In this document: in pieces, positions 1 to 62,095 of the stretch
Numbering within the stretch: position 1 is the first letter of the stretch
How the letters are laid out: every line of letters begins with the position of its first letter
From: Chloroflexota bacterium
Lineage (GTDB): Bacteria > Chloroflexota > UBA6077 > SHYK01
Length of the DNA stretch: 62,095 nt
Direction: 5' to 3'
Assembly: GCA_009377635.1 (NCBI GenBank)
Contig: WHTR01000003.1
Coordinates: 1-62,095, forward strand
The notes under the pieces: model-generated
What the model was told of the DNA's origin: nothing
Seen by the model: only the letters and a program-made list of their open reading frames with translations
The model's database searches: none
Translations under genes and position numbers: made by a program

Positions 1-3
1 TTT

Positions 4-279
4 ATGATGCCAGTGATCATCTTGGGCTTTGGCTTGGGTTTTGTCCTGTTCGGTATCGCGATAATGCGCGCAGGTGTGTTACCCCGCTGGTCGGGTTTAT
101 TGTTGATCGTTGGAGTATCGCTATTTCTGATCTCGGAATCGCCACTGTTTGATCTTACGCTATCGCATGTGATCGTGACTATCGGTGATGTGCTATTTGG
201 CGTCGGCTTGGCGTGGATAGGTTACGCGCTCTGGTCGGAAAACCGCGAAGTTGCCCTCACAGCAAAGGGTACGGACTAA
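4..279 (+). CDS. Hydrophobic membrane protein, probably the 3' part (frame open to window edge); gene-cassette-like
   Basis: Three hydrophobic stretches; visibly more AT-rich than the flanks; its stop codon lies inside an attC-like site. Confidence 0.55.
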   Translation: MMPVIILGFGLGFVLFGIAIMRAGVLPRWSGLLLIVGVSLFLISESPLFDLTLSHVIVTIGDVLFGVGLAWIGYALWSENREVALTAKGTD

Positions 280-343
280 TACGCGGTCCCAGCCGACGTT
301 GCTCCGCTGTGCTTCGCAACGCCGCTGAACCGCACCGTTGACA
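274..343 (+). mobile_element. attC-like integron cassette recombination site (solo)
   Basis: GACTAAT-ACGCGGT-CCCAGCCGAC-GTTGC-loop-GCAAC-GCCGCTGA-ACCGCACC-GTTGACA: imperfect hairpin with R''/L''/L'/R' layout and an unpaired C in the L'' box. Confidence 0.6.
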
Positions 344-430
344 CCCTGCGGCGCGCCGGGTAGACTTGCGCCATCGGCTCCCGAGAATGCCGGCCCCACG
401 CGTTCGGAGCCGACGAGAGGAGGACGAACG

Positions 431-1384
431 ATGGCTCAGATCGTCCTGGGCATGGGCACGTCCCACGGCCCGCAGCTCAACATTCCCCCGTCCGAGTGGC
501 ATCTCCTTACTGCGAAGGATCAGACCGACGCGCGCATCGATTACCAGGCATTGCTGAAGGTCGCCCCGCCCGACCTGGTGAACGAGAACACACCCGAGAA
601 GTGGCAGGAACGCTACGACGCGTGCCACGTCGCGCTCCAGCGCCTCGAGGAGAAGCTGCGCGCCGCGAAGCCCGACGCCATCGTCGTCATCGGCGATGAC
701 CAGCACGAGCAGTTCCTCGACGACAACATGCCGATGTTCGCCATCTGCTACGGCGACTCCTTCCGCATCGCCAGGCGCGAGCGGCCCAGCGCCGCGGCCT
801 GGCAGCAGGCGGAGGCCGGTTGGCCGGCGCAGCCGATGGACGTCCCTGCCGCGCCAGAGCTGGCGGGCCAACTCATCGGCTCCCTCAGAGATCAGGATTT
901 CGACGTCGCCACGTCCAACGCGCTGAAGCCCTCCGTTGGCCTGGGCCACGCCTTCACGTTCCTGTACCGGTACATCCATCCCGAGGGCACGATCCCGATG
1001 CTGCCCGTGATGGTCAACACGTTCTTCCCGCCGAACCCACCGACGCCCCGGCGCTGCTACGCCCTGGGTCGGGCGCTGCGCTCGGCCATCGAGAGCTGGG
1101 ACCGAGACCTGCGCGTGGCCGTGGTTGCCTCCGGCGGGCTGAGCCACACGATCATCGAGGAGGACCTAGACCACCTGCTGCTCGACGCGCTGGCCGAGAA
1201 GGACACTGATGCGCTCTGCACCCTCCCGATGGAGCGCCTCGTGCGTGGCACGTCGGAGATCCGCAACTGGGTGGCGCTGGCAGGCGCGGTGGAGCCCTTC
1301 GACATGACCCTCGTGGACTACGTTCCCTGCTACCGGTCGCCGGCCAGCACCGGCTGTGCCATGGCTTTCGCCTACTGGGAATAG
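431..1384 (+). CDS. LigB-superfamily (class III) extradiol ring-cleavage dioxygenase, DesZ/3-O-methylgallate dioxygenase-like
   Basis: GTSHGP, IGDDQHE, GHAF, NTFFPPN-PTPRRCY, ASGGLSH, GTSEIRNW, DYVPCYRS; AGGAGG upstream of ATG 431. Confidence 0.85.
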   Translation: MAQIVLGMGTSHGPQLNIPPSEWHLLTAKDQTDARIDYQALLKVAPPDLVNENTPEKWQERYDACHVALQRLEEKLRAAKPDAIVVIGDDQHEQFLDDNMPMFAICYGDSFRIARRERPSAAAWQQAEAGWPAQPMDVPAAPELAGQLIGSLRDQDFDVATSNALKPSVGLGHAFTFLYRYIHPEGTIPMLPVMVNTFFPPNPPTPRRCYALGRALRSAIESWDRDLRVAVVASGGLSHTIIEEDLDHLLLDALAEKDTDALCTLPMERLVRGTSEIRNWVALAGAVEPFDMTLVDYVPCYRSPASTGCAMAFAYWE

Positions 1385-1725
1385 TTCGCTGAATTCAGCG
1401 CTCCACGATCGAGCCGACGCGTCAACTGCTGAAGGCGAAACCTCCGCGCGCTCGAGCCTGCGGGGGAGGCGTGCCCCGACATCCGTCTGACACGGACGCG
1501 AAACGTTTGGCGCGTGTGACCAGCGAAAGAACGTTCGGACTGAGGCGATAAGATGACAATACTTCGAGCACGAGTTCGAGGAGAACGGCTACCCGCCGCC
1601 CGCTGATCGCGCCGGCAGTCGGCCGTGGAGCCGGCGTCGCTGTCGCGAGGCAGACTCGACCCAGGCTTCGTTAGCAAAGCCGCAGACCGAGACGTGGGCG
1701 GGTACGCGAGCGGATCACCGGAGTA

Positions 1726-1958
1726 CTAATGGTTCGCCTGCGCCGCTGCTTCCAGGATTGCCTTGGCAATCGCGGGGTAGCATCCGCAGCGGCACGTGTT
1801 GCCGGTACGCCACTCGGCGATCTCTTTGGGTCCTGGAATACCTCGTCCGCTACCCACTGACTGACGTCCCGGAGCACCTGCCGATCGGCTTCGTGAGTGG
1901 CTGCCGCCGGAGCATGCACGAGTCGCTGGTGGGCGTAGGCGAACGTCTCGATGGCCAT
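1726..1958 (-). pseudogene. Remnant ending in the C-terminus of a CoxS/YagT-type 2Fe-2S small subunit
   Basis: Minus frame 1833-1726 reads KEIAEWRTGNTCRCGCYPAIAKAILEAAAQANH*; the upstream RBS and ATG (1958) are out of frame with it; the N-terminal Cys cluster is absent. Confidence 0.55.
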
Positions 1959-2001
1959 CACTCGCCTCCTACCGCAACTCGTCCTCGCGTATATGTCGGG
2001 A

Positions 2002-4248
2002 TCACCTCGCGGCTCGCTCTTGGAGCGCTCGGTAGACCTTCTCCGCTGAAATGGGTGTCTCGGTAATGCGGACGCCAACTGCGTCGAAGACCGCGTTGGC
2101 GATGGCCCCGGGCGGTGGAATATTGGCCAGCTCACCGATGGCCTTGCCCTCGTAGGGAGTGGGGCCGGTCGCGCCGGGCACCAGCACCGTGATCAGCTTG
2201 GGGACGTCCTGCGTGGTCGGCATCTTGTATTCGCCGAGGTGGGGATTGGCGACTCGCCCATCTTCGATCACCAGCTCCTCCATCATGGCGAACCCCATCC
2301 CGTACACGAACCCGCCGTCGATCTGGCCCTGGTGGTAGAGGGGGTTGAGAATCGTCCCCACGTCGTGCGCGGTGACGACCTTATGCAGGGTGACGTTGCC
2401 TGTCTCGGGATCGACTTGGACTTCCGCAATCTGGGCGCTGCACGCTGCCAGCCCATGCCGCTCGGGACCATGGAAGTCGACGTGCCATCTCCGTTCGCCG
2501 CCGTGCCCACGGCCGGCCAGAGCTGCGACCTCGCCGAACGACGCCCGCCGTGCCCCTGCCGCGAATCCACTCGGATCGAGGCTCACCTGCTCGGGGGCCG
2601 CGTCCAGCAGGTCCGCAGCGGTCTCGGTCAGAGCGTCGCGCGCTTCCTGAGCCGCTTTCCATACGGCCTGCCCGTGGACGTAGCTCACCCGCTGGTTTCC
2701 CACGCCCGAGTCCTCACCGCCGGCATCCGTGTCATTTACAATGATCCGCACCCGATCGAGCGGCAGCTTCAGCTCCTCGGCGACTATCTGCTGGAAGACC
2801 GTGTGGTTGCCCGTGCCGGTGTCCGGCGCGGCCGTCTCGACGGTGGCGGTGCCGTCGCGGTCGATGGCCAAGGTCATACTCGCGTTGCCGGCACCCAGGT
2901 GGTGGTCGTGGATTGCCACTCCCCGGCCGATGTTGGGTCCTGGCTTGGGGCTGCCCCAGCCCGCGGCTTCGGCCGCGGCCTTCAGGGTCTCCTTGGCGTG
3001 CAGGTCCTGCATCTGGTGGCCTATGGCGGATACCTCCCCGCTCTCCATCAGGTTCTGCAGGCGGAAATGTACGGGATCGATCCCGAGCTCACGCGCCACG
3101 ATGTCCATCATGGACTCGACGGCGAATCCCGCCTGGAGGAAGCCGGGGCCGCGGTTGTGCCCGCGCGGCGTGCAATTGGAATAAACACCGATGTTCTCGA
3201 GCAGGACGTGGGAAATTCGGTACACGCCTCCGGCCCAGAGCCCGCCGCCGACGAGGCCGGCCGGCAGAAACGCCTGGTAGGCGCCGGTGTTCCAGACGCT
3301 GCGCACGTGATAGGCCCAGAGGCGACCATCGGCCTTTACGCCAACCCGGACGGTGATGACGCCCGGGTTGCGCGGATTAGCCGCGGTCAGCTCTTCCGTG
3401 TAGCTCATCACCAGCTTGACGGGCCGGCCTGACGCCTTCGCCAGGTGGTAGGCGACCGGGGCATCCATAACGGAGCCCTTGCCGCCGAAATCCGCGCCGA
3501 TATGCGACACGTGGGCCGTGATCCGTTCGCGCGGCAGGTCGAGGACATTCGCCAGGTCGTTGCGGGCCATCACCGGGTTTTTGTTGGAGAGCCAGAAGTG
3601 CGCGTGCCCGTCCTCGGCGACGTGCGCGATGGCCACGTGCGGCTCGAGGTAGCCCTGGTGATTCGACTGGGTTCGAAATGTCTGCTCGAAGATGCGATCC
3701 GACGTGCGAAAGCCTTCGGCGATATCGCCCTTCGTCTGCGTGGCAAACGAGTAAATGTTCGGCAGCCGCGGAACCGGTTCCTGGTGGTTGAAGTATCCGG
3801 CGGTGCTCTCGTGCACCCGAGGGGCATCCGGTTTCATGGCATCGAGGGGATCAAACACCGCCGGCAGCGCTTCGTACTCCACCTCGATGCGGTTGATCGC
3901 CTCTTCGGCAATCTCGGGGGTCTCAGCCGCCACCGCGGCCATCCGCTCCCCCACGAAACGGACTTTGTCCCGCGCCAGAACCGGCATATCCCTCATGCGA
4001 CGACCGAAAAGCGTCTCTGGCAGATCCTGCGCTGTGATCACGGCGTGGACGCCCGACAGCGCACAGGCCCGGGCGGTTTCGATCCGCAGAATGCGTGCGT
4101 GGGGGTAGGGGCTGCGCAGAATCCGCCCGTACAGCGTGCCTGGCAATCGTACGTCCGCGGTGTAGGCGGCCCCACCCGTCACTTTTGCCGGCCCGCTGAC
4201 CTGCTCGACCGGCTTACCGATCGCCACAAACTCTCGGGTCCCCATCAT
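2002..4248 (-). CDS. Xanthine dehydrogenase/aldehyde oxidoreductase family molybdopterin-binding large subunit
   Basis: KVTGGAAYTAD, ILRSPYPHARI, IGADFGGK, NRGPG, GQIDGGFVYGMG, GKAIGE; lacks the CoxL AYxCSFR loop. Confidence 0.92.
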   Translation of the reverse strand: MMGTREFVAIGKPVEQVSGPAKVTGGAAYTADVRLPGTLYGRILRSPYPHARILRIETARACALSGVHAVITAQDLPETLFGRRMRDMPVLARDKVRFVGERMAAVAAETPEIAEEAINRIEVEYEALPAVFDPLDAMKPDAPRVHESTAGYFNHQEPVPRLPNIYSFATQTKGDIAEGFRTSDRIFEQTFRTQSNHQGYLEPHVAIAHVAEDGHAHFWLSNKNPVMARNDLANVLDLPRERITAHVSHIGADFGGKGSVMDAPVAYHLAKASGRPVKLVMSYTEELTAANPRNPGVITVRVGVKADGRLWAYHVRSVWNTGAYQAFLPAGLVGGGLWAGGVYRISHVLLENIGVYSNCTPRGHNRGPGFLQAGFAVESMMDIVARELGIDPVHFRLQNLMESGEVSAIGHQMQDLHAKETLKAAAEAAGWGSPKPGPNIGRGVAIHDHHLGAGNASMTLAIDRDGTATVETAAPDTGTGNHTVFQQIVAEELKLPLDRVRIIVNDTDAGGEDSGVGNQRVSYVHGQAVWKAAQEARDALTETAADLLDAAPEQVSLDPSGFAAGARRASFGEVAALAGRGHGGERRWHVDFHGPERHGLAACSAQIAEVQVDPETGNVTLHKVVTAHDVGTILNPLYHQGQIDGGFVYGMGFAMMEELVIEDGRVANPHLGEYKMPTTQDVPKLITVLVPGATGPTPYEGKAIGELANIPPPGAIANAVFDAVGVRITETPISAEKVYRALQERAAR

Positions 4249-4266
4249 CGCACGCCTCCTGGCGCT

Positions 4267-4530
4267 CTACTGGCTGAACGCGATCTCCTCCCGGCGACGG
4301 GCAGACTCCAGGATAGCCCACTGGACTTCTGCCGTGGCCATGCCCCAGCGACCGTCATGAAGCATCGGCTGCCCGTGACGCACCGCGCGGTAGAGCTCCA
4401 TCGCTTCCTCATCCATGAAGACCATTCCTTCGCCCCGTCGCTGCGAGATGGGCACCTCGTGCACCCCCTTAGGGAAGCTGGCTGCTGATCCGGTCTCTTC
4501 AGCCCGTCGCGCCTCAGGCGCTAGCAGCGT
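4267..4530 (-). pseudogene. C-terminal remnant of a Gfo/Idh/MocA (Pht4-like dihydrodiol dehydrogenase) oxidoreductase
   Basis: ELYRAVRHGQPMLHDGRWGMATAEVQWAILESARRREEI; the open frame starts directly after the stop of the upstream gene and has no Rossmann domain. Confidence 0.6.
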
Positions 4531-5142
4531 CTACCGCTCCTGACTGTGGCCCAGCGGCATGCGCAGGATGGTCAAGCCCTCCGTTTGCTCGATATGGCGG
4601 ACGAACCGGTACTTGTTCTCGAGCTCATCGCAGGGGCGCTCAAGGGTGATGGTATGACCCGGCTCGATGCAGGCCCAGACAAAGTGCGGGCCCGGTGTAT
4701 TGAGCGCGTCGCGCACGCAATCCCGAAGATCCTCGATGGTCAGAACGCACCACGAGCTGGCGATGCCAGTGCCTCGCGCCACGGCGGCAAAGTCCAGGTG
4801 TTCAGCGGCGGTGGCGGTCGGCTCGCCGCCGGAGGCCTCGTACGATTTGTTGTCCCAGCAGATGTGAATGAGGTTCGTAGGCTGGTGCAGACCGATCGTC
4901 GCCAGGCTGCCAAGGTTCATCCACAGGGATCCATCGCCATCCATGACGACCACGCGGCGGTGCGGCAACGCCAAGGCAAGCCCCAGTCCGATCGAGGAGC
5001 AGAGGCCCATAGTCTTCACCTGCATGTTGGCATCGCTCGGCCGGACCGAGCTCCACTCGGTGGTGGCGCCGCCATTCGTTGTGACAAACAGCTCGTCAGT
5101 GAACAGTGGCGCGATGGCCTGCATGCACTCGTCGCGCTGCAT
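4531..5142 (-). CDS. ThDP-dependent decarboxylase beta subunit (sulfopyruvate/phosphonopyruvate decarboxylase, ComE-like)
   Basis: MGLCSSIGLGLALA, GDGSLWMNLGSL...DNKSY ThDP-binding motif. Confidence 0.85.
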   Translation of the reverse strand: MQRDECMQAIAPLFTDELFVTTNGGATTEWSSVRPSDANMQVKTMGLCSSIGLGLALALPHRRVVVMDGDGSLWMNLGSLATIGLHQPTNLIHICWDNKSYEASGGEPTATAAEHLDFAAVARGTGIASSWCVLTIEDLRDCVRDALNTPGPHFVWACIEPGHTITLERPCDELENKYRFVRHIEQTEGLTILRMPLGHSQER

Positions 5143-5154
5143 CGTGGACTCCCC

Positions 5155-5649
5155 CTAGAGGACGTCTCTGGTGAGGAGCAGGGCTACCGGCCGCTTAGCA
5201 GCCTGGCAGATGCTCATCGCGTCGGCGATCTGTTTTTTCACGTCAGATGGGTTGCGACCCACCGCGTACTTGATCCCGAGCCCCTGAAGCACCTGCTCGG
5301 TAACCAACCCCAGCATGTGAAATGCGTTGTCGCCCATGTCGCCGGCGTAGTACACGAGTAGAAGAATCGGGATGCCGAATTGGAGGCCTGTTGTGGTGAG
5401 GCCGTTGCAGCTGTTCATCAGCCCGGCGTTCTGCATAAGCAGCGCCGGCCGTTTCCCACCCAGATAGGCACCGGCGCACACGCCGACGCCCTCCTCCTCG
5501 CGCCCCACCGGAACGTGCTGAATGTCCTCGTCGTCGGCGAGCTGGGTGATGAGTTCGAGCAGGTTGATGTCCGGCACGCTCGCCACGAAATTGACGCCGG
5601 CCTCCTTCAGGCCCGACAGAACCCTGCGCGAGCGCTCGATCGTGACCAG
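5155..5649 (-). CDS. ThDP-dependent decarboxylase alpha subunit (ComD-like), probable CTG start
   Basis: GLKEAGVNFVASVPD, REEEGVGVCAGAYLGG, LMQNAG; homology extends upstream of GTG 5586 to a CTG at 5649, 6 nt after AGGAGG; an in-frame TAG lies just upstream. Confidence 0.85.
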   Translation of the reverse strand: MVTIERSRRVLSGLKEAGVNFVASVPDINLLELITQLADDEDIQHVPVGREEEGVGVCAGAYLGGKRPALLMQNAGLMNSCNGLTTTGLQFGIPILLLVYYAGDMGDNAFHMLGLVTEQVLQGLGIKYAVGRNPSDVKKQIADAMSICQAAKRPVALLLTRDVL

Positions 5650-5740
5650 AATCTACCTCCTCTCGCGCAGGCCCTTATGATGTCGGCGGGCGATTCTAGC
5701 GCTCGATTGACGTGGTTCTGGCCGGAGCGAGGTCCGGCCG

Positions 5741-6076
5741 GTGGATGACAACGATGGGAGGGAGTCCGTGAGCGCGGATCCGCGACCCGGAGCTACATAT
5801 TTCATCAACCATTATGCCATCCCCACTGATTGCGACGTGCAGAATGAACATGCTCAGCTTTTGCCGCGCCTGGCCGTGGAGGTCCCGTCCCTCGAGCGCG
5901 GAACGTGGAATTTGCATCCCGACGGCACGATGGAGATGGTCTGGAAGATTCACCCCAATGCCCGCTGGCACGACGCGCAGCCGATAACTGCCGACGACCT
6001 GGTATTCGGCTACGAACTGCATCGAAACCGCAGCTTCCAGCTCTCTGGCCCTCTGTGCCCAACCCTGCGAGGCTGA
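5741..6076 (+). pseudogene. Fragment of a family-5 (peptide/nickel) ABC substrate-binding protein
   Basis: PRLAVEVPSLERGTWNLHPDGTMEMVWKIHPNARWHDAQPITADDLVFGY, matching the intact SBPs in this window; no signal peptide and no C-terminal lobes. Confidence 0.75.
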
Positions 6077-6113
6077 CACCCGGCTTCCACTCCTCGATGC
6101 CGCCGAGGCCCAG

Positions 6114-6695
6114 GTGCCGCGCGGCCTCGCCTACGACTACGTCCTCGGCGGAGACGGGCTCTTCATCGCGGCGCGGAACCGCCACCTGGACGTGCGGATA
6201 CCCGTAGCCCCAGCGGCCGTTCGCGGGCTACCGGCGCTCTACTCCTCGTTCGCGCTCCGGACCGGTCGGCTGCCCCAAGGTATCTGGAAGGACATCGTGG
6301 CGGTGTGCTGCGCCTGGGCGCACACGGAGCGTGAGGTACCGGTAGTGGTCGTCCACGACGGCATAATCTACCGGGCGCTTCGGCACTCGCAGCTGGTCGG
6401 ACGGACAGCCATTCACTACCGACCGATCGAGGGCGTTGTGCTCGAGATGCACTCGCATCACCGCTTCGCCGCCCGATTCAGCCCGACCGACGATGCCGAC
6501 GAGCAGGGGCTTCGCCTTTACGGCGTCGTGGGCCGACTCGGATCGCCCACGCCCGAGGTGGCGCTCAGGGCGGGCGTCTACGGGCACTTCTCGCCGGTTC
6601 CCTGGGAATCGGTCTTCGATGGCGACCGAGGCGCGTTCCAGGATATGTGGACAGAGGGTGAAGGGCAGCAGCTTCTGCTGGCCCCCTCAGTATAG
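6114..6695 (+). CDS. Prokaryotic JAB/MPN metalloprotease, PRTRC system protein A-like
   Basis: YDYVLGGDGLF, EMHSHHRFAARFSPTDDADEQG (HxH...S..D JAMM motif), YGVVGRL...LRAGVYGHF; start uncertain. Confidence 0.75.
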   Translation: MPRGLAYDYVLGGDGLFIAARNRHLDVRIPVAPAAVRGLPALYSSFALRTGRLPQGIWKDIVAVCCAWAHTEREVPVVVVHDGIIYRALRHSQLVGRTAIHYRPIEGVVLEMHSHHRFAARFSPTDDADEQGLRLYGVVGRLGSPTPEVALRAGVYGHFSPVPWESVFDGDRGAFQDMWTEGEGQQLLLAPSV

Positions 6696-6863
6696 CGAGG
6701 TTACGAGCTGCACCAACCAACACCGTGGGGCGAGTTGGGGTGCTGGTCACGTTTCCGCGCAGACCGAGGCCGCGCTTCCTTCCCGACGGGCCAAACCCCG
6801 AGATTCTCCATCCGGGCGTGGGATAATAGGCCACAGTTCTGATCATGCCGAGGTGACAGCATT

Positions 6864-7109
6864 ATGCAGACACAGGAGATCCAGCAAGACTTAGAACGAT
6901 TCCGCAGGGATACCGAATATTTCGATCGGCATCGGCAGGAATTCCTGCAGCAGTACCCCGAGCAGTGGGTTGCGGTCTACCACCAGCAAGTCGTCGGCGC
7001 CGCCAGAGACCCAAAACGGCTGGTCAAACAACTGGAGCGCAAGGGGATCCCGCCAGGCCTGGTCTTCCACGAATACGTCACTGATCAAGAAGACCTGCTT
7101 ATCCTGTGA
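6864..7109 (+). CDS. Small DUF5678-like protein
   Basis: FLQQYPEQWVAVYHQQVVGAARD; its stop overlaps the next start (GTGA). Confidence 0.65.
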   Translation: MQTQEIQQDLERFRRDTEYFDRHRQEFLQQYPEQWVAVYHQQVVGAARDPKRLVKQLERKGIPPGLVFHEYVTDQEDLLIL

Positions 7110-7552
7110 TTCGCGGGTATATCCGCGCCGATAGCACCCGACGCCGCCCCTTCGTGGAGGCGCGGCTTACGATCCCTTCTCAGCGCATTGCCGGCGATGT
7201 CCCTTTCCTCGTTGACACCGGGGCCGATGCCATGCTGCTTGCCCCCACTAACGCCCTCTTCCTCCGCATGGATCTCGACCGTCTGCCCCCTGGGCCACCT
7301 ACGACCGGCGTCGGAGGTATGACCCCAACCGTGCTGGCTGGCGCCACGCTGACCGTTGGCGCGCACACGTTCGATCTCACGCTGCGGATCCTCGCTCCTG
7401 CAACCGCAGCCCAACGCTCGGCCCTAGCACGAATGCCGTCGCTCTTGGGCCGTGACATCCTCTCCCACTTTGCCCTCTTCTTCGAGGAGCGCACCGACCG
7501 CGTCCTGCTCCTGACTCCGGAGGAAGCGAACCTGCTCAATCTGCCACGCTGA
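7106..7552 (+). CDS. Retropepsin-like (clan AA) aspartyl protease
   Basis: FLVDTGAD catalytic motif, TGVGG flap, SLLGRDIL. Confidence 0.8.
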   Translation: MIRGYIRADSTRRRPFVEARLTIPSQRIAGDVPFLVDTGADAMLLAPTNALFLRMDLDRLPPGPPTTGVGGMTPTVLAGATLTVGAHTFDLTLRILAPATAAQRSALARMPSLLGRDILSHFALFFEERTDRVLLLTPEEANLLNLPR

Positions 7553-7860
7553 GCCCGGCAGTGAGTTTGACGCGCTCGTCTGCTTCATGAACTTGGTTGA
7601 CTTCGCCGAGTGGTTGCCCCAACTCCGCCAGCAATTGCTCGAGGCGCGCAACGGTGCAGCGATGGCGTTCCACCTCGCGCGGCCATCCCCAGGCTGCCTG
7701 CAGGAACCAGATGGCGGCCGCTGCCTCCTTATTGAGAGGGATCACGCGCTCTTGTCTGGTCTTGCCGGCCGGGATATGCAAGCGCGGCGTTCCGTCGCGG
7801 TATGCATCAAGACAGTCAAATGCCAGGCGCCGGATCTCGCCAGCGCGCGCCGCTCCCCAG
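7536..7860 (-). pseudogene. Tyrosine recombinase (integrase) internal fragment
   Basis: GAARAGEIRRL (RxxE), LHIPAGKTRQERVIPL; HxxR and Tyr regions absent. Confidence 0.65.
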
Positions 7861-8373
7861 GTCAACTGGCACGTGCCGATCGACGATACGAGCCACTGGC
7901 GGTACATGATCCTGTTCCGACGGAACACCCCCTTTGACGAGAGTGCCCGGCGGCGTTTCCGTAACGGGGTGAACGCCGATTACCGGCAAACCCGCAACCG
8001 GGGTAACCGGTACTTGCAGGATCGGGCGGAGATGAAGCTCGGCACGTACACTGGTATGGGCACCGAATTTTTGACCCACGATACCGCCGCGACCGAGGGT
8101 GAAGGCCTGATTCAGGACCGGACGCAGGAGCACCTCGGGTACACAGATCGCGCAATCGTCGCCATCCGGCAGATGCTGCTCAGGGCAGTCCGCGATATCC
8201 AGGAGGGACACGACCCGCCCCACGTCGTCCGTGATCAAGCCGCGAACCACTTCGCAGACGTCGAGGTGACGCAGGGGCTCGTGCCCCGCGCCGAGAATTG
8301 GCGCGGCTTCTGGAAGCGTGATTTCGCCTCCGTCGGCCGCGCAGGGACCGTTGCCGCCCGCCCGACGACGTAG
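7861..8373 (+). pseudogene. C-terminal fragment of a LigXa/phthalate-dioxygenase-type Rieske oxygenase
   Basis: WHVPIDDTSHW, RYLQDRAEMK, HDTAATEGEGLIQDRTQEHLGYTDRAIVAIRQMLLRAVRD; no Rieske domain. Confidence 0.8.
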
Positions 8374-8607
8374 CGCTTGGAGCTCCAGCACAATGTATGG
8401 AGCATCAACTCCTGACCAATTGCAATCCGTGGCCAACCGTGCCATTATGCCCGTTGTTGACGCTCTCGGCGATCGGAAAGCCGGGGCCACGATGCTTAAA
8501 CGGTATGAGAGACATTCGCGTGAGAGCACGGCACGGGCGCAGATTGGAGCGTAACCGGCATGGGGATGCGACCAATCGAGACCGGATGGTAGTGAAGGGG
8601 GAGAACC

Positions 8608-9726
8608 ATGGACCTCGATGGTTCGGTGTATTTCATCGACAATGACGTTCAGCAGCGGGCCCTCGCGATCCCCGATTCGATGGACGCGATCGAAGACGCC
8701 TACCGCGCGTGGGACGCTGGCCAGGCGACAATTGGTCCGAAATCGAATATGTATATCCACAACGACGACGATACGCGCTACGGCTTCTCGATCATTCACG
8801 GCGGGGTCAAGGACTTCGGAATTGTCGCCATGCGGATCAAATCAGACTTCCATAATAACGCCTTCGACCGACGGCAGATCCCTGAAGGTCAGTCCGCGCC
8901 GACCTCGGCAAGCAAGGGCGCGGGGCGCCAGGGAAAGTTTTGCGGTCTTGTCTATCTGTTCAGCTCGCGGGATGGCTCACCGCTGGCCATTCTGAATGAC
9001 GGGTATCTTCAGCATGTTCGGGTTGGTGCGTGCGCCGGTGTCGCTGCGAAGTATCTTGCCCGCCAGAATGCTCATACCCTCGGCCTGCTCGGATCCCAAT
9101 GGATGGCCCGGACCCACGCGCCGGCCATGTGCGCCGCACGCCCGATCACGCGCATTCATGTGTACAGCCCGAACCGGGAGAACCGCGAGGCCTTCGCTCG
9201 AGAGATGAGCAGCAAGCTTGGCATTGAGATCCAGGCGGTGGACACGCCCGAGGCGGCGGTTCGCGGCGCTGATATCGTCTCGTGCTGCACGAACTCGTTC
9301 CGGCGGTCGGTGCTCCAGGGCGAGTGGCTCGAGCCCGGCTCGTTCGTCACCAACGTGCTTGCCTCGGAGTTGGACGATACCGCGATGAGTCGGATCGACT
9401 ACACCGTGAAGAACCAACCGTTGCGGGACCTCGCTGCCTACTCATTCGAGGCAGGATCGCCGCCGGAGGGGGTGGAACGGCCCAGCGAGGGAAGCGGCTG
9501 GATGCGTCAGGTGAACGACCGAACGCCGCTTCTGTCCGAAGTAATCGCCGGCAAGGCTCGAAGCCGCACAAACGACGACGAAATTACCTTCTTCAGCAAC
9601 AACGAAGGGACTGGCGTTCAGTTTGCGGCCATGGGGCGGGTCATCCTTTCCCGTCTCCAGAAAGAAGGAGACCCAGGGGTTAAGAGCATCCCCATGGATT
9701 GGTTCCTCCAGGACATTCCGAACTAG
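8608..9726 (+). CDS. Ornithine cyclodeaminase/mu-crystallin family NAD(P)-dependent protein
   Basis: LQHVRVGACAG, LGLLGSQWMARTH, VYSPNRENRE, ADIVSCCTNS, EITFFSNNEGTGVQFAA. Confidence 0.85.
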   Translation: MDLDGSVYFIDNDVQQRALAIPDSMDAIEDAYRAWDAGQATIGPKSNMYIHNDDDTRYGFSIIHGGVKDFGIVAMRIKSDFHNNAFDRRQIPEGQSAPTSASKGAGRQGKFCGLVYLFSSRDGSPLAILNDGYLQHVRVGACAGVAAKYLARQNAHTLGLLGSQWMARTHAPAMCAARPITRIHVYSPNRENREAFAREMSSKLGIEIQAVDTPEAAVRGADIVSCCTNSFRRSVLQGEWLEPGSFVTNVLASELDDTAMSRIDYTVKNQPLRDLAAYSFEAGSPPEGVERPSEGSGWMRQVNDRTPLLSEVIAGKARSRTNDDEITFFSNNEGTGVQFAAMGRVILSRLQKEGDPGVKSIPMDWFLQDIPN

Positions 9727-9864
9727 GCATCAAGCGGACATCACCTTACGCATGGTTCAATCCCTGGGGATCACCTCCCAACTAGGATTGCCCACACTCT
9801 GGGCTACAACGGCCGCACCCCTAGCCCACCTCTACGACACGAAGAGCAGCATAGACGCGCGGGG

Positions 9865-10830
9865 CTATTTCCAATAGCCGAAGGTGACGCCGTGTCCGGT
9901 GCCGGCGAGCGATCGATAGCAGGGCACGTAGTCGATCAGTGTCATGCCCACCGGTTCCATCGCGGCGGTCACGGTCACCCAGTTGAGGATTTCGGGCGTT
10001 CCCCCGGCTCGGTTCAGGCGCTCGACCGAGAGGGAGGAGAGCGTCTCCTCGTCCCGCTCCATCATCGCGTCGATCACGGTGTGGTCCAGCTCCTCGTCGA
10101 TGATTTGATGGCTCAGTCCACCGGAGGCCATGATCCCCACGCGTACGTCGCTGTCCCAGGACTCGATTGCCCGACCCAGTGCTCGACCTACGGCGTAACA
10201 GCGGCGGGGGGTTGCCTGATTGGGGCGATAGCGGCTGAGCATAAAGGGAACCATGGGGAGGTTTCCGTCTGCTGTGAACCGCTCGTAGAGCAGCGTGAAT
10301 GCCTCGTCCAGGCCGGTGCCGGAGCGGAGCGCGTCCGTGCAGCCGACGTCAACATTCTGGGCGATCAATGCGTTGATGAGGTGGTTCGCGAGCTCCGGGG
10401 CTGCCGGTCGTTCCAGGAGCTCTCGTTTCGGACGGTCATCCACTCCCGCCTGAAAGATGAGGTCTGGATCCCGTTGCGGCCCGTGGGGATCGGACACCAC
10501 AAGCGGATCCCCGCGGAAGATAGCAAATACCGGCTGGTTGTCGTCCGCCCAGGTGCGATGCGGGTTGCTCACAATCACGATGACGTCCAGATGTGCCTCG
10601 GAAATGACGCGCGCCACCGCCTCTAATCCCGCCTGATTCGCAGCGTGCCGCTCCCGCTGTCTTTCGATCGCGATCTCCGTATCGAGGCCGGGCCGCGCGT
10701 CTCGCAGCAGTCCCTGGTAGTCGAACCGAGGATCCCGGGTGTCCTTGACCCCAAGCCGAACCCAATCCTCAGGCGGAGTCTGGATTGTGGGGCCATGCGA
10801 ACTGCCGATGCCCAGCACCAGATTGGCCAT
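9865..10830 (-). CDS. LigB-superfamily extradiol dioxygenase, second DesZ-like paralog
   Basis: GSSHGP, ATPRRCY, ASGGLSH, GTPEILNW, DYVPCYRS. Confidence 0.85.
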   Translation of the reverse strand: MANLVLGIGSSHGPTIQTPPEDWVRLGVKDTRDPRFDYQGLLRDARPGLDTEIAIERQRERHAANQAGLEAVARVISEAHLDVIVIVSNPHRTWADDNQPVFAIFRGDPLVVSDPHGPQRDPDLIFQAGVDDRPKRELLERPAAPELANHLINALIAQNVDVGCTDALRSGTGLDEAFTLLYERFTADGNLPMVPFMLSRYRPNQATPRRCYAVGRALGRAIESWDSDVRVGIMASGGLSHQIIDEELDHTVIDAMMERDEETLSSLSVERLNRAGGTPEILNWVTVTAAMEPVGMTLIDYVPCYRSLAGTGHGVTFGYWK

Positions 10831-10894
10831 CTCTCTCCCCTTCGCTTGTCTGTTTGATCTTATGGTATCCGAACGACGTCGCCGTTACCGGGCA

Positions 10895-11065
10895 CCAGGC
10901 CGGAGCTCAGACGCACAGATTACTCTGCACGACAACAATACTGGGATGGGAATCCAGTTCGCGGCGCTCGGCTCGCTCATTCTCCGGCTTGCGCGCGAGC
11001 AGGAGATCGGGACGACGTTGCCCGACGAGTTGTTCATGACTCGCGGCGGCGAGTACGCGCCGTAG
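10895..11065 (+). pseudogene. C-terminal remnant of an OCD/mu-crystallin family gene
   Basis: PGRSSDAQITLHDNNTGMGIQFAALGSLI aligns with the C-terminus of 8608-9726. Confidence 0.65.
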
Positions 11066-11703
11066 GGTCGGCGTCAGGCAGCACCAACTTGAGGTCCAGT
11101 TAGATAAGGACCGAGGGGTGAAGTGCGAACCGTGAATACCCCAAATCGGTCACCGGGCAGTGGTTTGGCTGTCCGATTCCGCCATGAGCTGGGCCCAATA
11201 GGCATAGCCCAACTTCCACGCGCCTAAGGGTCACATGATTGCTTATGACCGCCGACCGTTGCGTTGTGCCGATTCGCATTCCGGTATTGCACATTCACGA
11301 GAAAATAGTGACGGAAAATCAGGCTCGACTTTGAGGGCCGGCCGGAGCCATCATGGGGGTATGCACTTCCGTTGCCTCCAGGCAGGCTTCACTACGGACC
11401 TCCGAGGGCGAAAGGCGAATTTGTAGTGACGAACACCCAAAATTCGTGCCTAATAATGTGTCATGTGCGGAAGTTGGGATAGAAGCGCCGCTGGTTGTGC
11501 TCCGAGAAACCAGGGCCCACGACCCCCGGGAGGCCCTTGACGTCCCATTCCTCCTGGCCGGGCCACTCACCGTCATAGTGGAGAGCCATCGCATAGCGGT
11601 ACGCTCGGCCGGGCCAGCATCCGGGGCCACCGGGGCGACGGCCAGGCGGGAAGCGCGGTGACCACGTAACCAGTGGGAGCTCGAGGAAGCGGGGGTGACG
11701 CAG

Positions 11704-11835
11704 ATGGCGATCGCCAGCCGAGAATCAGACAGCGAACCAGGGCTGGAATTGGACCATCTGATCCAGGAAGGCCGCGTACACCGGCGGGTGTACACCGACC
11801 CGGCGATCTTTGACCTGGAGATGCACCGGACTTGA
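11704..11835 (+). pseudogene. N-terminal stub of an aromatic ring-hydroxylating dioxygenase alpha subunit
   Basis: MAIASRESDSEPGLELDHLIQEGRVHRRVYTDPAIFDLEMHRT*: the typical alpha-subunit start, stopping 13 nt before the beta subunit. Confidence 0.75.
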
Positions 11836-11848
11836 GAGCGGACGGGAC

Positions 11849-12346
11849 ATGATTGAGACACAGGGGCTCACCCGAGCCGAAGCGGAGGACTTCCTCTATC
11901 GTGAAGCCCGACTCCTCGATGATCGGCGACTCGACGACTGGCTCGGGCTGTTTACCGACGACGCGCACTACTGGATCCCGACCGGGGTGGGGATCGATCC
12001 GAACGAGGAAACACAGCTCGTCTACGACGACCGGGCGCAGCTAGAGGATCGCGTCTGGCAGGCCCAGCAGCCGCGGCGGCACGCCCAATCCCCGCCCTCT
12101 GCGACCGCTCACCTCATATCGAATGTCATGGTGGAGCCAGCAACAGATGGTGAGCTGAGCGTGTGCTCCAGCTTCGTCGTCTACGAGGTGCGCAAGACGC
12201 AGAGCGTCAATGACGAGCAGCGGTCATTCGCCGGACGATATGAGCATCGGCTGCGGCGCGTCGATGGCCATTTGCGCATCGTGCTCAAGAAGATCTGGCT
12301 GATCAATCGAGACCTTCCCATCTATAATCTCACGTTTCTGGTGTAG
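11849..12346 (+). CDS. Aromatic ring-hydroxylating dioxygenase beta subunit
   Basis: FLYREARLLDDRRLDDWLGLFTDDAHYWIP, HLISNV, FAGRYEHRL. Confidence 0.88.
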   Translation: MIETQGLTRAEAEDFLYREARLLDDRRLDDWLGLFTDDAHYWIPTGVGIDPNEETQLVYDDRAQLEDRVWQAQQPRRHAQSPPSATAHLISNVMVEPATDGELSVCSSFVVYEVRKTQSVNDEQRSFAGRYEHRLRRVDGHLRIVLKKIWLINRDLPIYNLTFLV

Positions 12347-12351
12347 TGGCG

Positions 12352-12522
12352 ATGGAGCAAGCCATGGAACTGCGGAACGAGTTCGCCGGCGTCCGGGTGG
12401 AGCTGGACCATGAGGCGAACAGCGCCCGGCTCAAAATCATCGACCTCGAGACGGGGCTGACGACATTTCTCGACCCGTTCGCTCTCCAGGCCTTGACGCG
12501 GCTCTCGCCTGAGAGTTTGTGA
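12352..12522 (+). CDS. 56-aa protein resembling small ORFs of actinobacterial ring-hydroxylating dioxygenase clusters
   Basis: MEQAMELRNEFAGVRVELDHEANSARLKIIDLETGLTTFLDPFALQALTRLSPESL; starts 5 nt after the beta-subunit stop; below the ORF-track cutoff. Confidence 0.5.
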   Translation: MEQAMELRNEFAGVRVELDHEANSARLKIIDLETGLTTFLDPFALQALTRLSPESL

Positions 12523-12648
12523 ATCTATCGAATCTGACTTATCATAGCTTGTCGTTAGTATCAACTCGGCCGCGTGAGAATTGTCACGAAATCGATTTGT
12601 TCACAGACTCTCAGAATGACACGTTGCGGCCGCGCCCCTCGGGCCGGC

Positions 12649-13851
12649 TTACTTGCGAACAGCGAGCCGGTCCAATACACGGTCGACGTTGTCCAGTGGG
12701 TCGATCCCCCAGCGCTCCGCGACCGCCGCGTGTTGCTCTCGCTCCCAGGTCGTCTCGCCTTCGAGGCGCGCTGGTATCGGCTTGCCGAGCCGCGCCGCCT
12801 CCGCAATAGCGATGCCCAGTTCCTGCGAACGGCGCGCCTGCGCAATGGTCCAATCCGGAGCCCCTCCCGCCGTCACCGCCCGATGCAGGTTGCGGAGCTC
12901 GATGGCGCGAGCGATGCCGTCCGCGACGCCCACCGACCCGCCGTCTGCCAGAACCCGGTCAGCGAACGGATTGATCCACTGCGGCTCCGGGCTGGATCCA
13001 TATGAATACTTCGTCGGGATGTCGCCGTCGGCTGCAGGCCGTGACTCGACCTGCAGCGGGTAGTCGACAACTTGTCCCTTCTCGCCACACCGCAACCGAT
13101 CGGATGTCCCCTCACTGGTGACGATGTAGCCACTGGTGCCTTCGGCGGTCACGATCCGCGGCCGGCCCCACCGTAACGGGGTGACCCAGGTCGTCACATA
13201 GCTGAGCGAGGCGGTAATGCCGCTCTCGAACGTCAGCGTGGCATCGATCCAGGATTCCGGCCAGCCTTCGCGGACGGGACCGTTCGGCACCCGGTGGCCG
13301 GCGGCCCGGATCTCCGTGACATCACATCCCGCATAGGCTCGGAAAAGACTCATCGTGTGGTAACAGCTCTCTTCGTTTGCAGGCGCGTTATACGCAGAAA
13401 GATGGACGAGGTCCCCAATGAGACCGGCTCGGAGCGCGGCCGCGTTGAGCTGCTCCGCGGGACGGCGGCCGTAGTTTTCCGCCACCTCGACAAACACGCC
13501 GGCTGCTGCGGTCTCGTCCGCGATGGCATCCATCATCGGCCGGGTGAGCCCAAGCGTTGTCTCGATCAGCATGGGCACGCCGGCGCGGGCCGCGACGGTT
13601 GCGATCAGATGGTGGATCTCCGGCGGCGTGACGATGAGGATAGCGTCGAGCCGCGCCTTCGCGACGCACTCACGGGCGTCCGTGTACGGGTCGCACGCGA
13701 GCTGACCGGCGACCCGCTGGGCGACGTTGGGATTCGCGTCGCAGACAGCGACCACCTCGAAGTGATCCATCAGCCCGCGGAGCGTGGCGAAATGTTGCTG
13801 CGCCCGTCGGCCCGCGCCCACGACGCCGAGGCGGATCTGCGGCTCGGCCAT
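12649..13851 (-). CDS. Gfo/Idh/MocA family oxidoreductase
   Basis: IRLGVVGAGRRAQQH, VVAVCD, VAENY. Confidence 0.8.
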   Translation of the reverse strand: MAEPQIRLGVVGAGRRAQQHFATLRGLMDHFEVVAVCDANPNVAQRVAGQLACDPYTDARECVAKARLDAILIVTPPEIHHLIATVAARAGVPMLIETTLGLTRPMMDAIADETAAAGVFVEVAENYGRRPAEQLNAAALRAGLIGDLVHLSAYNAPANEESCYHTMSLFRAYAGCDVTEIRAAGHRVPNGPVREGWPESWIDATLTFESGITASLSYVTTWVTPLRWGRPRIVTAEGTSGYIVTSEGTSDRLRCGEKGQVVDYPLQVESRPAADGDIPTKYSYGSSPEPQWINPFADRVLADGGSVGVADGIARAIELRNLHRAVTAGGAPDWTIAQARRSQELGIAIAEAARLGKPIPARLEGETTWEREQHAAVAERWGIDPLDNVDRVLDRLAVRK

Positions 13852-14140
13852 GCGGTTCGACCTCGCCGGCAGCGTTTCTTAGATCGGTATCCACGACCCA
13901 CGCGATGCCGGCTCTGCTGGCAACCGCCTCAGTTTAGAGAAGCGTGGCACTGGCGTCAATGCACAGGTGCGATCTCGCTCTCCCGTAGTACTGCCCGTCC
14001 GTATGATGCCCGATCGGTGATAGAATCGCGCAGACGCGCATGGTGAGCCACTCGAGGACCACGGCCTCACGTGGGAGAAGCCCGTGTATCGCTGAGACGA
14101 TCGGATCAGCGGATGGTCCCTGCGAGTACGTGCCCGATCA

Positions 14141-15862
14141 TCAGCGAATCCATTCCCAGGTGTGGACATCCAGGATCCCATTCGCCGATTCCGGCGTCGT
14201 CCGCAATTTCGGGCCTTTCAGTGTGGCTGCCCGCGCATTGACAACCACGGTGAACATGTTCGGAATCACCGCCGTGTCGTCGTACAGCAAGCGTTCCATC
14301 TCCGCGGTGGAGCGCTCCCGATCGCGCGGCTCGAGCGCCGTGTCGAAGGTCTGCCAGAGGCGGTCGTACTCGGGATTCGACCATCCACCCCGGTTGTTGC
14401 CGGCCCACCGATTCTCCGGACGTGGCACCTCGGCCGAGATGAAGAACCCGAGCGCCTTGGCGCCGATGGCGCCATTTGACAGACCGGGGCGAAGTGACCG
14501 GGCCTGCAGATCGCGAAGCTGCACGATGGGAATGACGTAGGAGAACGCATCGACGCCTGCCTGACGGAGACTGTCGACATAGATCGAATTCTCTCGCTCG
14601 GGCGAGGGTCCACCGTCGGTGGCATATTCCACGCGGAACGGTTCTCCGCCCGGCCCCACGAAGAACCCTTGCGGACCCTTCGAAAAGCCAGCCTCCTCGA
14701 AGAGCTGTTGCACCATGCGCGGGTCATACCGCCGACTCGGGATGGCAGCCTCGACGGCCTTGAACATCGGAGACCGCGGCGACGTGACCGTGTACGTCGC
14801 CAGACCGCGCCCGCCGGTTGTCACGTCGACGGCCGCCTGGTTGTCGATTCCATACGCAAGTGCACGTCTGATCCTTGGGTCCGCGAGGGCGCGCGGGCTT
14901 GCCGCGTCCGCACGGTGTTGGATTGCCGTCAACCGCAAGAGTGCTGGGGCATAGTCGACCACACCCTCGACCTCCCGAGCCTGCCATTCCTGCTCGAGCG
15001 TGGCGCCCTCTTCATGGAAGAACACGTAGTCGGCGGCGAAATGAGCGTCGCCGCTCAGCATGAGCGCCAGCGCCGTATTCGGGTCCGGCGTAAACAGGAT
15101 GCGGACCTGCTCGATCTTGGGCTTGCCGAGCGCATGCCCCACAAAAGCGACCGCGTCGATCTCAGATCCAGGTACCCATTCCGTAACGCGGTACGCCCCG
15201 AGTCCCACGTAATCCCGGGTCCAGAAGGGCAGGTTAATGAAGGATTCCGCATCGAGGCGCTGCAGCGGATCTCTCAAAATGTGCGCGGGAAGCGCCTGGA
15301 AGCCCATATCCATGCCAGCAGCATCCGGATACAGGCGGCGCCACGTGATCGTGACCGTGCCTGGGTCCGGGGCGAGCACCTCGGCCATCTGGCCAACTGG
15401 CGCAGAGGTTGATGCGCCGAGCTCCGCCGTCGAATACACGGTCCAGCCAAAGACGAAATCGTCGGCGGTCAGCGGAGTGCCATCGTGCCAGGTCAAGCCG
15501 GGCCTGAGGCGGTAGGTCGTTTGCATTGTCCCGTCGGGAAAGACCTGCCAGCTACTGGTGTTGAGCTCCGGCAGCGCCTCGGCCAGATAAGGGTGGATGG
15601 CTTCACGCTCGTCCTTATAGTCGAGCATGGCGTTGAACATCCGAACCGGGCCCAACAACGAGCCCGAGAAGGCCTGGAGCGGCTTGGCGGCGATACTGGG
15701 CGGCTCGCCCCGCGCCAGGATCACGAGGGTCCGCTGGATAGGAGCTTGCCCTTGGGAGATGGCCGGTGTATCCCCTGATTGGCCGGGAGCAGTCGCAGGC
15801 ACGCACGCCCCAAGGACGAGGATCGTAAGCAGCCATGTGCCGAGGTAGTGCAGATGCTTCAC
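14141..15862 (-). CDS. Family-5 ABC substrate-binding lipoprotein
   Basis: Lipobox LVLGAC; PDGTMQTTYRLRPGLTWHDGTPLTADDFVF; RIRRALAYGID. Confidence 0.9.
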   Translation of the reverse strand: MKHLHYLGTWLLTILVLGACVPATAPGQSGDTPAISQGQAPIQRTLVILARGEPPSIAAKPLQAFSGSLLGPVRMFNAMLDYKDEREAIHPYLAEALPELNTSSWQVFPDGTMQTTYRLRPGLTWHDGTPLTADDFVFGWTVYSTAELGASTSAPVGQMAEVLAPDPGTVTITWRRLYPDAAGMDMGFQALPAHILRDPLQRLDAESFINLPFWTRDYVGLGAYRVTEWVPGSEIDAVAFVGHALGKPKIEQVRILFTPDPNTALALMLSGDAHFAADYVFFHEEGATLEQEWQAREVEGVVDYAPALLRLTAIQHRADAASPRALADPRIRRALAYGIDNQAAVDVTTGGRGLATYTVTSPRSPMFKAVEAAIPSRRYDPRMVQQLFEEAGFSKGPQGFFVGPGGEPFRVEYATDGGPSPERENSIYVDSLRQAGVDAFSYVIPIVQLRDLQARSLRPGLSNGAIGAKALGFFISAEVPRPENRWAGNNRGGWSNPEYDRLWQTFDTALEPRDRERSTAEMERLLYDDTAVIPNMFTVVVNARAATLKGPKLRTTPESANGILDVHTWEWIR

Positions 15863-15865
15863 TAT

Positions 15866-17248
15866 TTATAAGACCGATGCGGTCGCCGGGTCGCCAACTT
15901 TCCAGGGGCGCGAGTGCGAGCGCAAGATCGCCTCGACTTCCTGGAGCGCCGGATCCAGCTCCGTGTGCGGTGAGACGACCTCGATCGCGACGGTCGAGAA
16001 ATGCTCCGGGTGCCGCGTGTTCTTTGGCTCGATCCCCCGCTGCAAGTCGCGCGCGGCATCGATCAGGATCTGGCGCATCTTAATGAGGGGCGCATCGGTC
16101 GATCCAAGGCGCTCCAGATAACGTTCGGCGATCGGCCCGTCTCCCTGGCGCTCGACCATGACCGTATCCTGCGTCCGCTGGGAAGGAACACCGCTCATGT
16201 TTCTGGTTCGTTGGAACTCACGATCCTGAAGGTAGTCGTTCTGGAGATTGAGCTGATCCCGCCACGTGTCGATCGCGTACCCGCCGGGGAGGTGGTACGC
16301 GGCGCGTTCGAGTGTGGGGGTGTATTTCTTCTCATCCGGCGCATTTGGGCCGAGCCGCCGAAGCTCATCGTCGGTCAACGGTCGCTCGGGATGGGACACG
16401 TACTGGAACACCGTAACGTGTTCATCGTCGATCGGAACGAAGCAGCGCCCCCCCACCGGGTACGAGCTCGCAGAGATCAAACTGAAGATGGGAATCATCC
16501 AGCGATCGATCCGCCAGCGCCGCAGCCCCTCTGCCTCGTGTGAGTGGGAAGAGCGAATCATACCGAAGTCCGTTTGCCGAGGCGTGATCTGCACGGAATT
16601 GAAGACGAAATTCGGCCTTCCTCCGCCGGCGTGACCGCCCCGGGCGCCGCCAGGTCCGCTGGGCTGCATCTGGCGGCCGTCGAACCACTGGTGGAGGAAG
16701 AAGGCGTGGGTGGAGTCCATCTCGCCCTCCATCCCCTGAAAATAATTGCACTCCTGAATCCATCGTGAGACCGAGCGGTGGCTCGGCGGCACCTGGCACC
16801 ACTCGAAGAGCGGAAGCTCGGGCATGAGGCCCAGCGGCCCCATGTAGGTCCAGATCACCCCGCCCCATTCCCGCGTTGGGTACGACTTGATGCGAACCTT
16901 GTCCTTGAACGTGGATTCCGGTGGCTCGGACGGCATGTCCACGCAGTTGCCGGCAACGTCGAATTTCCAACCATGATAGAGACAGCGGAGGCCGGACTCC
17001 TCGTTCCGCCCAAAGTACAGTCGTGAGCGCCGGTGGGGGCAGTACGCATCCACCACGCCGACCTGTCCTTCGCTATCGCGAAAAGCGACCAGATCTTCGC
17101 CGAGGAGCTTGATCCGCAGCGGAGCGCAGTCCGGATGTGACAGTTCATCCGAGATCAGCGCCGGCATCCAGAATCGTCGGAACAGTTCCCCCATTGGGGT
17201 GCCGGGACCAGTATGGGTGAGGAGCTCGTTGTCTTCTTTTGTTAGCAT
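15866..17248 (-). CDS. Rieske non-heme iron oxygenase alpha subunit, phthalate 4,5-dioxygenase/LigXa-like
   Basis: MLTKEDNELLTHTGPGTPMGELFRRFW; CPH...CLYH Rieske ligands; EGEMDSTHAFFLH; QDTVMVE. Confidence 0.92.
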   Translation of the reverse strand: MLTKEDNELLTHTGPGTPMGELFRRFWMPALISDELSHPDCAPLRIKLLGEDLVAFRDSEGQVGVVDAYCPHRRSRLYFGRNEESGLRCLYHGWKFDVAGNCVDMPSEPPESTFKDKVRIKSYPTREWGGVIWTYMGPLGLMPELPLFEWCQVPPSHRSVSRWIQECNYFQGMEGEMDSTHAFFLHQWFDGRQMQPSGPGGARGGHAGGGRPNFVFNSVQITPRQTDFGMIRSSHSHEAEGLRRWRIDRWMIPIFSLISASSYPVGGRCFVPIDDEHVTVFQYVSHPERPLTDDELRRLGPNAPDEKKYTPTLERAAYHLPGGYAIDTWRDQLNLQNDYLQDREFQRTRNMSGVPSQRTQDTVMVERQGDGPIAERYLERLGSTDAPLIKMRQILIDAARDLQRGIEPKNTRHPEHFSTVAIEVVSPHTELDPALQEVEAILRSHSRPWKVGDPATASVL

Positions 17249-17281
17249 GGTTAGCCCCCCTTTGAATGCCAATCCTTCGGA

Positions 17282-17590
17282 TCAGGAATGGATATCCTGC
17301 TGGAACCATTCCAGCGGCAGCTCCTTGCCCAACCCGCGCTCCTCGGCCAGATCGTGGACCAGCTTGGCGACCGCGGCGACCCGAATGTCGTAGACGCCCT
17401 TGCTCGCCAGGATGCCCTCATGGGTATTGGCGACGAACCGGCCCCGTGCCGTAGGCATGGACGTGAAGGTACGCGGCCGGTTCGCCGTGAGCCCCTTGTC
17501 GAGGTCCAGGTAGGCTTCATCCAGGACCCGCATGACGTTCTCGACGGTAAGAACCTGCGCGACCTCGTCGTTGTTGATCACCAGCACCAT
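17282..17590 (-). pseudogene. OCD/mu-crystallin gene with an in-frame internal deletion (N- and C-termini fused)
   Basis: MVLVINNDEVAQVLT...GVYDIRV joined to AAVAKLVHDLAEERGLGKELPLEWFQQDIHS; NAD-binding domain missing. Confidence 0.7.
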
Positions 17591-17611
17591 GGACCTACTC
17601 CTTGTCCCACT

Positions 17612-18577
17612 TTAGGTGTCTGGAAGGAGGAACAGGTCTTCCGGCTGAACGAGCTTGCGCAGGATGCCTTGCTCGTAGCAGTAGGCGATCATCGTCTCGA
17701 TCGCCTTGCGGTTGGCCTGGAAGCCGTAGTCGGTCAGCCGGAGTCCCGTGTCCTGCTGGAGACGGCGCAGGCTGAGCCCCATGTGCTCGTCTTCCTTGCC
17801 CTGCGCGATCTCGGCATCGTACAGCGCCTTGGCCTTGAAGAAGGCGTCCATCATCTTGCGCGGCATTTCCGGATTCCGCCTCACTGCGTCGCGGTGAACC
17901 GTGATGACCGTGTTGATCGGGAAGAAGCCATTGGCTTCGACGTACGACCGGATCTCTGGGTACATGTCGGCAAAGAGCGGCCTGGCGCCGGCGAGATCGC
18001 CGCCGGTGCCGCCGCCCGCCATCGTTGCCGCGTCTACCTTCCCGTTGGCCAGCAGCACCGCCTGTCGCGTCTCCTCCCCCTCCGCACGCTCGATCATGTA
18101 GCGCCGCGGGGGGCGAAACTCCTGCAGATGCTCGTCTACGCTCTCGACCCAGGTGATTTTCTGCGTCGGGACGTCGTACTGGTGGGTCAGCACGCCCCGG
18201 CACCACACCGAGTAGTTGGTCCCCCAGCTTGCACAGCCAACCCGTTTCCCGACCAGGTCTTGCGAGCGCGTGATCCCCGAACGCTCGTTCACGAAGATGC
18301 CCGCATGCGGGAAGAACCGGCTCGGGAAGACGGGAAGGGCGATCTGGGGCTTGCCCAGATCGTAGGCCATGAGATAGGTACTGAAGCCTTGCTCGCCGAT
18401 GTCCCACGGGTGTTCGCGGGCGAGTCGCGAGAAGATCGGCGCCGGCGCCCCCGACGTGACCGGCGGGTACGCGACTTCGATCCCCTCGGGCTTCACGTCA
18501 CCGTTGATGAGCTTCCAGAAATCGTACCGGTGCCCGATGGCAACCGTGAACGTGCGCGTGGCTTCTTGCTGCGCCAT
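17612..18577 (-). CDS. 4,5-dihydroxyphthalate decarboxylase (Pht5)-like, periplasmic-binding-protein fold
   Basis: LINGDVKPEGIE, WDIGEQGFSTY, ALPVFPSRFFPH, DLVGKRVG, SVWCRGVL; no signal peptide. Confidence 0.75.
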   Translation of the reverse strand: MAQQEATRTFTVAIGHRYDFWKLINGDVKPEGIEVAYPPVTSGAPAPIFSRLAREHPWDIGEQGFSTYLMAYDLGKPQIALPVFPSRFFPHAGIFVNERSGITRSQDLVGKRVGCASWGTNYSVWCRGVLTHQYDVPTQKITWVESVDEHLQEFRPPRRYMIERAEGEETRQAVLLANGKVDAATMAGGGTGGDLAGARPLFADMYPEIRSYVEANGFFPINTVITVHRDAVRRNPEMPRKMMDAFFKAKALYDAEIAQGKEDEHMGLSLRRLQQDTGLRLTDYGFQANRKAIETMIAYCYEQGILRKLVQPEDLFLLPDT

Positions 18578-18627
18578 ACATCACCTCGCTCGTGTGCATT
18601 GCCGATGCACGAGGACGATCACGCGCT

Positions 18628-19791
18628 TCACGTTGAGCGCGGAAACAGCGCCCGTGCGTTCTCGCTCCGGATCAGCTCCTTGTCGGCCTCAGCGATCCGC
18701 TTGTTGAGCGCCAGCAGCTCGACGTCCTTGAACTTCATCGTACCGCCCGGGTCGTCGTGCGGGTAATCCGTGGCGAACAGAAATCGATCCGCCCCGAAGA
18801 ATTCGATGGCGTCGATCAGCTCCGGCTCTTCAGTCTCGATCGTCCACCAGAAGTTGGTCTTGAAGTAGTGGCTCGGGAGCTGCTTGTTCTTCTCCGCGGC
18901 AACCTCTGGTGGCGCCAATTGAGGACCCCTCGGGCTGAGCACGCGCCGCGACGCCGCGGATGGGCCCTCGTCGTCCCCGTAGTCTACCTGGGGCCGGGCC
19001 TGCTTGTATGCCGCGTCCATGCGCTGCGCCAGCCCCTTGATCGCCCGCGCCCCCATCTCCGCGTGGATGAACGTGAGACGTGGGTAGCGGTCGAGGAGTC
19101 CGCTCGTGATCAGGGCGACGAGGTTCATCTGGGCATCGCGTGGGGAAAAGAAATCCAGCCCATCGATCTGGAAGTTCATGAGATTCACGATGCGGTGGCC
19201 GTGCTGGACGGCGTGGATGTAGATCGGCACGGCCAGCTCGTCGCACTTCCCGAAGAGTGGCCACGCCTCGCGGTGGGTCGCGGTTGGCGTGCCGTAGGGG
19301 TGATCCCACACCGGATAGGTGTGGTCGATGACGACGGCCTTGAATCCCTGCGCGATTGCCCACTCCAGCTCGGCGATGGCGCCGTTCACATCCTGCAAGG
19401 CGACCAGCGCTACCGGGTGGATCGTGTCTGGGTACTCCCGCATGATCCGCAGGAACGCGAGGTTGTAGGAGTGCGCAATGGCGTTCGCGAGCTCCGGCTC
19501 GATGAGGTAGGACCACCAGCCCGTAAACTGCGGGAGCATGACGTGCTGATCGATGCGCTGCTGATGATAGTACTCCATCCGCGCTTCGAGCTTCATGTTG
19601 CCCGGGTAGTGACAACCGGAGCCGGGCGGTGGCAACGGCGTCGCACCCGGTGGGTTCGGGAGGTCGAAGCGTATATCCGTCAGCACCCCGCTGCCGTCGA
19701 CGTCTAGCCGTGGGGCGTGGGCCGCTAGATTGCCGTCGATCGAATCAAAGGCATCCTTGGGCATAAAGTGCGAGTCGCAATCGACGATCAT
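18628..19791 (-). CDS. Amidohydrolase-2 family (LigW/ACMSD-like decarboxylase or hydrolase)
   Basis: DCDSHF, IYIH, HAEMG, FATDYPHDD, ENARALF. Confidence 0.88.
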   Translation of the reverse strand: MIVDCDSHFMPKDAFDSIDGNLAAHAPRLDVDGSGVLTDIRFDLPNPPGATPLPPPGSGCHYPGNMKLEARMEYYHQQRIDQHVMLPQFTGWWSYLIEPELANAIAHSYNLAFLRIMREYPDTIHPVALVALQDVNGAIAELEWAIAQGFKAVVIDHTYPVWDHPYGTPTATHREAWPLFGKCDELAVPIYIHAVQHGHRIVNLMNFQIDGLDFFSPRDAQMNLVALITSGLLDRYPRLTFIHAEMGARAIKGLAQRMDAAYKQARPQVDYGDDEGPSAASRRVLSPRGPQLAPPEVAAEKNKQLPSHYFKTNFWWTIETEEPELIDAIEFFGADRFLFATDYPHDDPGGTMKFKDVELLALNKRIAEADKELIRSENARALFPRST

Positions 19792-20195
19792 GGGGCCCTC
19801 CTCCCATCTGCTATGTCAACTCGTCGCCAGTGGCGATCGCCCGCTGAGGGCGTCTCCTCGATGATCGTCAGGAACAGATAGCATCCGTCAGAAACGGCAC
19901 TCGCCCCAGCATTCCCCACAATCCTCATGGCCCTCAGCCTGACGGACGTCCGCCGTGATGTTGTCCGTATCCGGCAAATGGCTTAGGTCGCCCGTCTCGT
20001 CGAGAACCTGCGGCGTCTGCAACGCCGATAGCTCGCCTGTCGCCGTGCGGGTGCCCGCGGTGACAACCTTGTTCTCTTGCTTGCTCAGCATCCGATCCTC
20101 CAGTTTTTGGCAAGCTAGAATCCGGATCGATGCGCGACTGTTGCGACGAGAAATTGAGAACGAGCGGACGCGGGTCGTGCCGGGTTCGCCCACGA

Positions 20196-20508
20196 CTAGC
20201 CCGGCATCACGGTCATTGCGGGCACCTCCCGATCCACCTTCCAATAGTTATGCCAGTCGATACGAGCAGGCAGCACCACGTCGCTGCGCGCAAACAGGGT
20301 GTCGGTTCGTAACGCATGTGGGTCGCGGATCACCGTGGGCGGATCACGCCCCTCCTGCACGTCCCGAATGGCCCGGAGCAGGACCCGGCGCGCCGCCCTG
20401 CGGCAGCTCCTCGGCGAGCGCCACTGGCTGCCAGTAACGCCGCAGCAGCTCTCCGCCCGGGGTACCCGGGCCGGTCCGCGTCAGCAGCTCGTTCTCCTCC
20501 TTCAGCAC
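20196..20508 (-). pseudogene. LigXa-type Rieske oxygenase reduced to fused N- and C-terminal stubs
   Basis: VLKEENELLTRTGPGTPGGELLRRYWQPVALAEELPQGGAP, then in another frame VLLRAIRDVQEGRDPPTVIRD...WHNYWK...*. Confidence 0.8.
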
Positions 20509-20626
20509 GGCTCCCTTTCTCCTCTCGCGACGTGCTTCGATTCTGACGCCAGTATAACAACGCGGGACGATTGGTTTAGAATCTGCGCACGTCCACCCCA
20601 TGAGTCGTGACGCGGGAGGGTATCTG

Positions 20627-21640
20627 ATGGACTACCGAAAGGCAGAGGCGAAGGACTGGGCTCGCGCCCGAATGCGTGGAGTCACCGACGTGATCATTCC
20701 CAGTTATAGCGCAGACCTGACGCGACTGAATGAGGCTGGTGTTCGCCACGACGTGCGGCGGAACATCGAGCTTGGTTTCTGGGGCGCGCTCCTGGTATCG
20801 GAGGCGGGCACGACCAAGGAAGAGTACCAGCGGTTCATGGAGGTCGCCGTGGACGAGGCGCGCGGCCGCCATCACCTCGTGCTCCACGGCACCTTCGACA
20901 CCGCGGATGACGTGGTGGAGATGGCGCAGTGCGGCGAGCGAGCCGGGGTCTCGGCGCTGCTGCTCGGGTACCCAAACAGCTTCTATCCAAAAGCCCCTCA
21001 GGACGTCTACGACTACACAGCACACATCTGCGAGCGTACCAGCCTGGCCGTCATTCTTTTCGCTGCCTCGCACTGGAACTTCGAGCGGCTCCACCCGAGC
21101 GGCTTTCCGCCGCAGGTGCTGGTGGAGGCGGCGAAGCTCCCCAATGTGGTGGCCATCAAGCACGAGGTCGGGCGGCCCGGCGTAGCCGCGAGCTACGAGT
21201 TCTTCAAGATGGTGAAGGATGCCGGTGTCCTGCTCTCCGACCCGCTGGAGGCGAATTCACCACTGTGGGTCGAGCTGTTCGGCATGCAGTGGATGGGAAC
21301 CAGCAACTACGAGTATTGGGGCGGGAAGGTGCCCGAGTACTTCGCGCTGCTGCACGAGGGCCCGCAGGACAAGGCCATGCAGCTGTACTGGCAGATCCAG
21401 CCTGCCCGCGCGCAGCGAATGGCAGAGCAGAACGCCACCGCCGGGGCCAACTTCATCCATCGCTACCTGTGGAAATACCAGGCCTGGCTGAACGGCTACA
21501 ACGGCGGCCCCTTGCGCCAGCCGGTGATGAAGCTCACCGATGGCCAGATGCGTCGCCTGCGCGATGCGCTGGCCCGCTCGGGCTTGGAACCGGAAAAGGC
21601 GGACTTCGCGGAATTCTTCGTCGGCCGGAATCCCTGCTAA
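20627..21640 (+). CDS. DHDPS/N-acetylneuraminate lyase family (class I aldolase or hydratase-aldolase)
   Basis: NEAGVRHDVRRNIELGFWG, ALLLGYP, NVVAIKHE with a Schiff-base Lys. Confidence 0.8.
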   Translation: MDYRKAEAKDWARARMRGVTDVIIPSYSADLTRLNEAGVRHDVRRNIELGFWGALLVSEAGTTKEEYQRFMEVAVDEARGRHHLVLHGTFDTADDVVEMAQCGERAGVSALLLGYPNSFYPKAPQDVYDYTAHICERTSLAVILFAASHWNFERLHPSGFPPQVLVEAAKLPNVVAIKHEVGRPGVAASYEFFKMVKDAGVLLSDPLEANSPLWVELFGMQWMGTSNYEYWGGKVPEYFALLHEGPQDKAMQLYWQIQPARAQRMAEQNATAGANFIHRYLWKYQAWLNGYNGGPLRQPVMKLTDGQMRRLRDALARSGLEPEKADFAEFFVGRNPC

Positions 21641-21797
21641 ACACGTGGCCAGGGCAGGTGTGGCGAGCGCGCTTGGAGTTCTGGCCACATTTAGCTGATT
21701 CAGCGGCGTCGCCATGGGGGCCCGGCGTTTTGAGGAGTCCTGAAATAGCGGCGCCGCCTGAAAGCCGTTCGCTCGCACAGCAAGCCCGAGTAGGAGC

Positions 21798-22775
21798 ATG
21801 CCGATGCCGCTCTTTATCAATCACGCGGACGTCCAGGCCAGTGTGACCATGGCCGACGCCATCGAGGCGATGGAGGATGCATTCCGCCAGCAGGGTGAAG
21901 GACAGGTGCTGCAACCGCAGCGGACCAACATCCGCGTCGGCGGAGGATTCTTGCGGGTCGGGCCAGCCGTGCTCCAGGGCTCCGGCTGGATGGGCTTCAA
22001 GGCGATGAACCTGAGCCTCGGCGTCGGCGTGCGCTACCTCGTGCTGCTCTACAAAGTGGCCAATGGCGAGCTGGTCGCCATCATGGACGCGCAGCACCTG
22101 ACAACGCTGCGCACCGGCGCCACGAGCGCCGTCGCGACCCGGCGCCTGGCCCGGCTCGAACCGACAGATGTAGCGGTCATTGGCACCGGACCTGAGGCTT
22201 GGGCTCAGCTCGAGGCGATGCACGCGCTCGGCCTGGTCCGCGCGGCGCGCATTCACAGCCGGACCCCGGCCAACCGCGAGCGATTCGCCCGGGAGGCGGG
22301 CCAGATTTTCGACGTGCCCGCCGACGCTTTTGCGACCGCGCGCGAGGCGATCGAGGGCTGTGGCATCGCCGTCGCCGCGGTGAAGTCGAGCGAAACTGTC
22401 CTGCACGGCGACTGGCTCGCAGAGGGCGTCCACGTCAACTCCATCGGCACCGCACGCCCCGATCAGCGAGAGATCGATCCGGCCACCTTCACGCGCAGCG
22501 CGATCGTCGTCGTCGACAGCCGCGAGGCCGTCTTTAGCGAGGCGGGCGACGCCATTCAGGCACAGGGCCTGATCGCGCCGGAGGATGTCCACGAGCTGGC
22601 GGACCTCGTCCTTGGGAAAGCGCCGGCGCGCACGGACGAACAGCAGATCACGCTGTTTAAGTCAGTGGGCACCGCACTGCAAGACGTTGGCCTAGCCGCG
22701 TGCATCTACGAGCGCGCTCGCGATCGCGGCGTTGGGCAAGAGATCGCGGACTTTCCGTACGTTAAGCCAGCGTAG
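21798..22775 (+). CDS. Ornithine cyclodeaminase/mu-crystallin family (alanine dehydrogenase or imine reductase-like)
   Basis: LTTLRTGATSAVAT, IGTGPEA, GVHVNSIG, ITLFKSVGTALQD. Confidence 0.9.
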   Translation: MPMPLFINHADVQASVTMADAIEAMEDAFRQQGEGQVLQPQRTNIRVGGGFLRVGPAVLQGSGWMGFKAMNLSLGVGVRYLVLLYKVANGELVAIMDAQHLTTLRTGATSAVATRRLARLEPTDVAVIGTGPEAWAQLEAMHALGLVRAARIHSRTPANRERFAREAGQIFDVPADAFATAREAIEGCGIAVAAVKSSETVLHGDWLAEGVHVNSIGTARPDQREIDPATFTRSAIVVVDSREAVFSEAGDAIQAQGLIAPEDVHELADLVLGKAPARTDEQQITLFKSVGTALQDVGLAACIYERARDRGVGQEIADFPYVKPA

Positions 22776-22903
22776 CCATAGCGGAGCGGCGTCACCGCGT
22801 CCTCCCTTCATCGTCCGGGCCTCCCTGGCGAAAGCCGATGTTCTCGACCGGCTATCCCAACTCGTACGGGTGATAAGGATGGCCTAGAGGTGCGGACGGA
22901 AAC

Positions 22904-23009
22904 TGTCATCCTGAGGCCGCAGCCGAAGGATCCGTAGCGCCAATGATCGCGGGTGAACGGATCCTTCGCGGAGTTTACCCTCGAGCGGAGCGAAGGGCTC
23001 AGGATGACA
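22904..23009. repeat. Intergenic palindromic (REP/MITE-like) element, copy 1
   Basis: 12-bp terminal inverted repeat TGTCATCCTGAG...CTCAGGATGACA plus inner GAAGGATCCG/CGGATCCTTC; lies between convergent genes. Confidence 0.8.
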
Positions 23010-23030
23010 ACAGCGTTTTCGGCCGTGCCG

Positions 23031-24542
23031 CTAGCGCGCGCTGATGATCAGATCCGACGCCCGCTCGCCGATCATGATGCAGGTGAGGTTCGTGTTAGCG
23101 TGGCTAACCGTTGGCATGATCGACGCGTCCGCCACCCGGAGATTGTCCATCCCGTAGACGCGCAGTTGCTGGTCGACGACGGCCATGGGGTTATCCGCAG
23201 GGGCCATGAGGCACGTCCCGGACCCGTGATGGTAGCTGCCGAAGGTCGAGCGGGCGAAGTGGACCCAGTCCTCCTTTGGACCTGGCTGGAACAGCGCGCC
23301 GTAATAGTCCTTCATCGTGTCGTCCTGGACCAGGTCGATCATGAACTGCATCGCGGTTCGCATCGCTTCGACGTCGTCGGGATGGTCAAGCATCCCGGCC
23401 TCGATGATTGGTAGTTCGTGCGGATCGACGCTTGCCAGCTTCACGCGCCCCCGATTGTGCTGCTCGAGCAGATAGGCCATGACGGGCATCATGCGCTTGA
23501 GGCCGGCAACATCAGTCGGCGGGCGCATCATGATATGGAAGTTGCCGCACGGGAGATCCGGGTCGCTCTTGTAGACTAGCCGGAACCGCGGCACGACCCA
23601 GTCCTCACGGAACTCGGAGGGCCCGTCGAACGTCATCGTGACCCCTGCGTGGTCCTGCAAGTTCTGGCCCACGCCCTCCAGCGCGTTCACCGCCGGGATT
23701 CCGTGCCGCTCCAGCTCCTTGGCAGGTCCAATTCCGGACAACATCAGTATGTGTGGGCTGTGGTAGCAGCCAGCGCTCAGCACGACCTCGGCTCCTGAGA
23801 CGGTCTCGATCTCGCCATCCCGCTCATAGCGCACGCCGGTGACGCGCCGGCCGGACACTTCCAGCCGATGTACCAGTGCCTCGGCAACGATGTGCAGGTT
23901 GGACCGACCGCGGGCCAGCTCAAGGTACGCGACTGTTGTGGATTGCCGGCGGCCGTTCTTGATGTTGTACGGCGCGCCAGCGACCCCAAAGGGCGCCGGA
24001 CCGTTGATGTCTTCGCAACGCGGCAGGCCCATGGCGAACGCGCGCTCGACGAACGCCCGGACCGGATCTGACATGGGCTTGTCCCAGGTGAAGGGACGAA
24101 CGATGTGCAGCGGCCCATCCGCGCCGTGGATGGGGCTCTCGGGATAGTCCTGATCCGACTCGATTCGCTTCATGACCGGCAGCAGCTTTTCGTACGACCA
24201 GTCCGGGTTGCCATGGGCGACCCAGCTATCGAGGTCGTGCTTCGTCGGGCGGAGGATGGACATGACGTTTACGGACGATCCGCCACCCATGATCCGACCG
24301 GCCAGGTTGTAGAAGGTGCTGCCGTCAACGGTGCGCTGGGTTGGGTACATCAATAAATACGGCGATTCGAGGAGCAGACGCGTTTGCTGCCCGGCGTCCG
24401 CGACAATTTCGGGGATCGGCTGGGGATCGTGCCCCGCCTCGAGCAGCAGCACTTGGCGGCGCGGGTCCTCAGAAAGGCGCATCGCCATAGCGCAACCGGC
24501 CGATCCGCCTCCCACGATGATGACGTCGTACTGTTCTGGCAT
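23031..24542 (-). CDS. GMC oxidoreductase (choline dehydrogenase-like)
   Basis: YDVIIVGGGSAG, GRIMGGGSSVN, VGQNLQDH, YHHGSGTC, LRVADASIMP. Confidence 0.92.
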   Translation of the reverse strand: MPEQYDVIIVGGGSAGCAMAMRLSEDPRRQVLLLEAGHDPQPIPEIVADAGQQTRLLLESPYLLMYPTQRTVDGSTFYNLAGRIMGGGSSVNVMSILRPTKHDLDSWVAHGNPDWSYEKLLPVMKRIESDQDYPESPIHGADGPLHIVRPFTWDKPMSDPVRAFVERAFAMGLPRCEDINGPAPFGVAGAPYNIKNGRRQSTTVAYLELARGRSNLHIVAEALVHRLEVSGRRVTGVRYERDGEIETVSGAEVVLSAGCYHSPHILMLSGIGPAKELERHGIPAVNALEGVGQNLQDHAGVTMTFDGPSEFREDWVVPRFRLVYKSDPDLPCGNFHIMMRPPTDVAGLKRMMPVMAYLLEQHNRGRVKLASVDPHELPIIEAGMLDHPDDVEAMRTAMQFMIDLVQDDTMKDYYGALFQPGPKEDWVHFARSTFGSYHHGSGTCLMAPADNPMAVVDQQLRVYGMDNLRVADASIMPTVSHANTNLTCIMIGERASDLIISAR

Positions 24543-24600
24543 CTTCGCGTTCCTACAATTATTCGAGCGCCTGTTCGGGCGATCCCAACTGATCTGCGCG

Positions 24601-25761
24601 CTAGGGCCTGAGCTGGCGGGCGAACTCCCGCAGGTCGCCGGCGAGGGCCTGCGGCTCCTCCAGCGCCGCGAAGTGCCCGCCCGCTGGCATCGGCGTCCAG
24701 CGCACGATGTTGTATACCCGTTCGGCCAAGCTCTTGGGCGGGCGTGTGATCTCGCGGGGAAACACCGCGTGCGCGGTGGGGACGTCGATGCGCTTGCCGC
24801 TCCCCACGAGCTCGCCCGGCGACCATTCTCCATGCCGGCGCGTGTAGTACGGCCAGAATGACGCGCCGATGCAGCCGGTCACCCAGTACAGCATCACGTT
24901 GGTCAATAGCTCATCTTTGGTGAAGCGAGACTCGATCTGTCCGTGGCAGTCGCTCCACTCTCGAAACTTCTCCACGATCCACGCGGCGAGCCCGACGGGG
25001 GAGTCGGTCAACGCGTAGGCCAACGTCTGCGGGCGAGTGCCCTGGATCCACTGGTACCCGATCCCATCCCGCTGCCAGTCGTTCTGGGCCGCGAGATATT
25101 GCCGCTCCTCGTCTGTCGCGTCGGCTGGGGCGGGCCCGGTTGGCCGCACCGTCAACATCGTCAGGTGGATGCCAGAGAGCCGGTCTGGAAAGGCGTACGC
25201 GAGACGCGCGGTGATGGAAGCTCCCCAGTCGCCCCCGGCGGCGAAGAACCAGGGGTACCCCAGTACCTCGGTCATGAGCTCGGCGAACGTTTCTGCCATC
25301 TGGGCGATGCCGAGCCGGGGCTGATTGGGCTGGAATGAGAACGTGTAGCCGGGAAGCGACGGGGCGACCACGGTGAAGGCATCGGCGGGATCACCGCCGA
25401 ACCGCCCTGGATCAGTCAAATGCGGAATGAGCTTGTAAAACTCCCAGATCGAGCCTGGCCAACCGTGGGAGAGGAGCAGCGGCAGCGGCCTGGGTCCGAC
25501 GCCTCGCTGATGGATGAAGTGCAGGGTGCTTCCGCTGATTGGCACGGTGAACTGCTCGAATCCGTTGAGGAGCGCTTCGTGCCGGCGCCAGTCGTACCTC
25601 TCCCGCCAGTAGACGGCGAGCTCCTTGAGGTAGGTGAGGTCCGTCCCGTAATTCCACTCGCCGCCGGGGATTTCGTCGGGCCAACGGGTGCGGGCCAATC
25701 GCTCCTTCAGGTCGATCAGCACGTGCTCGGGAACGTGGACTCGGTATGGACTCGGATTCAT
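24601..25761 (-). CDS. Epoxide hydrolase (EHN domain + alpha/beta hydrolase)
   Basis: HGWPGS, GGDWG nucleophile Asp, GGHFAALEEP. Confidence 0.92.
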   Translation of the reverse strand: MNPSPYRVHVPEHVLIDLKERLARTRWPDEIPGGEWNYGTDLTYLKELAVYWRERYDWRRHEALLNGFEQFTVPISGSTLHFIHQRGVGPRPLPLLLSHGWPGSIWEFYKLIPHLTDPGRFGGDPADAFTVVAPSLPGYTFSFQPNQPRLGIAQMAETFAELMTEVLGYPWFFAAGGDWGASITARLAYAFPDRLSGIHLTMLTVRPTGPAPADATDEERQYLAAQNDWQRDGIGYQWIQGTRPQTLAYALTDSPVGLAAWIVEKFREWSDCHGQIESRFTKDELLTNVMLYWVTGCIGASFWPYYTRRHGEWSPGELVGSGKRIDVPTAHAVFPREITRPPKSLAERVYNIVRWTPMPAGGHFAALEEPQALAGDLREFARQLRP

Positions 25762-25887
25762 AGCGTTCGTCTCTGCGTCTTCCGGTACGGATCGGAGCCT
25801 ACAGGAGATAAGCCCAGAGGGAAAGGGGGCAGACCTGGTCGCCTCTCCCTCTGGGCCCTCTGGGAGAGGCCGGCCTTTTCCGACCGA

Positions 25888-26439
25888 TCATGGCCCGCCG
25901 CAGTCGGTTCGACCCACCCCGTGGCCAGTGGTCGCCTTTCCCGCAACATCAGGACGTGCCTGCCCATCGCGTGAAGCGCTCGACTGTCTGGTGGCGGCGA
26001 CGAGCACTTGGAGACCGTCGCGCAGCTTGTCGAGATCCGATTCTCGCACGTGCGCTACCCATTCCCGCAGATGCTCGGGCCCGTCATGGCGAAGACGCTC
26101 CACGGACTCATCGCCCCGTCCAGTCAACGTGACATTGGTCCGACGTCTGTCGAGTGGATCCTCATCTCGACTGACGAGGCCAAGCTGAACCAGCCGCTCG
26201 ACGAGATAGCTGGCAGCGGGGGCTCCAACTCCGAGGGCGTGGCCGAGGGAGGTGACCGCTAGGGGTCCATGGTCAGCAACCGTCATGAGAGCTTTGAGCT
26301 GCGCCATCGTGACGTCGAGCTGCAGCCATGCCGGTGCGGTAGCGGCGCGGACTGCTCGCAGGATCTCCCGCTCCAGATTGACAACCTCCGCAATCACGCG
26401 CTCGCGCTGCTCGGTCGCCTCGGATTCCGTACTGCGCAT
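25888..26439 (-). CDS. MarR family transcriptional regulator
   Basis: VTMAQLKAL, LVERLVQLGLVSRDEDPLDRRRTNVTLT. Confidence 0.85.
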   Translation of the reverse strand: MRSTESEATEQRERVIAEVVNLEREILRAVRAATAPAWLQLDVTMAQLKALMTVADHGPLAVTSLGHALGVGAPAASYLVERLVQLGLVSRDEDPLDRRRTNVTLTGRGDESVERLRHDGPEHLREWVAHVRESDLDKLRDGLQVLVAATRQSSASRDGQARPDVAGKATTGHGVGRTDCGGP

Positions 26440-26643
26440 ACGACTGCTCCTCAATGGAGCTGAGTCTACGTGAATCAGTTCGAGATCGTCAATTCTTTCG
26501 AGAGGTGGCAACGAACATTGGCTTCGGAATAGAATCACCCGGCCGTGCCACATGTTGGAATGAGCGGGGGTGACGAGAGAAGATCACTGATCCTGTAGCT
26601 TCGAATGTCCTGAATCCATAACCGGGTGAAGGAGGATGGAACA

Positions 26644-27660
26644 ATGCGCTTCCTCGATGCTGATGGCCACATCATGGAGAATTTGGAGCAGATCGGCCGC
26701 TACCTCCACGCCCCGTACCAGGATGGGCGCCTCCCCAGCCTGCCCAGCCTGGACCGCTTTCACGTTCCGACGAACACCCGGGGCCCGCGTCGCGAGGGGA
26801 CGTTCGATCGCACCGTGGACGCCCAGCGTTGGTTGGAGTTCCTGGATAGGACGGAGCTGGAATGCAGTGTGCTCTATCCGACCACCGGGCTCGCGTTCGG
26901 ACAGGTCGTCTATCCAGATTGGGCGATCGCCTACGCCCACGCGTACAACACCTGGCTGCATGAGCACTACGTTACGGTGAGCCCGCGCCTCAAGGGGGTG
27001 GCGCTGATCCCGATGCAGGACGTGCCAAAGGCCGTGCAGGAGCTCAGACGCGCGGTGACGGAGCTGGGCATGGTGGCCGCGATGATCCCCTCCAACGGGC
27101 TTGCGCGCCACGTCAGTCACCGGGAGTACTGGCCCATCTATGAGGAAGCCGAGCGACTCGACGTCGCGCTGGCGGTGCACGGGGGGGCCTATGCGCAACT
27201 CGGGTTCGATTCATTCACGGTATTCCCCGCGACGCGTGCGCTAGGCATGCCATTCCCGCTTGCCATTGCCGCGACGGGGCTCATCGTGGATGGCGTGCTG
27301 GACGCATACCCGAACCTGCGTATCGGATTCCTGGAAGGCGGAACGGATTGGATTCCCATGGTGATCGACCGACTCGAGCGCGAGCGGGAGTACAGCGATC
27401 TCTCCCTCGCCGCGGCGCCTGAGGCGTATTTCCGGTCCGGCCGCATGTTCGTTGGATGCGAGGGGAATGAACGAGGGCTCTCTTACGCGGTCCAGCGGGT
27501 CGGCCCCGAGCCATTCATGTTCTGTTCGGATTTTCCGCACGAGATCAGCATGGACAACTGTATGGAAGAGATCGACGAGATTCTCGAGCGAACCGACCTG
27601 GAACAGGCGGCCAAGACAGCGATCCTAAGCGACAACGCCCGGGCGTTCTACAAGATCTAA
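26644..27660 (+). CDS. Amidohydrolase-2 family protein
   Basis: DADGHIME, VLYPT, LAVHGG, FLEGG, FCSDFPHE. Confidence 0.9.
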   Translation: MRFLDADGHIMENLEQIGRYLHAPYQDGRLPSLPSLDRFHVPTNTRGPRREGTFDRTVDAQRWLEFLDRTELECSVLYPTTGLAFGQVVYPDWAIAYAHAYNTWLHEHYVTVSPRLKGVALIPMQDVPKAVQELRRAVTELGMVAAMIPSNGLARHVSHREYWPIYEEAERLDVALAVHGGAYAQLGFDSFTVFPATRALGMPFPLAIAATGLIVDGVLDAYPNLRIGFLEGGTDWIPMVIDRLEREREYSDLSLAAAPEAYFRSGRMFVGCEGNERGLSYAVQRVGPEPFMFCSDFPHEISMDNCMEEIDEILERTDLEQAAKTAILSDNARAFYKI

Positions 27661-27756
27661 CGCGCCTGAAACACACCCTGAGGGCGGCCGCGCCCGGATA
27701 CAGGCGGCGCCATGTGATGGGCAGGGTGCGATGATCGCCAACCGACTGCGCGCTGT

Positions 27757-28809
27757 TCAGGACGTGCCGTAGAAGCGCTCGGCGTTGCCGTGGAGGATCG
27801 CCTCTTTGTCGGCCTGGCTCAGATCGTTGTGCTCGCGGATCTCACCGATCTCTTCCTTGCAGTAGTCGTTGTTCACCTCGTGGGGGAAATCCGACGAGTA
27901 CACCACCGAACGCGAGCCGGCGACCTTCACAACGTTCGGGAGTGTCGCCTCGCCCCCTTCGCAGCCCAGAAAAATGCGGCCCGCGTCGATGTGCGCGCGA
28001 ATGTAGTCGCTCACCTTCTTGTGCTCTCCGAAGTCGACGAGCTGGCCGCTCGGGTTGTAGTCGAAAAACGTCTCCGAGGAGCGGTCGAAGCGCTCCATCA
28101 CGAACGGCAACCAGCCCACGCCGCCCTCGAGGTAGCCGAAACGAACGTTCGGGAACCGGTCGAAGACGCCGTTGAAGACCATGCCGGCAAAGGAGATGAT
28201 CAGCCCAAAGGGATGGCCCAGCGCGTGGATGGGCACGAAGGCGTTCATCGTGTCCAAGCCCATGCGCATATGGCAGCCGCCATGGATGGCGACGGCGCAG
28301 CCGAGGCGATTGGCCTCCTCGTAGACTGGCCAGTACTCCTTCGACCCGAGGTGAAGCGGGAGGCCGTTCGAGGGCAGCATGACGCCCGGCATCCCCAGCT
28401 CGCCTACGCAGCGGCGCAGCTCTTCGACGGCTGCCTGCGGCTCTTGCAGCGCCAGTAAGCCCATGCCTTTCAGACGCGGCGTCTTGCTCGTGTACATCTC
28501 AGTCAGCCAGTTGTTGTAGCCCCGGGTCGTGGCGACCGCCCAATCCGGGTTGGTGATCTGCCCACAGGCAAGACCCGCGGTCGGGTAGAGGTATGCCTTC
28601 TCGATGCCGATGTCGTCCATGAACTCGACCCACTCACCCGGCCCGACCTGCTGAAATGAGCCTGGGGTGGACTGGCTGCCCAGCGAGTGGAGATGGTCCA
28701 AGGGCGGAAACGCCGGCCGATGCGCGGGGTTGAATGGCATGAATTTGTTCAGGGTCGTGGGGTTTTCAATGACGTGGCCGTCCCCATCGATGATCCGGTC
28801 CAGACTCAT
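27757..28809 (-). CDS. Amidohydrolase-2 family protein, paralog convergent with 26644-27660
   Basis: DGDGHVIE, YLYPT, VAIHGG, YLEGG, YSSDFPHE. Confidence 0.9.
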   Translation of the reverse strand: MSLDRIIDGDGHVIENPTTLNKFMPFNPAHRPAFPPLDHLHSLGSQSTPGSFQQVGPGEWVEFMDDIGIEKAYLYPTAGLACGQITNPDWAVATTRGYNNWLTEMYTSKTPRLKGMGLLALQEPQAAVEELRRCVGELGMPGVMLPSNGLPLHLGSKEYWPVYEEANRLGCAVAIHGGCHMRMGLDTMNAFVPIHALGHPFGLIISFAGMVFNGVFDRFPNVRFGYLEGGVGWLPFVMERFDRSSETFFDYNPSGQLVDFGEHKKVSDYIRAHIDAGRIFLGCEGGEATLPNVVKVAGSRSVVYSSDFPHEVNNDYCKEEIGEIREHNDLSQADKEAILHGNAERFYGTS

Positions 28810-28859
28810 ATTGAATCCTCCCCTTTCCGAATCCAGTGATGACGTATGCGCCGTACGTA

Positions 28860-29015
28860 TTACTCCCGATAGAACCGGGCGGCGTTGTCGCCCAGCAGCT
28901 TGCGCTTCACGCGGTCGCTGATGTCGGCTCGCCGGCGCAGCTTGGCGACGAAGCTGTGGTCGGCCGACAAGTCGCCGTGCGGGTAGTCCGTCGACATCAT
29001 GATCCCAGATCCCAT
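28860..29015 (-). pseudogene. C-terminal remnant of an amidohydrolase-2 gene
   Basis: MMSTDYPHGD...KRKLLGDNAARFY*. Confidence 0.7.
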
Positions 29016-29027
29016 ATATCGCCTAGC

Positions 29028-29351
29028 CTAAAGGATCGACACCATCCCCGGCGGTCGCTTGAAGAGCACCTCGCCGCCCTGGTCCGTTACCACGACGTCG
29101 CCGCCCCAAACGAACTCGATGCGATTGTCGGCTGTCATGGCGTACGGCTTCCACACCCAGGCGTTGCCCTTCTCGAAACGCACGTCGCGCTGGCCCGCGG
29201 AGGAGGTTCGCAGATTGGTTGGGTCGACCGTCAGGGGAATAAAGATGCAGTCGAACCCGGCGACTGCCGCATGTTGGCGCACGGCACTCCAGCGCCGGTC
29301 GCGCTCCGCCATCGAATACCCCTGCCACTGGGAATCCGCCGCAGCTTCCAT
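29028..29351 (-). pseudogene. M24 (Xaa-Pro peptidase/creatinase)-like gene with an in-frame internal deletion
   Basis: N-terminus YSMAERDRRWSAVR...FDCIFIP fused to C-terminus WGGDVVVTDQGGEVLFKRP. Confidence 0.6.
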
Positions 29352-29487
29352 CCGCCACCCTGCTCGGTGGGGCCGCTCGCCCCGGTTGGTACGCCGTTCT
29401 ACCCCAGTGCCTGCGCGGTGTCAAGGTCCGTCGGGAAGCGAGATGAAAAGTGTCTGGATATGCGCGGAGGAACAGCACCTGGCTGAT

Positions 29488-30048
29488 CTAGCGGCCGAGG
29501 ATATCGTCCACGTTGAAGACCGCGTCGGGGAACGCCGATGGGGCAAGAGGCTCGCCGCGGCCGCGCGTCTCGCTGATGCAGTAGCCGGCCGGACTTGGCT
29601 CCCGGTGGACGCTGATTGTCCCAGGCCCGATCTCCACCAGCCAGACTTCGGGCACGCCCTCGCGCGCGTAGAGTGGGAGCTTCCTGCCGCGATCGTACGC
29701 GAGCGAGGTGTCCGAGACCTCGACCAGCAAAAGAACGTCGGACGGCGTAGGGTGCTCGACGTAGAAGTCGGGACGAGGCCGAAGGAGCATGACATCAGGA
29801 ACGGGCTCCGACACGTTGCTCAGGCGGAGCGGGCTCTGAACATGGACATACGCGACATCTGCCAGCGCCGCTGAGAACAACCGATTGAGCCTCAGCACTC
29901 GCGAGGCGTGTGGTCCGCCGATCGGAGCCTTCGCAATGATCTCTCCATCGACCAGTTCGACCCGGTCATCCGGGCCCAGGATGCCCGTCGCACCCATGCG
30001 GTAATACTCGTCGACCGTGAATACTCGCCTCGCCGGTTCTGCTGCCAA
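29488..30048 (-). CDS. Uma2 (DUF820) family putative endonuclease
   Basis: FTVDEYYRM, RVELVDGEI, SEPVPDV, LLVEVSDTSLAYDRGRKLPLYAREGVPEVW; TTG start after GGAGG. Confidence 0.9.
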   Translation of the reverse strand: MAAEPARRVFTVDEYYRMGATGILGPDDRVELVDGEIIAKAPIGGPHASRVLRLNRLFSAALADVAYVHVQSPLRLSNVSEPVPDVMLLRPRPDFYVEHPTPSDVLLLVEVSDTSLAYDRGRKLPLYAREGVPEVWLVEIGPGTISVHREPSPAGYCISETRGRGEPLAPSAFPDAVFNVDDILGR

Positions 30049-30211
30049 GAGCGCCTCCCCGGCCCTATTATATGCAGGTTCTCGTTGTCGCCCGTCCGGT
30101 CCGGCGATAGAATGATCAGATCTTCCTCGGCTTCGGACCCGCTTGCCTCGCACGACTGATAGCAGTTGTCGCGATGCCCGGTTTCCAGGTGTCCGGGCGC
30201 TCATCGCGGCG

Positions 30212-31660
30212 CTACTGCATGTCCCATTCCATCACATTCCAGAATGCTCCGCCGCGGCCCTTTGCGGTTGGCTTGATGCCGGCCACTCCTGGGCGGAAGA
30301 GCGTGCTCGTGACCGCGTAGTACAGCGGTAGTTCTGGAAGCTCTTCGGTCAGCAGTTGGACCAGGCCGCGGTAGAGAGCGCGCTGCTCGTTCGGGTCGAT
30401 GGCGACCGAGAGTCTCTCGATGATCGCGTCGTTCTCCGCGCTCCGGTAGCATGCACGGTTCTGTCCTTTCCAGCCCTTTTCCGCCGACGGGCACTCCTTG
30501 CTGTGGAGTGCCTGGACGGAAAATCGGAAACTGTCGGGGAACCTCACCATGCTGAACGATGGGTAGGACACACGAAACTGATCGTCCCGATTTTGCGCAG
30601 GCGACATGACCAGAGGGTCGACGCCGAGACCGATGGACTTCCAACTGTCGGCGATCACGTTCATCTCCTGCTCTCGGTCCGCACCAGAGGCCCACAAGCC
30701 GACGGATACTTTCTCCCCCGCCGAATTCACGAGCGAGCCGTCGCCACCGCTCCGCCACCCGGATTCTTCGAGGACTTGCTCCGCACGCCGCAGGTCATGC
30801 GGGTAGAGCCGCGCTACATCCTCCACCCAGTCCCACTTGACGTCCTCACGCGGGACGAAGGTATCCGCGACAGGCGCCACACCCGCGTACAGGACCTCCA
30901 CCAGGGCCTGACGGTCAATGGCATGAAGGAGCCCCTGCCGGATGCGGGCGTCGACGATCTCCGGCGGGTTCGGGACACGGAACTGAACCCCGAGGCGGCT
31001 GTAGTGTGTCTGTTGGACGAGAAAGACGGGCTTCTTGCCCTCACTCTCCCACGTGTTCTTGACCAGAATCGCCCCGTTGAAATCCACTGCTCTGGCCGCT
31101 CCGTCCACGGCGCCGGAAAGCATGTTGGCCACTGCGGTCGAGGAGTCCCCGATGAACCGGAACGTCAGCATGTCGATCTTCGGCCGTCCGCCGTAAAAGC
31201 CATCGTAGACCTTCAATACCAGGTGGCTTCCCAGTGCCCACTCGTCCAGAATGTACGGTCCGACGCCGACGAACTCCGTCGTCCAGTACGGCAGCTTCTC
31301 GAACCGTCCCTTTTCGGTCCGATAGACGTCCTCGAGAAGATGCGCGGGGAAGGGCCCGAGGTCGTCCTCGATTATGGCGTGGGCAAACGGGTAAGTGGCC
31401 TTCCACTCGATCACCAGGGTCGAGCTGTCCGGCGTGTCGATCCGCTCGATCTGACTGGCCACGGATCGCTGGGAGATCGGGAGCTCTGGATCCAGCGTTG
31501 CCGTCAACGCGAAAGTGAAGTCCGTGGCCTGAAGCGGTGCGCCGTCGTGCCACGTGACGTTGGGGCGAAGCGTGTAGGTCGTTTGCATCGTGCCGTCTGG
31601 CCGGACGATCCAGGTACCTCGCTGCTGCGAAGGAAGCTCGACGGCAAGTTGGGGATGGAT
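30212..31660 (-). pseudogene. Family-5 ABC substrate-binding protein lacking signal peptide and N-terminus
   Basis: Begins IHPQLAVELPS...PDGTMQTTYTL; 5' end joined directly to the upstream VOC gene. Confidence 0.8.
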
Positions 31661-32117
31661 GCTGGACCGGTCCCTCGAAGTCAATATCGTATTGCTTCAG
31701 CAGTTCGATCGCCCGTTCCAACTGCTGATCCGTCACGGGAAATGCGTGTCGAGGCGAGCCGCGAAGCTGCTCTGGCGGGGGCTCCTGCTCGTGGCGCCGA
31801 GCGAGGAACAACGGCATCAGCGCGCCCCCGATCTGCACACTGCCCTGGCCCACGCCAACCAGCCGGACATTCCGGTTCGCCGACGGGTTCTCCGTCTCGA
31901 TCCCCCGTGCCTCGTCCGCGGCTGCGGCGCGGGCGCCCGTTCCTCCCGTCCGTGCGGTGTGCACGTACTCCTCGGTCGAATTCATCGACCGATGCTCGAC
32001 CCGCACGAGATCGTCGCCATAGGTGCCGCCGAATACCTGCTTGTAGAACCGCTCGGCGCGAATGAAGTCGTTGACGCGGATCACCGCATGGTCGAACTCG
32101 ATCATCGCGTTGTGCAC
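31656..32117 (-). pseudogene. Single-domain VOC protein truncated before the YFxDPxGNxxE strand
   Basis: EFDHAVIRVND, EQEPPPEQLRGSPRHAF, DFEGPVQHP, then runs into SBP DNA in another frame. Confidence 0.75.
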
Positions 32118-32159
32118 ATCCCCTCCCTTCGATGGCGCGCGAGGTGTTGGCTGCGCGGC

Positions 32160-32957
32160 TCACTCATGGCGAGCATCGGGTGCGGTGGCGCCGGCCTCCC
32201 CTCGCACCGGCGCCATGCGCTTCGCCTCACTCGGGAGGCGCCGAATGCTGACGTCTGTATCAACCACGACCTGCCCGTCGACGAACTCGATCGCATGCAC
32301 GTGAAGTGGCGGCGTGCCGGGGGTGTGGCCGAGGTGCACCCCCGTGCGCGTGAACTTGTTGTGGTGCCGGGGGCAGTAGAACCGAAAGTGCTCCGGCTGA
32401 TAGCACACCGACGACTGACGGTGCGTGCAGACCTCGGAGATGGCGAGGATTCCATCCTGCGTGCGTACGATGAAAAACCTCCCCACATCGTTGTGGGTCA
32501 CCGACCCCAACGGAAAGTCCTCAAGACGGCCGGCTACGATCTTCCCCCGCCTGGCCGGAGGCGTCTCGTACGCCTCCGGCGCGATGGCAGTGATCTGCAT
32601 CATCTGGTCATCGGGGTCATAGTAGTTGTCGCTCATCTCTCCGACGGCACGGAACTCCTCGCGAAGGTCGCCGATCGCACACCCCTCCACCTTGAGCCGC
32701 GCCTGCACCTCAACGAAGTCCTCAGGAGAGAGCATGAAGTTCCAATGCTCGGCGCGCGAGGCGTCAACAAAGAGCACCTCAACGAGCACGACATACTGCC
32801 CGATCTGAGTCTTGAAGGTCGAGGTCCGCCCCTCCTCGCCGGGCCACAGATCACGCCCGACCGCTTCGAGGCCGAGCACCTCGCCGAAGAAGCGCTCGCT
32901 TCGTTCGAGGTTACTGATCTGGACAACCTTGTGGTTGAAGTGTAGTCGGCTAACCAC
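32160..32957 (-). CDS. VOC-Rieske [2Fe-2S] fusion protein (D3)
   Basis: FNHKVVQI...EHWNF...YDPDDQMMQIT; Rieske CTHRQS...YCPRH. Confidence 0.85.
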   Translation of the reverse strand: MVSRLHFNHKVVQISNLERSERFFGEVLGLEAVGRDLWPGEEGRTSTFKTQIGQYVVLVEVLFVDASRAEHWNFMLSPEDFVEVQARLKVEGCAIGDLREEFRAVGEMSDNYYDPDDQMMQITAIAPEAYETPPARRGKIVAGRLEDFPLGSVTHNDVGRFFIVRTQDGILAISEVCTHRQSSVCYQPEHFRFYCPRHHNKFTRTGVHLGHTPGTPPLHVHAIEFVDGQVVVDTDVSIRRLPSEAKRMAPVRGEAGATAPDARHE

Positions 32958-33759
32958 GAGTCGCTCCTCTTACTGCTGGCACTGCCGCCGCAAGAGACGC
33001 ATCTATCCCATCGGCCTCCTCTTCGGTGCGCGGGAGGCTCATATCCGTGTCGACGAGCACCTGGCCGTCCACAATCTCGATCGCGTACTTCTGGAGCGGC
33101 GGGACGTCGACGCGCACGGCCAACTGCCGGCCGGTCCGATTGAACCTTCGATTGTGGCAGAAGCAGTAATACTGGTAGTGCTCCGGTTCGTACACGACAT
33201 TGCACTGTAGGTGGGTGCAGACTTGATTGAGCGCCAGGAGCCCATCCGCTGTGCGGACGAGGTAGAAGCGACCATTGGCATTGAAGGTGACCGAGCCGAC
33301 CTCGAAGTCCTCGATCCGGCCGGCGACGAGCTTGCCACGCTTCGATGCCGGAACCTCGTAGGCGTCACGCCAGGCGGTGAGCTGGAGCCGATGGCGGTCT
33401 GGATCGAAGAGGGAGCAGGTCACCTCGCCGACGGATCGGACGCCCATCTCCGTCCGGTAGTTCGGGCGGAGCCACCCCCGCTGCTTGATCCGCTCATAGA
33501 CACGCTGGTAGTCCCCTAGCGGGAGCATGAAGTTCCGATGCTGCGCAGGTCCGTCGGGCTTCACCTCCGGCACGCGCACGAGCACGACATACGCCCCGTC
33601 GGCGGTCTGAAACGTCATGTTCGGGGTCGGGTCATCCGGCCAGAGGTCTCGCCCAACGGGCGCAAGACCTAGGTCGTCGCGGTAGAAGCGATCGGACCGC
33701 TCGATGTCCGATACCTCCAGCATCAGCTTGAACCAGTGGCGTTTGCTCAGATCCGACAT
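32950..33759 (-). CDS. VOC-Rieske [2Fe-2S] fusion protein (D2)
   Basis: WFKLMLEV...QHRNF...FDPDRHRLQLT; Rieske CTHLQC...YCFCH. Confidence 0.85.
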   Translation of the reverse strand: MSDLSKRHWFKLMLEVSDIERSDRFYRDDLGLAPVGRDLWPDDPTPNMTFQTADGAYVVLVRVPEVKPDGPAQHRNFMLPLGDYQRVYERIKQRGWLRPNYRTEMGVRSVGEVTCSLFDPDRHRLQLTAWRDAYEVPASKRGKLVAGRIEDFEVGSVTFNANGRFYLVRTADGLLALNQVCTHLQCNVVYEPEHYQYYCFCHNRRFNRTGRQLAVRVDVPPLQKYAIEIVDGQVLVDTDMSLPRTEEEADGIDASLAAAVPAVRGATRG

Positions 33760-33777
33760 GTCAACCTCCGTGATCAT

Positions 33778-34269
33778 CTACTTCCTCGGGACGCTGAGCT
33801 CGAGGAAGTTGCTCGACGGATCCTTGAAGTAGAGCGAACGCGCCACCGGCGAGGGCGGCGAGTGCTCGACCGGCCCCTCGAACGGGATGCCGTGGTGGCG
33901 CAAGACGTCCACCGCGCGCTCCATCAGCTCGGGACTGACGTGCAGCGCAACGCGCGGGGTGCCGCGCAGCAGCTCGGGGGGCGGCTCCTGTACGTGCTCG
34001 GTGTGGAGAAACATCGGGATCAGGGCGCGGCCCACCTTGACGCCGCTGTGCGGCGCCGGCACACGAAAGCCGCGCTCCGTCTCGCCCGCGCGCTCCGCCA
34101 TGCGTTCACGGAGTCGGCCCGCGCGCAGTACCTCCTCGGTCGTGTGCAGCGTCGGGGGTTCCACCTCGCAGCCGAGCAGCTCGCCCACCACGTCATGGTA
34201 GAACCGCTCCGCGAGAATGAGATCGTTGACCGCGATGACGCTGTGGTCGAACTCCTCGATGATAGTCAT
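33778..34269 (-). CDS. Single-domain VOC family protein
   Basis: EFDHSVIAV, QEPPPELLRGTPR, FEGPVEH, YFKDPSSNFLEL; ATGA overlap with the upstream gene. Confidence 0.85.
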   Translation of the reverse strand: MTIIEEFDHSVIAVNDLILAERFYHDVVGELLGCEVEPPTLHTTEEVLRAGRLRERMAERAGETERGFRVPAPHSGVKVGRALIPMFLHTEHVQEPPPELLRGTPRVALHVSPELMERAVDVLRHHGIPFEGPVEHSPPSPVARSLYFKDPSSNFLELSVPRK

Positions 34270-35045
34270 CCCGACACTCCTTCAACGCCGACGGCATGGA
34301 CCATGCGATCGGCTTCTTCCAGGGTACGTGGCATCGTCGTATCCGTGTCGACGACGACCTGTCCATCCACCAGTTCGATCGCGTAGGCGTGCAGCGGCGG
34401 CGTACCAGCGGTATGGCCGAGATGCTCGCCCTTGCGCGTGAAGCGGTTGTAGTGGCAAGCGCAATAAAAGCGGTAGTGCTCGGGCTGGTAAGCGACGATG
34501 CAGTGCTGATGCGTGCAAACGTCGTTGAGAGCAAGAATGCCCTCCCGGAGATGAACCAGAAAGAACCCGCCCGCCTGGCTGTGGGTCACCGAGCCAACCG
34601 GGAAGTCCTCGATGCGGCCGGCGACCACTTTGCCCTGACCGGATGCGGGTACATGGAACGCATCCTCGTCGTACGCGGTGATCTGGAGGCGGTGGCCGTC
34701 TGGGTCGTTGAAATAGGTACTGACCTCTCCGACGGAGCGCTGCTCATCGCGATGGTCGACGACCAGGCAGCCGAGCCGCTTGAGTCGCTCGTAGACATTC
34801 TGGTATTCCTCCGGCGGCACAATGAAGTTGGTGTGTACGCCGGGCCCATCGCGCTGTACCCGGTCAACCTGGAGCAGGACAACGTACTGCCGCTCGGCCG
34901 TTCTGAAGGTCGCGTTCGGCCCGTCCTCCGGCCAGATATCGTGCCCCACTGGCTCCAGCCCAATCCCCTCCGCGTAGAAGCGATCGGAGCGGGCCAGATC
35001 AGAGACCTCCAGCACGATGTGATGAAAATGGCCAACCTGTGGCAT
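34266..35045 (-). CDS. VOC-Rieske [2Fe-2S] fusion protein (D1)
   Basis: FHHIVLEV...VHTNF...FNDPDGHRLQIT; Rieske CTHQHC...YCACH. Confidence 0.85.
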   Translation of the reverse strand: MPQVGHFHHIVLEVSDLARSDRFYAEGIGLEPVGHDIWPEDGPNATFRTAERQYVVLLQVDRVQRDGPGVHTNFIVPPEEYQNVYERLKRLGCLVVDHRDEQRSVGEVSTYFNDPDGHRLQITAYDEDAFHVPASGQGKVVAGRIEDFPVGSVTHSQAGGFFLVHLREGILALNDVCTHQHCIVAYQPEHYRFYCACHYNRFTRKGEHLGHTAGTPPLHAYAIELVDGQVVVDTDTTMPRTLEEADRMVHAVGVEGVSG

Positions 35046-35121
35046 GTCAGACCTCCCCCGACTACGGCGCACTCTGCCGCGCGCGGCGTAGCGGGAGCCG
35101 ACGCAGCACGCTGCTTGCGCT

Positions 35122-35150
35122 ATCGTATGACCGTGCATGTGCGCCGTCAA
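35122..35150 (-). promoter_or_regulatory. sigma70-type promoter for array D
   Basis: TTGACG-N17-TACGAT on the minus strand. Confidence 0.5.
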
Positions 35151-35234
35151 GCTCGGGCGGCGATGGTCTTTCGCGACGGAACGAGCGAGTTTTGTGCGCG
35201 ACCCGGCGAGCGATTCTCTGGAGGTTATTGCGCA

Positions 35235-36185
35235 GTGAAGCCAATCATTCTTGGGCTCCCGGATGGCAAGCTCCACGCTGCTCCTACCCTGGTGGCACTC
35301 GGTCTAAACTGCTTCAAGCATCATGGGCTCGAGGTCGAGGCCATGAATGCGGGCGCCCACACCCGCAGCATCCCTGCGATTGCCAACAACGAGGTCGACG
35401 TCAGCCCGCAGGGGCCACTGCTCGGGTTCTGCCAGGCGTGGGATCCCGCGCACCCCATGGTCATGGTCGCGGACCAGGGCTCGGTGAAGCCGGGTCGCGG
35501 CGAAGGCGCCATCGTGGCACGCACCGCGCTCCTCGAGAGCGGCCAGCTTCGAGACTACCCTGATCTGAAAGGCAAGCGGATCGGACTGAGCGCCATTCGC
35601 GGCGACCATGATTGGCTCACGTTCAATGCCGCGCTTCGAAAGGGCGGCTTAAGCCTGGACGACGTCGAGATCGTCATCTGCGACTTCGGTGAGCAGCGCC
35701 ACCGTGCGCTGGCCGAAGGACGGATCGATGCCGCCACCGTTAGCCGCCTCGGCAGCCAGATGCGTGGACGCGAAGACCGCGCGTTCGGCATCTGGAAGCG
35801 CGAGCACGAGTTCCGCGAGCGGCAGGAGCGCGCCATCACCTTCAGCCACCGGTTCTGGACCGAGCGCCCTGACGATGGTTACCGTTTCGTCCGCGCCTAC
35901 ATCGAGGGCCTGCGCGACTACTACAGCGCCTTCGAGCGGGGCCTCAATCGGGATGAGATCGTCCGAGTGCTGGCCGCCCAGGCCGGTGAGCCAGAGGAGG
36001 CGATCGCAACGGAGATGGTGCCGATGGCGGTGGACCCAAACGGGCGCATCAACGACAAGGCGATCGCGTCGGACATCACCTGGTTCCAGGAGCAAGGCCT
36101 GCTCGACCATCCGATTCCAATCGACCAGCTCATCGACTACCGTTACCTCGACGCGGCGCTACAGGATCTCGGCATCGCCGAATAG
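35235..36185 (+). CDS. NMT1/THI5/SsuA-fold (PBP2) protein without signal peptide
   Basis: CFKHHGLEVE, AIANNEVDV, DLKGKRIG, LAEGRIDAA; GTG start after GGAGGT; no hydrophobic leader. Confidence 0.8.
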   Translation: MKPIILGLPDGKLHAAPTLVALGLNCFKHHGLEVEAMNAGAHTRSIPAIANNEVDVSPQGPLLGFCQAWDPAHPMVMVADQGSVKPGRGEGAIVARTALLESGQLRDYPDLKGKRIGLSAIRGDHDWLTFNAALRKGGLSLDDVEIVICDFGEQRHRALAEGRIDAATVSRLGSQMRGREDRAFGIWKREHEFRERQERAITFSHRFWTERPDDGYRFVRAYIEGLRDYYSAFERGLNRDEIVRVLAAQAGEPEEAIATEMVPMAVDPNGRINDKAIASDITWFQEQGLLDHPIPIDQLIDYRYLDAALQDLGIAE

Positions 36186-36197
36186 GGGGCAACCAAC

Positions 36198-37142
36198 TCA
36201 GCCGCAGCGCAGCTCTGAGAAGTTGCCGTCCGCGTCGCGGAAGTAGATGCTGCGTCCGTGCCGCTCGTGTGGAACTGGCTCGGCGTCGGCGCGGGCGGCC
36301 GCCTGATCCGCAGCCATGGATGAGCGGAATAGAATGCGCGGTGTGCCGACGATTTGCTCCTCAGGCGGTTCCTGGCGTGTCTTCGTCGCGCTGATCATGC
36401 CGAGACGAGTGTCTCCGTAGCGAAGAAAGACCTGCGTGTTCGGGCGAGGCACGCGGATCGATCGGTTCTTGCTGCCTTGGTCCCGAAAGTCCGTCCAGCC
36501 GGGGTTGTCGCGCCGGGTCCACGGCGCAGCAGGGTCGTCGCCGTCCAGCCACGCCTTCGCGGCTGTCTGGTCCTCGACCCTCCAGCCATGATAGTAGTCG
36601 ACCTCTCCGCCCAGCTCGCGGACGTACAGGTACTCGCAATAGTCGAACGCATGTACCTCGATGGCGACGTGCGCGATAAGCGGGTCGGCGGAGGAAGCAG
36701 CCACCAGCTGGACCCGGTTACCGCTCGGGTCATGCAGATACGGCGCCAGCTCGCGCTCCTGTGGATGGTCCTCGTGCCACCATTCAACTGAATGGCCCGC
36801 CTCGGCGAGCTGTTCCGCGAGCGAGGAGACGCGCGTTGCCCGAACCCGGTAGGCGGTGTGCTGGCCGCCGTCGGCGAACGTTCGGGGCTTTGCTTTCTGA
36901 ACCAGCTCCAGGCTCTGCGAGCCGGATTCGAACGTGAGCGTCCGAGCGCTCGGCTTCCAGCTACCGGCCGCGTCCCAGAAGATGGGCTCGTAGAACGCGC
37001 GCGCCTCCGCGAGATCGCGCACCTCCAACTGCACCCCCGCCACGCTGTCGATGGAGATGTGCCCGTCAACCGGCTTGAGGACGGCGGCGAAACCGGCCGC
37101 CTGCCTCGCGGACTCTGCCGCTGCCGACGTCTCTGTTGCCAT
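36198..37142 (-). CDS. Tandem (two-domain) VOC protein, triad A
   Basis: GQHTAYRV...HDPSGNRVQLV; IAHVAIEV...YFRDADGNFSELRCG. Confidence 0.8.
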   Translation of the reverse strand: MATETSAAAESARQAAGFAAVLKPVDGHISIDSVAGVQLEVRDLAEARAFYEPIFWDAAGSWKPSARTLTFESGSQSLELVQKAKPRTFADGGQHTAYRVRATRVSSLAEQLAEAGHSVEWWHEDHPQERELAPYLHDPSGNRVQLVAASSADPLIAHVAIEVHAFDYCEYLYVRELGGEVDYYHGWRVEDQTAAKAWLDGDDPAAPWTRRDNPGWTDFRDQGSKNRSIRVPRPNTQVFLRYGDTRLGMISATKTRQEPPEEQIVGTPRILFRSSMAADQAAARADAEPVPHERHGRSIYFRDADGNFSELRCG

Positions 37143-37170
37143 GCTGCCTCCTATTCCTCCATGCTGCCTC

Positions 37171-37629
37171 CTATTCCTCGGCTACGCGGACCGGGTTGTA
37201 CTGGACGTCTTCGTCGCGCCTCCAGCACACCTCGAAGTAGTTGCCGCCCGGATCGCGGAAATAGATCGACTCGCCGAGCGGCCCCCGCTCGGGATGGACG
37301 AGTGGCCCCTCAAACGGCACGCCCTGTTCCTGAAGTCGTTGCGTGATCTCGTCGAACCGCGTGCGGGAGACGGCGAACCCGTGGCGGAAGCTATCCTCCC
37401 CTCCTCGAAGCTGCTCGAGGGGAGCCACGTCCCGCCTGCGAGGAAAGGTCACGAAGACGTAGTCGCCCAGGATACCGCACGAATGGGCATTGCCGCCGCG
37501 GGTGCCCTCATAGGAGCGCGACACCGTCTCCTCGCGCACGCCGCTGAGGACCGTCTCGTAGAAGGTGTGGACAGCACGGGAGTCCGGGGCGACCATCCCG
37601 CTGTGGCTGATGCTCTCGATGTCCGCCAT
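37171..37629 (-). CDS. Single-domain VOC protein, triad A
   Basis: ISHSGMV, NAHSCG, FRHGFAV, YFRDPGGNYFEVCWRRD. Confidence 0.85.
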   Translation of the reverse strand: MADIESISHSGMVAPDSRAVHTFYETVLSGVREETVSRSYEGTRGGNAHSCGILGDYVFVTFPRRRDVAPLEQLRGGEDSFRHGFAVSRTRFDEITQRLQEQGVPFEGPLVHPERGPLGESIYFRDPGGNYFEVCWRRDEDVQYNPVRVAEE

Positions 37630-37648
37630 TGTTCTCTCCTTCTGCTGG

Positions 37649-38521
37649 CTATGGCCTCGCGCCCACCGCTTCGCGGGTCGGGTTGGAGACCTGGCTCGGG
37701 TCGTAGCCCTCGCGGGTGATCGTCTCGTCCGTATCTACCAAGATGCGCCCGTCGTCGGTGAAGGTGATCGGATGCAGACGGAGCGGGCCGCAGGCGGAAT
37801 TGCCCGGATACGGCGCGGGGACGCCTCGACGGTCGTACGTCGCTCCATGGAATGGGCAGTGGAAGTGCCAGTGAGCCTTCTGATAGATGACGATGCCATT
37901 GAAATGCGTGCACCACTTGCTCACGGCCAGAAAGCCCTCGTGCAAGCGGACCAGGTGGAAGTTCCCCGACTTGAAGGGACGAACGTCGCCGACCTTGAAC
38001 TGGGAGATGGCGCCGCAGTCGACCACACCTGCGCCGGGCATGATCTGTTTCCCCTCGGGGCCGTAGCACTGGATCTGGAACCGGTGGCCGTCGGGGTCCA
38101 CGACGTCGATGCTGTACTGGCCGTGCGCGCGGTACATCTCGCGGTCGTCTTCGACCGGGTAGCCGAGCTCGTGGAGGCGCTCGTATAACAGGCGGTACTG
38201 GTTTGGCGTCACCATGAATCCGTGGTGCACGCCGGATCGGCCCGGGCTCCACACCTGGTCTGTCAGTACCAAGATGATGAGCTGGCCGGTGTTCATTTGA
38301 ACGACCGAGTGCGGCGCCCGCTCGCCGACGAGGTCCCGACCCAGGAGATCGAGCCCGAGCACGTCACGATAGAAGGCCTCGCTGCGGACGAGGTCGGTGA
38401 CTCCGAGCACCAGATGGCTGAATCGCTCGATGGTCTTTGCCGACTCCCGAACGGTGAGGGTGCCGTGGCCGCCGTAGACGGTGGGCTGGTCCGATGTGTC
38501 GGGCAGGGACTGGAGGTGCAT
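37649..38521 (-). CDS. VOC-Rieske [2Fe-2S] fusion protein, triad A
   Basis: MHLQ...GGHG; FSHLVLGV...VHHGF...DPDGHRFQIQ; Rieske CTHFNG...HCPFH. Confidence 0.85.
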   Translation of the reverse strand: MHLQSLPDTSDQPTVYGGHGTLTVRESAKTIERFSHLVLGVTDLVRSEAFYRDVLGLDLLGRDLVGERAPHSVVQMNTGQLIILVLTDQVWSPGRSGVHHGFMVTPNQYRLLYERLHELGYPVEDDREMYRAHGQYSIDVVDPDGHRFQIQCYGPEGKQIMPGAGVVDCGAISQFKVGDVRPFKSGNFHLVRLHEGFLAVSKWCTHFNGIVIYQKAHWHFHCPFHGATYDRRGVPAPYPGNSACGPLRLHPITFTDDGRILVDTDETITREGYDPSQVSNPTREAVGARP

Positions 38522-38571
38522 CGCTACTCCTTGGCCGGCGCGAATGGCTCGCAGGGATTCATTTCGCTGCA

Positions 38572-38600
38572 ATGCTATCGAGAGGGAAAGGCTACGTCAA
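38572..38600 (-). promoter_or_regulatory. sigma70-type promoter for triad A
   Basis: TTGACG-N17-TAGCAT on the minus strand. Confidence 0.5.
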
Positions 38601-38967
38601 TTACGCAATCTCCCCAAAAGGCCGGTCCGCGGGCTTGTCGGATGTGCGTTTGGCACCGCCAGGAGATGCCAGGATGCACGTCTCTATCACGCGCGCTGGA
38701 ACTTGACATCGTTTCCGAGGCGGCCCGCCGACGATGGCTGCGTCGACGCGCCGGATGACGTCAAGTGGATGGAGTGGCTGGAGGTCCGGGAGGCACTCGA
38801 ACATCCGAGCCCACGACAATCTCTCGTCGCTGAGCGGAAGGCCCAGGCTGAGCGGCCCGCCGGGAGCACCCCTCCGACGATTGGGCCGCCTCTGCCGGCG
38901 GATGCCCCAAGAATGCATCTGATCCGAGAAATCCTGGCCCTCCTCGGCTAGCGGCCCGGACGGAAAC

Positions 38968-39067
38968 TGTCATCCTGAGCCCTTCGCTTCGCTCGAGGGT
39001 AAACTCCGCGAAGGATCCGTGCCTCGTCCGGGTGCGGATTCTTCGGGCTGAAGCCATCAGAATGACA
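38968..39067. repeat. Intergenic palindromic element, copy 2
   Basis: Left arm equals the reverse complement of the right arm of copy 1 (51/52 nt); 40-nt core identical to copy 3. Confidence 0.8.
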
Positions 39068-39078
39068 TTGACCGAAAA

Positions 39079-39960
39079 TTAGCCCGCACACGCAATTTGA
39101 AAGAAGTTCCCGCTGCGGTCACGGAGAAAGATATCCCGGCCTTCGCGGCGGAAGCGAATCCTGCCTCCATCGTATCTGAGCGACACCGGAGAGATGCGGA
39201 CACTCGCCAGGTACGACGCCACCTCGTGGGGGGCATGCGACGATCGGAACACGAGGCGTGGGGTGTACTTGAGGAATTCCTCCGGCGGCTCCGGCAGCCT
39301 CTGGCCGGTCAGCGTAACCCCGACGTAGCCTTCGCCGAACCGGGTGAAGACTTGGGCCGCCGGCGTCGGGTTCGGCTCATGGGTTCGGAAGGAGACGTAG
39401 GCGTTCCTGGTCCATGGCGCTGCCGAATCCTTCCCTTCGGACCAGCGGTGCGCCTGGGAGACGTCTGCCGTGCTGTAGCCAAAATAGGTATCGAGCTGGC
39501 CACGGAGCGCGTTGAGATAGAACAGCTCCGCGTGCTCGATGTCCTCGACCGGGACGTAGTAGTGATCGATCAAGGTCCCGGCATGATCGGACGGAACGAG
39601 CTCGACGATATTGCCGCTCGGATCCTTCGCGTACGGAGTGGTGTCTCGCTCGCTGGGGTGATCCTCGTGCCAGCGGTTCACCTCGAACCCGGAGGCAGCC
39701 AGGCTATCAGCAACGCGACCAATCTCTGCACGAGGGATGCGGTATCCAACGTGCTGACCAGCGTGTGCAAGGGTTCGGGGACGCGGGTGACGCACGAACT
39801 CGACTGACTGGTCGCCGCCGACGAAGGTCACTCGACGTCCATGCTCACGCCACTGCCCGCGATCCGAGCCAAAGAGCAAGCTGTAGAACTCGCGCGTAGC
39901 TCTCAGATCCGCAGCGTCGAGCACGACGCTAGCAAACCCTTCGAGTTGGAGTGGCCCCAC
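39079..39960 (-). CDS. Tandem VOC protein, triad B
   Basis: GQHVGYRI...KDPSGNIVELV; IDHYYVPV...LRDRSGNFFQIACAG. Confidence 0.8.
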   Translation of the reverse strand: MGPLQLEGFASVVLDAADLRATREFYSLLFGSDRGQWREHGRRVTFVGGDQSVEFVRHPRPRTLAHAGQHVGYRIPRAEIGRVADSLAASGFEVNRWHEDHPSERDTTPYAKDPSGNIVELVPSDHAGTLIDHYYVPVEDIEHAELFYLNALRGQLDTYFGYSTADVSQAHRWSEGKDSAAPWTRNAYVSFRTHEPNPTPAAQVFTRFGEGYVGVTLTGQRLPEPPEEFLKYTPRLVFRSSHAPHEVASYLASVRISPVSLRYDGGRIRFRREGRDIFLRDRSGNFFQIACAG

Positions 39961-39972
39961 CTCCGATGTGTC

Positions 39973-40437
39973 CTACTTCTTGCTGACGAGCGGGTTGTAC
40001 GCGACCTCTTCGTCGCGACGCCAGCAGACTTCCATGAAGTTCCCGCCGGGATCCGTGAAATAGAGGGACTCGCCAAACGGACCGTGCTCGGGATGCTGCA
40101 CCGGCCCTTCGAATGGAAGTTCCAGGTCTCGCGCCCGCGCGACGACGTCGTCAAAGCGCTGGCGGCTCACCGAAAATCCAATGCGGGATCCGTCTTCGCC
40201 TCGTGGCGATTCAGGCAACGGAATGTCGTCCTGATGCGGGAACAGAACGAACAGGTAGCCAGCGACGGTGTTGCACGGATGCGGGGCGCCGCGACCCGCG
40301 CGAACGTCCTCGGTTGCTGAGCTGATGGTGTTACAGTGATGTGCTCCCAGCACATCCACATAGAACTGTTCGCCGGTTCGAACGTCGGGGACGCTGCGAC
40401 CAGTGTGGTTCAAGCCCTCGATGTTTGCCATCGTCAT
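39973..40437 (-). CDS. Single-domain VOC protein, triad B
   Basis: LNHTGRSV, APHPCN, YFTDPGGNFMEVCWRRD. Confidence 0.85.
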   Translation of the reverse strand: MTMANIEGLNHTGRSVPDVRTGEQFYVDVLGAHHCNTISSATEDVRAGRGAPHPCNTVAGYLFVLFPHQDDIPLPESPRGEDGSRIGFSVSRQRFDDVVARARDLELPFEGPVQHPEHGPFGESLYFTDPGGNFMEVCWRRDEEVAYNPLVSKK

Positions 40438-40465
40438 TCGCTCCTCGTGTAGCGTTCCGCCCAGT

Positions 40466-41386
40466 CTATGCCGTGACCGCGACCTTGGGTGGCTTCGAAG
40501 CCTGCTGCGGCTCGAAGCAGGCTCGGTGTATGACCTGGCTGGTATCCACCAGCGCGTGCCCTTCGGGGCTGAAGTTCACCGGGTAGAGGCGCAACGCGTC
40601 GATGTCCGGCTGCCCGCCCGTGGCGTTACCGCAGCGGTCGAAGGTTGCGTGGTGGTACGGACACTGGAAGCGCCAGTGCTCCCTATTCCAGATGATGCGG
40701 CCGTTCATGTGCGTGCACCACCGGCTCATAGCCAGGAACCCTTCCTTCACGCGCACGAGGAACACATCCGCTTCCTTGAAGAGCTTGACATCTCCGACTT
40801 TGAAGCTATCGGCCGGCCCGCAGTCGATCGTTCCGACATTGGGGAGAATCACTTCGGACGCCTCAGGCGCATCGCAGCAGACCTCGAGCGCGTGGTCATC
40901 CGGGTCCCGGAAGTTGACGTTGAACTCACCTTCCGCGAGGTACTGCGCTCGATCCACCCAGACGTCGATCTCGTGCTCCTTGACCTTCTCGAGCAGGCGC
41001 CGATACTGGTTGGGAGTCATGGTGAATGCGTGATGCACGGCGTTCGTGCCCAGCCGCCGGGGAACGACGTTCTTATCCTCAACCAGAACAAGCATACAAC
41101 CCGTGTTCATGCGGAGCACAGCGTGCGGCCGCTGCTCGGCCATGAGGCCGCGGCCGACGATATCCATGCCCATGACGTCATTGTAGAAGTGCTCGCTTCT
41201 GTCGAGACTGCCTACGCCCAACACCAGGTGGCTGATTCGATCGACGAACCCCTCCTCCTGGCGCGAGCCCGGGACGTATCCGTGCCCGCCATACTGGGGC
41301 AAGGCGTCCGACGCCTGCGGGAGCTCCTTTGCCTTTTCGAGCTGTCGTGTGGTCCGGTATCCATTGGCAGGTGCAGCGGTTTCCAT
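40466..41386 (-). CDS. VOC-Rieske [2Fe-2S] fusion protein, triad B
   Basis: YGGHG; ISHLVLGV...VHHAF...RDPDDHALEVC; Rieske CTHMNG...QCPYH. Confidence 0.85.
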   Translation of the reverse strand: METAAPANGYRTTRQLEKAKELPQASDALPQYGGHGYVPGSRQEEGFVDRISHLVLGVGSLDRSEHFYNDVMGMDIVGRGLMAEQRPHAVLRMNTGCMLVLVEDKNVVPRRLGTNAVHHAFTMTPNQYRRLLEKVKEHEIDVWVDRAQYLAEGEFNVNFRDPDDHALEVCCDAPEASEVILPNVGTIDCGPADSFKVGDVKLFKEADVFLVRVKEGFLAMSRWCTHMNGRIIWNREHWRFQCPYHHATFDRCGNATGGQPDIDALRLYPVNFSPEGHALVDTSQVIHRACFEPQQASKPPKVAVTA

Positions 41387-41425
41387 ACGTTTCTCCCTCT
41401 CGCAGATCAGACCATATACCTCATA

Positions 41426-42313
41426 TTATCCCAGGATATCCCATTCCGTCTTCACGAGAAACGACTGTTGGAAATCCATCGCCGCTGGTATGGCGCCATC
41501 GAGCGCACCGGCTATCAAGTTGGCGACAACTGTGGGCGCGTTCTCCACGAAGCGGAAAGTGATGGTGTCGATCTTGGCCCGCCCGGCATAAAAGCGATCG
41601 TAGGCCTTGACCGTCATGTGGCTGCCGAGAACCCACTCATCCATTTGATACGGCCCGACGCCGACGAATCCGGTCGTCCAAAAGGGAAGCTGCTGGAATC
41701 GCTCCTTGTCGGTCCGATAGACCTCCTCAATCAGATGGCCCGGGAGCGGTCCAAGGTCGTCCTCGACGATTCCGTTGGCGAACGGATAGGTTTTCGACCA
41801 TTGCACGACCAGCGTGTGATCATCTGGCGCGTCCAAACCGTCGATGTAGATGGCAACTTTGCCCTGGGAGACGGGGAGCTCCGGGTCTGTGGTGACGGTG
41901 TGCGCGAAGATAAAGTCCTTGGCGGTCAGCGGAGTCCCGTCGTGCCAGGTCACATCGTTCCGCAGTCGATAGGTCGTCTGCATGGTCCCGTCAGGGCGAA
42001 CCACCCAGTCCCCGTTATCCTGCGAAGGGAGGGCTGCGAGCTGCGCATGCAGCTCGCCTCGGTCATCGAGGGTCGCCAGCTTCTGGTGCATCGCTCCCTG
42101 CACATCGCCACCCAGGTTCGGCTGGTTTCCGAGACCGAGCGAGGTGATCAGCACCTGCGGCTCGCCCTGGAGGGCCACGCCGAGTGCTTTCGGGTCCGTC
42201 GAGGGGGCAGCGGGGCTCGTGGACTGACCGCCCGCGGGAGCCGATCCGAGCGGCGCGCAGCTGGTGGCCATGAGGGCAACGGCAATCATCGCCAGGTAAT
42301 GGCGTTTTATCAT
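41426..42313 (-). pseudogene. Family-5 ABC substrate-binding lipoprotein truncated at about half length
   Basis: Lipobox ATSC; PDGTMQTTYRLRNDVTWHDG; stops at VKTEWDILG* where paralogs continue for roughly 270 more residues. Confidence 0.8.
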
Positions 42314-42401
42314 CACCGGCCTGCACCTCGGACCATGACCTTCCGGTTCAGAATCCTACCCTCCACGCCCTCATTGGCATTCGAGCAGAATGCCCGTCCA
42401 C

Positions 42402-43481
42402 CTAACACATGCAGGGCCGTGCCACGGCAAACGAGGCCGGGGTTCCCTTGAGCGGCTTGATCGTATACGCCGAGATCGTGTCCCCAATATCGTAGGGATT
42501 CTGCGGAGCGTTGCGATTCCGTTTCGTAAACCCACGCCCAGCGCCATGGTCAACGCCCTGCGGCGTGAAGAGGATTGAACCCGTCATCGGTCCTGACGAT
42601 AGATAGCGCATCTCGTCGACATCGGCGTCTCGGTGCACCGGAGCCGACGTGCCACCGCCGGAGAGGTGGAGCGTCCATGCAAGATTCTTGGCATTATCCA
42701 GGTAGGCCCCTCCCAGGAACGGAACCGGCGTGCTGCCCAGCTTCTCGATATCCATTACTTTGAACTTGAAGATGCCGATCTCGCCGTCGATGATCTCGGT
42801 GTCGAGTGGATAGCGGTCGTACGTGATGGTCGAGACGTCGCCCAGAAACTCGGAGAACGCGCCGCTGTACTTGACCCGCACCTCGCACCCGCCCTCCGGC
42901 AGCGCACCGTCCGGAAGACGCGGTCGCTCGACCCGGGACGGATCGACCGCTGGTCGACCCTTGCCATACACATGGTCGACCATCTCTACGGGTACGAGAA
43001 ACACTTCGGGACGGGACTCGTAGATCATCCGCAGGGTATCCGGGGCGCCACGTACGGACGCTCGATGGGTTACCCCCTTCGGGATGACCAGGAACTCCCG
43101 CTCATTCACGTCGATGGATCCGAAGTCGGTCTCGTAGGTGAACTGGCCTCGACTGATGAGATGGACCTCATCGGCATCGCAGTTTCGAAAGAAGAACGGC
43201 ATGCTCTCGCGGCGCCGTGAGATCCAGACCGATACGTCGTCGCTGTAGAGAACCTTCGTGGCTTCGCCGAACGGAGACTCCATGTCGGTGGTGGACGGCG
43301 TGCCAGCCGGAATCTCCCAGTTCTGATAGTTTCCTTGAACGCTCTTCCACTCCATGGGGTGCGTCTTGCGATAGAGGACGGCGTCCGTCCCCCAGAGTGC
43401 CCGCCGGTTGTAGTGGTGACGTACCAGGTCGACCTGGCTCATATCCTTCTGAGTGACTCGCCCAGCGGTTGTCTCCGCCAT
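42402..43481 (-). CDS. Divergent homogentisate 1,2-dioxygenase-like double cupin
   Basis: FFRNCDADEVH...ETDFG...VIPKGVTHR; C-terminal PVHRDADVDE...FTPQGVDHG (His/Glu/His iron triad pattern). Confidence 0.7.
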   Translation of the reverse strand: MAETTAGRVTQKDMSQVDLVRHHYNRRALWGTDAVLYRKTHPMEWKSVQGNYQNWEIPAGTPSTTDMESPFGEATKVLYSDDVSVWISRRRESMPFFFRNCDADEVHLISRGQFTYETDFGSIDVNEREFLVIPKGVTHRASVRGAPDTLRMIYESRPEVFLVPVEMVDHVYGKGRPAVDPSRVERPRLPDGALPEGGCEVRVKYSGAFSEFLGDVSTITYDRYPLDTEIIDGEIGIFKFKVMDIEKLGSTPVPFLGGAYLDNAKNLAWTLHLSGGGTSAPVHRDADVDEMRYLSSGPMTGSILFTPQGVDHGAGRGFTKRNRNAPQNPYDIGDTISAYTIKPLKGTPASFAVARPCMC

Positions 43482-43890
43482 CGCCGTTCTCCTCGGGTTT
43501 TCGCGCCATTACGAGCGTGCGCAGCGGACATTCAGGTGCTACCGGCAATCGAACCGCTCGTACCGGACAGGTGCCCGGGCGCGAGCCCGCCAGCCGCGAA
43601 AGCCGGTAGCCCGAGCGCCATCGTATCCGGAGTGGAGGGCAAGGTCAACCTCAACTCGTCAAATCGCCGAATGATCTTGACGAATGCGGCAGGCACTTGC
43701 AGAATGGGTGCGGCACGGGACAGCACCGTAGAATGAGGGTTCGTGCCTTCGGCCAACAACTCAAGGAGGATTGGCCGCGATAATCCGGATGTCGATGTGC
43801 CATTGTCTCAAGCGCTAGAATCTGGCCAGAAGCGGGCGGGAGCCCGCATCCGCGCCTATGTCTGCGCAGCGCGCGGGGAGAGGAGTTTCG

Positions 43891-44766
43891 ATGCATCTCC
43901 AAGACCTACCAAATGCGTCGGATGATGCAACATTTTTTGGAGGTCACGGCAGTCGGCCTGAGGACTGGGGAGCGCACATTCCAGCCGAACGGTTCAGCCA
44001 CCTCGCACTCGGCGTGACGAATCTGGACAGGAGCGAGGAGTGGTACCGCGACGTCATCGGGCTCGACGTCGTCGGCCGCAATCTGACCGCGGAACCATTG
44101 CCGCATAGCGTGCTGCAGATGAACACCGGGCAGCTCATGATCCTCGTTCAGGGTCGGGAGATTCACATTCCGGGACGCTCCGGCGTTCACCACGGGTTCA
44201 TGCTCACGCCGAACCAGTATCGCCGGGCGCACGACCGTCTCAAGGAATTGGGCTACGACATCGGCGACGAGCGGCAACAGTACCGGGCGCACGGCGAGTA
44301 CAGCATCGACATCGAGGACCCGGACGGGCACCGGTACCAGCTCCAGACGTACGGGCCGGAGGCGAACCTGCCGATGCCCGGCGCCGGCATCGTCGATTGC
44401 GGGACCCCGGACACCTACCGCGTCGGGGACGTCCGCGCCTTCAAGGACGGCAACTTCTTCCTGGTGCGGCACCACGAGGGCTTCCTTGCCCTATCGCGGT
44501 GGTGCCGCCACATGAATGGCACCGTCATCTACCAGAAGGCCCATTGGCACTTCGTCTGTCCGTTTCACGACGCCACGTACGACCGACGCGGCGTGGACGC
44601 GCCGTTCATGGGCAACCGTGCCCAGGGCCCGCTGCATCTCCACCCGATCACGTTCGGCCCGGAAGGGCACATCCGGGTCGACACGGACACGATCATCCCA
44701 CGTGATGGCTACGACGCGAGCCAGGCGGCCCAGCCGCCGGCGGCGGAACTCGCAGCCGCGAGGTAG
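43891..44766 (+). CDS. VOC-Rieske [2Fe-2S] fusion protein, triad C
   Basis: MHLQ...GGHG; FSHLALGV...VHHGF...DPDGHRYQLQ; Rieske CRHMNG...VCPFH. Confidence 0.85.
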   Translation: MHLQDLPNASDDATFFGGHGSRPEDWGAHIPAERFSHLALGVTNLDRSEEWYRDVIGLDVVGRNLTAEPLPHSVLQMNTGQLMILVQGREIHIPGRSGVHHGFMLTPNQYRRAHDRLKELGYDIGDERQQYRAHGEYSIDIEDPDGHRYQLQTYGPEANLPMPGAGIVDCGTPDTYRVGDVRAFKDGNFFLVRHHEGFLALSRWCRHMNGTVIYQKAHWHFVCPFHDATYDRRGVDAPFMGNRAQGPLHLHPITFGPEGHIRVDTDTIIPRDGYDASQAAQPPAAELAAAR

Positions 44767-44819
44767 CCGGGCGCTCTCAGGCAACGCGAGACTCGAAATG
44801 CGAAACGCGGAGGAACATA

Positions 44820-45278
44820 ATGGCAGAGGTTGAAAGCATCAGCCACAGCGGAATGGTTGCCCCAGACAGCCGCTCCGTGCATGACTGGTACGAGGACGTG
44901 ATGGGCGGCCATTGGGCCGAGACGGTCAGTCGCAACTACGAGGGGACTCGTGGAGCGAACGCGCACTCCTGCGGCATGATCGCGGACTACCTGTTTGTCA
45001 CCTTCCCGCGCGAGCGCGATATGCCCGGCCCCCAAATGCTGAAAGGCGGCGAGGAGAGCTACCGCCACGCGTGGGCGGTTTCCCGCGAGCGCTTCGAGGA
45101 GAGCCTGAAGTGGCTCGAGGAGCACGGCGTGGAGTTCGAGGGACCGGTGAACCATCCCGAGCATGGGCCCCTGGGCCAGTCGATCTACTTCCGTGATCCG
45201 GGCGGGAACTTCTTCGAGGTCTGCTGGAGGCGTGACGAGAGCCGCGAGTTCAACCCAGTCATCCTGGCGAGCGTCTGA
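44820..45278 (+). CDS. Single-domain VOC protein, triad C
   Basis: ISHSGMV, NAHSCG, YRHAWAV, YFRDPGGNFFEVCWRRD. Confidence 0.85.
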   Translation: MAEVESISHSGMVAPDSRSVHDWYEDVMGGHWAETVSRNYEGTRGANAHSCGMIADYLFVTFPRERDMPGPQMLKGGEESYRHAWAVSRERFEESLKWLEEHGVEFEGPVNHPEHGPLGQSIYFRDPGGNFFEVCWRRDESREFNPVILASV

Positions 45279-46189
45279 TGGCTGCCACGGCTCCCGCGCC
45301 GACCCGCTCCCAGCGCGTCGCCGCTCTGGCCGATCTCCTGGGAGGCGTGATCCTGGAGGTGCGCGACCTCGCCACGACCCGGTCCTTCTACGAGCCCATC
45401 TTCAGCGATGTTCCGGGCACGTGGCAGGAGCAGCGCGGCCGCCTGGTCTACCGGACCGAGCGACAGGCGATCGAGTTCGTCAAACGCGCGCGCCCACGAA
45501 GCTTCGCTGATAGTGGCCAGCACCAGGCGTATCGCGTTCGGCCAGATCGCATAGAGGGACTCACCGAGCGGCTTGCCAAGGATGGCCACGAGGTAAACTG
45601 GTGGCGCGAGGACAACCCGGCTGAGCACGAGGTCGCCCCCTATGTGCTCGACCCCGATGATCATCGGGTTCAGCTCGTCGGCTCGAGCAAGCTGGACCTG
45701 CTCCTCGACCACGCCGCGATGGAGATCCACGCGTTCGACTATTGCGAGCGCGTGTATCGAGGCGTCCTCGGCGGAACGGTTTCCTACTACCACGGCTGGC
45801 GCGTCGAGGACGAGGCGGATGCGAAGCGCTGGGGGCGTGGTGAGGACCCGGCGTTTCCCTGGTCCCGCCGCGACAACCCCGGATGGTTCGACTTCGCGCG
45901 CGCGGCCACCCGGGACCCCAACCTGAGAGTGCCGCGGCCCGCGACACAGGTGTTTCTCGCGTTCGGGTCCACCACCCTCGGTCTGATTAGCGCCTCGAAG
46001 ACCCGCCAGGAGCTGCCGGAGGAGATCATTCGTGGCCTGCCGCGGCTGGTCTTCCATAGCGCGCGTCCGGCCGAGGAGGCGTTCGCGCACATAGAGAAGG
46101 CCCTGCCGATCCCGTGGGAGCGGGAGGGCTCGACCGCCTATGTCCGCGACCCGGACGGCAACTTCGCCGAGCTCAGGTGTGCGGGGTAG
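45278..46189 (+). CDS. Tandem VOC protein, triad C
   Basis: GQHQAYRV...DPDDHRVQLV; LDHAAMEI...YVRDPDGNFAELRCAG; TGATG overlap with the upstream gene. Confidence 0.8.
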   Translation: MAATAPAPTRSQRVAALADLLGGVILEVRDLATTRSFYEPIFSDVPGTWQEQRGRLVYRTERQAIEFVKRARPRSFADSGQHQAYRVRPDRIEGLTERLAKDGHEVNWWREDNPAEHEVAPYVLDPDDHRVQLVGSSKLDLLLDHAAMEIHAFDYCERVYRGVLGGTVSYYHGWRVEDEADAKRWGRGEDPAFPWSRRDNPGWFDFARAATRDPNLRVPRPATQVFLAFGSTTLGLISASKTRQELPEEIIRGLPRLVFHSARPAEEAFAHIEKALPIPWEREGSTAYVRDPDGNFAELRCAG

Positions 46190-46368
46190 TCCGCCCGCGG
46201 CTCGTGATACTCCCTTGCATACAAGGGCCTTGTGGAGTCGAAACGCCCACGAGGTTCTAGCGTACGCGGGGCGCCTCTTGCGGCAACAGAGCAAAGCATT
46301 CATGCAGAGTCCTCATGTGCGAGTTACACTCCATTCATTCCTCCGTATCGCGTCCAGGGAGGCCTAGC

Positions 46369-48102
46369 ATGGGTCTGCCCATAGTGCGGCATCTCGCCAT
46401 CATCCTCGCCGTTGCGAGCATTGCCACGGCCTGCACGCCCGGTGGGCCCCCGGGCCAGGGCGGGTCGGATACCGGCCCAGGTACGACCCCGACTCGCAAG
46501 GCAATCACGATCTCCCTCGAAGGCGAGATCAACGCGCTTGCCACGGAACTCGACTCGGCCGGCGTCTCCGGGCTCTCGAGCTATCTCCACTCGTTCCTGC
46601 ATGACTACGGCACCGTCGCGGGCGACCGAGGCGAGATCCTGCCTCAGCTCGTGGCCGGGCTGCCCTCGCTCGACGACGGCTCGTGGGAGGTGCATGACGA
46701 TGGGCGCATGGACGTCACGTGGAAGCTGCGCCAGGGCGTGCTCTGGCACGACGGCACCGAGTTCACATCTGCGGATATCAAGTTCGGATGGCAGGTCACG
46801 GTGGACGACGCTGCCCCGCTCGGCAACGTGCCAACGGAGTCCAAGGCCGTCACCGCGATCGACACGCTTGACCCCTACACCGTGGTCATGCACTGGAAGG
46901 CGCGGAACCGATTCGGCGCGCAGATGATGCGGAGCCAGTTCAACATCTTGCCGAAGCACCTTCTCGAGGAGGACTTCCTGGCCAACAAGGCAGCGTTTGG
47001 TGGTCATGGGTACTTCACGAGTACGGATGCGGTGATCGGCACCGGTCCCTACCGTGCCGCCGAATGGGTGCGCGGAAGCCATCTGACCGCCCAGGCCTTC
47101 GACGGCTACTACCAGGGGCGGGCCAAGATCGACAGCGTGACATTCCGCTTCATCTCGGACGAGCAGACCACGCTGGCCAACGTTCTCGCGGGTGAGATCG
47201 ACGTCGCCAATCGTGGCCTGGGCTGGACCGGGGTGCAAACGCTACAGCAGCAGTGGGAAAGCACCGGCGCGGGCAAGGTGCAGAACCAGCCGACGAACTG
47301 GCGGCACGTCCTCTTCCAGTTCCGTCCTGAGCTGGCGAGCCCGTCGAGCCTTCTCGACGCGCGGCTGCGCAAAGCGCTGATCCACGGAGTCGACCGGGTG
47401 GCCCTCGTCGATGGCCTATTCCCGGGTGCCGGGGCGGAGCTCGTGGCCCACAGCATCGGCTATCCTGGGACGCCCATTGGCGACGCAGTGGAGAAGTCGA
47501 TCGTCAAGTACAACTACGATCCGACACGTGCGTCGCAATTACTGGCCGAGGCGGGCTGGCAGAAGGGCGGCGACGGCAATCTCGTCAACTCTTCCACCGG
47601 CGAGCGGTTCCAGATGGAATTCAACGCTGGCGGCGGCGACGAGGACGACAAGAGTTTCGCGCTGGCCGAGGCCAACTACCGGCCACTCGGCATCGAGCTC
47701 TTCTATCAGAGCTTCGGCGGCCGGCGGCAGACGCCCCAGGAGAGCGTGACCTTCACCGGCCTGCAGAAGACGGGCTTCCCGTTCAACCACCCGCGCTTCG
47801 CCGGTCGATGGGACAGCCGCGAGGTCGCCGGGCCCGAGAACCGCTACGCCAGTGGCAACCGCAGCGGGTACGCGAATCCACAGTACGACGCGGCGATCGA
47901 CCGGCTCTCGCAATCTCTGCGCGAGGCGGACGAGCTGCGTGCTTGGGGAGAGGCGTGGAAAATCCTCACCGAGGAAGCAGCGGTGATGTCCCTATTCTTC
48001 GTGCCGCAGCCTATCGCGGTGCGGACCGGAGTGGAAGGGGTGTTCCCGGAGAACGCTTCCGGTGAAGCAACTTGGCGCGTCCATACCTGGGAAGTGCAGT
48101 AG
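46369..48102 (+). CDS. Family-5 ABC substrate-binding lipoprotein
   Basis: Lipobox IATAC; WKLRQGVLWHDG; RLRKALIHGVDR. Confidence 0.9.
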   Translation: MGLPIVRHLAIILAVASIATACTPGGPPGQGGSDTGPGTTPTRKAITISLEGEINALATELDSAGVSGLSSYLHSFLHDYGTVAGDRGEILPQLVAGLPSLDDGSWEVHDDGRMDVTWKLRQGVLWHDGTEFTSADIKFGWQVTVDDAAPLGNVPTESKAVTAIDTLDPYTVVMHWKARNRFGAQMMRSQFNILPKHLLEEDFLANKAAFGGHGYFTSTDAVIGTGPYRAAEWVRGSHLTAQAFDGYYQGRAKIDSVTFRFISDEQTTLANVLAGEIDVANRGLGWTGVQTLQQQWESTGAGKVQNQPTNWRHVLFQFRPELASPSSLLDARLRKALIHGVDRVALVDGLFPGAGAELVAHSIGYPGTPIGDAVEKSIVKYNYDPTRASQLLAEAGWQKGGDGNLVNSSTGERFQMEFNAGGGDEDDKSFALAEANYRPLGIELFYQSFGGRRQTPQESVTFTGLQKTGFPFNHPRFAGRWDSREVAGPENRYASGNRSGYANPQYDAAIDRLSQSLREADELRAWGEAWKILTEEAAVMSLFFVPQPIAVRTGVEGVFPENASGEATWRVHTWEVQ

Positions 48103-48163
48103 GCCGGCCCTTCAGGTCTCGCGCTGGCCCTTCATCCTCAGAACGGACAAACTGGAGAAGAGC

Positions 48164-49156
48164 ATGGCGACGATCCACGTTGGGGTCAACGAGGGCACGG
48201 GCAAGATTTACTCGAACGTGACGCTCACCACATACGGGCGCGGCCACTTCAAGGACCAGGGGCTCGACGTGGAGCTGCATGAGACCGGCGGACGCCGCAA
48301 CACGATCCCTATGCTCGCGAGCGGCGAGCTGGACGTCTCCGCGCAAGGCCCGCACTACGAGTTCTATGCGAGCTGCGAGCCCGAGCGGCCGTACGTCATG
48401 GTGGCGGACCATGGCACCGCGCGCGCCGGCCGTGGCGGTCCGGGCGGCATCGTCGCGCGCCCGGAGCTCATCAAGAGCGGCCGCCTCAAGGAATGGGCCG
48501 ACCTGAAGGGCCTCCGCGTGGCACTGAGCCCACGCCGCTACGACCACGACTGGGTGACTGTCTCGTCGGCCCTCGCCCGTGGCGGCCTCACCACAGACGA
48601 CATCGAGGTGGTCACGACGGACTTTGGCGGCGGCCGCCACGAAGCGCTCGTCGAAGGCTCCATCGACCTCACGACCGTCGACCGGCCCGCAAGCATCGCG
48701 GAGGCTGAGCGAACGGGAGCGTTTATTGTCTGGAAGCGCGAATGGGAGGTTCGCCCTGGTCGCCAGCAGCGGGCGGTGATGTTCAGTCACCGCTTCCGGA
48801 CCAATCGGCGCGACGAGGCCCAGCGCTACGTGATCGCGTACCTGACCGGGCTGCGCGAGTACTTCGACGCGTTCGAGCACGGCATCAACCGCGACGCGAT
48901 CATCGACGTACTTGCGGAGCAGTGCGGCGATCCACGGGAGGTCGTGGAGGCGACACCGCCGGCCGGCCTCGATCCCGATGGGCGTCTGAACCTCGATGAC
49001 ATCGGCGACGAGTTGCGATGGTATCAGGACCGGCGGTTCCTCCCGACCACCATCTCACTTGACGCCTTTGTCGACAACAGCTTCCTGGATTCCGCCCTTG
49101 ACCAGCTCGGGACGTATCATCCCCCAGCGGAGGCTATGCGAGGAGGAGGCACGTGA
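48164..49156 (+). CDS. NMT1/THI5/SsuA-fold protein without signal peptide (paralog of 35235-36185)
   Basis: HFKDQGLDVEL, LASGELDV, DLKGLRVA, shared DHDW motif and REYFDAFEHGINRD. Confidence 0.8.
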   Translation: MATIHVGVNEGTGKIYSNVTLTTYGRGHFKDQGLDVELHETGGRRNTIPMLASGELDVSAQGPHYEFYASCEPERPYVMVADHGTARAGRGGPGGIVARPELIKSGRLKEWADLKGLRVALSPRRYDHDWVTVSSALARGGLTTDDIEVVTTDFGGGRHEALVEGSIDLTTVDRPASIAEAERTGAFIVWKREWEVRPGRQQRAVMFSHRFRTNRRDEAQRYVIAYLTGLREYFDAFEHGINRDAIIDVLAEQCGDPREVVEATPPAGLDPDGRLNLDDIGDELRWYQDRRFLPTTISLDAFVDNSFLDSALDQLGTYHPPAEAMRGGGT

Positions 49157-49324
49157 TGACGGTACCACCACATTGCACCGTGATCACGCCGCCACTGCCA
49201 AGGTTGGTAGCGGCGCATGGTTGGGCGGCCTCCCACAGCACTTGGGTGCCACCCAGGCCGGCGGGGTGCGGGGACGCATTCGTGACGCGTCTCCATCGGG
49301 GTTGGGCGGCATAGCCAAGGCGGG

Positions 49325-49897
49325 TTACGTGCTGTAGGTCAGACGGGCCATGCCCGACTCCAACGACTTCACCCCAAGAAGCTTCAACACGTGCCGCTCC
49401 TTCACGTCCTGGAACAGCGCTTTTCCTTCGCCCAGGACAATGGGCTGCACGACCAGCCGGAGCTCGTCGATCAGACCGACGTTCATCAGGCTGGAAACCA
49501 GCATGGCACCGCCGACTGCATGCATGTCCTTGCCAGGTTGCTGCTTGATCTTGCGGATTTCTTCGACATCCCGAACGATCCGTGTGTTGCTCCAGGCGAC
49601 CTCGTCCAACGTCTTGGACAGGACGATATGGGCCGTTTTGTCGGCGAAGCGCGCGTAGTCGATCTCGCCCTTCGAAGCGACCTTTCCCGTGAACGGCAAC
49701 ACGCCCTTGGGATTGGCCAAGATGGCTCGCCAGTATTGCTCGTAGCCCGGATACATCCCGCGGCCCAGAATACACGTGTCGATCTGGGGGATAAGATCAA
49801 AGGGATCTTCCCATGTTTCTATCCAATCCAGTTCTCCGTTTGGGCCCTCAATGAAACCGTCCAGCGACACCTGTAGAGCAGCGATGATCTTTCTCAT
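49325..49897 (-). CDS. Dihydrofolate reductase/RibD C-terminal domain protein
   Basis: IIAALQVSLDGFIEGPNGELDW, LGRGMY, VGGAMLV, LIDELRLVVQPIVLGEG. Confidence 0.9.
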   Translation of the reverse strand: MRKIIAALQVSLDGFIEGPNGELDWIETWEDPFDLIPQIDTCILGRGMYPGYEQYWRAILANPKGVLPFTGKVASKGEIDYARFADKTAHIVLSKTLDEVAWSNTRIVRDVEEIRKIKQQPGKDMHAVGGAMLVSSLMNVGLIDELRLVVQPIVLGEGKALFQDVKERHVLKLLGVKSLESGMARLTYST

Positions 49898-50060
49898 GTC
49901 GGATTCCTTTCCAAGTGTGATTGAAGGACCAGGCGACCCGGTCGACCGTGACTGGCTCGTCTCTGGCCCTGCCCGTAGTCAAACGAAACTCCGCGAAATC
50001 AACAGCGGGAGACGCGGTGGCGGGCGCCCTGGGGGATACTGCCCCATCAGTGACCTCCTA

Positions 50061-50765
50061 TCATTGGCGCCCGATTCGAGGTTGCGTTGGCCGCAGCGTC
50101 TCCTGGGGTGCGACTGCCCGCGCCTCATCGACATTGGCCTCCACAGGATGCGCAGGTTCCTCGTCCGGTCGTGTGCGCCATCGGTGGCGCGCCTCCCATG
50201 AATCGAGCAGATGGAGGCCAACTATGCAGGCGGGCCCGACCGAGGGCGCGAAACGTTTTCCGCGCGCGCGGGCGATCAGCTCCGGCCAGACCCCGATCTC
50301 GCAGCCGGGTGTCCCCAGCGCGATCGCGAGCAGGACGGCCACCATGGTCTCGCTCAGCATGAGCACGTCGAACGCCCACACCAGGTCCGCGAGCGGGAAT
50401 CCCCAGACCGCGCCGAAGAAGGCCCAACCCATGAGCGCCGCGACCGCCAGGGCGATTCCCAGACCGATGACCGCACCGAACTGCCAGCGCCGCGCGGCTG
50501 CCCGGCCCCACTGCGCCGCAGCGAGCTGTCCGACAAGGTAGACGAAGGCGACGAGCATCACCGCGTCGAGGAACCAGACGCTTGGCTCGGTGAGGACCGA
50601 CGGGTTACGGAACCCCACCACACCGCCCTGGTCGACGATAGATGCGAGGGACAGGGCGGCCACGGTGGCCAACGCGAGGCGCGCCAGGCGCCCCAGGGGC
50701 CCGGTGCGATCGGTCGCCCGGAGCGGCGCGGGTGTGGGTGTGACGCGCATGGCGCCCCCGCTCAC
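50061..50765 (-). CDS. Hypothetical membrane protein with a C-terminal GTPGCE...C motif
   Basis: Several hydrophobic segments; GTGA overlap with the ABC permease stop. Confidence 0.7.
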   Translation of the reverse strand: MSGGAMRVTPTPAPLRATDRTGPLGRLARLALATVAALSLASIVDQGGVVGFRNPSVLTEPSVWFLDAVMLVAFVYLVGQLAAAQWGRAAARRWQFGAVIGLGIALAVAALMGWAFFGAVWGFPLADLVWAFDVLMLSETMVAVLLAIALGTPGCEIGVWPELIARARGKRFAPSVGPACIVGLHLLDSWEARHRWRTRPDEEPAHPVEANVDEARAVAPQETLRPTQPRIGRQ

Positions 50766-51556
50766 GCTTGCCGCCCGAACGACCGGACCGCGGCGGCGAC
50801 GAGGACCAAACCGAGTGCCCCAATCAACGCGACCTCCTCAACGAGGGTCATCGTGTGCCCCAGTACGGTCACGCCCAGCCCGGCCGCGGCCGGTCCTGAG
50901 CCGAGGAACACCTGCCGCACGGCATCCACGCCGTAGGTCACCGGGTTGAGCTTGGACAGGATCTCCATCCACAGCGGTACCCGGTCGACCGGGAAGAAGA
51001 CCCCGGCCAGGAAGATCATCGGGAAGACCAGCATCTGCATCAGTAGCTGGAAGCCCTGCTGTGAGGGCGCGAACGACGCGATCAGGATCCCGAGCCCCGA
51101 GAGGGCAACCGACAGGAGCACCACGACCGGCAGCAGGCGGACCACGAGCTCGACGTCGAGCGGTACGCCGACGATTGGCGCAAGGCCGAGCAGGGCCAGC
51201 ACCTGCAGCAGCGCCACTACCGCGGCCCCTACCACCTTGCCGAGCACGATCCCAGCGCGGCTGATCGGCGCGACGAGGATCTCACGGAGGAAGCCGGTCT
51301 CGCGGTCGGTCACGACCGAGACGCCGCCGAACAGCGAGGTGGTCAACACCATCTGGGCGATGATGCCGGGGTACATGAACTGCAGGAGGCCGACGCCCCC
51401 CGCCATGCGGCCGATGACCTCGCTGAATCCTCCCCCGAAAATGGCCAGGAACAGGAGCGGGAACGCCAGGCTGGCCAGCAGGCGGAAGCGGTCTCCGATG
51501 AAGGTCAGCAGGTCCCGGTAGGCGACCACCCAGAGGCCCCGGAACGTTTCTGTCAT
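50762..51556 (-). CDS. ABC-2 type exporter permease (DrrB-like)
   Basis: FMYPGIIAQ, DRETGFLREILVAP, FLAGVFFP, LNPVTYGVDA. Confidence 0.92.
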   Translation of the reverse strand: MTETFRGLWVVAYRDLLTFIGDRFRLLASLAFPLLFLAIFGGGFSEVIGRMAGGVGLLQFMYPGIIAQMVLTTSLFGGVSVVTDRETGFLREILVAPISRAGIVLGKVVGAAVVALLQVLALLGLAPIVGVPLDVELVVRLLPVVVLLSVALSGLGILIASFAPSQQGFQLLMQMLVFPMIFLAGVFFPVDRVPLWMEILSKLNPVTYGVDAVRQVFLGSGPAAAGLGVTVLGHTMTLVEEVALIGALGLVLVAAAVRSFGRQA

Positions 51557-52569
51557 GCTGCTGCTCTCCGATCGGCTGCCATGACGCCGGGCGGGTCGTC
51601 GCGGATCTCGCGCCCGGTCAGCTGCACGAACACGTCGTCCAGGGTCGGCCGGCGCAGGCTGATCGCCTCCAACGGCTGGGAGAAGCTGCGGACGAAGTCG
51701 GGCAGAAAGGTCTCACCCGCGGGGACCTGAAAGCTGATCGTGCCGTCACTGACGACGGGCGCCACGCCGTAGCGCTGACGTATCTCGTCGACGGCGGCGA
51801 GGCCGTCTGCAGTGCTGACCGTGATCAGGTCGCCGCCCACCCCGCGCTTCAGGCCGTCCGGGGTGTCGAGCGCCACGATCCGACCGTGGTCGATGATCGC
51901 AATCCGGTCGCACTGGTCGGCCTCATCCAGGTAATGGGTCGTGAGAAAGATGGTCAGGGGCTCCCGCCCGCGCAGCTCCGCCAAGTACTCCCAGACGCGG
52001 CGGCGCGTCTGCGGGTCGAGACCCAGGGTCGGCTCGTCCAGGAACAGGACGCGCGGGTGGTGCAGCAACCCCCGCGCGATCTCCAGGCGGCGCTTCATCC
52101 CGCCCGAGAAGGTGCGCACGCTCCCCTTGCGTCGATCCCGGAGCTCGACCAGGGTGAGCAGCTCGTCGATACGCCGCTCGCGGGTGGCGGACGGCACGCC
52201 GTAGGCATGGGCGTGGAGGCGTAGGTTCTGCTCTGCGCTCAGCGTCTCGTCGAGCGTCGACTGCTGGAAGACGAGACCGATCGATCGGCGCACCTGGCTC
52301 GGCTGGCGCACGACATCGAAGCCGTTGATCGTGGCCACCCCGCTCGTCGGGCGCAGCAGCGTGCAGAGGATGTTGATGGTCGTCGTCTTGCCGGCGCCGT
52401 TGGGCCCCAGGAAGCCGAAGATCTCCCCCGGGGCGACCCGGAAGGTCACCCCTCGGACGGCCTCCAGCGACCCGAAGCGGCGGGTGAGCTCGTCGACCTG
52501 AACCATGGCGTCGATCCGCGCCGCTCCTCCTGCGTCCTCTCCCCACCCCATGGCGACACCCCCTGTCAT
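51553..52569 (-). CDS. ABC exporter ATP-binding protein (DrrA-like)
   Basis: GPNGAGKT, FSGGMKRR, LFLDEPT, LTTH. Confidence 0.95.
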   Translation of the reverse strand: MTGGVAMGWGEDAGGAARIDAMVQVDELTRRFGSLEAVRGVTFRVAPGEIFGFLGPNGAGKTTTINILCTLLRPTSGVATINGFDVVRQPSQVRRSIGLVFQQSTLDETLSAEQNLRLHAHAYGVPSATRERRIDELLTLVELRDRRKGSVRTFSGGMKRRLEIARGLLHHPRVLFLDEPTLGLDPQTRRRVWEYLAELRGREPLTIFLTTHYLDEADQCDRIAIIDHGRIVALDTPDGLKRGVGGDLITVSTADGLAAVDEIRQRYGVAPVVSDGTISFQVPAGETFLPDFVRSFSQPLEAISLRRPTLDDVFVQLTGREIRDDPPGVMAADRRAAA

Positions 52570-52583
52570 ATATCTACGCTACT

Positions 52584-52620
52584 GTGTATCTAATATAGTA
52601 TACAATGCCGGGCATGTCAA
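52584..52620 (-). promoter_or_regulatory. sigma70-type promoter of the ABC operon with a putative operator
   Basis: TTGACA-N17-TATATT on the minus strand, overlapping TATACTAT-N3-AGATACAC. Confidence 0.6.
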
Positions 52621-52870
52621 GCGACGACATGGAGCTGGCCGAGGCGGTGACGGGGGGCTTGGTGTCGGACGGACCGCGGCAGCTCAGCAACGCCGCGGCG
52701 ACGCGCGCCTTCGTGTGGGCCGGCATCCGGGCCACGAGCCTGGACGACGTCGCGCGCGAATGCGCGCCCGCGCAGTCACGAACATCGGTTAGCGGCGCCC
52801 CCCGCGCCTGGGTCGCTGCATGGTCACCTGCTCGTCCTCCGCCGTGTCTCGGCCTCCGGTCGTGGGATAC

Positions 52871-52910
52871 TTGACATGTCACCGCGGCGCATATACTATG
52901 CGAGATACAC
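52871..52910 (+). promoter_or_regulatory. Divergent sigma70-type promoter with the same putative operator
   Basis: TTGACA-N17-TACTAT; TATACTAT-N3-AGATACAC at 52892-52910. Confidence 0.65.
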
Positions 52911-52965
52911 CTTATAATATACTAACGTTGGTCGTTCAAGCTGACCAGGATGCGAGGAGCTACGC

Positions 52966-53355
52966 ATGCCGAAGACGGGCCACACGCAAAAGGTAATCCC
53001 AGCGGTTCGCATCACCGATTACGAAAGAAGCAAGGCCTTCTATGTCGATGGCCTTGGCTTCACCGTGGAGGGGGAGCACCGTTTCGCGCCACATCTGCCG
53101 GTGTTCGCCACCCTCAGCCGCGATGGCATGTCGTTGTATCTCACCCAGCACGCGGGCGACTGTCAGGTTGGGGCCCTCGTGTTCCTCTTCGTCGACGATG
53201 TGGACGCGTTCTATGAAGAGATCACCGAACGAGGAATCAAAGCGCAGTCCCCTCCCGAGGATTTTGAGGGGCGCCTCAGAGATTTTCGTGTGATCGATCC
53301 AGATGGAAACAAACTCGATATAGCCACCCGCCTGAACGAGCGAGAGACGACGTGA
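52966..53355 (+). CDS. Glyoxalase/bleomycin-resistance family VOC protein (unlike the triad VOCs)
   Basis: VIPAVRITDYERSKAFYVDGLGF, FRVIDPDGNKLDI. Confidence 0.88.
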   Translation: MPKTGHTQKVIPAVRITDYERSKAFYVDGLGFTVEGEHRFAPHLPVFATLSRDGMSLYLTQHAGDCQVGALVFLFVDDVDAFYEEITERGIKAQSPPEDFEGRLRDFRVIDPDGNKLDIATRLNERETT

Positions 53356-53397
53356 ACGACCGAGCGGGTCTGATCCGACGGCTGGCGCGGCCACGGA

Positions 53398-53575
53398 TTC
53401 ATGCTGGCAGTTTTCGTGCATCTCGTCGGGCGGGTCGCGTCGGCAACTGCGGCCGATTGCGTGACCCGTCGCTGCCAGCTCCGGTGCGCTCACTAGGCCG
53501 GCTACTTCTGTGTCGGTAGCGGTCTCCGTCCGTCGGGGGATCTTCGGCGCAGTCTGGGGATTCCCGCTCGACACC
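53398..53575 (+). pseudogene. Degenerate inverted paralog remnant of the 50061-50765 membrane gene
   Basis: FMLAVFVHLVGR...* then IFGAVWGFPL; 53541-53570 matches the reverse complement of 50390-50419 at 29/30 nt. Confidence 0.6.
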
Positions 53576-53624
53576 ACGATTCAGCACGCGACTGCTGGTA
53601 CGAGAATGCATGAAGAGGACCGAT

Positions 53625-54392
53625 ATGGCGAGTTACGTAGAGCTTGATGGCGTGCGCACCTGGTACGATGAGCACGGCGAGAGAGAGCCGCTCGCGCTGC
53701 TGCACCCCGGAGGCGCCGATGCGCGTGCCTGGGCGCCGAACCTCGACGCACTGGCCACGCACTTCCACGTCTTCACCCCGGAACGGCGCGGCCACGGGCG
53801 GACCCCGGATGTTGAAGGGCCGATCACTTACGAGCTGATGGCGGACGACACGATTGCATTCCAGGAGAGGGTCATAGGCGGACCGGCGCACCTGGTCGGC
53901 TGCAGCGCCGGCGCAATCGTTGCGCTGCTCGTCGCGCTGCGCCGACCCGACCTTGCCCGCCGCCTGGTCCTCATCAGCGGCGTCTTCCACCGCGACGGGT
54001 GGCTCCCCGTCGCGATCGACCCAGACGCGAGCCCGCCCGAGGTGCTTGCGCACGGCTACGCGGAGCTGTCACCCGACGGTCCCGACCACTTCGCTGTGGT
54101 GAGCGCGAAGCTGGCGCGCATGAATTGGGAGGAGCCGATGCTCGCGGCCTCCGACCTGAGTGCAGTAACGAGCCGGGTCCTCATCATGACCGGCGACGAT
54201 GACGAGGTGACCGTCGAGCATGCGATCGCGATGTACCGGGGCCTTCCCGACGCGGAGCTTGCAGTGGTCCCCGGCACGTCGCACGATCTCCTTCACGAGA
54301 AGCCGGCGCTGTGCAACGCGATCCTTGTTGATTTCCTCACGACTGATGCTGTGCCCACCATCGCGCCGGTCCGTCGCGCGACTGGTGCGTGA
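53625..54392 (+). CDS. Alpha/beta hydrolase
   Basis: LLHPGG, ERRGHGRT, GCSAG nucleophile elbow, GDDD, GTSH. Confidence 0.9.
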   Translation: MASYVELDGVRTWYDEHGEREPLALLHPGGADARAWAPNLDALATHFHVFTPERRGHGRTPDVEGPITYELMADDTIAFQERVIGGPAHLVGCSAGAIVALLVALRRPDLARRLVLISGVFHRDGWLPVAIDPDASPPEVLAHGYAELSPDGPDHFAVVSAKLARMNWEEPMLAASDLSAVTSRVLIMTGDDDEVTVEHAIAMYRGLPDAELAVVPGTSHDLLHEKPALCNAILVDFLTTDAVPTIAPVRRATGA

Positions 54393-54538
54393 GGAGCCGC
54401 GGCGTATCGTACGAGGAGTTCGGCTGGGCGCTCGGCACCGCGGCCTTGGGGAAGGTGACGTTGTACTCCCGTCCTCCTCCGCGACCAGCTCCTCAGTCAG
54501 GCGCGTGTCAACATACTGGACCTCGCCCTCACCGCGCG

Positions 54539-54772
54539 CTAGGCGCCTACGATCGCGTTGCGCAGGGTGCGAAAGAACCACGGAATGAGACGGTCTTCAT
54601 CACGGAGTTGTTGCGCGCCTTCGATGGCTTTGAGAAGACTGCCCTGAAGCACATCCTCGGCGAATTCAGGGTCGGACATGCGCCGTCCAACGAAGGCGAC
54701 GAAGTGCTCACGGCTCTGTGAGAGCTGAGCTATGAGCTGACTCTGCTGATCCATGGCTTGCCGCCGATCCAT
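54539..54772 (-). pseudogene. ECF sigma-70 factor region-2 stub
   Basis: FVAFVGRRMSDPEFAEDVLQ...WFFRTLRNAIV*; no region 4. Confidence 0.6.
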
Positions 54773-55075
54773 ACTTCAGCTTTTTGCCCGGGAGCTGGGA
54801 GGGCATCGGGAACGACATCAGCGAATTTCGCAAGCAACAGGAACCAGCTCGATCATCGTACGTGGCCTCAACCCGACCTCCGCATGTGGGAAGGCATTTT
54901 CGTGTCCGCGACACCCGGCTCGGCCGCCCTTGGGCTCACCGCGGTCATGGGCACTGGGCTCGGCAACCAGTTCATGTACACGCCGCCACCGTCACCAGAT
55001 TGCATAGAAGCAGGGGCGGAGATCAAGCACAAGCATGCCGAGACGAGACGTTGATCCGCCCGCGTGGTGGAACCC

Positions 55076-55189
55076 TGTAGCAACGGATGTAGCAACCCAA
55101 GCGCACTGACCCGTCTGGCGGCGGCCTAAAGCGGACCGAAGAGACTTTTCATCCAACTGTTCGCGGTTCGAATCCCCGGGGAGCAGCCA
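55076..55189 (+). other. Degenerate tRNA 3'-half (att-like) preceded by a 9-bp direct repeat
   Basis: GACTTTTCATCC...CGCGGTTCGAATCCCCG-GGGAGCA-G-CCA; no complementary 5' acceptor strand; TGTAGCAAC at 55076 and 55088. Confidence 0.5.
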
Positions 55190-55297
55190 ATTTCCCTTTT
55201 CGTTGCCGTCGACGAGCAGGTCGAACGGCTTAACCTAAGCAACTGAAAGACTTCCGCTGTCGAATGTGCAGTTCGATACCAGCATTTTGAGCAGCCG

Positions 55298-55879
55298 TCA
55301 ACGGTAGCCGCGCGCCAGCAAGAACTTGGCACCGGTCTCGAAAGCTTTCGGACCAGACACGACCCATCCGAAGGTACGGGATAAGCGATCAACTGTGTTG
55401 AAGGCGAAGCAGACCGCGAGCGCGTCCTCGATCTGCTCGCGCGAGACGCCGGCAGCCAGCACCGCGCGCACGTCGTCCGCGTCCACGGCATGCTCCCGGG
55501 TCAGCTTGCGCAGCATATGCGAGGTCGCCCGTAGCGGCTCGTCGACGGCTGCGGTCTCGAGATCGGAAAGGGCCGCGGAGACCTTGGCTTCGTCCTGATA
55601 CGCCATCGCTGCGACCGAGGCGTGCGTCTTCGTGCACACCTCGCAATTGTTCGTCTTCGACACAAAGGCACCCATCAACTCGCGGTCGCCGACGGACCAT
55701 GCAGATGGCCCACGCATCGCCTCCTGCGTGAGCTCTCTCATCGGCATGCCGTAGAAATCGGGGCGGTAGCGGTTCACCTTGATGGCATCGGGGACGGGAA
55801 GGCGCGAGACCGCGCGAATGACAGCGAACAAGACCTTCGTCCGCAAGCCGTGACCGCTATCGAGAATCGTGAGACGCAT
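55298..55879 (-). CDS. AhpD/carboxymuconolactone decarboxylase-like protein with CxxC
   Basis: AMRGPSAWSVGDRELMGAFVS..NNCEVCTKTH. Confidence 0.85.
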   Translation of the reverse strand: MRLTILDSGHGLRTKVLFAVIRAVSRLPVPDAIKVNRYRPDFYGMPMRELTQEAMRGPSAWSVGDRELMGAFVSKTNNCEVCTKTHASVAAMAYQDEAKVSAALSDLETAAVDEPLRATSHMLRKLTREHAVDADDVRAVLAAGVSREQIEDALAVCFAFNTVDRLSRTFGWVVSGPKAFETGAKFLLARGYR

Positions 55880-55881
55880 GA

Positions 55882-56196
55882 TCACTCCTTGTCCTGCTCG
55901 GTCACAGCCTTGAGGGCAGTGAGCGCCGTGTGGTACTGCCGACTGGCCTGCCCGATCGCGGCGCACACCACGATCTCGAAGATCTGATCCTCGGTGAGGC
56001 CTGATGCCCTGGCGGCGACGATGTCCTCATCGGTGACCGTGTAGGCGCGCTTGGCGACTTTGTCGATCAGCGTGCTCAGTGGTGGGGTGAGACCTGCATT
56101 GCCGAACGCGGCACGCCGCTGGGCATGCTCCGCCCTGCCGTCACCCTCAAGAATCCGCGCGACCACCGCGGTGCGCGCCCGCGTGATGTCCGACAT
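55882..56196 (-). CDS. Small AhpD-like helical protein
   Basis: LIDKVAKRAYTVTDEDIVAARASGLTEDQIFEIVVCAA. Confidence 0.7.
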   Translation of the reverse strand: MSDITRARTAVVARILEGDGRAEHAQRRAAFGNAGLTPPLSTLIDKVAKRAYTVTDEDIVAARASGLTEDQIFEIVVCAAIGQASRQYHTALTALKAVTEQDKE

Positions 56197-56206
56197 GCCC
56201 GGTCCC

Positions 56207-56713
56207 TTACCCTTCCGACGCACGAGCAGCGAACGCACCGAGCATCCGCCCCCAACCCTGTTCCGAGTCGAAGATGCCGCGCATCCTGCCAGCCTTGTCG
56301 CCGTAGTAATGGAGCAGACGATGCTCCAGGTCCACACGTGTGGAGGTCCCTTCCGGAGTGAAGCGAACCTCCACCTCTGTCTGGATCGATGGATCGTATT
56401 GGAAGTCGACGGAGATCTCCCAGGAGAGCACGAGGCGCCGCGGCGGATCCCAAGTCCGGACTCGACCCCAATCGCATTCACTTCCGTCGACGCCGCGCTC
56501 GAACCAGCGACCACCGACGAATGGCTCAATGACTGCACTCTTCGCGTCGAGTTTGCCGATGTGGGAGGTGGAGAGCGGCCACCAGGTGCTCATTTCTTCC
56601 GTGAAGACCTCGAACGCGCGCTCTACGGATGCCGCCACGACGATCGTCTTCCGAATCGGAGCGTCGGCGTGGGAGCCACGTGTAGTGTCAAGGTGTGAAT
56701 GTGAAGGATTCAT
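56207..56713 (-). CDS. SRPBCC (START-like) domain protein
   Basis: VERAFEVFTEEMSTWWP, WDPPRRLVLSW, TEVEVRF, GWGRML. Confidence 0.9.
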   Translation of the reverse strand: MNPSHSHLDTTRGSHADAPIRKTIVVAASVERAFEVFTEEMSTWWPLSTSHIGKLDAKSAVIEPFVGGRWFERGVDGSECDWGRVRTWDPPRRLVLSWEISVDFQYDPSIQTEVEVRFTPEGTSTRVDLEHRLLHYYGDKAGRMRGIFDSEQGWGRMLGAFAARASEG

Positions 56714-57057
56714 GGGCTCTTCGTCTCCATTCGTTTCTCTCGTCTATTTCTGCTTGGTCTTTCCGCGATGGGCTTGAAGGCGGCGAGCGCATGACCCCAG
56801 AACCGGTCGAGATTAGCGCGCAACGCTTCCAGGCCGGCCGGACTTATCGCGTATACGCGACGAGTTCCTTCCGCCCGGTCGGAGACCAGCCCTGCATCTT
56901 TGAGCACCCTCAGGTGTTGGGAGACAGCGGGACGGCTGACTGGAAGGTCGTCAGCCAACTCGCCCACGGCCTGGGGGCGGATGACAAGGCGCTCGAAGAT
57001 AGCGCGACGCGTACCGTCGCCTAAAGCCTCCCAAGGGCTAACTTCGTAAGCCATCAC
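56710..57057 (-). CDS. ArsR/SmtB family transcriptional regulator
   Basis: ALGDGTRRAI, SRPAVSQHLRVLKDAGLV. Confidence 0.92.
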   Translation of the reverse strand: MMAYEVSPWEALGDGTRRAIFERLVIRPQAVGELADDLPVSRPAVSQHLRVLKDAGLVSDRAEGTRRVYAISPAGLEALRANLDRFWGHALAAFKPIAERPSRNRREKRMETKSP

Positions 57058-57302
57058 TAACGGTAAGTTACCACTAACCCTAGTGGGACGTCAAGATATT
57101 CAGAAAATGGTGCTCCGCTTTTGGTCGCAGCGCTTTTTCTGGGCTGCGACTGCGTCAAATGGCTCTGGAGAACGGAAATTCGTGGAGCGGCATCAGCCAG
57201 GACCGATCCTCTGGCCGATCCCTGACTGGGCATGATCCATTTGGATTGAGATCCCAATTGTCAGATATCTGTATACATGTTTCGGACAAAGCCGTTGTGT
57301 TC

Positions 57303-57962
57303 TGTCCATGGCCATCAAAAAGTCCTCGCTGATGGCCAACAAAAGTCACCGGTAGTGGCCAAGAAAAGTCCTCACCCCTCGCGAGTTGAATAGGGCCCGG
57401 GCGGGCCTGTGGTCGGCGATGGTGTTGGTTGAGAACCGATGCCAACGCTGGGCACAGAAGGACGCTACGGGTGAAAAGCGCGAGGGAGTACATGGACATC
57501 GTGCATGCATATCAGGAATTGGGGAGCTACCGGGCCGCCGCCGCCGTGTGTGGGACGACGGCCAAGACCGTGAAGCGGGTGCTGGCCCGCCGCGCAGCGG
57601 GCGAAGCTGAGAACCGGCGGGCGATCGTCCCGCGGAACACCGATGGAGTGACGGAGCTGATCGCGGCGCGGGTGCGCGCGAGCGATGGGCGCATCTCCGC
57701 GAAGCGCCTGCTGCCGACGGCCCGAGCCGCGGGCTACACCGGGTCGGAACGGAGCTTCCGCCGGGCGGTGGCGCGGGCCAAAGCGGCGTGGCCGGGGAAA
57801 CGCCGGACGTATCGACCCTGGGTCCCCACCCCTGGGGACTATCTGGTGATCGATTGGGGCACCGAGGCCGGGGTGCAGATCTTCTGCGCCGTGCTCGCCA
57901 CCGAAGCTGCAGCGACCCATGCCTCCCGCCTGACCGTCCGCGAAGCCCTCGCCTACCTCTAA
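57303..57962 (+). mobile_element. istA: IS21-family remnant: left end plus 5' part of istA (CDS from GTG 57471)
   Basis: Left end starts TGT with three GGCCAnnAAAAGTC repeats (57310-57370); HTH SYRAAAAVCGTTAKTVKR, GYTGSERSFRR, PGDYLVIDWG; rest of the DDE core and istB absent. Confidence 0.8.
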
Positions 57963-58067
57963 CGACACCGTGAGATGATATGGCGACGGTGTAGTCTTCC
58001 CGAACCCTTGACAGCCACCTGCGATGGAGAAGAACACCGCCACGGCCGACCGTCCTGCGGAGTACCC

Positions 58068-58187
58068 ATGAAGCACCTGTTCAGGCTGCTGGCCCTGGTG
58101 GTCACGATGGCGATGGTCGCCGCTGCGTGCACCGGCGATCACGCGGCGGTGGCGGCAAGAGCTGGTGGTCGCCCCTCCTGCGGCTGA
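58068..58187 (+). pseudogene. Isolated lipoprotein signal-peptide stub
   Basis: MKHLFRLLALVVTMAMVAAAC, then a stop after 39 aa. Confidence 0.4.
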
Positions 58188-58262
58188 GCAGCCCGGTGGT
58201 CCGGTCGAAAAGGTGATGGCTCATCGGTCCACGCTCCTCGACTCCATGACCGGGCTGCGGGC

Positions 58263-58736
58263 CTACTCGCCCCCATGCACCGGGATGACGACGGCATTCA
58301 CAAACAACGCCGCGTCGGACGCCAAGAAGAGGGCGACATTGGCCACGTCCTCCGGCGTGCCCACGCGGCGCACAGCGATGCGGTCCGCCGCATCCGCGAC
58401 ATCGGGGCGGGTGATGCCCGCGGGGCGGGGCGTGTCGATCGTACCCGGTGCAATGCAATTAACGCGTACCTCTGGACCCCACTGGTGGGCCATGTACACA
58501 GTAAGCGCGTGAAGCGCCGACTTGGCCGCCCCGTAGGCCGAGAACTCCGCGCCCTGTCTGTTCGGGTTGAGGCCCGCAACAGAACCGATGTTGATGATGG
58601 TGCCTTTGCCCTGCGCTCTCATCGGTGGCACGACCGCTCGCGAGCACAGGAACGCACTCTTGACGTTCACCTCGTACGCGCGCATGAAGTCGCCGGAATC
58701 GAGATCCAGGAGCGCACCGCGGCGAAACTGAGGCAT
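58263..58736 (-). pseudogene. SDR oxidoreductase lacking its N-terminal Rossmann segment
   Basis: IINIGSVAG, YGAAK, VRVNCIAPG, VNAVVIPVHGG; no GxxxGxG. Confidence 0.8.
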
Positions 58737-58761
58737 CGTTGATGATCCTCACCTACTGCAG

Positions 58762-59910
58762 CTAATGCAGCCGGAAGAATTCGACCGCATTTCCCGCGAG
58801 CATACGCGCGCGTTCCTCCTCGGGCACGCCAGTGAACATCTCGTCGATGACCGCGTGCGAGTGTGGCCAGTCGCCCGCCGAGTGCGGGAAGTCGTTTCCC
58901 CACATCACCCGACCGACGCCCACGCGGCCGCGCATCTCGACGCCGAACGGGTCGCGGAGGAAGCCCCACCAGCAGTTTTCTAGAAGATACTCGCGCGGGT
59001 CGCGCCGCGGCGGCTCCAGCCCGTAAAAACGCTCCGCCCAGAACCGTGTTCGCCGCCAGTTGTCCTCGAGCTGCGTGAGGAAGTACGGAATCCAGCCGAT
59101 CATCGTCTCGGCCCAGTAGATGTGGAGCCCCGGAAACCGATCGAACACGCCGGCCATGACCATCTGTACCGCGTTGAGTGCGCTCTCGCCGGCGAAGCGA
59201 ACCAGGTTGAACACTGGATCCACGCCAAAGATCTCGACCTCTGGTGGGCGGCGCGCATAGTGGAGAACGGGCCGCTCGTCAACCATGAACTTGACGTGCG
59301 CCGTAAGTGGCATATCGAGCTCGATTGCCGCCGCCCAGAAGCGGTCGTCCTCCGGTGTCGGAACGCCCCTCCCGCTGGGGAACGCGCCGAGCATCACGCC
59401 CTTGAGCCCCGCGCGTTTACAGTATTCGAGCTCCGCGATCGCGTCGTCGACGCCGGTGATCGGAATCACCCCCATCGCGAGGAGCCGATCGGGCGCCGTT
59501 GCGCAGTACTCCTCGGCGAGAAAGCGGTTGTACCCGTGGACAACGGCGGCGAACGTGGTGTCCTCGCGAATGCCGCGCCAGATGCCGACGTTGCCCGGGC
59601 CCGTGAAGAGTACCTCCGCGTCGAGGCCGTCCTGTGCCTGTTCGGCAAGCCGTTGCTCGGGGCTTCCCGTCCCGCGGCCCCCCTCGTAGGTTACCCCCGT
59701 GGGTTTGTACTCCTCGTAGGGGATGCCAGTCACGGCCAATCCAACGACAGCGAGGGGACGGCCTTCAACCAGCACGCCGTCGCCGCCATTGGCGAGCTTG
59801 ACCAACCGAGGCGCCCGATCCCGGAACTTCGGCTCAACGTGCACGCGCCAGCGATCCGGTGAGATCTCGAGGTGTGAATCGGCCGATATGACCGAGTAGG
59901 TGTGCGCCAT
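58762..59910 (-). CDS. Amidohydrolase-2 family protein
   Basis: ISADSHLE, LTAHV, AETMIGW, WGNDFPHS, GNAVEFF. Confidence 0.9.
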   Translation of the reverse strand: MAHTYSVISADSHLEISPDRWRVHVEPKFRDRAPRLVKLANGGDGVLVEGRPLAVVGLAVTGIPYEEYKPTGVTYEGGRGTGSPEQRLAEQAQDGLDAEVLFTGPGNVGIWRGIREDTTFAAVVHGYNRFLAEEYCATAPDRLLAMGVIPITGVDDAIAELEYCKRAGLKGVMLGAFPSGRGVPTPEDDRFWAAAIELDMPLTAHVKFMVDERPVLHYARRPPEVEIFGVDPVFNLVRFAGESALNAVQMVMAGVFDRFPGLHIYWAETMIGWIPYFLTQLEDNWRRTRFWAERFYGLEPPRRDPREYLLENCWWGFLRDPFGVEMRGRVGVGRVMWGNDFPHSAGDWPHSHAVIDEMFTGVPEEERARMLAGNAVEFFRLH

Positions 59911-60254
59911 GGCCACATCCTCCCGTCCGTATGTAATGGTCTCGATCTGCTCAGCCATCGCCCCACGGATGATCGTAGCGTCTGCCTTTTCCATCATAGT
60001 TTGAGCAATGCGACTTTCCGCTGCGCCCTTGGTGGGTGCGGGTCCAATCGCCTCGGGCATCCGCGAGCGTCTGGTCCGGAGCGAGCCGTACTCGCGTCCG
60101 TCGCAGCTCCTGCCCGATCTGTGTGGACTGCCCGCCAGCGGCGACACCGTGAAGTCCATACCGCTTCATATATCGTGCTGCCCAGTCACAATGCAAGCAC
60201 AACGCGAGCACAATCTCAGCACAAGCTGCTGCCGCGGACGGCCCAGCCCGTGAA

Positions 60255-60596
60255 CTCGTACCGCCGAATATCATCTCGGGGATCCTGCGCGACGAGATGG
60301 CGTACGATGGCGTCATGATCTCGGACGACCTGCAGATGGCCGCGATCGCCGACCACTTCAGCCGCGCGGAGGCGGTCGAGCGGGCCATACGCGCCGGCGT
60401 GGACATCATCGCCTTCACGAACAGCACGATCTTCGAGGAGCGCATCGTTCCCCAGACCGTCGACCTCATCGAAGGGTTGGCGCGAGACCGCCAGATTGGC
60501 GAGAACCGGATCGCGCAGTCGTACGAACGAATCGGGCGAATCAGGCGGGGCTGCTCGCCGCAAGGGCCTGATCGCCCGGGATCGACGGTTCGATGA
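60255..60596 (+). pseudogene. Fragment of a GH3 (NagZ-like) glycoside hydrolase
   Basis: ILRDEMAYDGVMISDDLQMAAI...AIRAGVDI; N-terminal barrel absent. Confidence 0.75.
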
Positions 60597-60671
60597 CGGT
60601 ACAATAGCGTCCGAGCAGCGGAACGAATCGATGAATGAACGCTAGTGCTCTGTCAACCAGGCTATGATGGT

Positions 60672-60747
60672 TGTCATCCTGAGCGCCAGCGAAGGATCCG
60701 TGCCTCGTCCGGGTGCGGATTCTTCGGGCTACCGTTCGAGGATAACA
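60672..60747. repeat. Intergenic palindromic element, copy 3
   Basis: TGTCATCCTGAG...AGGATAACA; 40-nt core identical to copy 2. Confidence 0.75.
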
Positions 60748-60760
60748 GGTGGACGGGCCG

Positions 60761-62095
60761 ATGACGGTTGCTGACGCACTCGATCGAGGCCGGGACTCAT
60801 TCCGGCGGCAGCGCTGGGGCGACGCCTACGCTCAGCTCTCCGGTGCAGATCGCGAGACCCCGCTTGACCTTGAGGACCTCGAGCGGCTCAGTCAGGCCGC
60901 TTACCTCATCGGCAAGGACGACGACTGCGTCGACGTCTTGCAGCGCGCGCATCACGCGTGCGTGAGCGATGCGGTGCGCGGCGCCCGATGCGCGTTCTGG
61001 CTCGCCTTCGGGCTGCTGCAAAGAGGTGAGATGGCCCGCGCCGGCGGCTGGCTCGCACGGGCCCAGCAGTTGCTCGACGACGGTCAGCACGACTGCGTGG
61101 AGCGGGGGTACCTGCTCGTGCCCGTCGGCATCCAGAGCCTCGAAGAGGGGGACTTCGCGACCACGTACGCCACCTTCGAGCAGGTCGCCAGCATCGGCGC
61201 TCGCTTTCGGGACCCCGACCTCATGGCGATGGGCCAGCTTGGCCGAGGCGAGGCGCTGATCCGGCTCGGGAACACCGCTGAGGGCGTGGCGCTGCTCGAC
61301 AAGGCCATGGTCGCCGTCACGGCCGGCGAGGTGTCTCCGATCGTCGCCGGCATCGTCTACTGCGCGGTCATCGAAGCATGCCACGACATCTTCGATCTCC
61401 GTCGCGCGCGGGAGTGGACGGAGGCCCTGACCCGCTGGTGCGCCTCGCAGCCGGACCTTGTGCCCTACCGGGGCCAGTGCCTGGTGTTTCGCGCCGAGAT
61501 CATGCAGCTCCACGGCGCCTGGCCGGACGCCATGGACGAAGCGCGGCGGGCGTGCGATCGGCTCACGGGCCACCCGCCAGTTGGCGGCGCGTTCTACGAG
61601 CTGGCCGAGCTGCACCGGCTCCGCGGCGAGTTTGCGAAGGCGGAGGAGGCGTACCGGCAGGGCAGTCGATGGGGACGCGCGCCGGAACCCGGCCTGGCGC
61701 AGCTCCGGCTCGCGCAGGGTCAGGTGGATGCCGCAGCGGCGGCGAGCCGCCGCGCCGTGGACGAGGCCCACGACCGCGTGGCCCGGTGCAAGCTGCTTGC
61801 GGCGCACGTCGAGATCATGCTTGCCGCGGGCGACGTCCAGGCCGCGCGGTTCGCTGCCGACGAGCTATCGTCGATCGCCGACACCGTCGACGCGCCGCTG
61901 CTTCGCGCGATTGCCGCCCGGGCGCAGGGGGCCGTCCTCCTTGCCGAGGGCGACGCCCGAGCCGCGCTCGCCGTACTGCGCCGTGCGTGGACGGCCTGGC
62001 AGGCGCTCGACGTGCCCTACGAGGCCGGTCGAGTACGGGTTCTCATCGGGCTCTGCTGCCGAGGGCTCGGGGACGAGGACGGCGCGGAGATGGAG
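60761..62095 (+). CDS. TPR-like helical protein of the LuxR-family regulator type, runs off the window end
   Basis: Open frame from ATG 60761 (absent from the ORF track because it has no stop): [32 protein letters not shown]; the HTH is expected beyond the window. Confidence 0.8.

Follow-up and report, generated by a model that had tools for sequence, protein, structure and literature searches.

A repeated three-gene module of VOC-Rieske, single VOC, and tandem VOC proteins with a conserved His/His/Gln residue set in a Chloroflexota bacterium

Contig WHTR01000003.1 of a Chloroflexota bacterium encodes, within the 62,095 nucleotides that we analyzed (the window), six VOC-Rieske fusions (F1 to F6), four intact single VOC proteins (S1 to S4), and three tandem VOC proteins (T1 to T3), and the distribution of their putative metal ligands raises the question of which of these polypeptides, alone or in combination, could build a complete site. 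The initial annotation held that the tandem proteins are pseudodimers with one live site and that a fusion and a single VOC protein pair as an asymmetric heterodimer with a complete His/His/Glu site beside the Rieske domain; our data support this interpretation in part, in that they favor the tandem pseudodimer and give no support to the His/His/Glu site. The region carries, several times over, an enzyme module of three genes that has not been studied before, F-S-T, named for a fusion of VOC and Rieske domains (F), a single VOC (S), and a tandem VOC (T). Three copies (triads A, B, and C) lie in the window and a fourth lies on another contig; a related two-gene variant is present in the window as the block F3-S1-F2-F1, together with a truncated S5. 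The genes are listed below, with residues in the order first, middle, and C-terminal ligand position.

S5, 31644-32105, minus strand: remnant of a fifth single VOC, ending after 'FEGPVQHPSPTC'
F1, 32160-32957, minus strand: subfamily-2 fusion, His/His/Gln
F2, 32950-33777, minus strand: subfamily-2 fusion, Lys/His/Gln, with Lys at the first-His position; Rieske motifs with an extra Cys pair
S1, 33778-34269, minus strand: subfamily-2 single VOC; His, Arg-Val, Glu
F3, 34266-35051, minus strand: subfamily-2 VOC-Rieske fusion, His/His/Gln; Rieske motifs with an extra Cys pair
T1, 36198-37142, minus strand: tandem VOC of triad A; Gly, His, Gln in domain 1 and His, Arg, Glu in domain 2
S2, 37171-37629, minus strand: single VOC of triad A; His, Arg-His, Glu
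F4, 37649-38572, minus strand: VOC-Rieske fusion of triad A, His/His/Gln
T2, 39079-39960, minus strand: tandem VOC of triad B; Ser, His, Glu in domain 1 and His, Arg, Gln in domain 2
S3, 39973-40437, minus strand: single VOC of triad B; His, Arg-Ile, Glu, lacking the +1 His
F5, 40466-41386, minus strand: VOC-Rieske fusion of triad B, His/His/Glu, the sole fusion with a C-terminal Glu
F6, 43858-44766, plus strand: VOC-Rieske fusion of triad C; His48, His111 (followed by His112), Gln161
S4, 44820-45278, plus strand: single type-2 VOC of triad C; His9, Arg82, His83 (+1), Glu133
T3, 45278-46189, plus strand: tandem VOC of triad C; domain 1 (type 1) Gly23, His82, Gln132 and domain 2 (type 2) His145, Arg256, Glu298

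The open frame of F3 extends to 35276, and the start of S1 overlaps the F3 stop by 4 bases. The true start of F6 is likely Met12, at 43891; the database copy P0001 begins MHLQDL. S5 lacks the last strand, which carries Glu, and adjoins a 5'-truncated SBP_bac_5 gene. Neighboring genes encode LigB dioxygenases, LigXa-type Rieske oxygenases, amidohydrolase-2 enzymes, and solute-binding proteins, and this setting suggests a role in the breakdown of aromatic or heteroaromatic compounds. The VOC assignment is reflected in Pfam PF00903 scores above 20.6 bits for F1 to F6, S2 to S4, T1, and T2 and of 19.9 bits for S1; T3 has no Pfam match, and the T profile matches FosA with an E value of 2e-13. None of the NCBIfam curated families reaches its cutoff with any protein of the module: the best FosA/FosB/FosX score was 28.9 bits against a cutoff of 171, and the GloA model did not match T and gave 16 bits against a cutoff of 165 with F.

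The F-S-T order is not peculiar to this organism. It recurs at about 150 loci in at least seven bacterial phyla and was found in nearly all of the 78 genome loci and 79 metagenome loci; the flanking genes differ between genomes, and a comparison of these flanks revealed no reductase or other electron partner conserved beside the module.

Residue positions were brought into register by HMMER alignment to FosB and FosA, the latter having His7, His64, and Glu110 as Mn ligands (PMC11933065). The alignment bore out the contrast described in the initial annotation, in that the Glu110 equivalent is Gln in five of the six fusions (F1, F2, F3, F4, and F6; F5 has Glu) and Glu in all four intact single proteins, as well as the complementarity of the tandem halves: domain 1 of T1, T2, and T3 has Gly, Ser, and Gly at the first position, keeps the middle His, and ends in Gln, Glu, and Gln, respectively, and domain 2 keeps the first His and has Arg followed by an aliphatic residue, with no His, at the middle position. 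This pattern is not due to chance and is kept well beyond the window. The C-terminal Gln is present in 109 of 120 relatives of F in one set and 157 of 172 in another, and the C-terminal Glu is present in all 120 relatives of S. Among 135 T sequences, His82, Gln132, and His145 each occur in 133 to 135, a His at the middle position of domain 2 is never found, and T2 is the only member with Glu at the C-terminal position of domain 1; the first position of domain 1 is His in about half of the wider T family (62 of 134), with Gly in 49 sequences. In S, the canonical middle position is Arg in 149 of 151 sequences and a conserved His lies one residue later; this +1 residue, His83, is about 90% conserved and Glu133 is invariant, S1 and S3 lack even the shifted His, and every copy of S without it retains His9. 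Profile alignment with hhalign placed S-Arg82 opposite F-His111 (probability 98.4, E value 7e-15) and opposite T-Arg256 (probability 99.8, E value 7.5e-29), and alignment of the S profile to 3kol and 8he6 returned the same register for Arg82.

Two old VOC domain types build all three proteins. Type 1, with a middle His and a C-terminal Gln, comprises the VOC domain of F and the first half of T, and type 2, with a first His, a C-terminal Glu, and a near-invariant Arg at the middle-His position, comprises S and the second half of T. The domain tree separates F-VOC plus T domain 1 from S plus T domain 2 with an SH-aLRT value of 100, and BLAST cross-scores pair the domains in the same way.

In T, both types are fused in a single chain, which is predicted to fold like monomeric glyoxalase I. 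The AlphaFold2 model of T3 (pLDDT of 95.3 and pTM of 0.90) contains, according to DSSP, four beta-alpha-beta-beta-beta modules, as expected of paired VOC modules, and its best fold match in Foldseek was maize glyoxalase I (6bnn and 5d7z; TM, 0.57 to 0.61); it also resembles the pseudo-swapped two-domain VOC proteins 1zsw, GLOD4, 3oaj, and PcpA (4huz), the TM scores to maize GLX1, 1zsw, 3oaj, and PcpA together spanning 0.55 to 0.61. An extradiol-type arrangement of the BphC/C23O/HPCD kind was rejected (TM of about 0.30 and root mean square deviation of about 19 Å), the within-domain triads that it involves being complete in 0 of 118 sequences. In a fold of the glyoxalase I kind, modules 2 and 3 would form one pocket and modules 1 and 4 would form the other, and this pairing would therefore give T one full His/His/Gln pocket (His145, His82, and Gln132 in T3), the other being degenerate, with Gly or His, Arg, and Glu. 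The triad of the swapped topology is complete in all 118 T sequences that could be scored, and none has a second complete site. The topology of the model thus supports the convergence of His145, His82, and Gln132 on what is probably one pocket, and the proposal that the tandem VOC proteins are pseudodimers with one live site is well supported by that topology together with the single complete site in each T.

[quoted passage not shown] The VOC half matched FosB, FosX, and FosA protomers in Foldseek (TMt, 0.61 to 0.77); these enzymes dimerize, and their sites draw on both subunits. The Rieske half was closest to 9rk4, both by sequence (E value, 1.8e-9) and by Foldseek (TMt of 0.84 and root mean square deviation of 1.7 Å). 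The four Rieske ligands (Cys-x-His and Cys-x-x-His; C216-x-H218 and C234-x-x-H237 in F6) are present in all six copies in the window and in 119 to 120 of 120 relatives, and F1 to F6 score above 20.3 bits with Pfam PF00355 over this domain. Foldseek found no PDB entry spanning both domains of F (TMq, ≤0.35), and a full-text literature search found no paper on a VOC-Rieske fusion.

We suggest, with a probability of about 60%, that the module is built from two VOC types, that T has one His/His/Gln pocket, and that a heterodimer of F and S reproduces the body seen in T. The one canonical metal pocket of such an F:S body would consist of S-His9, F-His111, and F-Gln161; the Rieske [2Fe-2S] domain is tethered about 15 residues past the Gln-bearing strand of F, an arrangement that would recall the Rieske oxygenases, in which a cluster feeds a mononuclear metal site, here on a VOC scaffold. 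Judged from residue conservation, the conserved site of the module is His/His/Gln, and Gln belongs to the conserved and not to a weaker ligand set. The complete His/His/Glu site once proposed for F plus S is not supported, since S carries Arg at the canonical middle-His position and a mixed pocket using the Glu of S would therefore be His/Arg/Glu. We know of no VOC protein in which Gln at this position is a documented metal ligand, and the pocket may for that reason bind no metal. The F:S heterodimer itself is plausible: the domain tree, the natural gene fusions, and the Fos-like model of F support it indirectly, but the 138 F-S pairs fit homodimers as well as they fit heterodimers.

That equivalence is one argument for the reading, doubtful in our view, that F and S each form a Fos-like homodimer and that T is a third, independent enzyme, the three acting at consecutive steps of a pathway with no complex between them. 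An F homodimer would have two His/His/Gln sites, each beside a Rieske domain, and an S homodimer would have two His/Arg/Glu pockets devoid of a canonical metal. His48 of F is invariant in the main subfamily, which an F homodimer explains more simply than a heterodimer; the heterodimer model places this residue in the degenerate pocket, and its counterpart in T is the first position of domain 1 that is Gly in 49 sequences. Moreover, several subfamily-2 pairs of other genomes combine an S without the first His with an F that keeps a full His/His/Glu triad, as would suit a site built by F alone, and the nearest relatives of known structure (FosA, FosB, and FosX) form homodimers (PMC11933065). Against separate homodimers, T shows type-1 and type-2 domains pairing with each other, the tree groups F with T domain 1 and S with T domain 2, and F2, whose first His is replaced by Lys, would be left without a complete site if it paired with itself. 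Natural S-F fusions, with S preceding F, occur twice (P0050, which is followed by T, and P0286), and read-through of genes in the F-S order cannot yield them. S-T fusions also occur (L008/P0307, L009/P0285, and P0292); these could arise by simple loss of the stop codon between neighboring genes. Covariation of the F Gln/Glu position with the +1 His of S and the domain-2 Glu of T was dropped as a line of evidence, since the change from Gln to Glu arose only twice on the F tree and the test has no power; as raw counts, Ile at +1 in S accompanies Glu in F in six of six complete F-S pairs, and Gln in domain 2 of T is enriched among Glu-type triads.

We consider it unlikely that, as the initial annotation implied, the live pocket of F:S combines the first His of F with His83 and Glu133 of S and that the Gln pocket is weaker or dead. 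The conservation of His83 and the invariance of Glu133 favor such a pocket, and the +1 position is not necessarily buried, because its FosA counterpart, Tyr65, borders the substrate/GSH channel and is required for function (PMC11933065). His83 is, however, one residue off the canonical register, where Arg82 prevails, and is missing from S1 and S3, and T has lost the His/His/Glu pocket (no His in 124 sequences) while retaining His/His/Gln throughout. It is very unlikely that the VOC pockets are metal free, in which case the Rieske cluster would be the sole redox center and the Gln and Arg substitutions would point to a ligand-binding or scaffold role like that of the bleomycin-resistance VOC proteins. 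Although neither pocket has a canonical carboxylate-containing triad and further ligand residues are lost in subfamily-2 copies, two His residues and Gln hardly vary in two paralogues from at least seven phyla, Gln persists although it is one base away from Glu, and the clade that includes F5 changed its C-terminal Gln to Glu, giving the classical 2-His-1-carboxylate set.

The F:S and T bodies that we favor have partial counterparts among known systems. Rieske nonheme iron oxygenases, of which a LigXa-type member is also encoded in the window, resemble F in that a single chain carries both a Rieske [2Fe-2S] domain and residues of a mononuclear His-rich site, but F has a VOC fold instead of the usual catalytic domain and Gln instead of Asp or Glu. 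The best matches to the C-terminal domain of F, the soluble Rieske proteins of Kuenenia stuttgartiensis (9rk4 and 9rk3), are stand-alone domains of bc1/b6f-type proteins, unlike the fused domain of F; the disulfide Cys pair of the Rieske domain is absent from F4 to F6 and present in F2 and F3. PcpA and the MhqO-type hydroquinone dioxygenases (4huz and 3oaj) are, like T, pseudo-swapped two-domain VOC proteins (TM, 0.55 to 0.57) and build one metal site from residues of both halves; domain 1 supplies the first His of that site and domain 2 supplies a His and a Glu, so that the site includes a carboxylate and occupies the pocket opposite to that of T. FosA, FosB, and FosX, the closest solved sequence relatives of the F VOC domain and of T domain 1, bind their metal through three ligands at positions equivalent to those in F (PMC11933065), but with Glu where F has Gln, and these homodimeric enzymes have neither a Rieske domain nor partner genes. 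Monomeric two-domain glyoxalase I has a functional metal in only one of its two lateral pockets, the other being cryptic (PMC5412262). The plant enzymes (Zea mays GLX1, 5d7z/6bnn, and rice OsGLYI-11.2) share with T four modules in one chain and two pockets, and the mutant names E144Q and V278E in the maize GLX1 PDB entries would fit an active pocket that uses the C-terminal ligand of domain 1, as in T. Sequence identity to T is, however, only about 15%, the ligands are His/Glu/His/Glu rather than His/His/Gln, with Arg and Glu in the cryptic pocket of T, and T, unlike glyoxalase I, always accompanies F and S and scores below the NCBIfam glyoxalase I threshold.

There is precedent for VOC enzymes in which one pocket is live and the other cryptic, plant monomeric glyoxalase I being an example. 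The conserved VOC-Rieske fusion, the metal-type triad that ends in Gln and is kept constant in two paralogues throughout at least seven phyla, and the conserved Arg that fills the second pocket are apparently undescribed. Tentatively, F-S-T may represent an unrecognized class of Rieske-coupled metalloenzymes in which an F-VOC:S body carries a single neutral His-His-Gln site fed by the Rieske cluster, T is a Rieske-less fused paralogue with the same site, and the substrates are aromatic-derived compounds in Chloroflexota, Alphaproteobacteria, Binatia, Gemmatimonadota, and other phyla. With its three genes, the module is well suited to expression and structure determination, and the assignments listed above name the residues to mutate. 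If the heterodimer is real, a VOC metal site would be assembled from two gene products and wired to an iron-sulfur cluster, and the VOC fold would provide a new scaffold for redox catalysis.

The window (G+C content, about 64%) carries its VOC-Rieske and VOC genes at 31.6 to 46.2 kb, and these are of three kinds:

31.6-46.2 kb, six VOC-Rieske fusion genes, with the Rieske domain C-terminal to the VOC domain (F1 to F6)
31.6-46.2 kb, four intact single-VOC genes (S1 to S4) and a truncated fifth (S5)
31.6-46.2 kb, three tandem-VOC genes (T1 to T3)

These genes make up three F-S-T triads (A, F4-S2-T1; B, F5-S3-T2; and C, F6-S4-T3), within which genes overlap or lie 12 to 53 bases apart, and an additional block, F3-S1-F2-F1-S5'. 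The same assembly, a 3.5-Mb draft of 343 contigs with a completeness of about 84%, holds a fourth triad on contig C302. An SBP_bac_5 gene at 30212-31684 (-) is missing about 95 residues at its N terminus and adjoins the truncated S5, the two together covering 30212-32105, and a second copy at 41426-42316 (-) comprises the first 296 residues only; the overlapping content of the two SBP_bac_5 fragments, with near-identical motifs around VRPDGTMQTTY, suggests that paralogous clusters underwent a past recombination or deletion, or that the sequence was joined in assembly. A protein of 359 residues encoded at 42402-43481 (-), in the interval separating triads B and C, resembles known proteins only weakly, in matches to the N-terminal portion of homogentisate 1,2-dioxygenase (E, 3e-4) and to a cupin model; its gene was not a conserved triad neighbor among the other loci inspected.

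Ligand positions were placed in the register of the Fos enzymes. By HMMER alignment, His48, His111, and Gln161 of F6 fall on His7, His66, and Glu115 of FosB, and alignment of the T profile with FosA (E, 2e-13) sets Gly23, His82, and Gln132 of T3 on FosA His7, His64, and Glu110, the Mn ligands of that enzyme (PMC11933065). The ligand distribution described in the initial annotation was reproduced in this register: the C-terminal ligand is Gln in five of the six fusions (F1 to F4 and F6) and Glu in F5, the intact single VOCs S1 to S4 retain Glu, and T1 to T3 each have a first domain without the first His but with the middle His and a C-terminal Gln, Glu, and Gln, respectively, followed by a second domain with the first His and without the middle one. 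Loss of the first His from T domain 1 is a property of the window copies and is not universal, since family-wide that position holds His in 62 T sequences, Gly in 49, and another residue in about 20.

Two types of VOC domain are present. In BLAST cross-scores, the F VOC domain is nearest to T domain 1 (51 to 59 bits versus 26 to 36 to others) and S is nearest to T domain 2 (52 to 53 bits versus about 33), and a maximum-likelihood tree of 140 domains separates F-VOC plus T domain 1 from S plus T domain 2 with an SH-aLRT value of 100. Type 1 domains carry (His or Gly)/His/Gln, and type 2 domains carry His/Arg/Glu.

The AlphaFold2 model of T3 (103 aligned sequences; pLDDT, 95.3; pTM, 0.90) consists of four beta-alpha-beta-beta-beta modules, and its top Foldseek match in the PDB was maize monomeric glyoxalase I (6bnn and 5d7z; TM, 0.57 to 0.61; rmsd, about 5 Å), followed by B. 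cereus 1zsw, human GLOD4, B. subtilis 3oaj, and PcpA 4huz (TM, 0.52 to 0.57). Against BphC, catechol 2,3-dioxygenases, and HPCD, in which every pocket is formed inside a single domain, the TM score was about 0.30 and the rmsd about 19 Å. In the glyoxalase-like topology, one pocket is built from modules 2 and 3 and the other from modules 1 and 4. The swapped pocket that combines the first His of domain 2 with the middle His and the Gln or Glu of domain 1 is complete in all 118 scorable T sequences; the other swapped pocket and the within-domain pocket are each complete in none of the 118. In maize GLX1, a single metal pocket is functional and the other is cryptic (PMC5412262), and the principle of a single live pocket is previously known. 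The earlier proposal that tandem VOCs are pseudo-dimers with one live site is thus supported by both the glyoxalase-like model and the conserved swapped pocket, and we assign it a probability of about 85%; convergence of the T3 side chains on this pocket is predicted from the topology.

The middle position of S differs from that of F. Alignment of the S and F families by hhalign pairs R-H-G-F of S with H-H-A-F of F, so that Arg82 of S4 corresponds to His111 of F6 and His83 to the second His of F; hhalign against the second half of T equates His9, Arg82, and Glu133 of S with His145, Arg256, and Glu298 of T; the S profile takes the same register on PDB entries 3kol and 8he6; and the distance to the invariant Phe92 is consistent with it. 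These four concordant lines of evidence place the conserved His of S (His83 in S4) off the canonical ligand position. Arg82 is found in 149 of 151 S sequences from loci and 120 of 122 from the database; Arg256 is found in 112 of 124 T sequences, where the next residue is always aliphatic or Thr and never His. The His that follows the canonical middle ligand is kept in 153 of 168 F (F6 His112, ~44191-44193) and 137 of 151 S (S4 His83, ~45066-45068) sequences. Its FosA equivalent, Tyr65, is listed as essential and lines the substrate/GSH channel (PMC11933065), and by analogy the His of F and S may line a shared channel instead of binding metal. Another conserved His of S, His49 (114 of 120; S4 ~44964-44966), pairs by hhalign with Gln224 of T3 (~45947-45949), a position occupied by Gln in 112 and His in 14 T sequences; as it lies within the module of the first His, its predicted location is the complete pocket, where it may belong to the second shell or contact the substrate.

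In the F6 model (112 sequences; pLDDT, 90.1; pTM, 0.84), the Rieske half superposes on the Kuenenia kuste4569 soluble domain (9rk4; TMt, 0.84; rmsd, 1.7 Å) and the VOC half on entire FosB, FosX, and FosA protomers (TMt, 0.61 to 0.77; about 130 columns); no PDB entry found by Foldseek covered both halves (TMq, ≤0.35). Fos enzymes are dimers with sites common to both subunits, and by this analogy a second VOC domain is probably required to pair with that of F. S is indicated as this second domain on three grounds: T joins a type 1 to a type 2 domain in the order of the F and S genes, and natural S-F and S-T fusions exist, in different lineages. The two S-F fusions, P0050 (locus L162, with T next on the contig) and P0286 of subfamily 2, have S first, an arrangement that reading through from F into S cannot produce; three distinct sequences are S-T fusions (L008/P0307, L009/P0285, and P0292). 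In an F:S heterodimer, one pocket would comprise S-His9, F-His111, and F-Gln161, which repeats the His/His/Gln set of T, and the other F-His48, S-Arg82, and S-Glu133, equivalent to the degenerate T pocket where position 23 stays His, an exact parallel. The complete His/His/Glu site previously envisaged for such a heterodimer is absent in its canonical form, because S has Arg at the ligand position.

Homodimers of F and of S are the competing arrangement, and across 138 F-S pairs the ligands agree with the homodimer model as often as with the heterodimer model. F-His48 does not vary within the main subfamily, though a heterodimer would place it in the degenerate pocket, and S-T fusions are easily made from adjacent genes. 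In other genomes, subfamily 2 takes the form of F-S pairs that lack T, and its ligand decay leaves some S without the first His where F retains His/His/Glu and some F whose middle ligand is replaced by Tyr or Cys. Overall, we lean moderately toward the F:S heterodimer. F1, F2, and F3 (32160-35051 (-)) belong to subfamily 2, with 34 to 37% identity to F6; F2 and F3 have an extra Rieske Cys pair (C-T-H-x-x-C and C-x-C-H), typical of bc1/b6f-type clusters with a disulfide, that is absent from F1 and F4 to F6.

Database relatives of F6 (n = 120) retain the first His (119/119) and the middle His (120/120), 109 of them have Gln and 11 have Glu as the C-terminal ligand, and the four Rieske ligands are essentially invariant; S relatives keep the first His in 118/118 and Glu in 120/120. 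For both the predicted F:S body and T, the conserved set is His/His/Gln. Gln is kept in more than 90% of F and 99% of T sequences despite codons one base from those of Glu, a persistence which indicates that Gln is under selection. A clade that includes F5 has Glu, and T2 is the only T (n = 135) with Glu at the C-terminal position of domain 1, so that F5 and T2 of triad B both have the classical 2-His-1-carboxylate set; this single case fits related chemistry at the F and T sites and is no proof of it.

In nearly all of 78 loci from species-representative genomes and 79 from metagenomes, F, S, and T occur in that order, with named hosts that include Chloroflexota, Candidatus Binatia, Alphaproteobacteria, Gemmatimonas, Thermoleophilaceae, Candidatus Lustribacter, and Candidatus Acidiferrales. 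The flanks vary from genome to genome, and thus the triad itself is the conserved unit. Chloroflexota MAGs predominate among source-named relatives; within Chloroflexota, the module has a scattered distribution (7 of 201 genomes sampled). F proteins of the Chloroflexota type are extended at the N terminus by a segment that contains a conserved LP..SD....(Y)GGHG motif (F6 residues 12 to 45, 43891-44020 (+); also F4 and F5); this segment is modeled at a pLDDT of 72 to 85 and seemingly absent from many relatives in other phyla. No curated NCBIfam model reached its cutoff for F, S, or T, and full-text literature searching turned up no paper on a VOC-Rieske fusion; we know of no earlier description of this fusion, of the Gln triad, of the Arg-filled pocket, or of the three-gene module.

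The upstream half of the window, which looks like an aromatic-catabolism island, contains the following:

338-28809, two LigB-type ring-cleavage dioxygenases
15866-17272, LigXa-type Rieske oxygenase
7597-8373, LigXa_C-only fragment
338-28809, two amidohydrolase-2 genes
338-28809, one molybdopterin hydroxylase large subunit
338-28809, one GMC oxidoreductase
338-28809, two OCD/mu-crystallin genes
338-28809, further SBP_bac_5 (several solute-binding proteins in the window)

Binding proteins (NMT1-like and others), cupins, and amidohydrolase-2 enzymes are encoded at related loci, and no conserved reductase was seen beside the module in the loci inspected. This gene context points to a role for the module in the catabolism of imported aromatic or heteroaromatic compounds. 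The location of the Rieske cluster on the chain that would give two of the three residues of the site suggests that the cluster passes electrons to a putative mononuclear metal or repairs it reductively. Dedicated [2Fe-2S] ferredoxins such as XylT reactivate VOC-type catechol dioxygenases, and both roles thus have precedent.

Follow-up and report, generated by a model that had tools for sequence, protein, structure and literature searches.

The locus

We analyzed a window (the whole stretch of DNA under study) of 62,095 nucleotides from a Chloroflexota MAG that is 84% complete. The gene of interest is located on the minus strand and encodes a protein resembling homogentisate 1,2-dioxygenase (HGD, HmgA in bacteria). 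It is flanked by two sets of three genes, here called triads, that encode VOC and Rieske domains. The following features are relevant to the interpretation.

42402–43481, minus strand: gene of P0001, a 359-residue HGD-fold (bicupin) protein and putative Fe(II) ring-cleaving dioxygenase; an ATG-started open reading frame of 359 codons with exactly this span
43489–43494, minus strand: Shine-Dalgarno sequence GAGGAG, 7 nt 5′ of the ATG, read from the sequence
43041–43244, minus strand: N-terminal cupin core, residues ~80–147, the sole stretch recognized by HmgA sequence models
42546–42635, minus strand: predicted metal-site codons (H283, 42633–42635; D289/E290, 42612–42617; H312, 42546–42548)
41426–42316, minus strand: truncated SBP_bac_5 gene, 296 residues, limited to the N-terminal half; it follows the HGD-like gene after 85 bp
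39079–41386, minus strand: triad B, with a VOC-Rieske fusion (40466–41386), a small VOC protein (39973–40437) and a tandem VOC protein (39079–39960), assigned by Pfam Glyoxalase and Rieske matches
43482–43857, no strand: divergent intergenic region of 376 bp separating the HGD-like gene from triad C, with one promoter-like site per strand
43858–46189, plus strand: triad C, with a VOC-Rieske protein (43858–44766), a small VOC protein (44820–45278) and a 303-residue protein (45278–46189)

The open reading frame at 42402–43481 is confirmed as a genuine gene, and its GC3 of 0.75 matches that of the neighboring genes. No second copy or remnant was found in its own genome, where the search returned one unrelated cupin match on contig C296 (E = 1.5e-6). 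As the sequence-only reading had described, the gene is co-oriented with the solute-binding protein (SBP) gene and triad B and diverges from triad C. The successive gaps from the HGD-like gene through the SBP gene and triad B are 85, 39, 28, and 12 bp. In the divergent intergenic region, two promoter-like sites were found against 0.8 expected, both as consensus matches only, and the promoter, terminator, and repeat scans of this region gave consensus-level matches of no weight. The 303-residue protein of triad C has no Pfam match but resembles the tandem VOC proteins encoded in other triads.

The SBP gene covers only positions 10–180 of the 368 in the Pfam profile. It aligns with the N-terminal part of full-length SBPs, and no C-terminal half precedes the next gene. 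Its counterparts (60% identical) are found in two related genomes. The one in G127 (locus L055) is full length in one tblastn alignment, and in G129 (L054) C-terminal SBP5 sequence follows, split over two open reading frames. We also considered whether the SBP5 pieces at 30212–31684 and 41426–42316 form one split gene, which we rejected because they overlap over residues 178–395 of the SBP at locus L016. The window further encodes a LigXa-like Rieske oxygenase, three Amidohydro_2 genes, and a GMC oxidoreductase, and the HGD-like gene most likely sits in an aromatic-catabolism island.

A bicupin of the HGD superfamily

Single-sequence searches against Pfam, NCBIfam, and PDB returned borderline matches to the N-terminal cupin only. 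The Pfam HgmA_N profile scored 20.5 bits, just above its cut-off of 20.2 bits, over residues 80–147, with a Cupin_2 match at residues 105–145. The equivalog model TIGR01015 scored 17.9 bits over residues 78–145, far below its cut-off of 510.75, and HmgA from Pseudomonas putida (3zds) was matched over residues 82–143 with an E-value of 0.013. HgmA_C was undetected in the protein and weakly detected in distant relatives only. A profile of the close family (A1) reached an E-value of 3.4e-5 against PDB in the N-terminal cupin alone, and hhalign of A1 with canonical HmgA, which we took from a Streptomyces genome, aligned residues 86–277 alone with 93% probability. The C-terminal metal site came within reach only once distant relatives had been added to the profile (A2). 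Profile A2 matched P. putida HmgA over residues 128–409 with an E-value of 3.2e-28 and human HGD with an E-value of 1.6e-23.

The AlphaFold2 (AF2) model of the protein has a pLDDT of 75 and a pTM of 0.81. It is weakest (pLDDT <50) at residues 278–282 and 313–324, beside two of the predicted ligands. Foldseek found HGD as the best match of the model (E = 1.8e-17, TMq 0.64), with the next family at 1.7e-7. In the VIA comparison, residues 51–359 of the model superimposed on residues 92–419 of an HGD chain (4aq2) with a Z-score of 26.7 and an r.m.s.d. of 2.9 Å for 280 residues, twice the Z-score of any other bicupin (≤13). The predicted structure thus places the protein in the HGD (HgmA_N/HgmA_C bicupin) structural superfamily, weakly by sequence but strongly by structure. 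The HmgA-type N-cupin motif that had been noticed from the sequence holds up in the same manner, and the structure model that had been suggested as a check has HGD as its best fold.

Compared with HGD from P. putida and human (1ey2), the protein shares the two-domain cupin fold and is collinear from residue ~50 to the end, and the inter-domain PLD...G...K/Y elements are kept. It is ~75–110 residues shorter (359 residues versus 433 in P. putida and 445 in human), with the loss mostly at the N-terminus and in loops of the C-terminal domain. The sequence identity is ~16%, and the score falls far under the family cut-off. HGD itself is a hexamer.

A distinct clade of short HGD-like proteins

About 60 homologues of the same length and with 55–69% identity occur in Chloroflexota and Candidatus Binatia, forming a short subfamily of ~358–365 residues. 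In the phylogenetic tree, a long stem leads to the A1 family, which is recovered as monophyletic (100/100), with canonical HmgA in the other half, so that the sequences resolve the short HGD-like subfamily as a distinct clade. It has its own invariant motifs, GAFSDFLGE, AYLDN, and GRGYTKxERN, which are absent from HGD. Residues Y260, D262, R316, N324, and Y339 are among its family-specific invariants. The protein is accordingly a member of an uncharacterized subfamily within an already known fold.

Short HGD-like proteins are widespread, comprising 268 clusters (50% identity) at E ≤ 0.001. Other short HgmA_N proteins (339–434 residues), found in Actinomycetota, Planctomycetota, Bacteroidota, and elsewhere, belong to the superfamily too. 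They are of similar length and have the conserved H...DE...H ligands, but are only 21–28% identical to our protein. Most of them keep the HGD-like histidine in SERxHxPPS, which is missing in the target clade. We found no characterized member among them in the literature. In one Streptomyces genome, a short paralogue occurs together with a canonical HmgA (706 bits), and none of 100 genomes of the phylum has HmgA above the cut-off.

The surroundings of the family vary. In Binatia, the gene lies between those of a dienelactone hydrolase and an aldehyde:ferredoxin oxidoreductase. LigXa-type Rieske oxygenases are encoded immediately upstream at loci L002 and L049. Other loci of the family carry LigB, UbiD, Mo-hydroxylases, and SBPs, and solute-binding proteins are found near the family in almost every locus.

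Predicted metal ligands and substrate-contact positions

The Fe ligands of HmgA/HGD have been assigned previously (PMC6337169; bioRxiv 10.64898/2026.06.02.729205). Profile A2 aligns H283, E290, and H312 with His331, Glu337, and His367 of P. putida HmgA and with His335, Glu341, and His371 of human HGD, and the ligands of the Streptomyces HmgA align likewise. These residues lie in the motifs PVHRDxDxDE and TPQGVDHG, which correspond to the ligand motifs of HGD (HRN/D...E and HG). The acidic ligand is E290 or the adjoining D289, depending on gap placement. In the close family (A1) H283, E290, and H312 are all invariant, and in the wide alignment A2 E290 is invariant with H283, D289, and H312 at ≥90%. 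The His/Glu/His pattern first seen in the compact C-terminal cupin is thereby borne out at the level of the alignments: the 2-His-1-carboxylate triad is conserved and forms a predicted metal site.

The residues contacting homogentisate in HGD are His292, Tyr333, and His365 in human numbering (bioRxiv 10.64898/2026.06.02.729205). By the HMMER profile and a MAFFT alignment with canonical HmgA, they correspond to P254/F255, P281, and T306, respectively, a mapping drawn at ~16–20% identity with a posterior of ~0.8 at the His292 column. As far as the alignments tell, the homogentisate-recognition residues are not kept. Their replacement suggests that the substrate would be some hydroxyaromatic other than homogentisate.

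No regular partner of the VOC-Rieske triads

Starting from its position at the head of triad B, the sequence-only reading had made the protein the enzyme serving the VOC-Rieske triads. On this account it would be a dedicated ring-cleavage enzyme, the triads would make a hydroquinone-type product, and the genes would be co-transcribed for that reason. The common strand and the short gaps to the SBP remnant and triad B are in its favor. So is the observation that all four gene-bearing genomes of the bacterial family contain at least six VOC-Rieske matches each. Moreover, in G127 (L016) two D-type VOC-Rieske/small-VOC pairs are followed immediately, on their own strand, by a 60%-identical orthologue, G127 being the only other genome with the HGD-like gene beside VOC-Rieske genes. 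The comparison across loci nevertheless argues against it. The orthologous triad-B loci of two sister genera, L054 in G129 and L055 in G127, with VOC-Rieske proteins of 75% and 69% identity, have the SBP5 gene upstream of triad B but no HGD-like gene, and this gene is also missing beside four more triads, which are spread over three other loci (L056–L058). The copy numbers are unmatched, with VOC-Rieske to HGD-like ratios of 7:1, 7:1, 16:1, and 6:1. G095 (98% complete, four VOC-Rieske copies) and G126 (99%, one copy) are without an HGD-like gene, and in G129, with 16 VOC-Rieske matches, the only copy is at a different place and contains an interrupting TAG codon. None of the five Binatia loci examined has a VOC-Rieske gene within 10 kb of the HGD-like gene. 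Of four Binatia genomes searched, two lack VOC-Rieske matches at E ≤ 1e-10, and the other two have them far from the HGD-like gene or on another contig. The proposed co-occurrence with the triads is thus limited to one positive case, the D-type pairs of G127. Absence from other triad loci, which the sequence-only reading had itself named as evidence that would refute it, is what we observe, and we regard a dedicated role as unlikely.

The SBP orthologues (60%) in G129 and G127 join triad B without the HGD-like gene, which makes the SBP gene part of the triad unit and the HGD-like gene a later arrival. We rejected on the same ground that the HGD-like and SBP5 genes were an ancestral unit to which triad B was added later. 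The adjoining SBP gene has been shortened by a deletion, a sign of recent rearrangement. The position heading triad B is a local, recent arrangement beside a deletion-truncated SBP gene, without conserved functional coupling. The HGD-like gene is no regular partner of the VOC-Rieske triads, and the genes of triad B are co-oriented neighbors. There may still be a functional link to VOC-Rieske genes inside this bacterial family.

Proposed function

In our view, the protein is probably a cytoplasmic, mononuclear Fe(II) ring-cleaving dioxygenase with the HGD fold, acting on a hydroxyaromatic other than homogentisate. As in HGD, the hydroxyl group, and perhaps also a carboxylate, of the aromatic substrate would bind Fe(II), where O2 would be activated and the ring cut next to the bound hydroxyl. 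The substrate might be another hydroxy- or methoxy-derived aromatic, such as a hydroquinone with substituents or an acid resembling gentisate or salicylate, made by Rieske oxygenases or demethylases and imported via the surrounding solute-binding proteins.

Two other readings of the protein itself have to be weighed. It could be a true but extremely divergent and shortened homogentisate 1,2-dioxygenase yielding maleylacetoacetate, given that HGD is by far the nearest fold, that the metal triad is intact, and that source databases name the homologues “homogentisate 1,2-dioxygenase”. The Binatia genomes with the gene also have MaiA above the cut-off (292–300 bits), and canonical HmgA was not found in the two Binatia genomes searched (G134 and G136). 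The TIGR01015 score and the replaced contact residues are against this reading, and the database names are automatic annotations. We found no canonical HmgA, HPPD, or MaiA in the gene's own genome, and HPPD was likewise not found in four Binatia genomes or G127. FAH-family genes do occur in the own genome, but the nearest lies beyond the window, at a distance of ~31 kb along the contig, in agreement with the earlier remark that maleyl- and fumarylacetoacetate genes are missing nearby. A hidden homogentisate operon around the Binatia MaiA was rejected: MaiA lies ~0.9 Mb from the HGD-like gene in unrelated surroundings (MFS transporters, RmlD, a phosphoesterase, a VOC protein, and TctA, with an FAH-family gene 5 kb away). 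A tyrosine-catabolism context was seen at no locus of the family. These data support a protein outside any homogentisate pathway, and we consider a true HGD very unlikely.

The protein could also be a cupin without ring-cleaving activity, i.e., an isomerase, a decarboxylase, a hydrolase, an oxygenase of a non-aromatic substrate, or an inactive binding protein. Cupin 2-His-1-Glu sites also support non-oxygenase chemistry and other metals, and bicupins with similar sites perform many chemistries. The lower fold matches of the model include YlbA/ureidoglycine aminohydrolase, oxalate decarboxylase, pirins, and quercetinases. The invariant motifs of the family that HGD lacks would also fit such a protein, and the Binatia neighbors alone, a dienelactone hydrolase and an aldehyde:ferredoxin oxidoreductase, would not require the protein to cleave a ring. 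Against this stand the Z-score for HGD, the ligands in HGD positions, and the aromatic oxygenases that dominate the gene contexts, which together make this alternative quite unlikely.

For the ring-cleaving dioxygenase that we favor, known enzymes offer points of comparison. Essentially a single reaction is known for the HGD fold in bacteria, the cleavage of homogentisate in tyrosine catabolism. Gentisate, salicylate, and 1-hydroxy-2-naphthoate 1,2-dioxygenases (class III bicupins, e.g., 2phd and 3nl1) use Fe(II) and cut next to a single ring hydroxyl. Some of them need no para-hydroxyl, which is relevant because our protein is without the histidine that binds it in HGD. Their Z-scores against the model are ~12 versus 26.7 for HGD, and they use a 3-His site, unlike the predicted His/Glu/His site here. 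Our literature search for characterized bacterial HGD-like enzymes found only a fungal precedent, PcMHQD1/2 from Phanerochaete chrysosporium. These HGD-family enzymes are described as cleaving methoxy- and dimethoxyhydroquinone (Kato et al. 2024, as reviewed in PMC11634970), i.e., a lignin-derived hydroquinone instead of homogentisate, which is the kind of function proposed here, within lignin-type aromatic catabolism; they are eukaryotic and resemble our protein in a conceptual sense only. The hydroquinone-type substrate of the sequence-only reading thus gains a precedent, but a para-diol is not established, since the histidine for the para-hydroxyl of homogentisate is missing.

A more specific scenario, which we put forward tentatively as possible but doubtful, is that the Chloroflexota/Binatia clade represents a new ring-cleavage specificity. 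It would consist of Fe(II) dioxygenases that have lost the para-hydroxyl and acetate recognition of HGD. Their substrates would be demethylated phenolics from lignin or humic matter, either substituted hydroquinones or mono-hydroxy acids, and cleavage would give an aldehyde or an enol-lactone. In Binatia, the product would pass to the adjoining dienelactone hydrolase and tungsten/molybdenum aldehyde:ferredoxin oxidoreductase, and in the Chloroflexota family the enzyme would have been recruited beside VOC-Rieske modules.

The HGD-like gene should not be used for inferring the chemistry of the VOC-Rieske triads. It is part of a sizeable uncharacterized radiation of short HGD-like proteins, and assigning a substrate would correct their systematic misannotation as “homogentisate 1,2-dioxygenase”. 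In addition, the breakdown of lignin- and humic-type aromatics in uncultured Chloroflexota and Binatia, which is poorly understood, would gain a step of ring cleavage. If the proposed new specificity is true, the clade would supply a missing lower-pathway step in the turnover of aromatics by uncultured bacteria that are abundant in soil and groundwater.

The HGD-like gene and its predicted fold

The gene resembling homogentisate 1,2-dioxygenase (HGD/HmgA) is read from the sequence as a single 359-codon open reading frame with an ATG start on the minus strand (42402-43481). Its codon-position GC (0.61/0.46/0.75) resembles that of the neighbouring genes, a Shine-Dalgarno-type GAGGAG lies on the same strand 7 nt 5' of the ATG, and about 60 homologues of equal length (55–69% identity) come from metagenomes and metagenome-assembled genomes (MAGs). 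These features together identify a genuine gene under selection. An opposite-strand ORF (40403-42451, 682 codons) was rejected as an antisense artefact because of its wrong composition and its overlap with two well-supported minus-strand genes.

The HmgA-type N-cupin motif noticed in the sequence-only reading is real, though marginal by sequence: Pfam HgmA_N scored 20.5 bits against a cut-off of 20.2 and covered residues 80-147 only. Cupin_2 remained under its Pfam cut-off, and TIGR01015, the NCBIfam HmgA equivalog, reached 17.9 bits against a cut-off of 510.75. Pseudomonas putida HmgA was the phmmer match in the PDB (E 0.013). A family profile widened with 21 distant full-length relatives matched residues 128-409 of P. 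putida HmgA with E 3.2e-28 and human HGD with E 1.6e-23. We modeled the protein with AlphaFold2 using 25 family members as input (mean pLDDT 75, pTM 0.81). Foldseek matched the model to P. putida and human HGD (E 1.8e-17, TMq 0.64), with other bicupins ten orders of magnitude behind. VIA-align placed residues 51-359 of the model on residues 92-419 of the HGD chain (Z 26.7, rmsd 2.9 Å, 280 residues aligned), whereas all other cupins gave Z ≤ 13. The predicted structure is specifically HGD-like.

Metal site and substrate pocket

The HMMER alignments pair H283, E290, and H312 with His331/Glu337/His367 of P. putida HmgA and His335/Glu341/His371 of human HGD, which are the iron ligands (PMC6337169; bioRxiv 10.64898/2026.06.02.729205). 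When the target is aligned by MAFFT with canonical HmgA from Streptomyces (706 bits on TIGR01015), both histidines (H283 and H312) fall on the same ligands, but the carboxylate falls on D289, not E290. Both acidic residues are invariant in the close family; in the widened alignment, E290 is invariant and H283, D289, and H312 are conserved at ≥ 90%. The His/Glu/His pattern noticed in the C-cupin is confirmed by the alignment to the HGD ligands and by this conservation.

In HGD, homogentisate is contacted by His292, His365, and Pro295/Pro332/Tyr333; His292 hydrogen-bonds the ring hydroxyl that lies para to the one on Fe, and His365 serves in proton transfer (bioRxiv 10.64898/2026.06.02.729205). 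The HGD motif DHxDPS around His292 corresponds to VPFLGG in the target family, with P254/F255 at this site (posterior of ~0.8 at that column), while Tyr333 and His365 correspond to P281 and T306. The pocket of the family would accordingly differ from that of HGD at the homogentisate-contact positions, judging from the aligned residues. The histidine of the HGD-like SERxHxPPS motif is kept by many distant relatives and absent from the target clade and its sister clade. The target family has invariant motifs of its own: GAFSDFLGE (an insertion), AYLDN, and GRGYTKxERN (after H312).

The N-terminal cupin is not the metal domain in HGD. In this family its residues 104-119 (43125-43172, minus strand; DADExH...YETDFG) carry an invariant acidic/His cluster of D104, E105, H107, E117, and D119. 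Canonical HmgA lacks a counterpart of H107. The cluster might bind an additional metal or contribute to the interface between the domains.

Phylogeny and distribution

In a midpoint-rooted maximum-likelihood tree of 30 sequences, in which canonical HmgA forms a long branch, the target family is recovered as monophyletic (100/100) and has a long stem. Its sister (100/97) is another clade lacking the His292-like residue, and canonical HmgA sits in the opposite half of the tree. Clustering at 50% identity reduces the close family to one full-length representative, beyond which 268 further 50%-identity clusters were found at E ≤ 0.001; a language-model look-up returned only HgmA_N-bearing clusters. 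Close relatives from named genomes belong to Chloroflexota and Candidatus Binatia MAGs, and relatives of 23–29% identity to Streptomyces, Planctomycetota, and others. The window's genome and three Chloroflexota MAGs belong to one bacterial family. In Streptomyces sp. NPDC004539 (loci L021/L050/L052), a canonical HmgA scoring 706 bits on TIGR01015 coexists with a short HGD-like paralogue that shares 29% identity with the target, so the two are not interchangeable there; this cultured isolate is handy for studying short HGD-like forms.

Partners of the homogentisate pathway

The window's genome (3.5 Mb, 84% complete) yielded no canonical HmgA, no MaiA, and no HPPD over noise (best 24 bits against a cut-off of 277). 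The earlier statement that maleyl- and fumarylacetoacetate genes are missing nearby stands for MaiA, not found in the genome, and for FAH inside the window; five FAH-family genes do occur elsewhere in the genome, the nearest two at 74.7-76.2 kb on the same contig. Across the phylum, 100 sampled genomes gave no HmgA over the cut-off. In Binatia, MaiA exceeded its cut-off in all four genomes searched, in none of which HPPD was found, and canonical HmgA was not found in the two searched for it (G134 and G136). The MaiA gene of G134 lies ~0.9 Mb from the HGD-like gene in an unrelated neighbourhood. A homogentisate role in Binatia is unlikely.

The proposed association with the VOC-Rieske triads

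The triad unit comprises a VOC-Rieske fusion, a small VOC, and a tandem VOC gene. The gene order bears out that the HGD-like gene is co-oriented with an SBP gene and triad B and divergent from triad C, across a 376-bp spacer:

43481 to 42402, minus strand, HGD-like gene, first in the row
42316 to 41426, minus strand, SBP_bac_5, between the HGD-like gene and triad B
41386 to 40466, minus strand, VOC-Rieske B
40437 to 39973, minus strand, small VOC of triad B
39960 to 39079, minus strand, tandem VOC of triad B, followed by triad A

This arrangement with triad B is not conserved. Two related genomes carry orthologous triad-B loci, G129 (contig C187; VOC-Rieske 75% identical, tandem VOC 64%) and G127 (contig C164; 69%), each with an upstream SBP5 orthologue that shares 60% identity with the fragment in the window. 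The HGD-like gene was not found at either locus; SBP5 has an NMT1-family gene upstream of it in one case and a second SBP5 in the other. Nor was the HGD-like gene found at four further triads across three loci, one each in L056 and L057 and two in L058. Within the bacterial family, four of eight genomes have the HGD-like gene and six of eight VOC-Rieske fusions (7, 1, 4, 7, 16, and 6 hits); the two most complete (98% and 99%) have triad genes and yielded no HGD-like gene. The G129 copy (L013/L018/L059 701-1795, contig C206) has an in-frame TAG that splits the gene call into pieces of 210 and 92 aa, lies among unrelated neighbours, and represents either a decayed gene or a fault of the assembly. 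In Binatia, a single distant VOC-Rieske gene occurs in each of two genomes, and two others gave no match at E ≤ 1e-10.

The sole positive case is contig C483 of G127 (L016/L012), where two D-type pairs, each a VOC-Rieske gene and then a small VOC-like protein of 163 aa, come before the HGD-like gene, with a full-length SBP5 after it; all lie on one strand with gaps of ~90-100 bp. In this bacterial family, a looser link to D-type modules may exist.

VOC-Rieske fusions are strongly expanded in this Chloroflexota family (G129, G127, G130, and G095), reaching 16 hits in a genome of 80% completeness, and occur in 1 of 31 genomes of the order outside it. At loci L054-L058, the three triad genes recur as a unit, usually alongside an SBP_bac_5 gene.

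Truncated SBP genes and a suggested rearrangement

The SBP_bac_5 gene at 41426-42316 encodes only 296 aa; it matches positions 10-180 of the 368-position Pfam profile, equivalent to the N-terminal half of the fold, and stops 39 bp short of the VOC-Rieske B start; no C-terminal lobe was found between them. Its G127 counterpart (L055) gives one full-length alignment, and its G129 counterpart (L054) is followed by C-terminal SBP5 sequence split into ORFs of 381 and 140 aa. The window's gene is best read as a deletion remnant, which, with the non-conserved arrangement, suggests that the HGD-like gene reached the head of triad B by a recent local rearrangement. Since the G129 C-terminal part is split, the triad-B-linked SBP may be decaying in more than one lineage.

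An SBP_bac_5 paralogue (30212-31684, minus strand), 51% identical to the SBP after the HGD-like gene in G127, has 490 aa from a TTG start versus 573-595 aa in paralogues. Its alignment to the L016 SBP begins well within the protein, so it seems to lack the N-terminal part with the signal or lipobox region. The 629-codon ORF at 34296-36185 (plus strand) is unlikely to be a single gene: a VOC-Rieske-like match on the minus strand (34314-35093 within ORF 34266-35276; 31% identity to VOC-Rieske B) overlaps its 5' part, and NMT1 matches its 3' part only (residues 329-541).

Genomic contexts and likely function

Seven Binatia loci were considered, five as DNA (L001, L015, L017, L019, and L020) and two as gene tables only. 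The gene tables give the order 248-aa unknown, dienelactone hydrolase, HGD-like, 4Fe-4S protein, aldehyde:ferredoxin oxidoreductase (AFOR), and MoeA genes. L001 (8439-13838) has the same conserved cluster, with a poly-4Fe-4S protein and two MoeA genes downstream, an order repeated in the two loci available as gene tables only. An O2-dependent dioxygenase alongside a tungsten/molybdenum AFOR is an unusual pairing. No VOC-Rieske gene lies within 10 kb of the HGD-like gene at the five loci with DNA.

Among Chloroflexota or unassigned metagenome contigs, L002 and L049 have a LigXa-type Rieske oxygenase directly upstream of the HGD-like gene, L002 has LigB downstream, and UbiD, Mo-hydroxylases, and luciferase-like monooxygenases occur in the vicinity. 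Where flanks are readable, an SBP gene (SBP_bac_5 or SBP_bac_1) adjoins the HGD-like gene or lies one gene off; the interrupted G129 copy has none at either distance. The window itself contains further aromatic-catabolism genes upstream:

14141-15862, SBP_bac_5
15866-17272, LigXa-like Rieske oxygenase
18628-19791, 26626-27660, and 27757-28809, three Amidohydro_2 genes
within 12649-28809, a DHDPS-family gene, an OCD/mu-crystallin gene, and a GMC oxidoreductase

The shared theme is oxidative catabolism of aromatic compounds, which fits a ring-cleaving dioxygenase. A hydroquinone without an acetate side chain, once cleaved, gives hydroxymuconic semialdehyde, and the dienelactone hydrolase product is maleylacetate. 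The adjoining aldehyde oxidoreductase and dienelactone hydrolase would suit a route of this kind.

We consider the protein to be probably an Fe(II) ring-cleaving dioxygenase with the HGD fold and a substrate other than homogentisate. The sequence-only reading had it cleaving a hydroquinone-type product of the VOC-Rieske system at the head of triad B; for A/B/C-type triads this partnership is not supported, since the gene is absent from orthologous triad-B and further triad loci and the genome counts do not match. With the G127 D-type row on its side, a dedicated VOC-Rieske partner is unlikely. The iron ligands and fold would also suit a true short-form HGD, a reading made very improbable by the different residues aligned at the contact positions and by the search of the window's genome, which found no HPPD or MaiA. 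Some other cupin chemistry is rather improbable; the Z ≤ 13 matches to the model include gentisate/salicylate dioxygenases, quercetinases, oxalate decarboxylase, and pirins. As a ring-cleaving dioxygenase, the protein would add a further lower-pathway enzyme to an island of aromatic catabolism, and its subfamily is an uncharacterised, systematically mislabelled one within a known fold.
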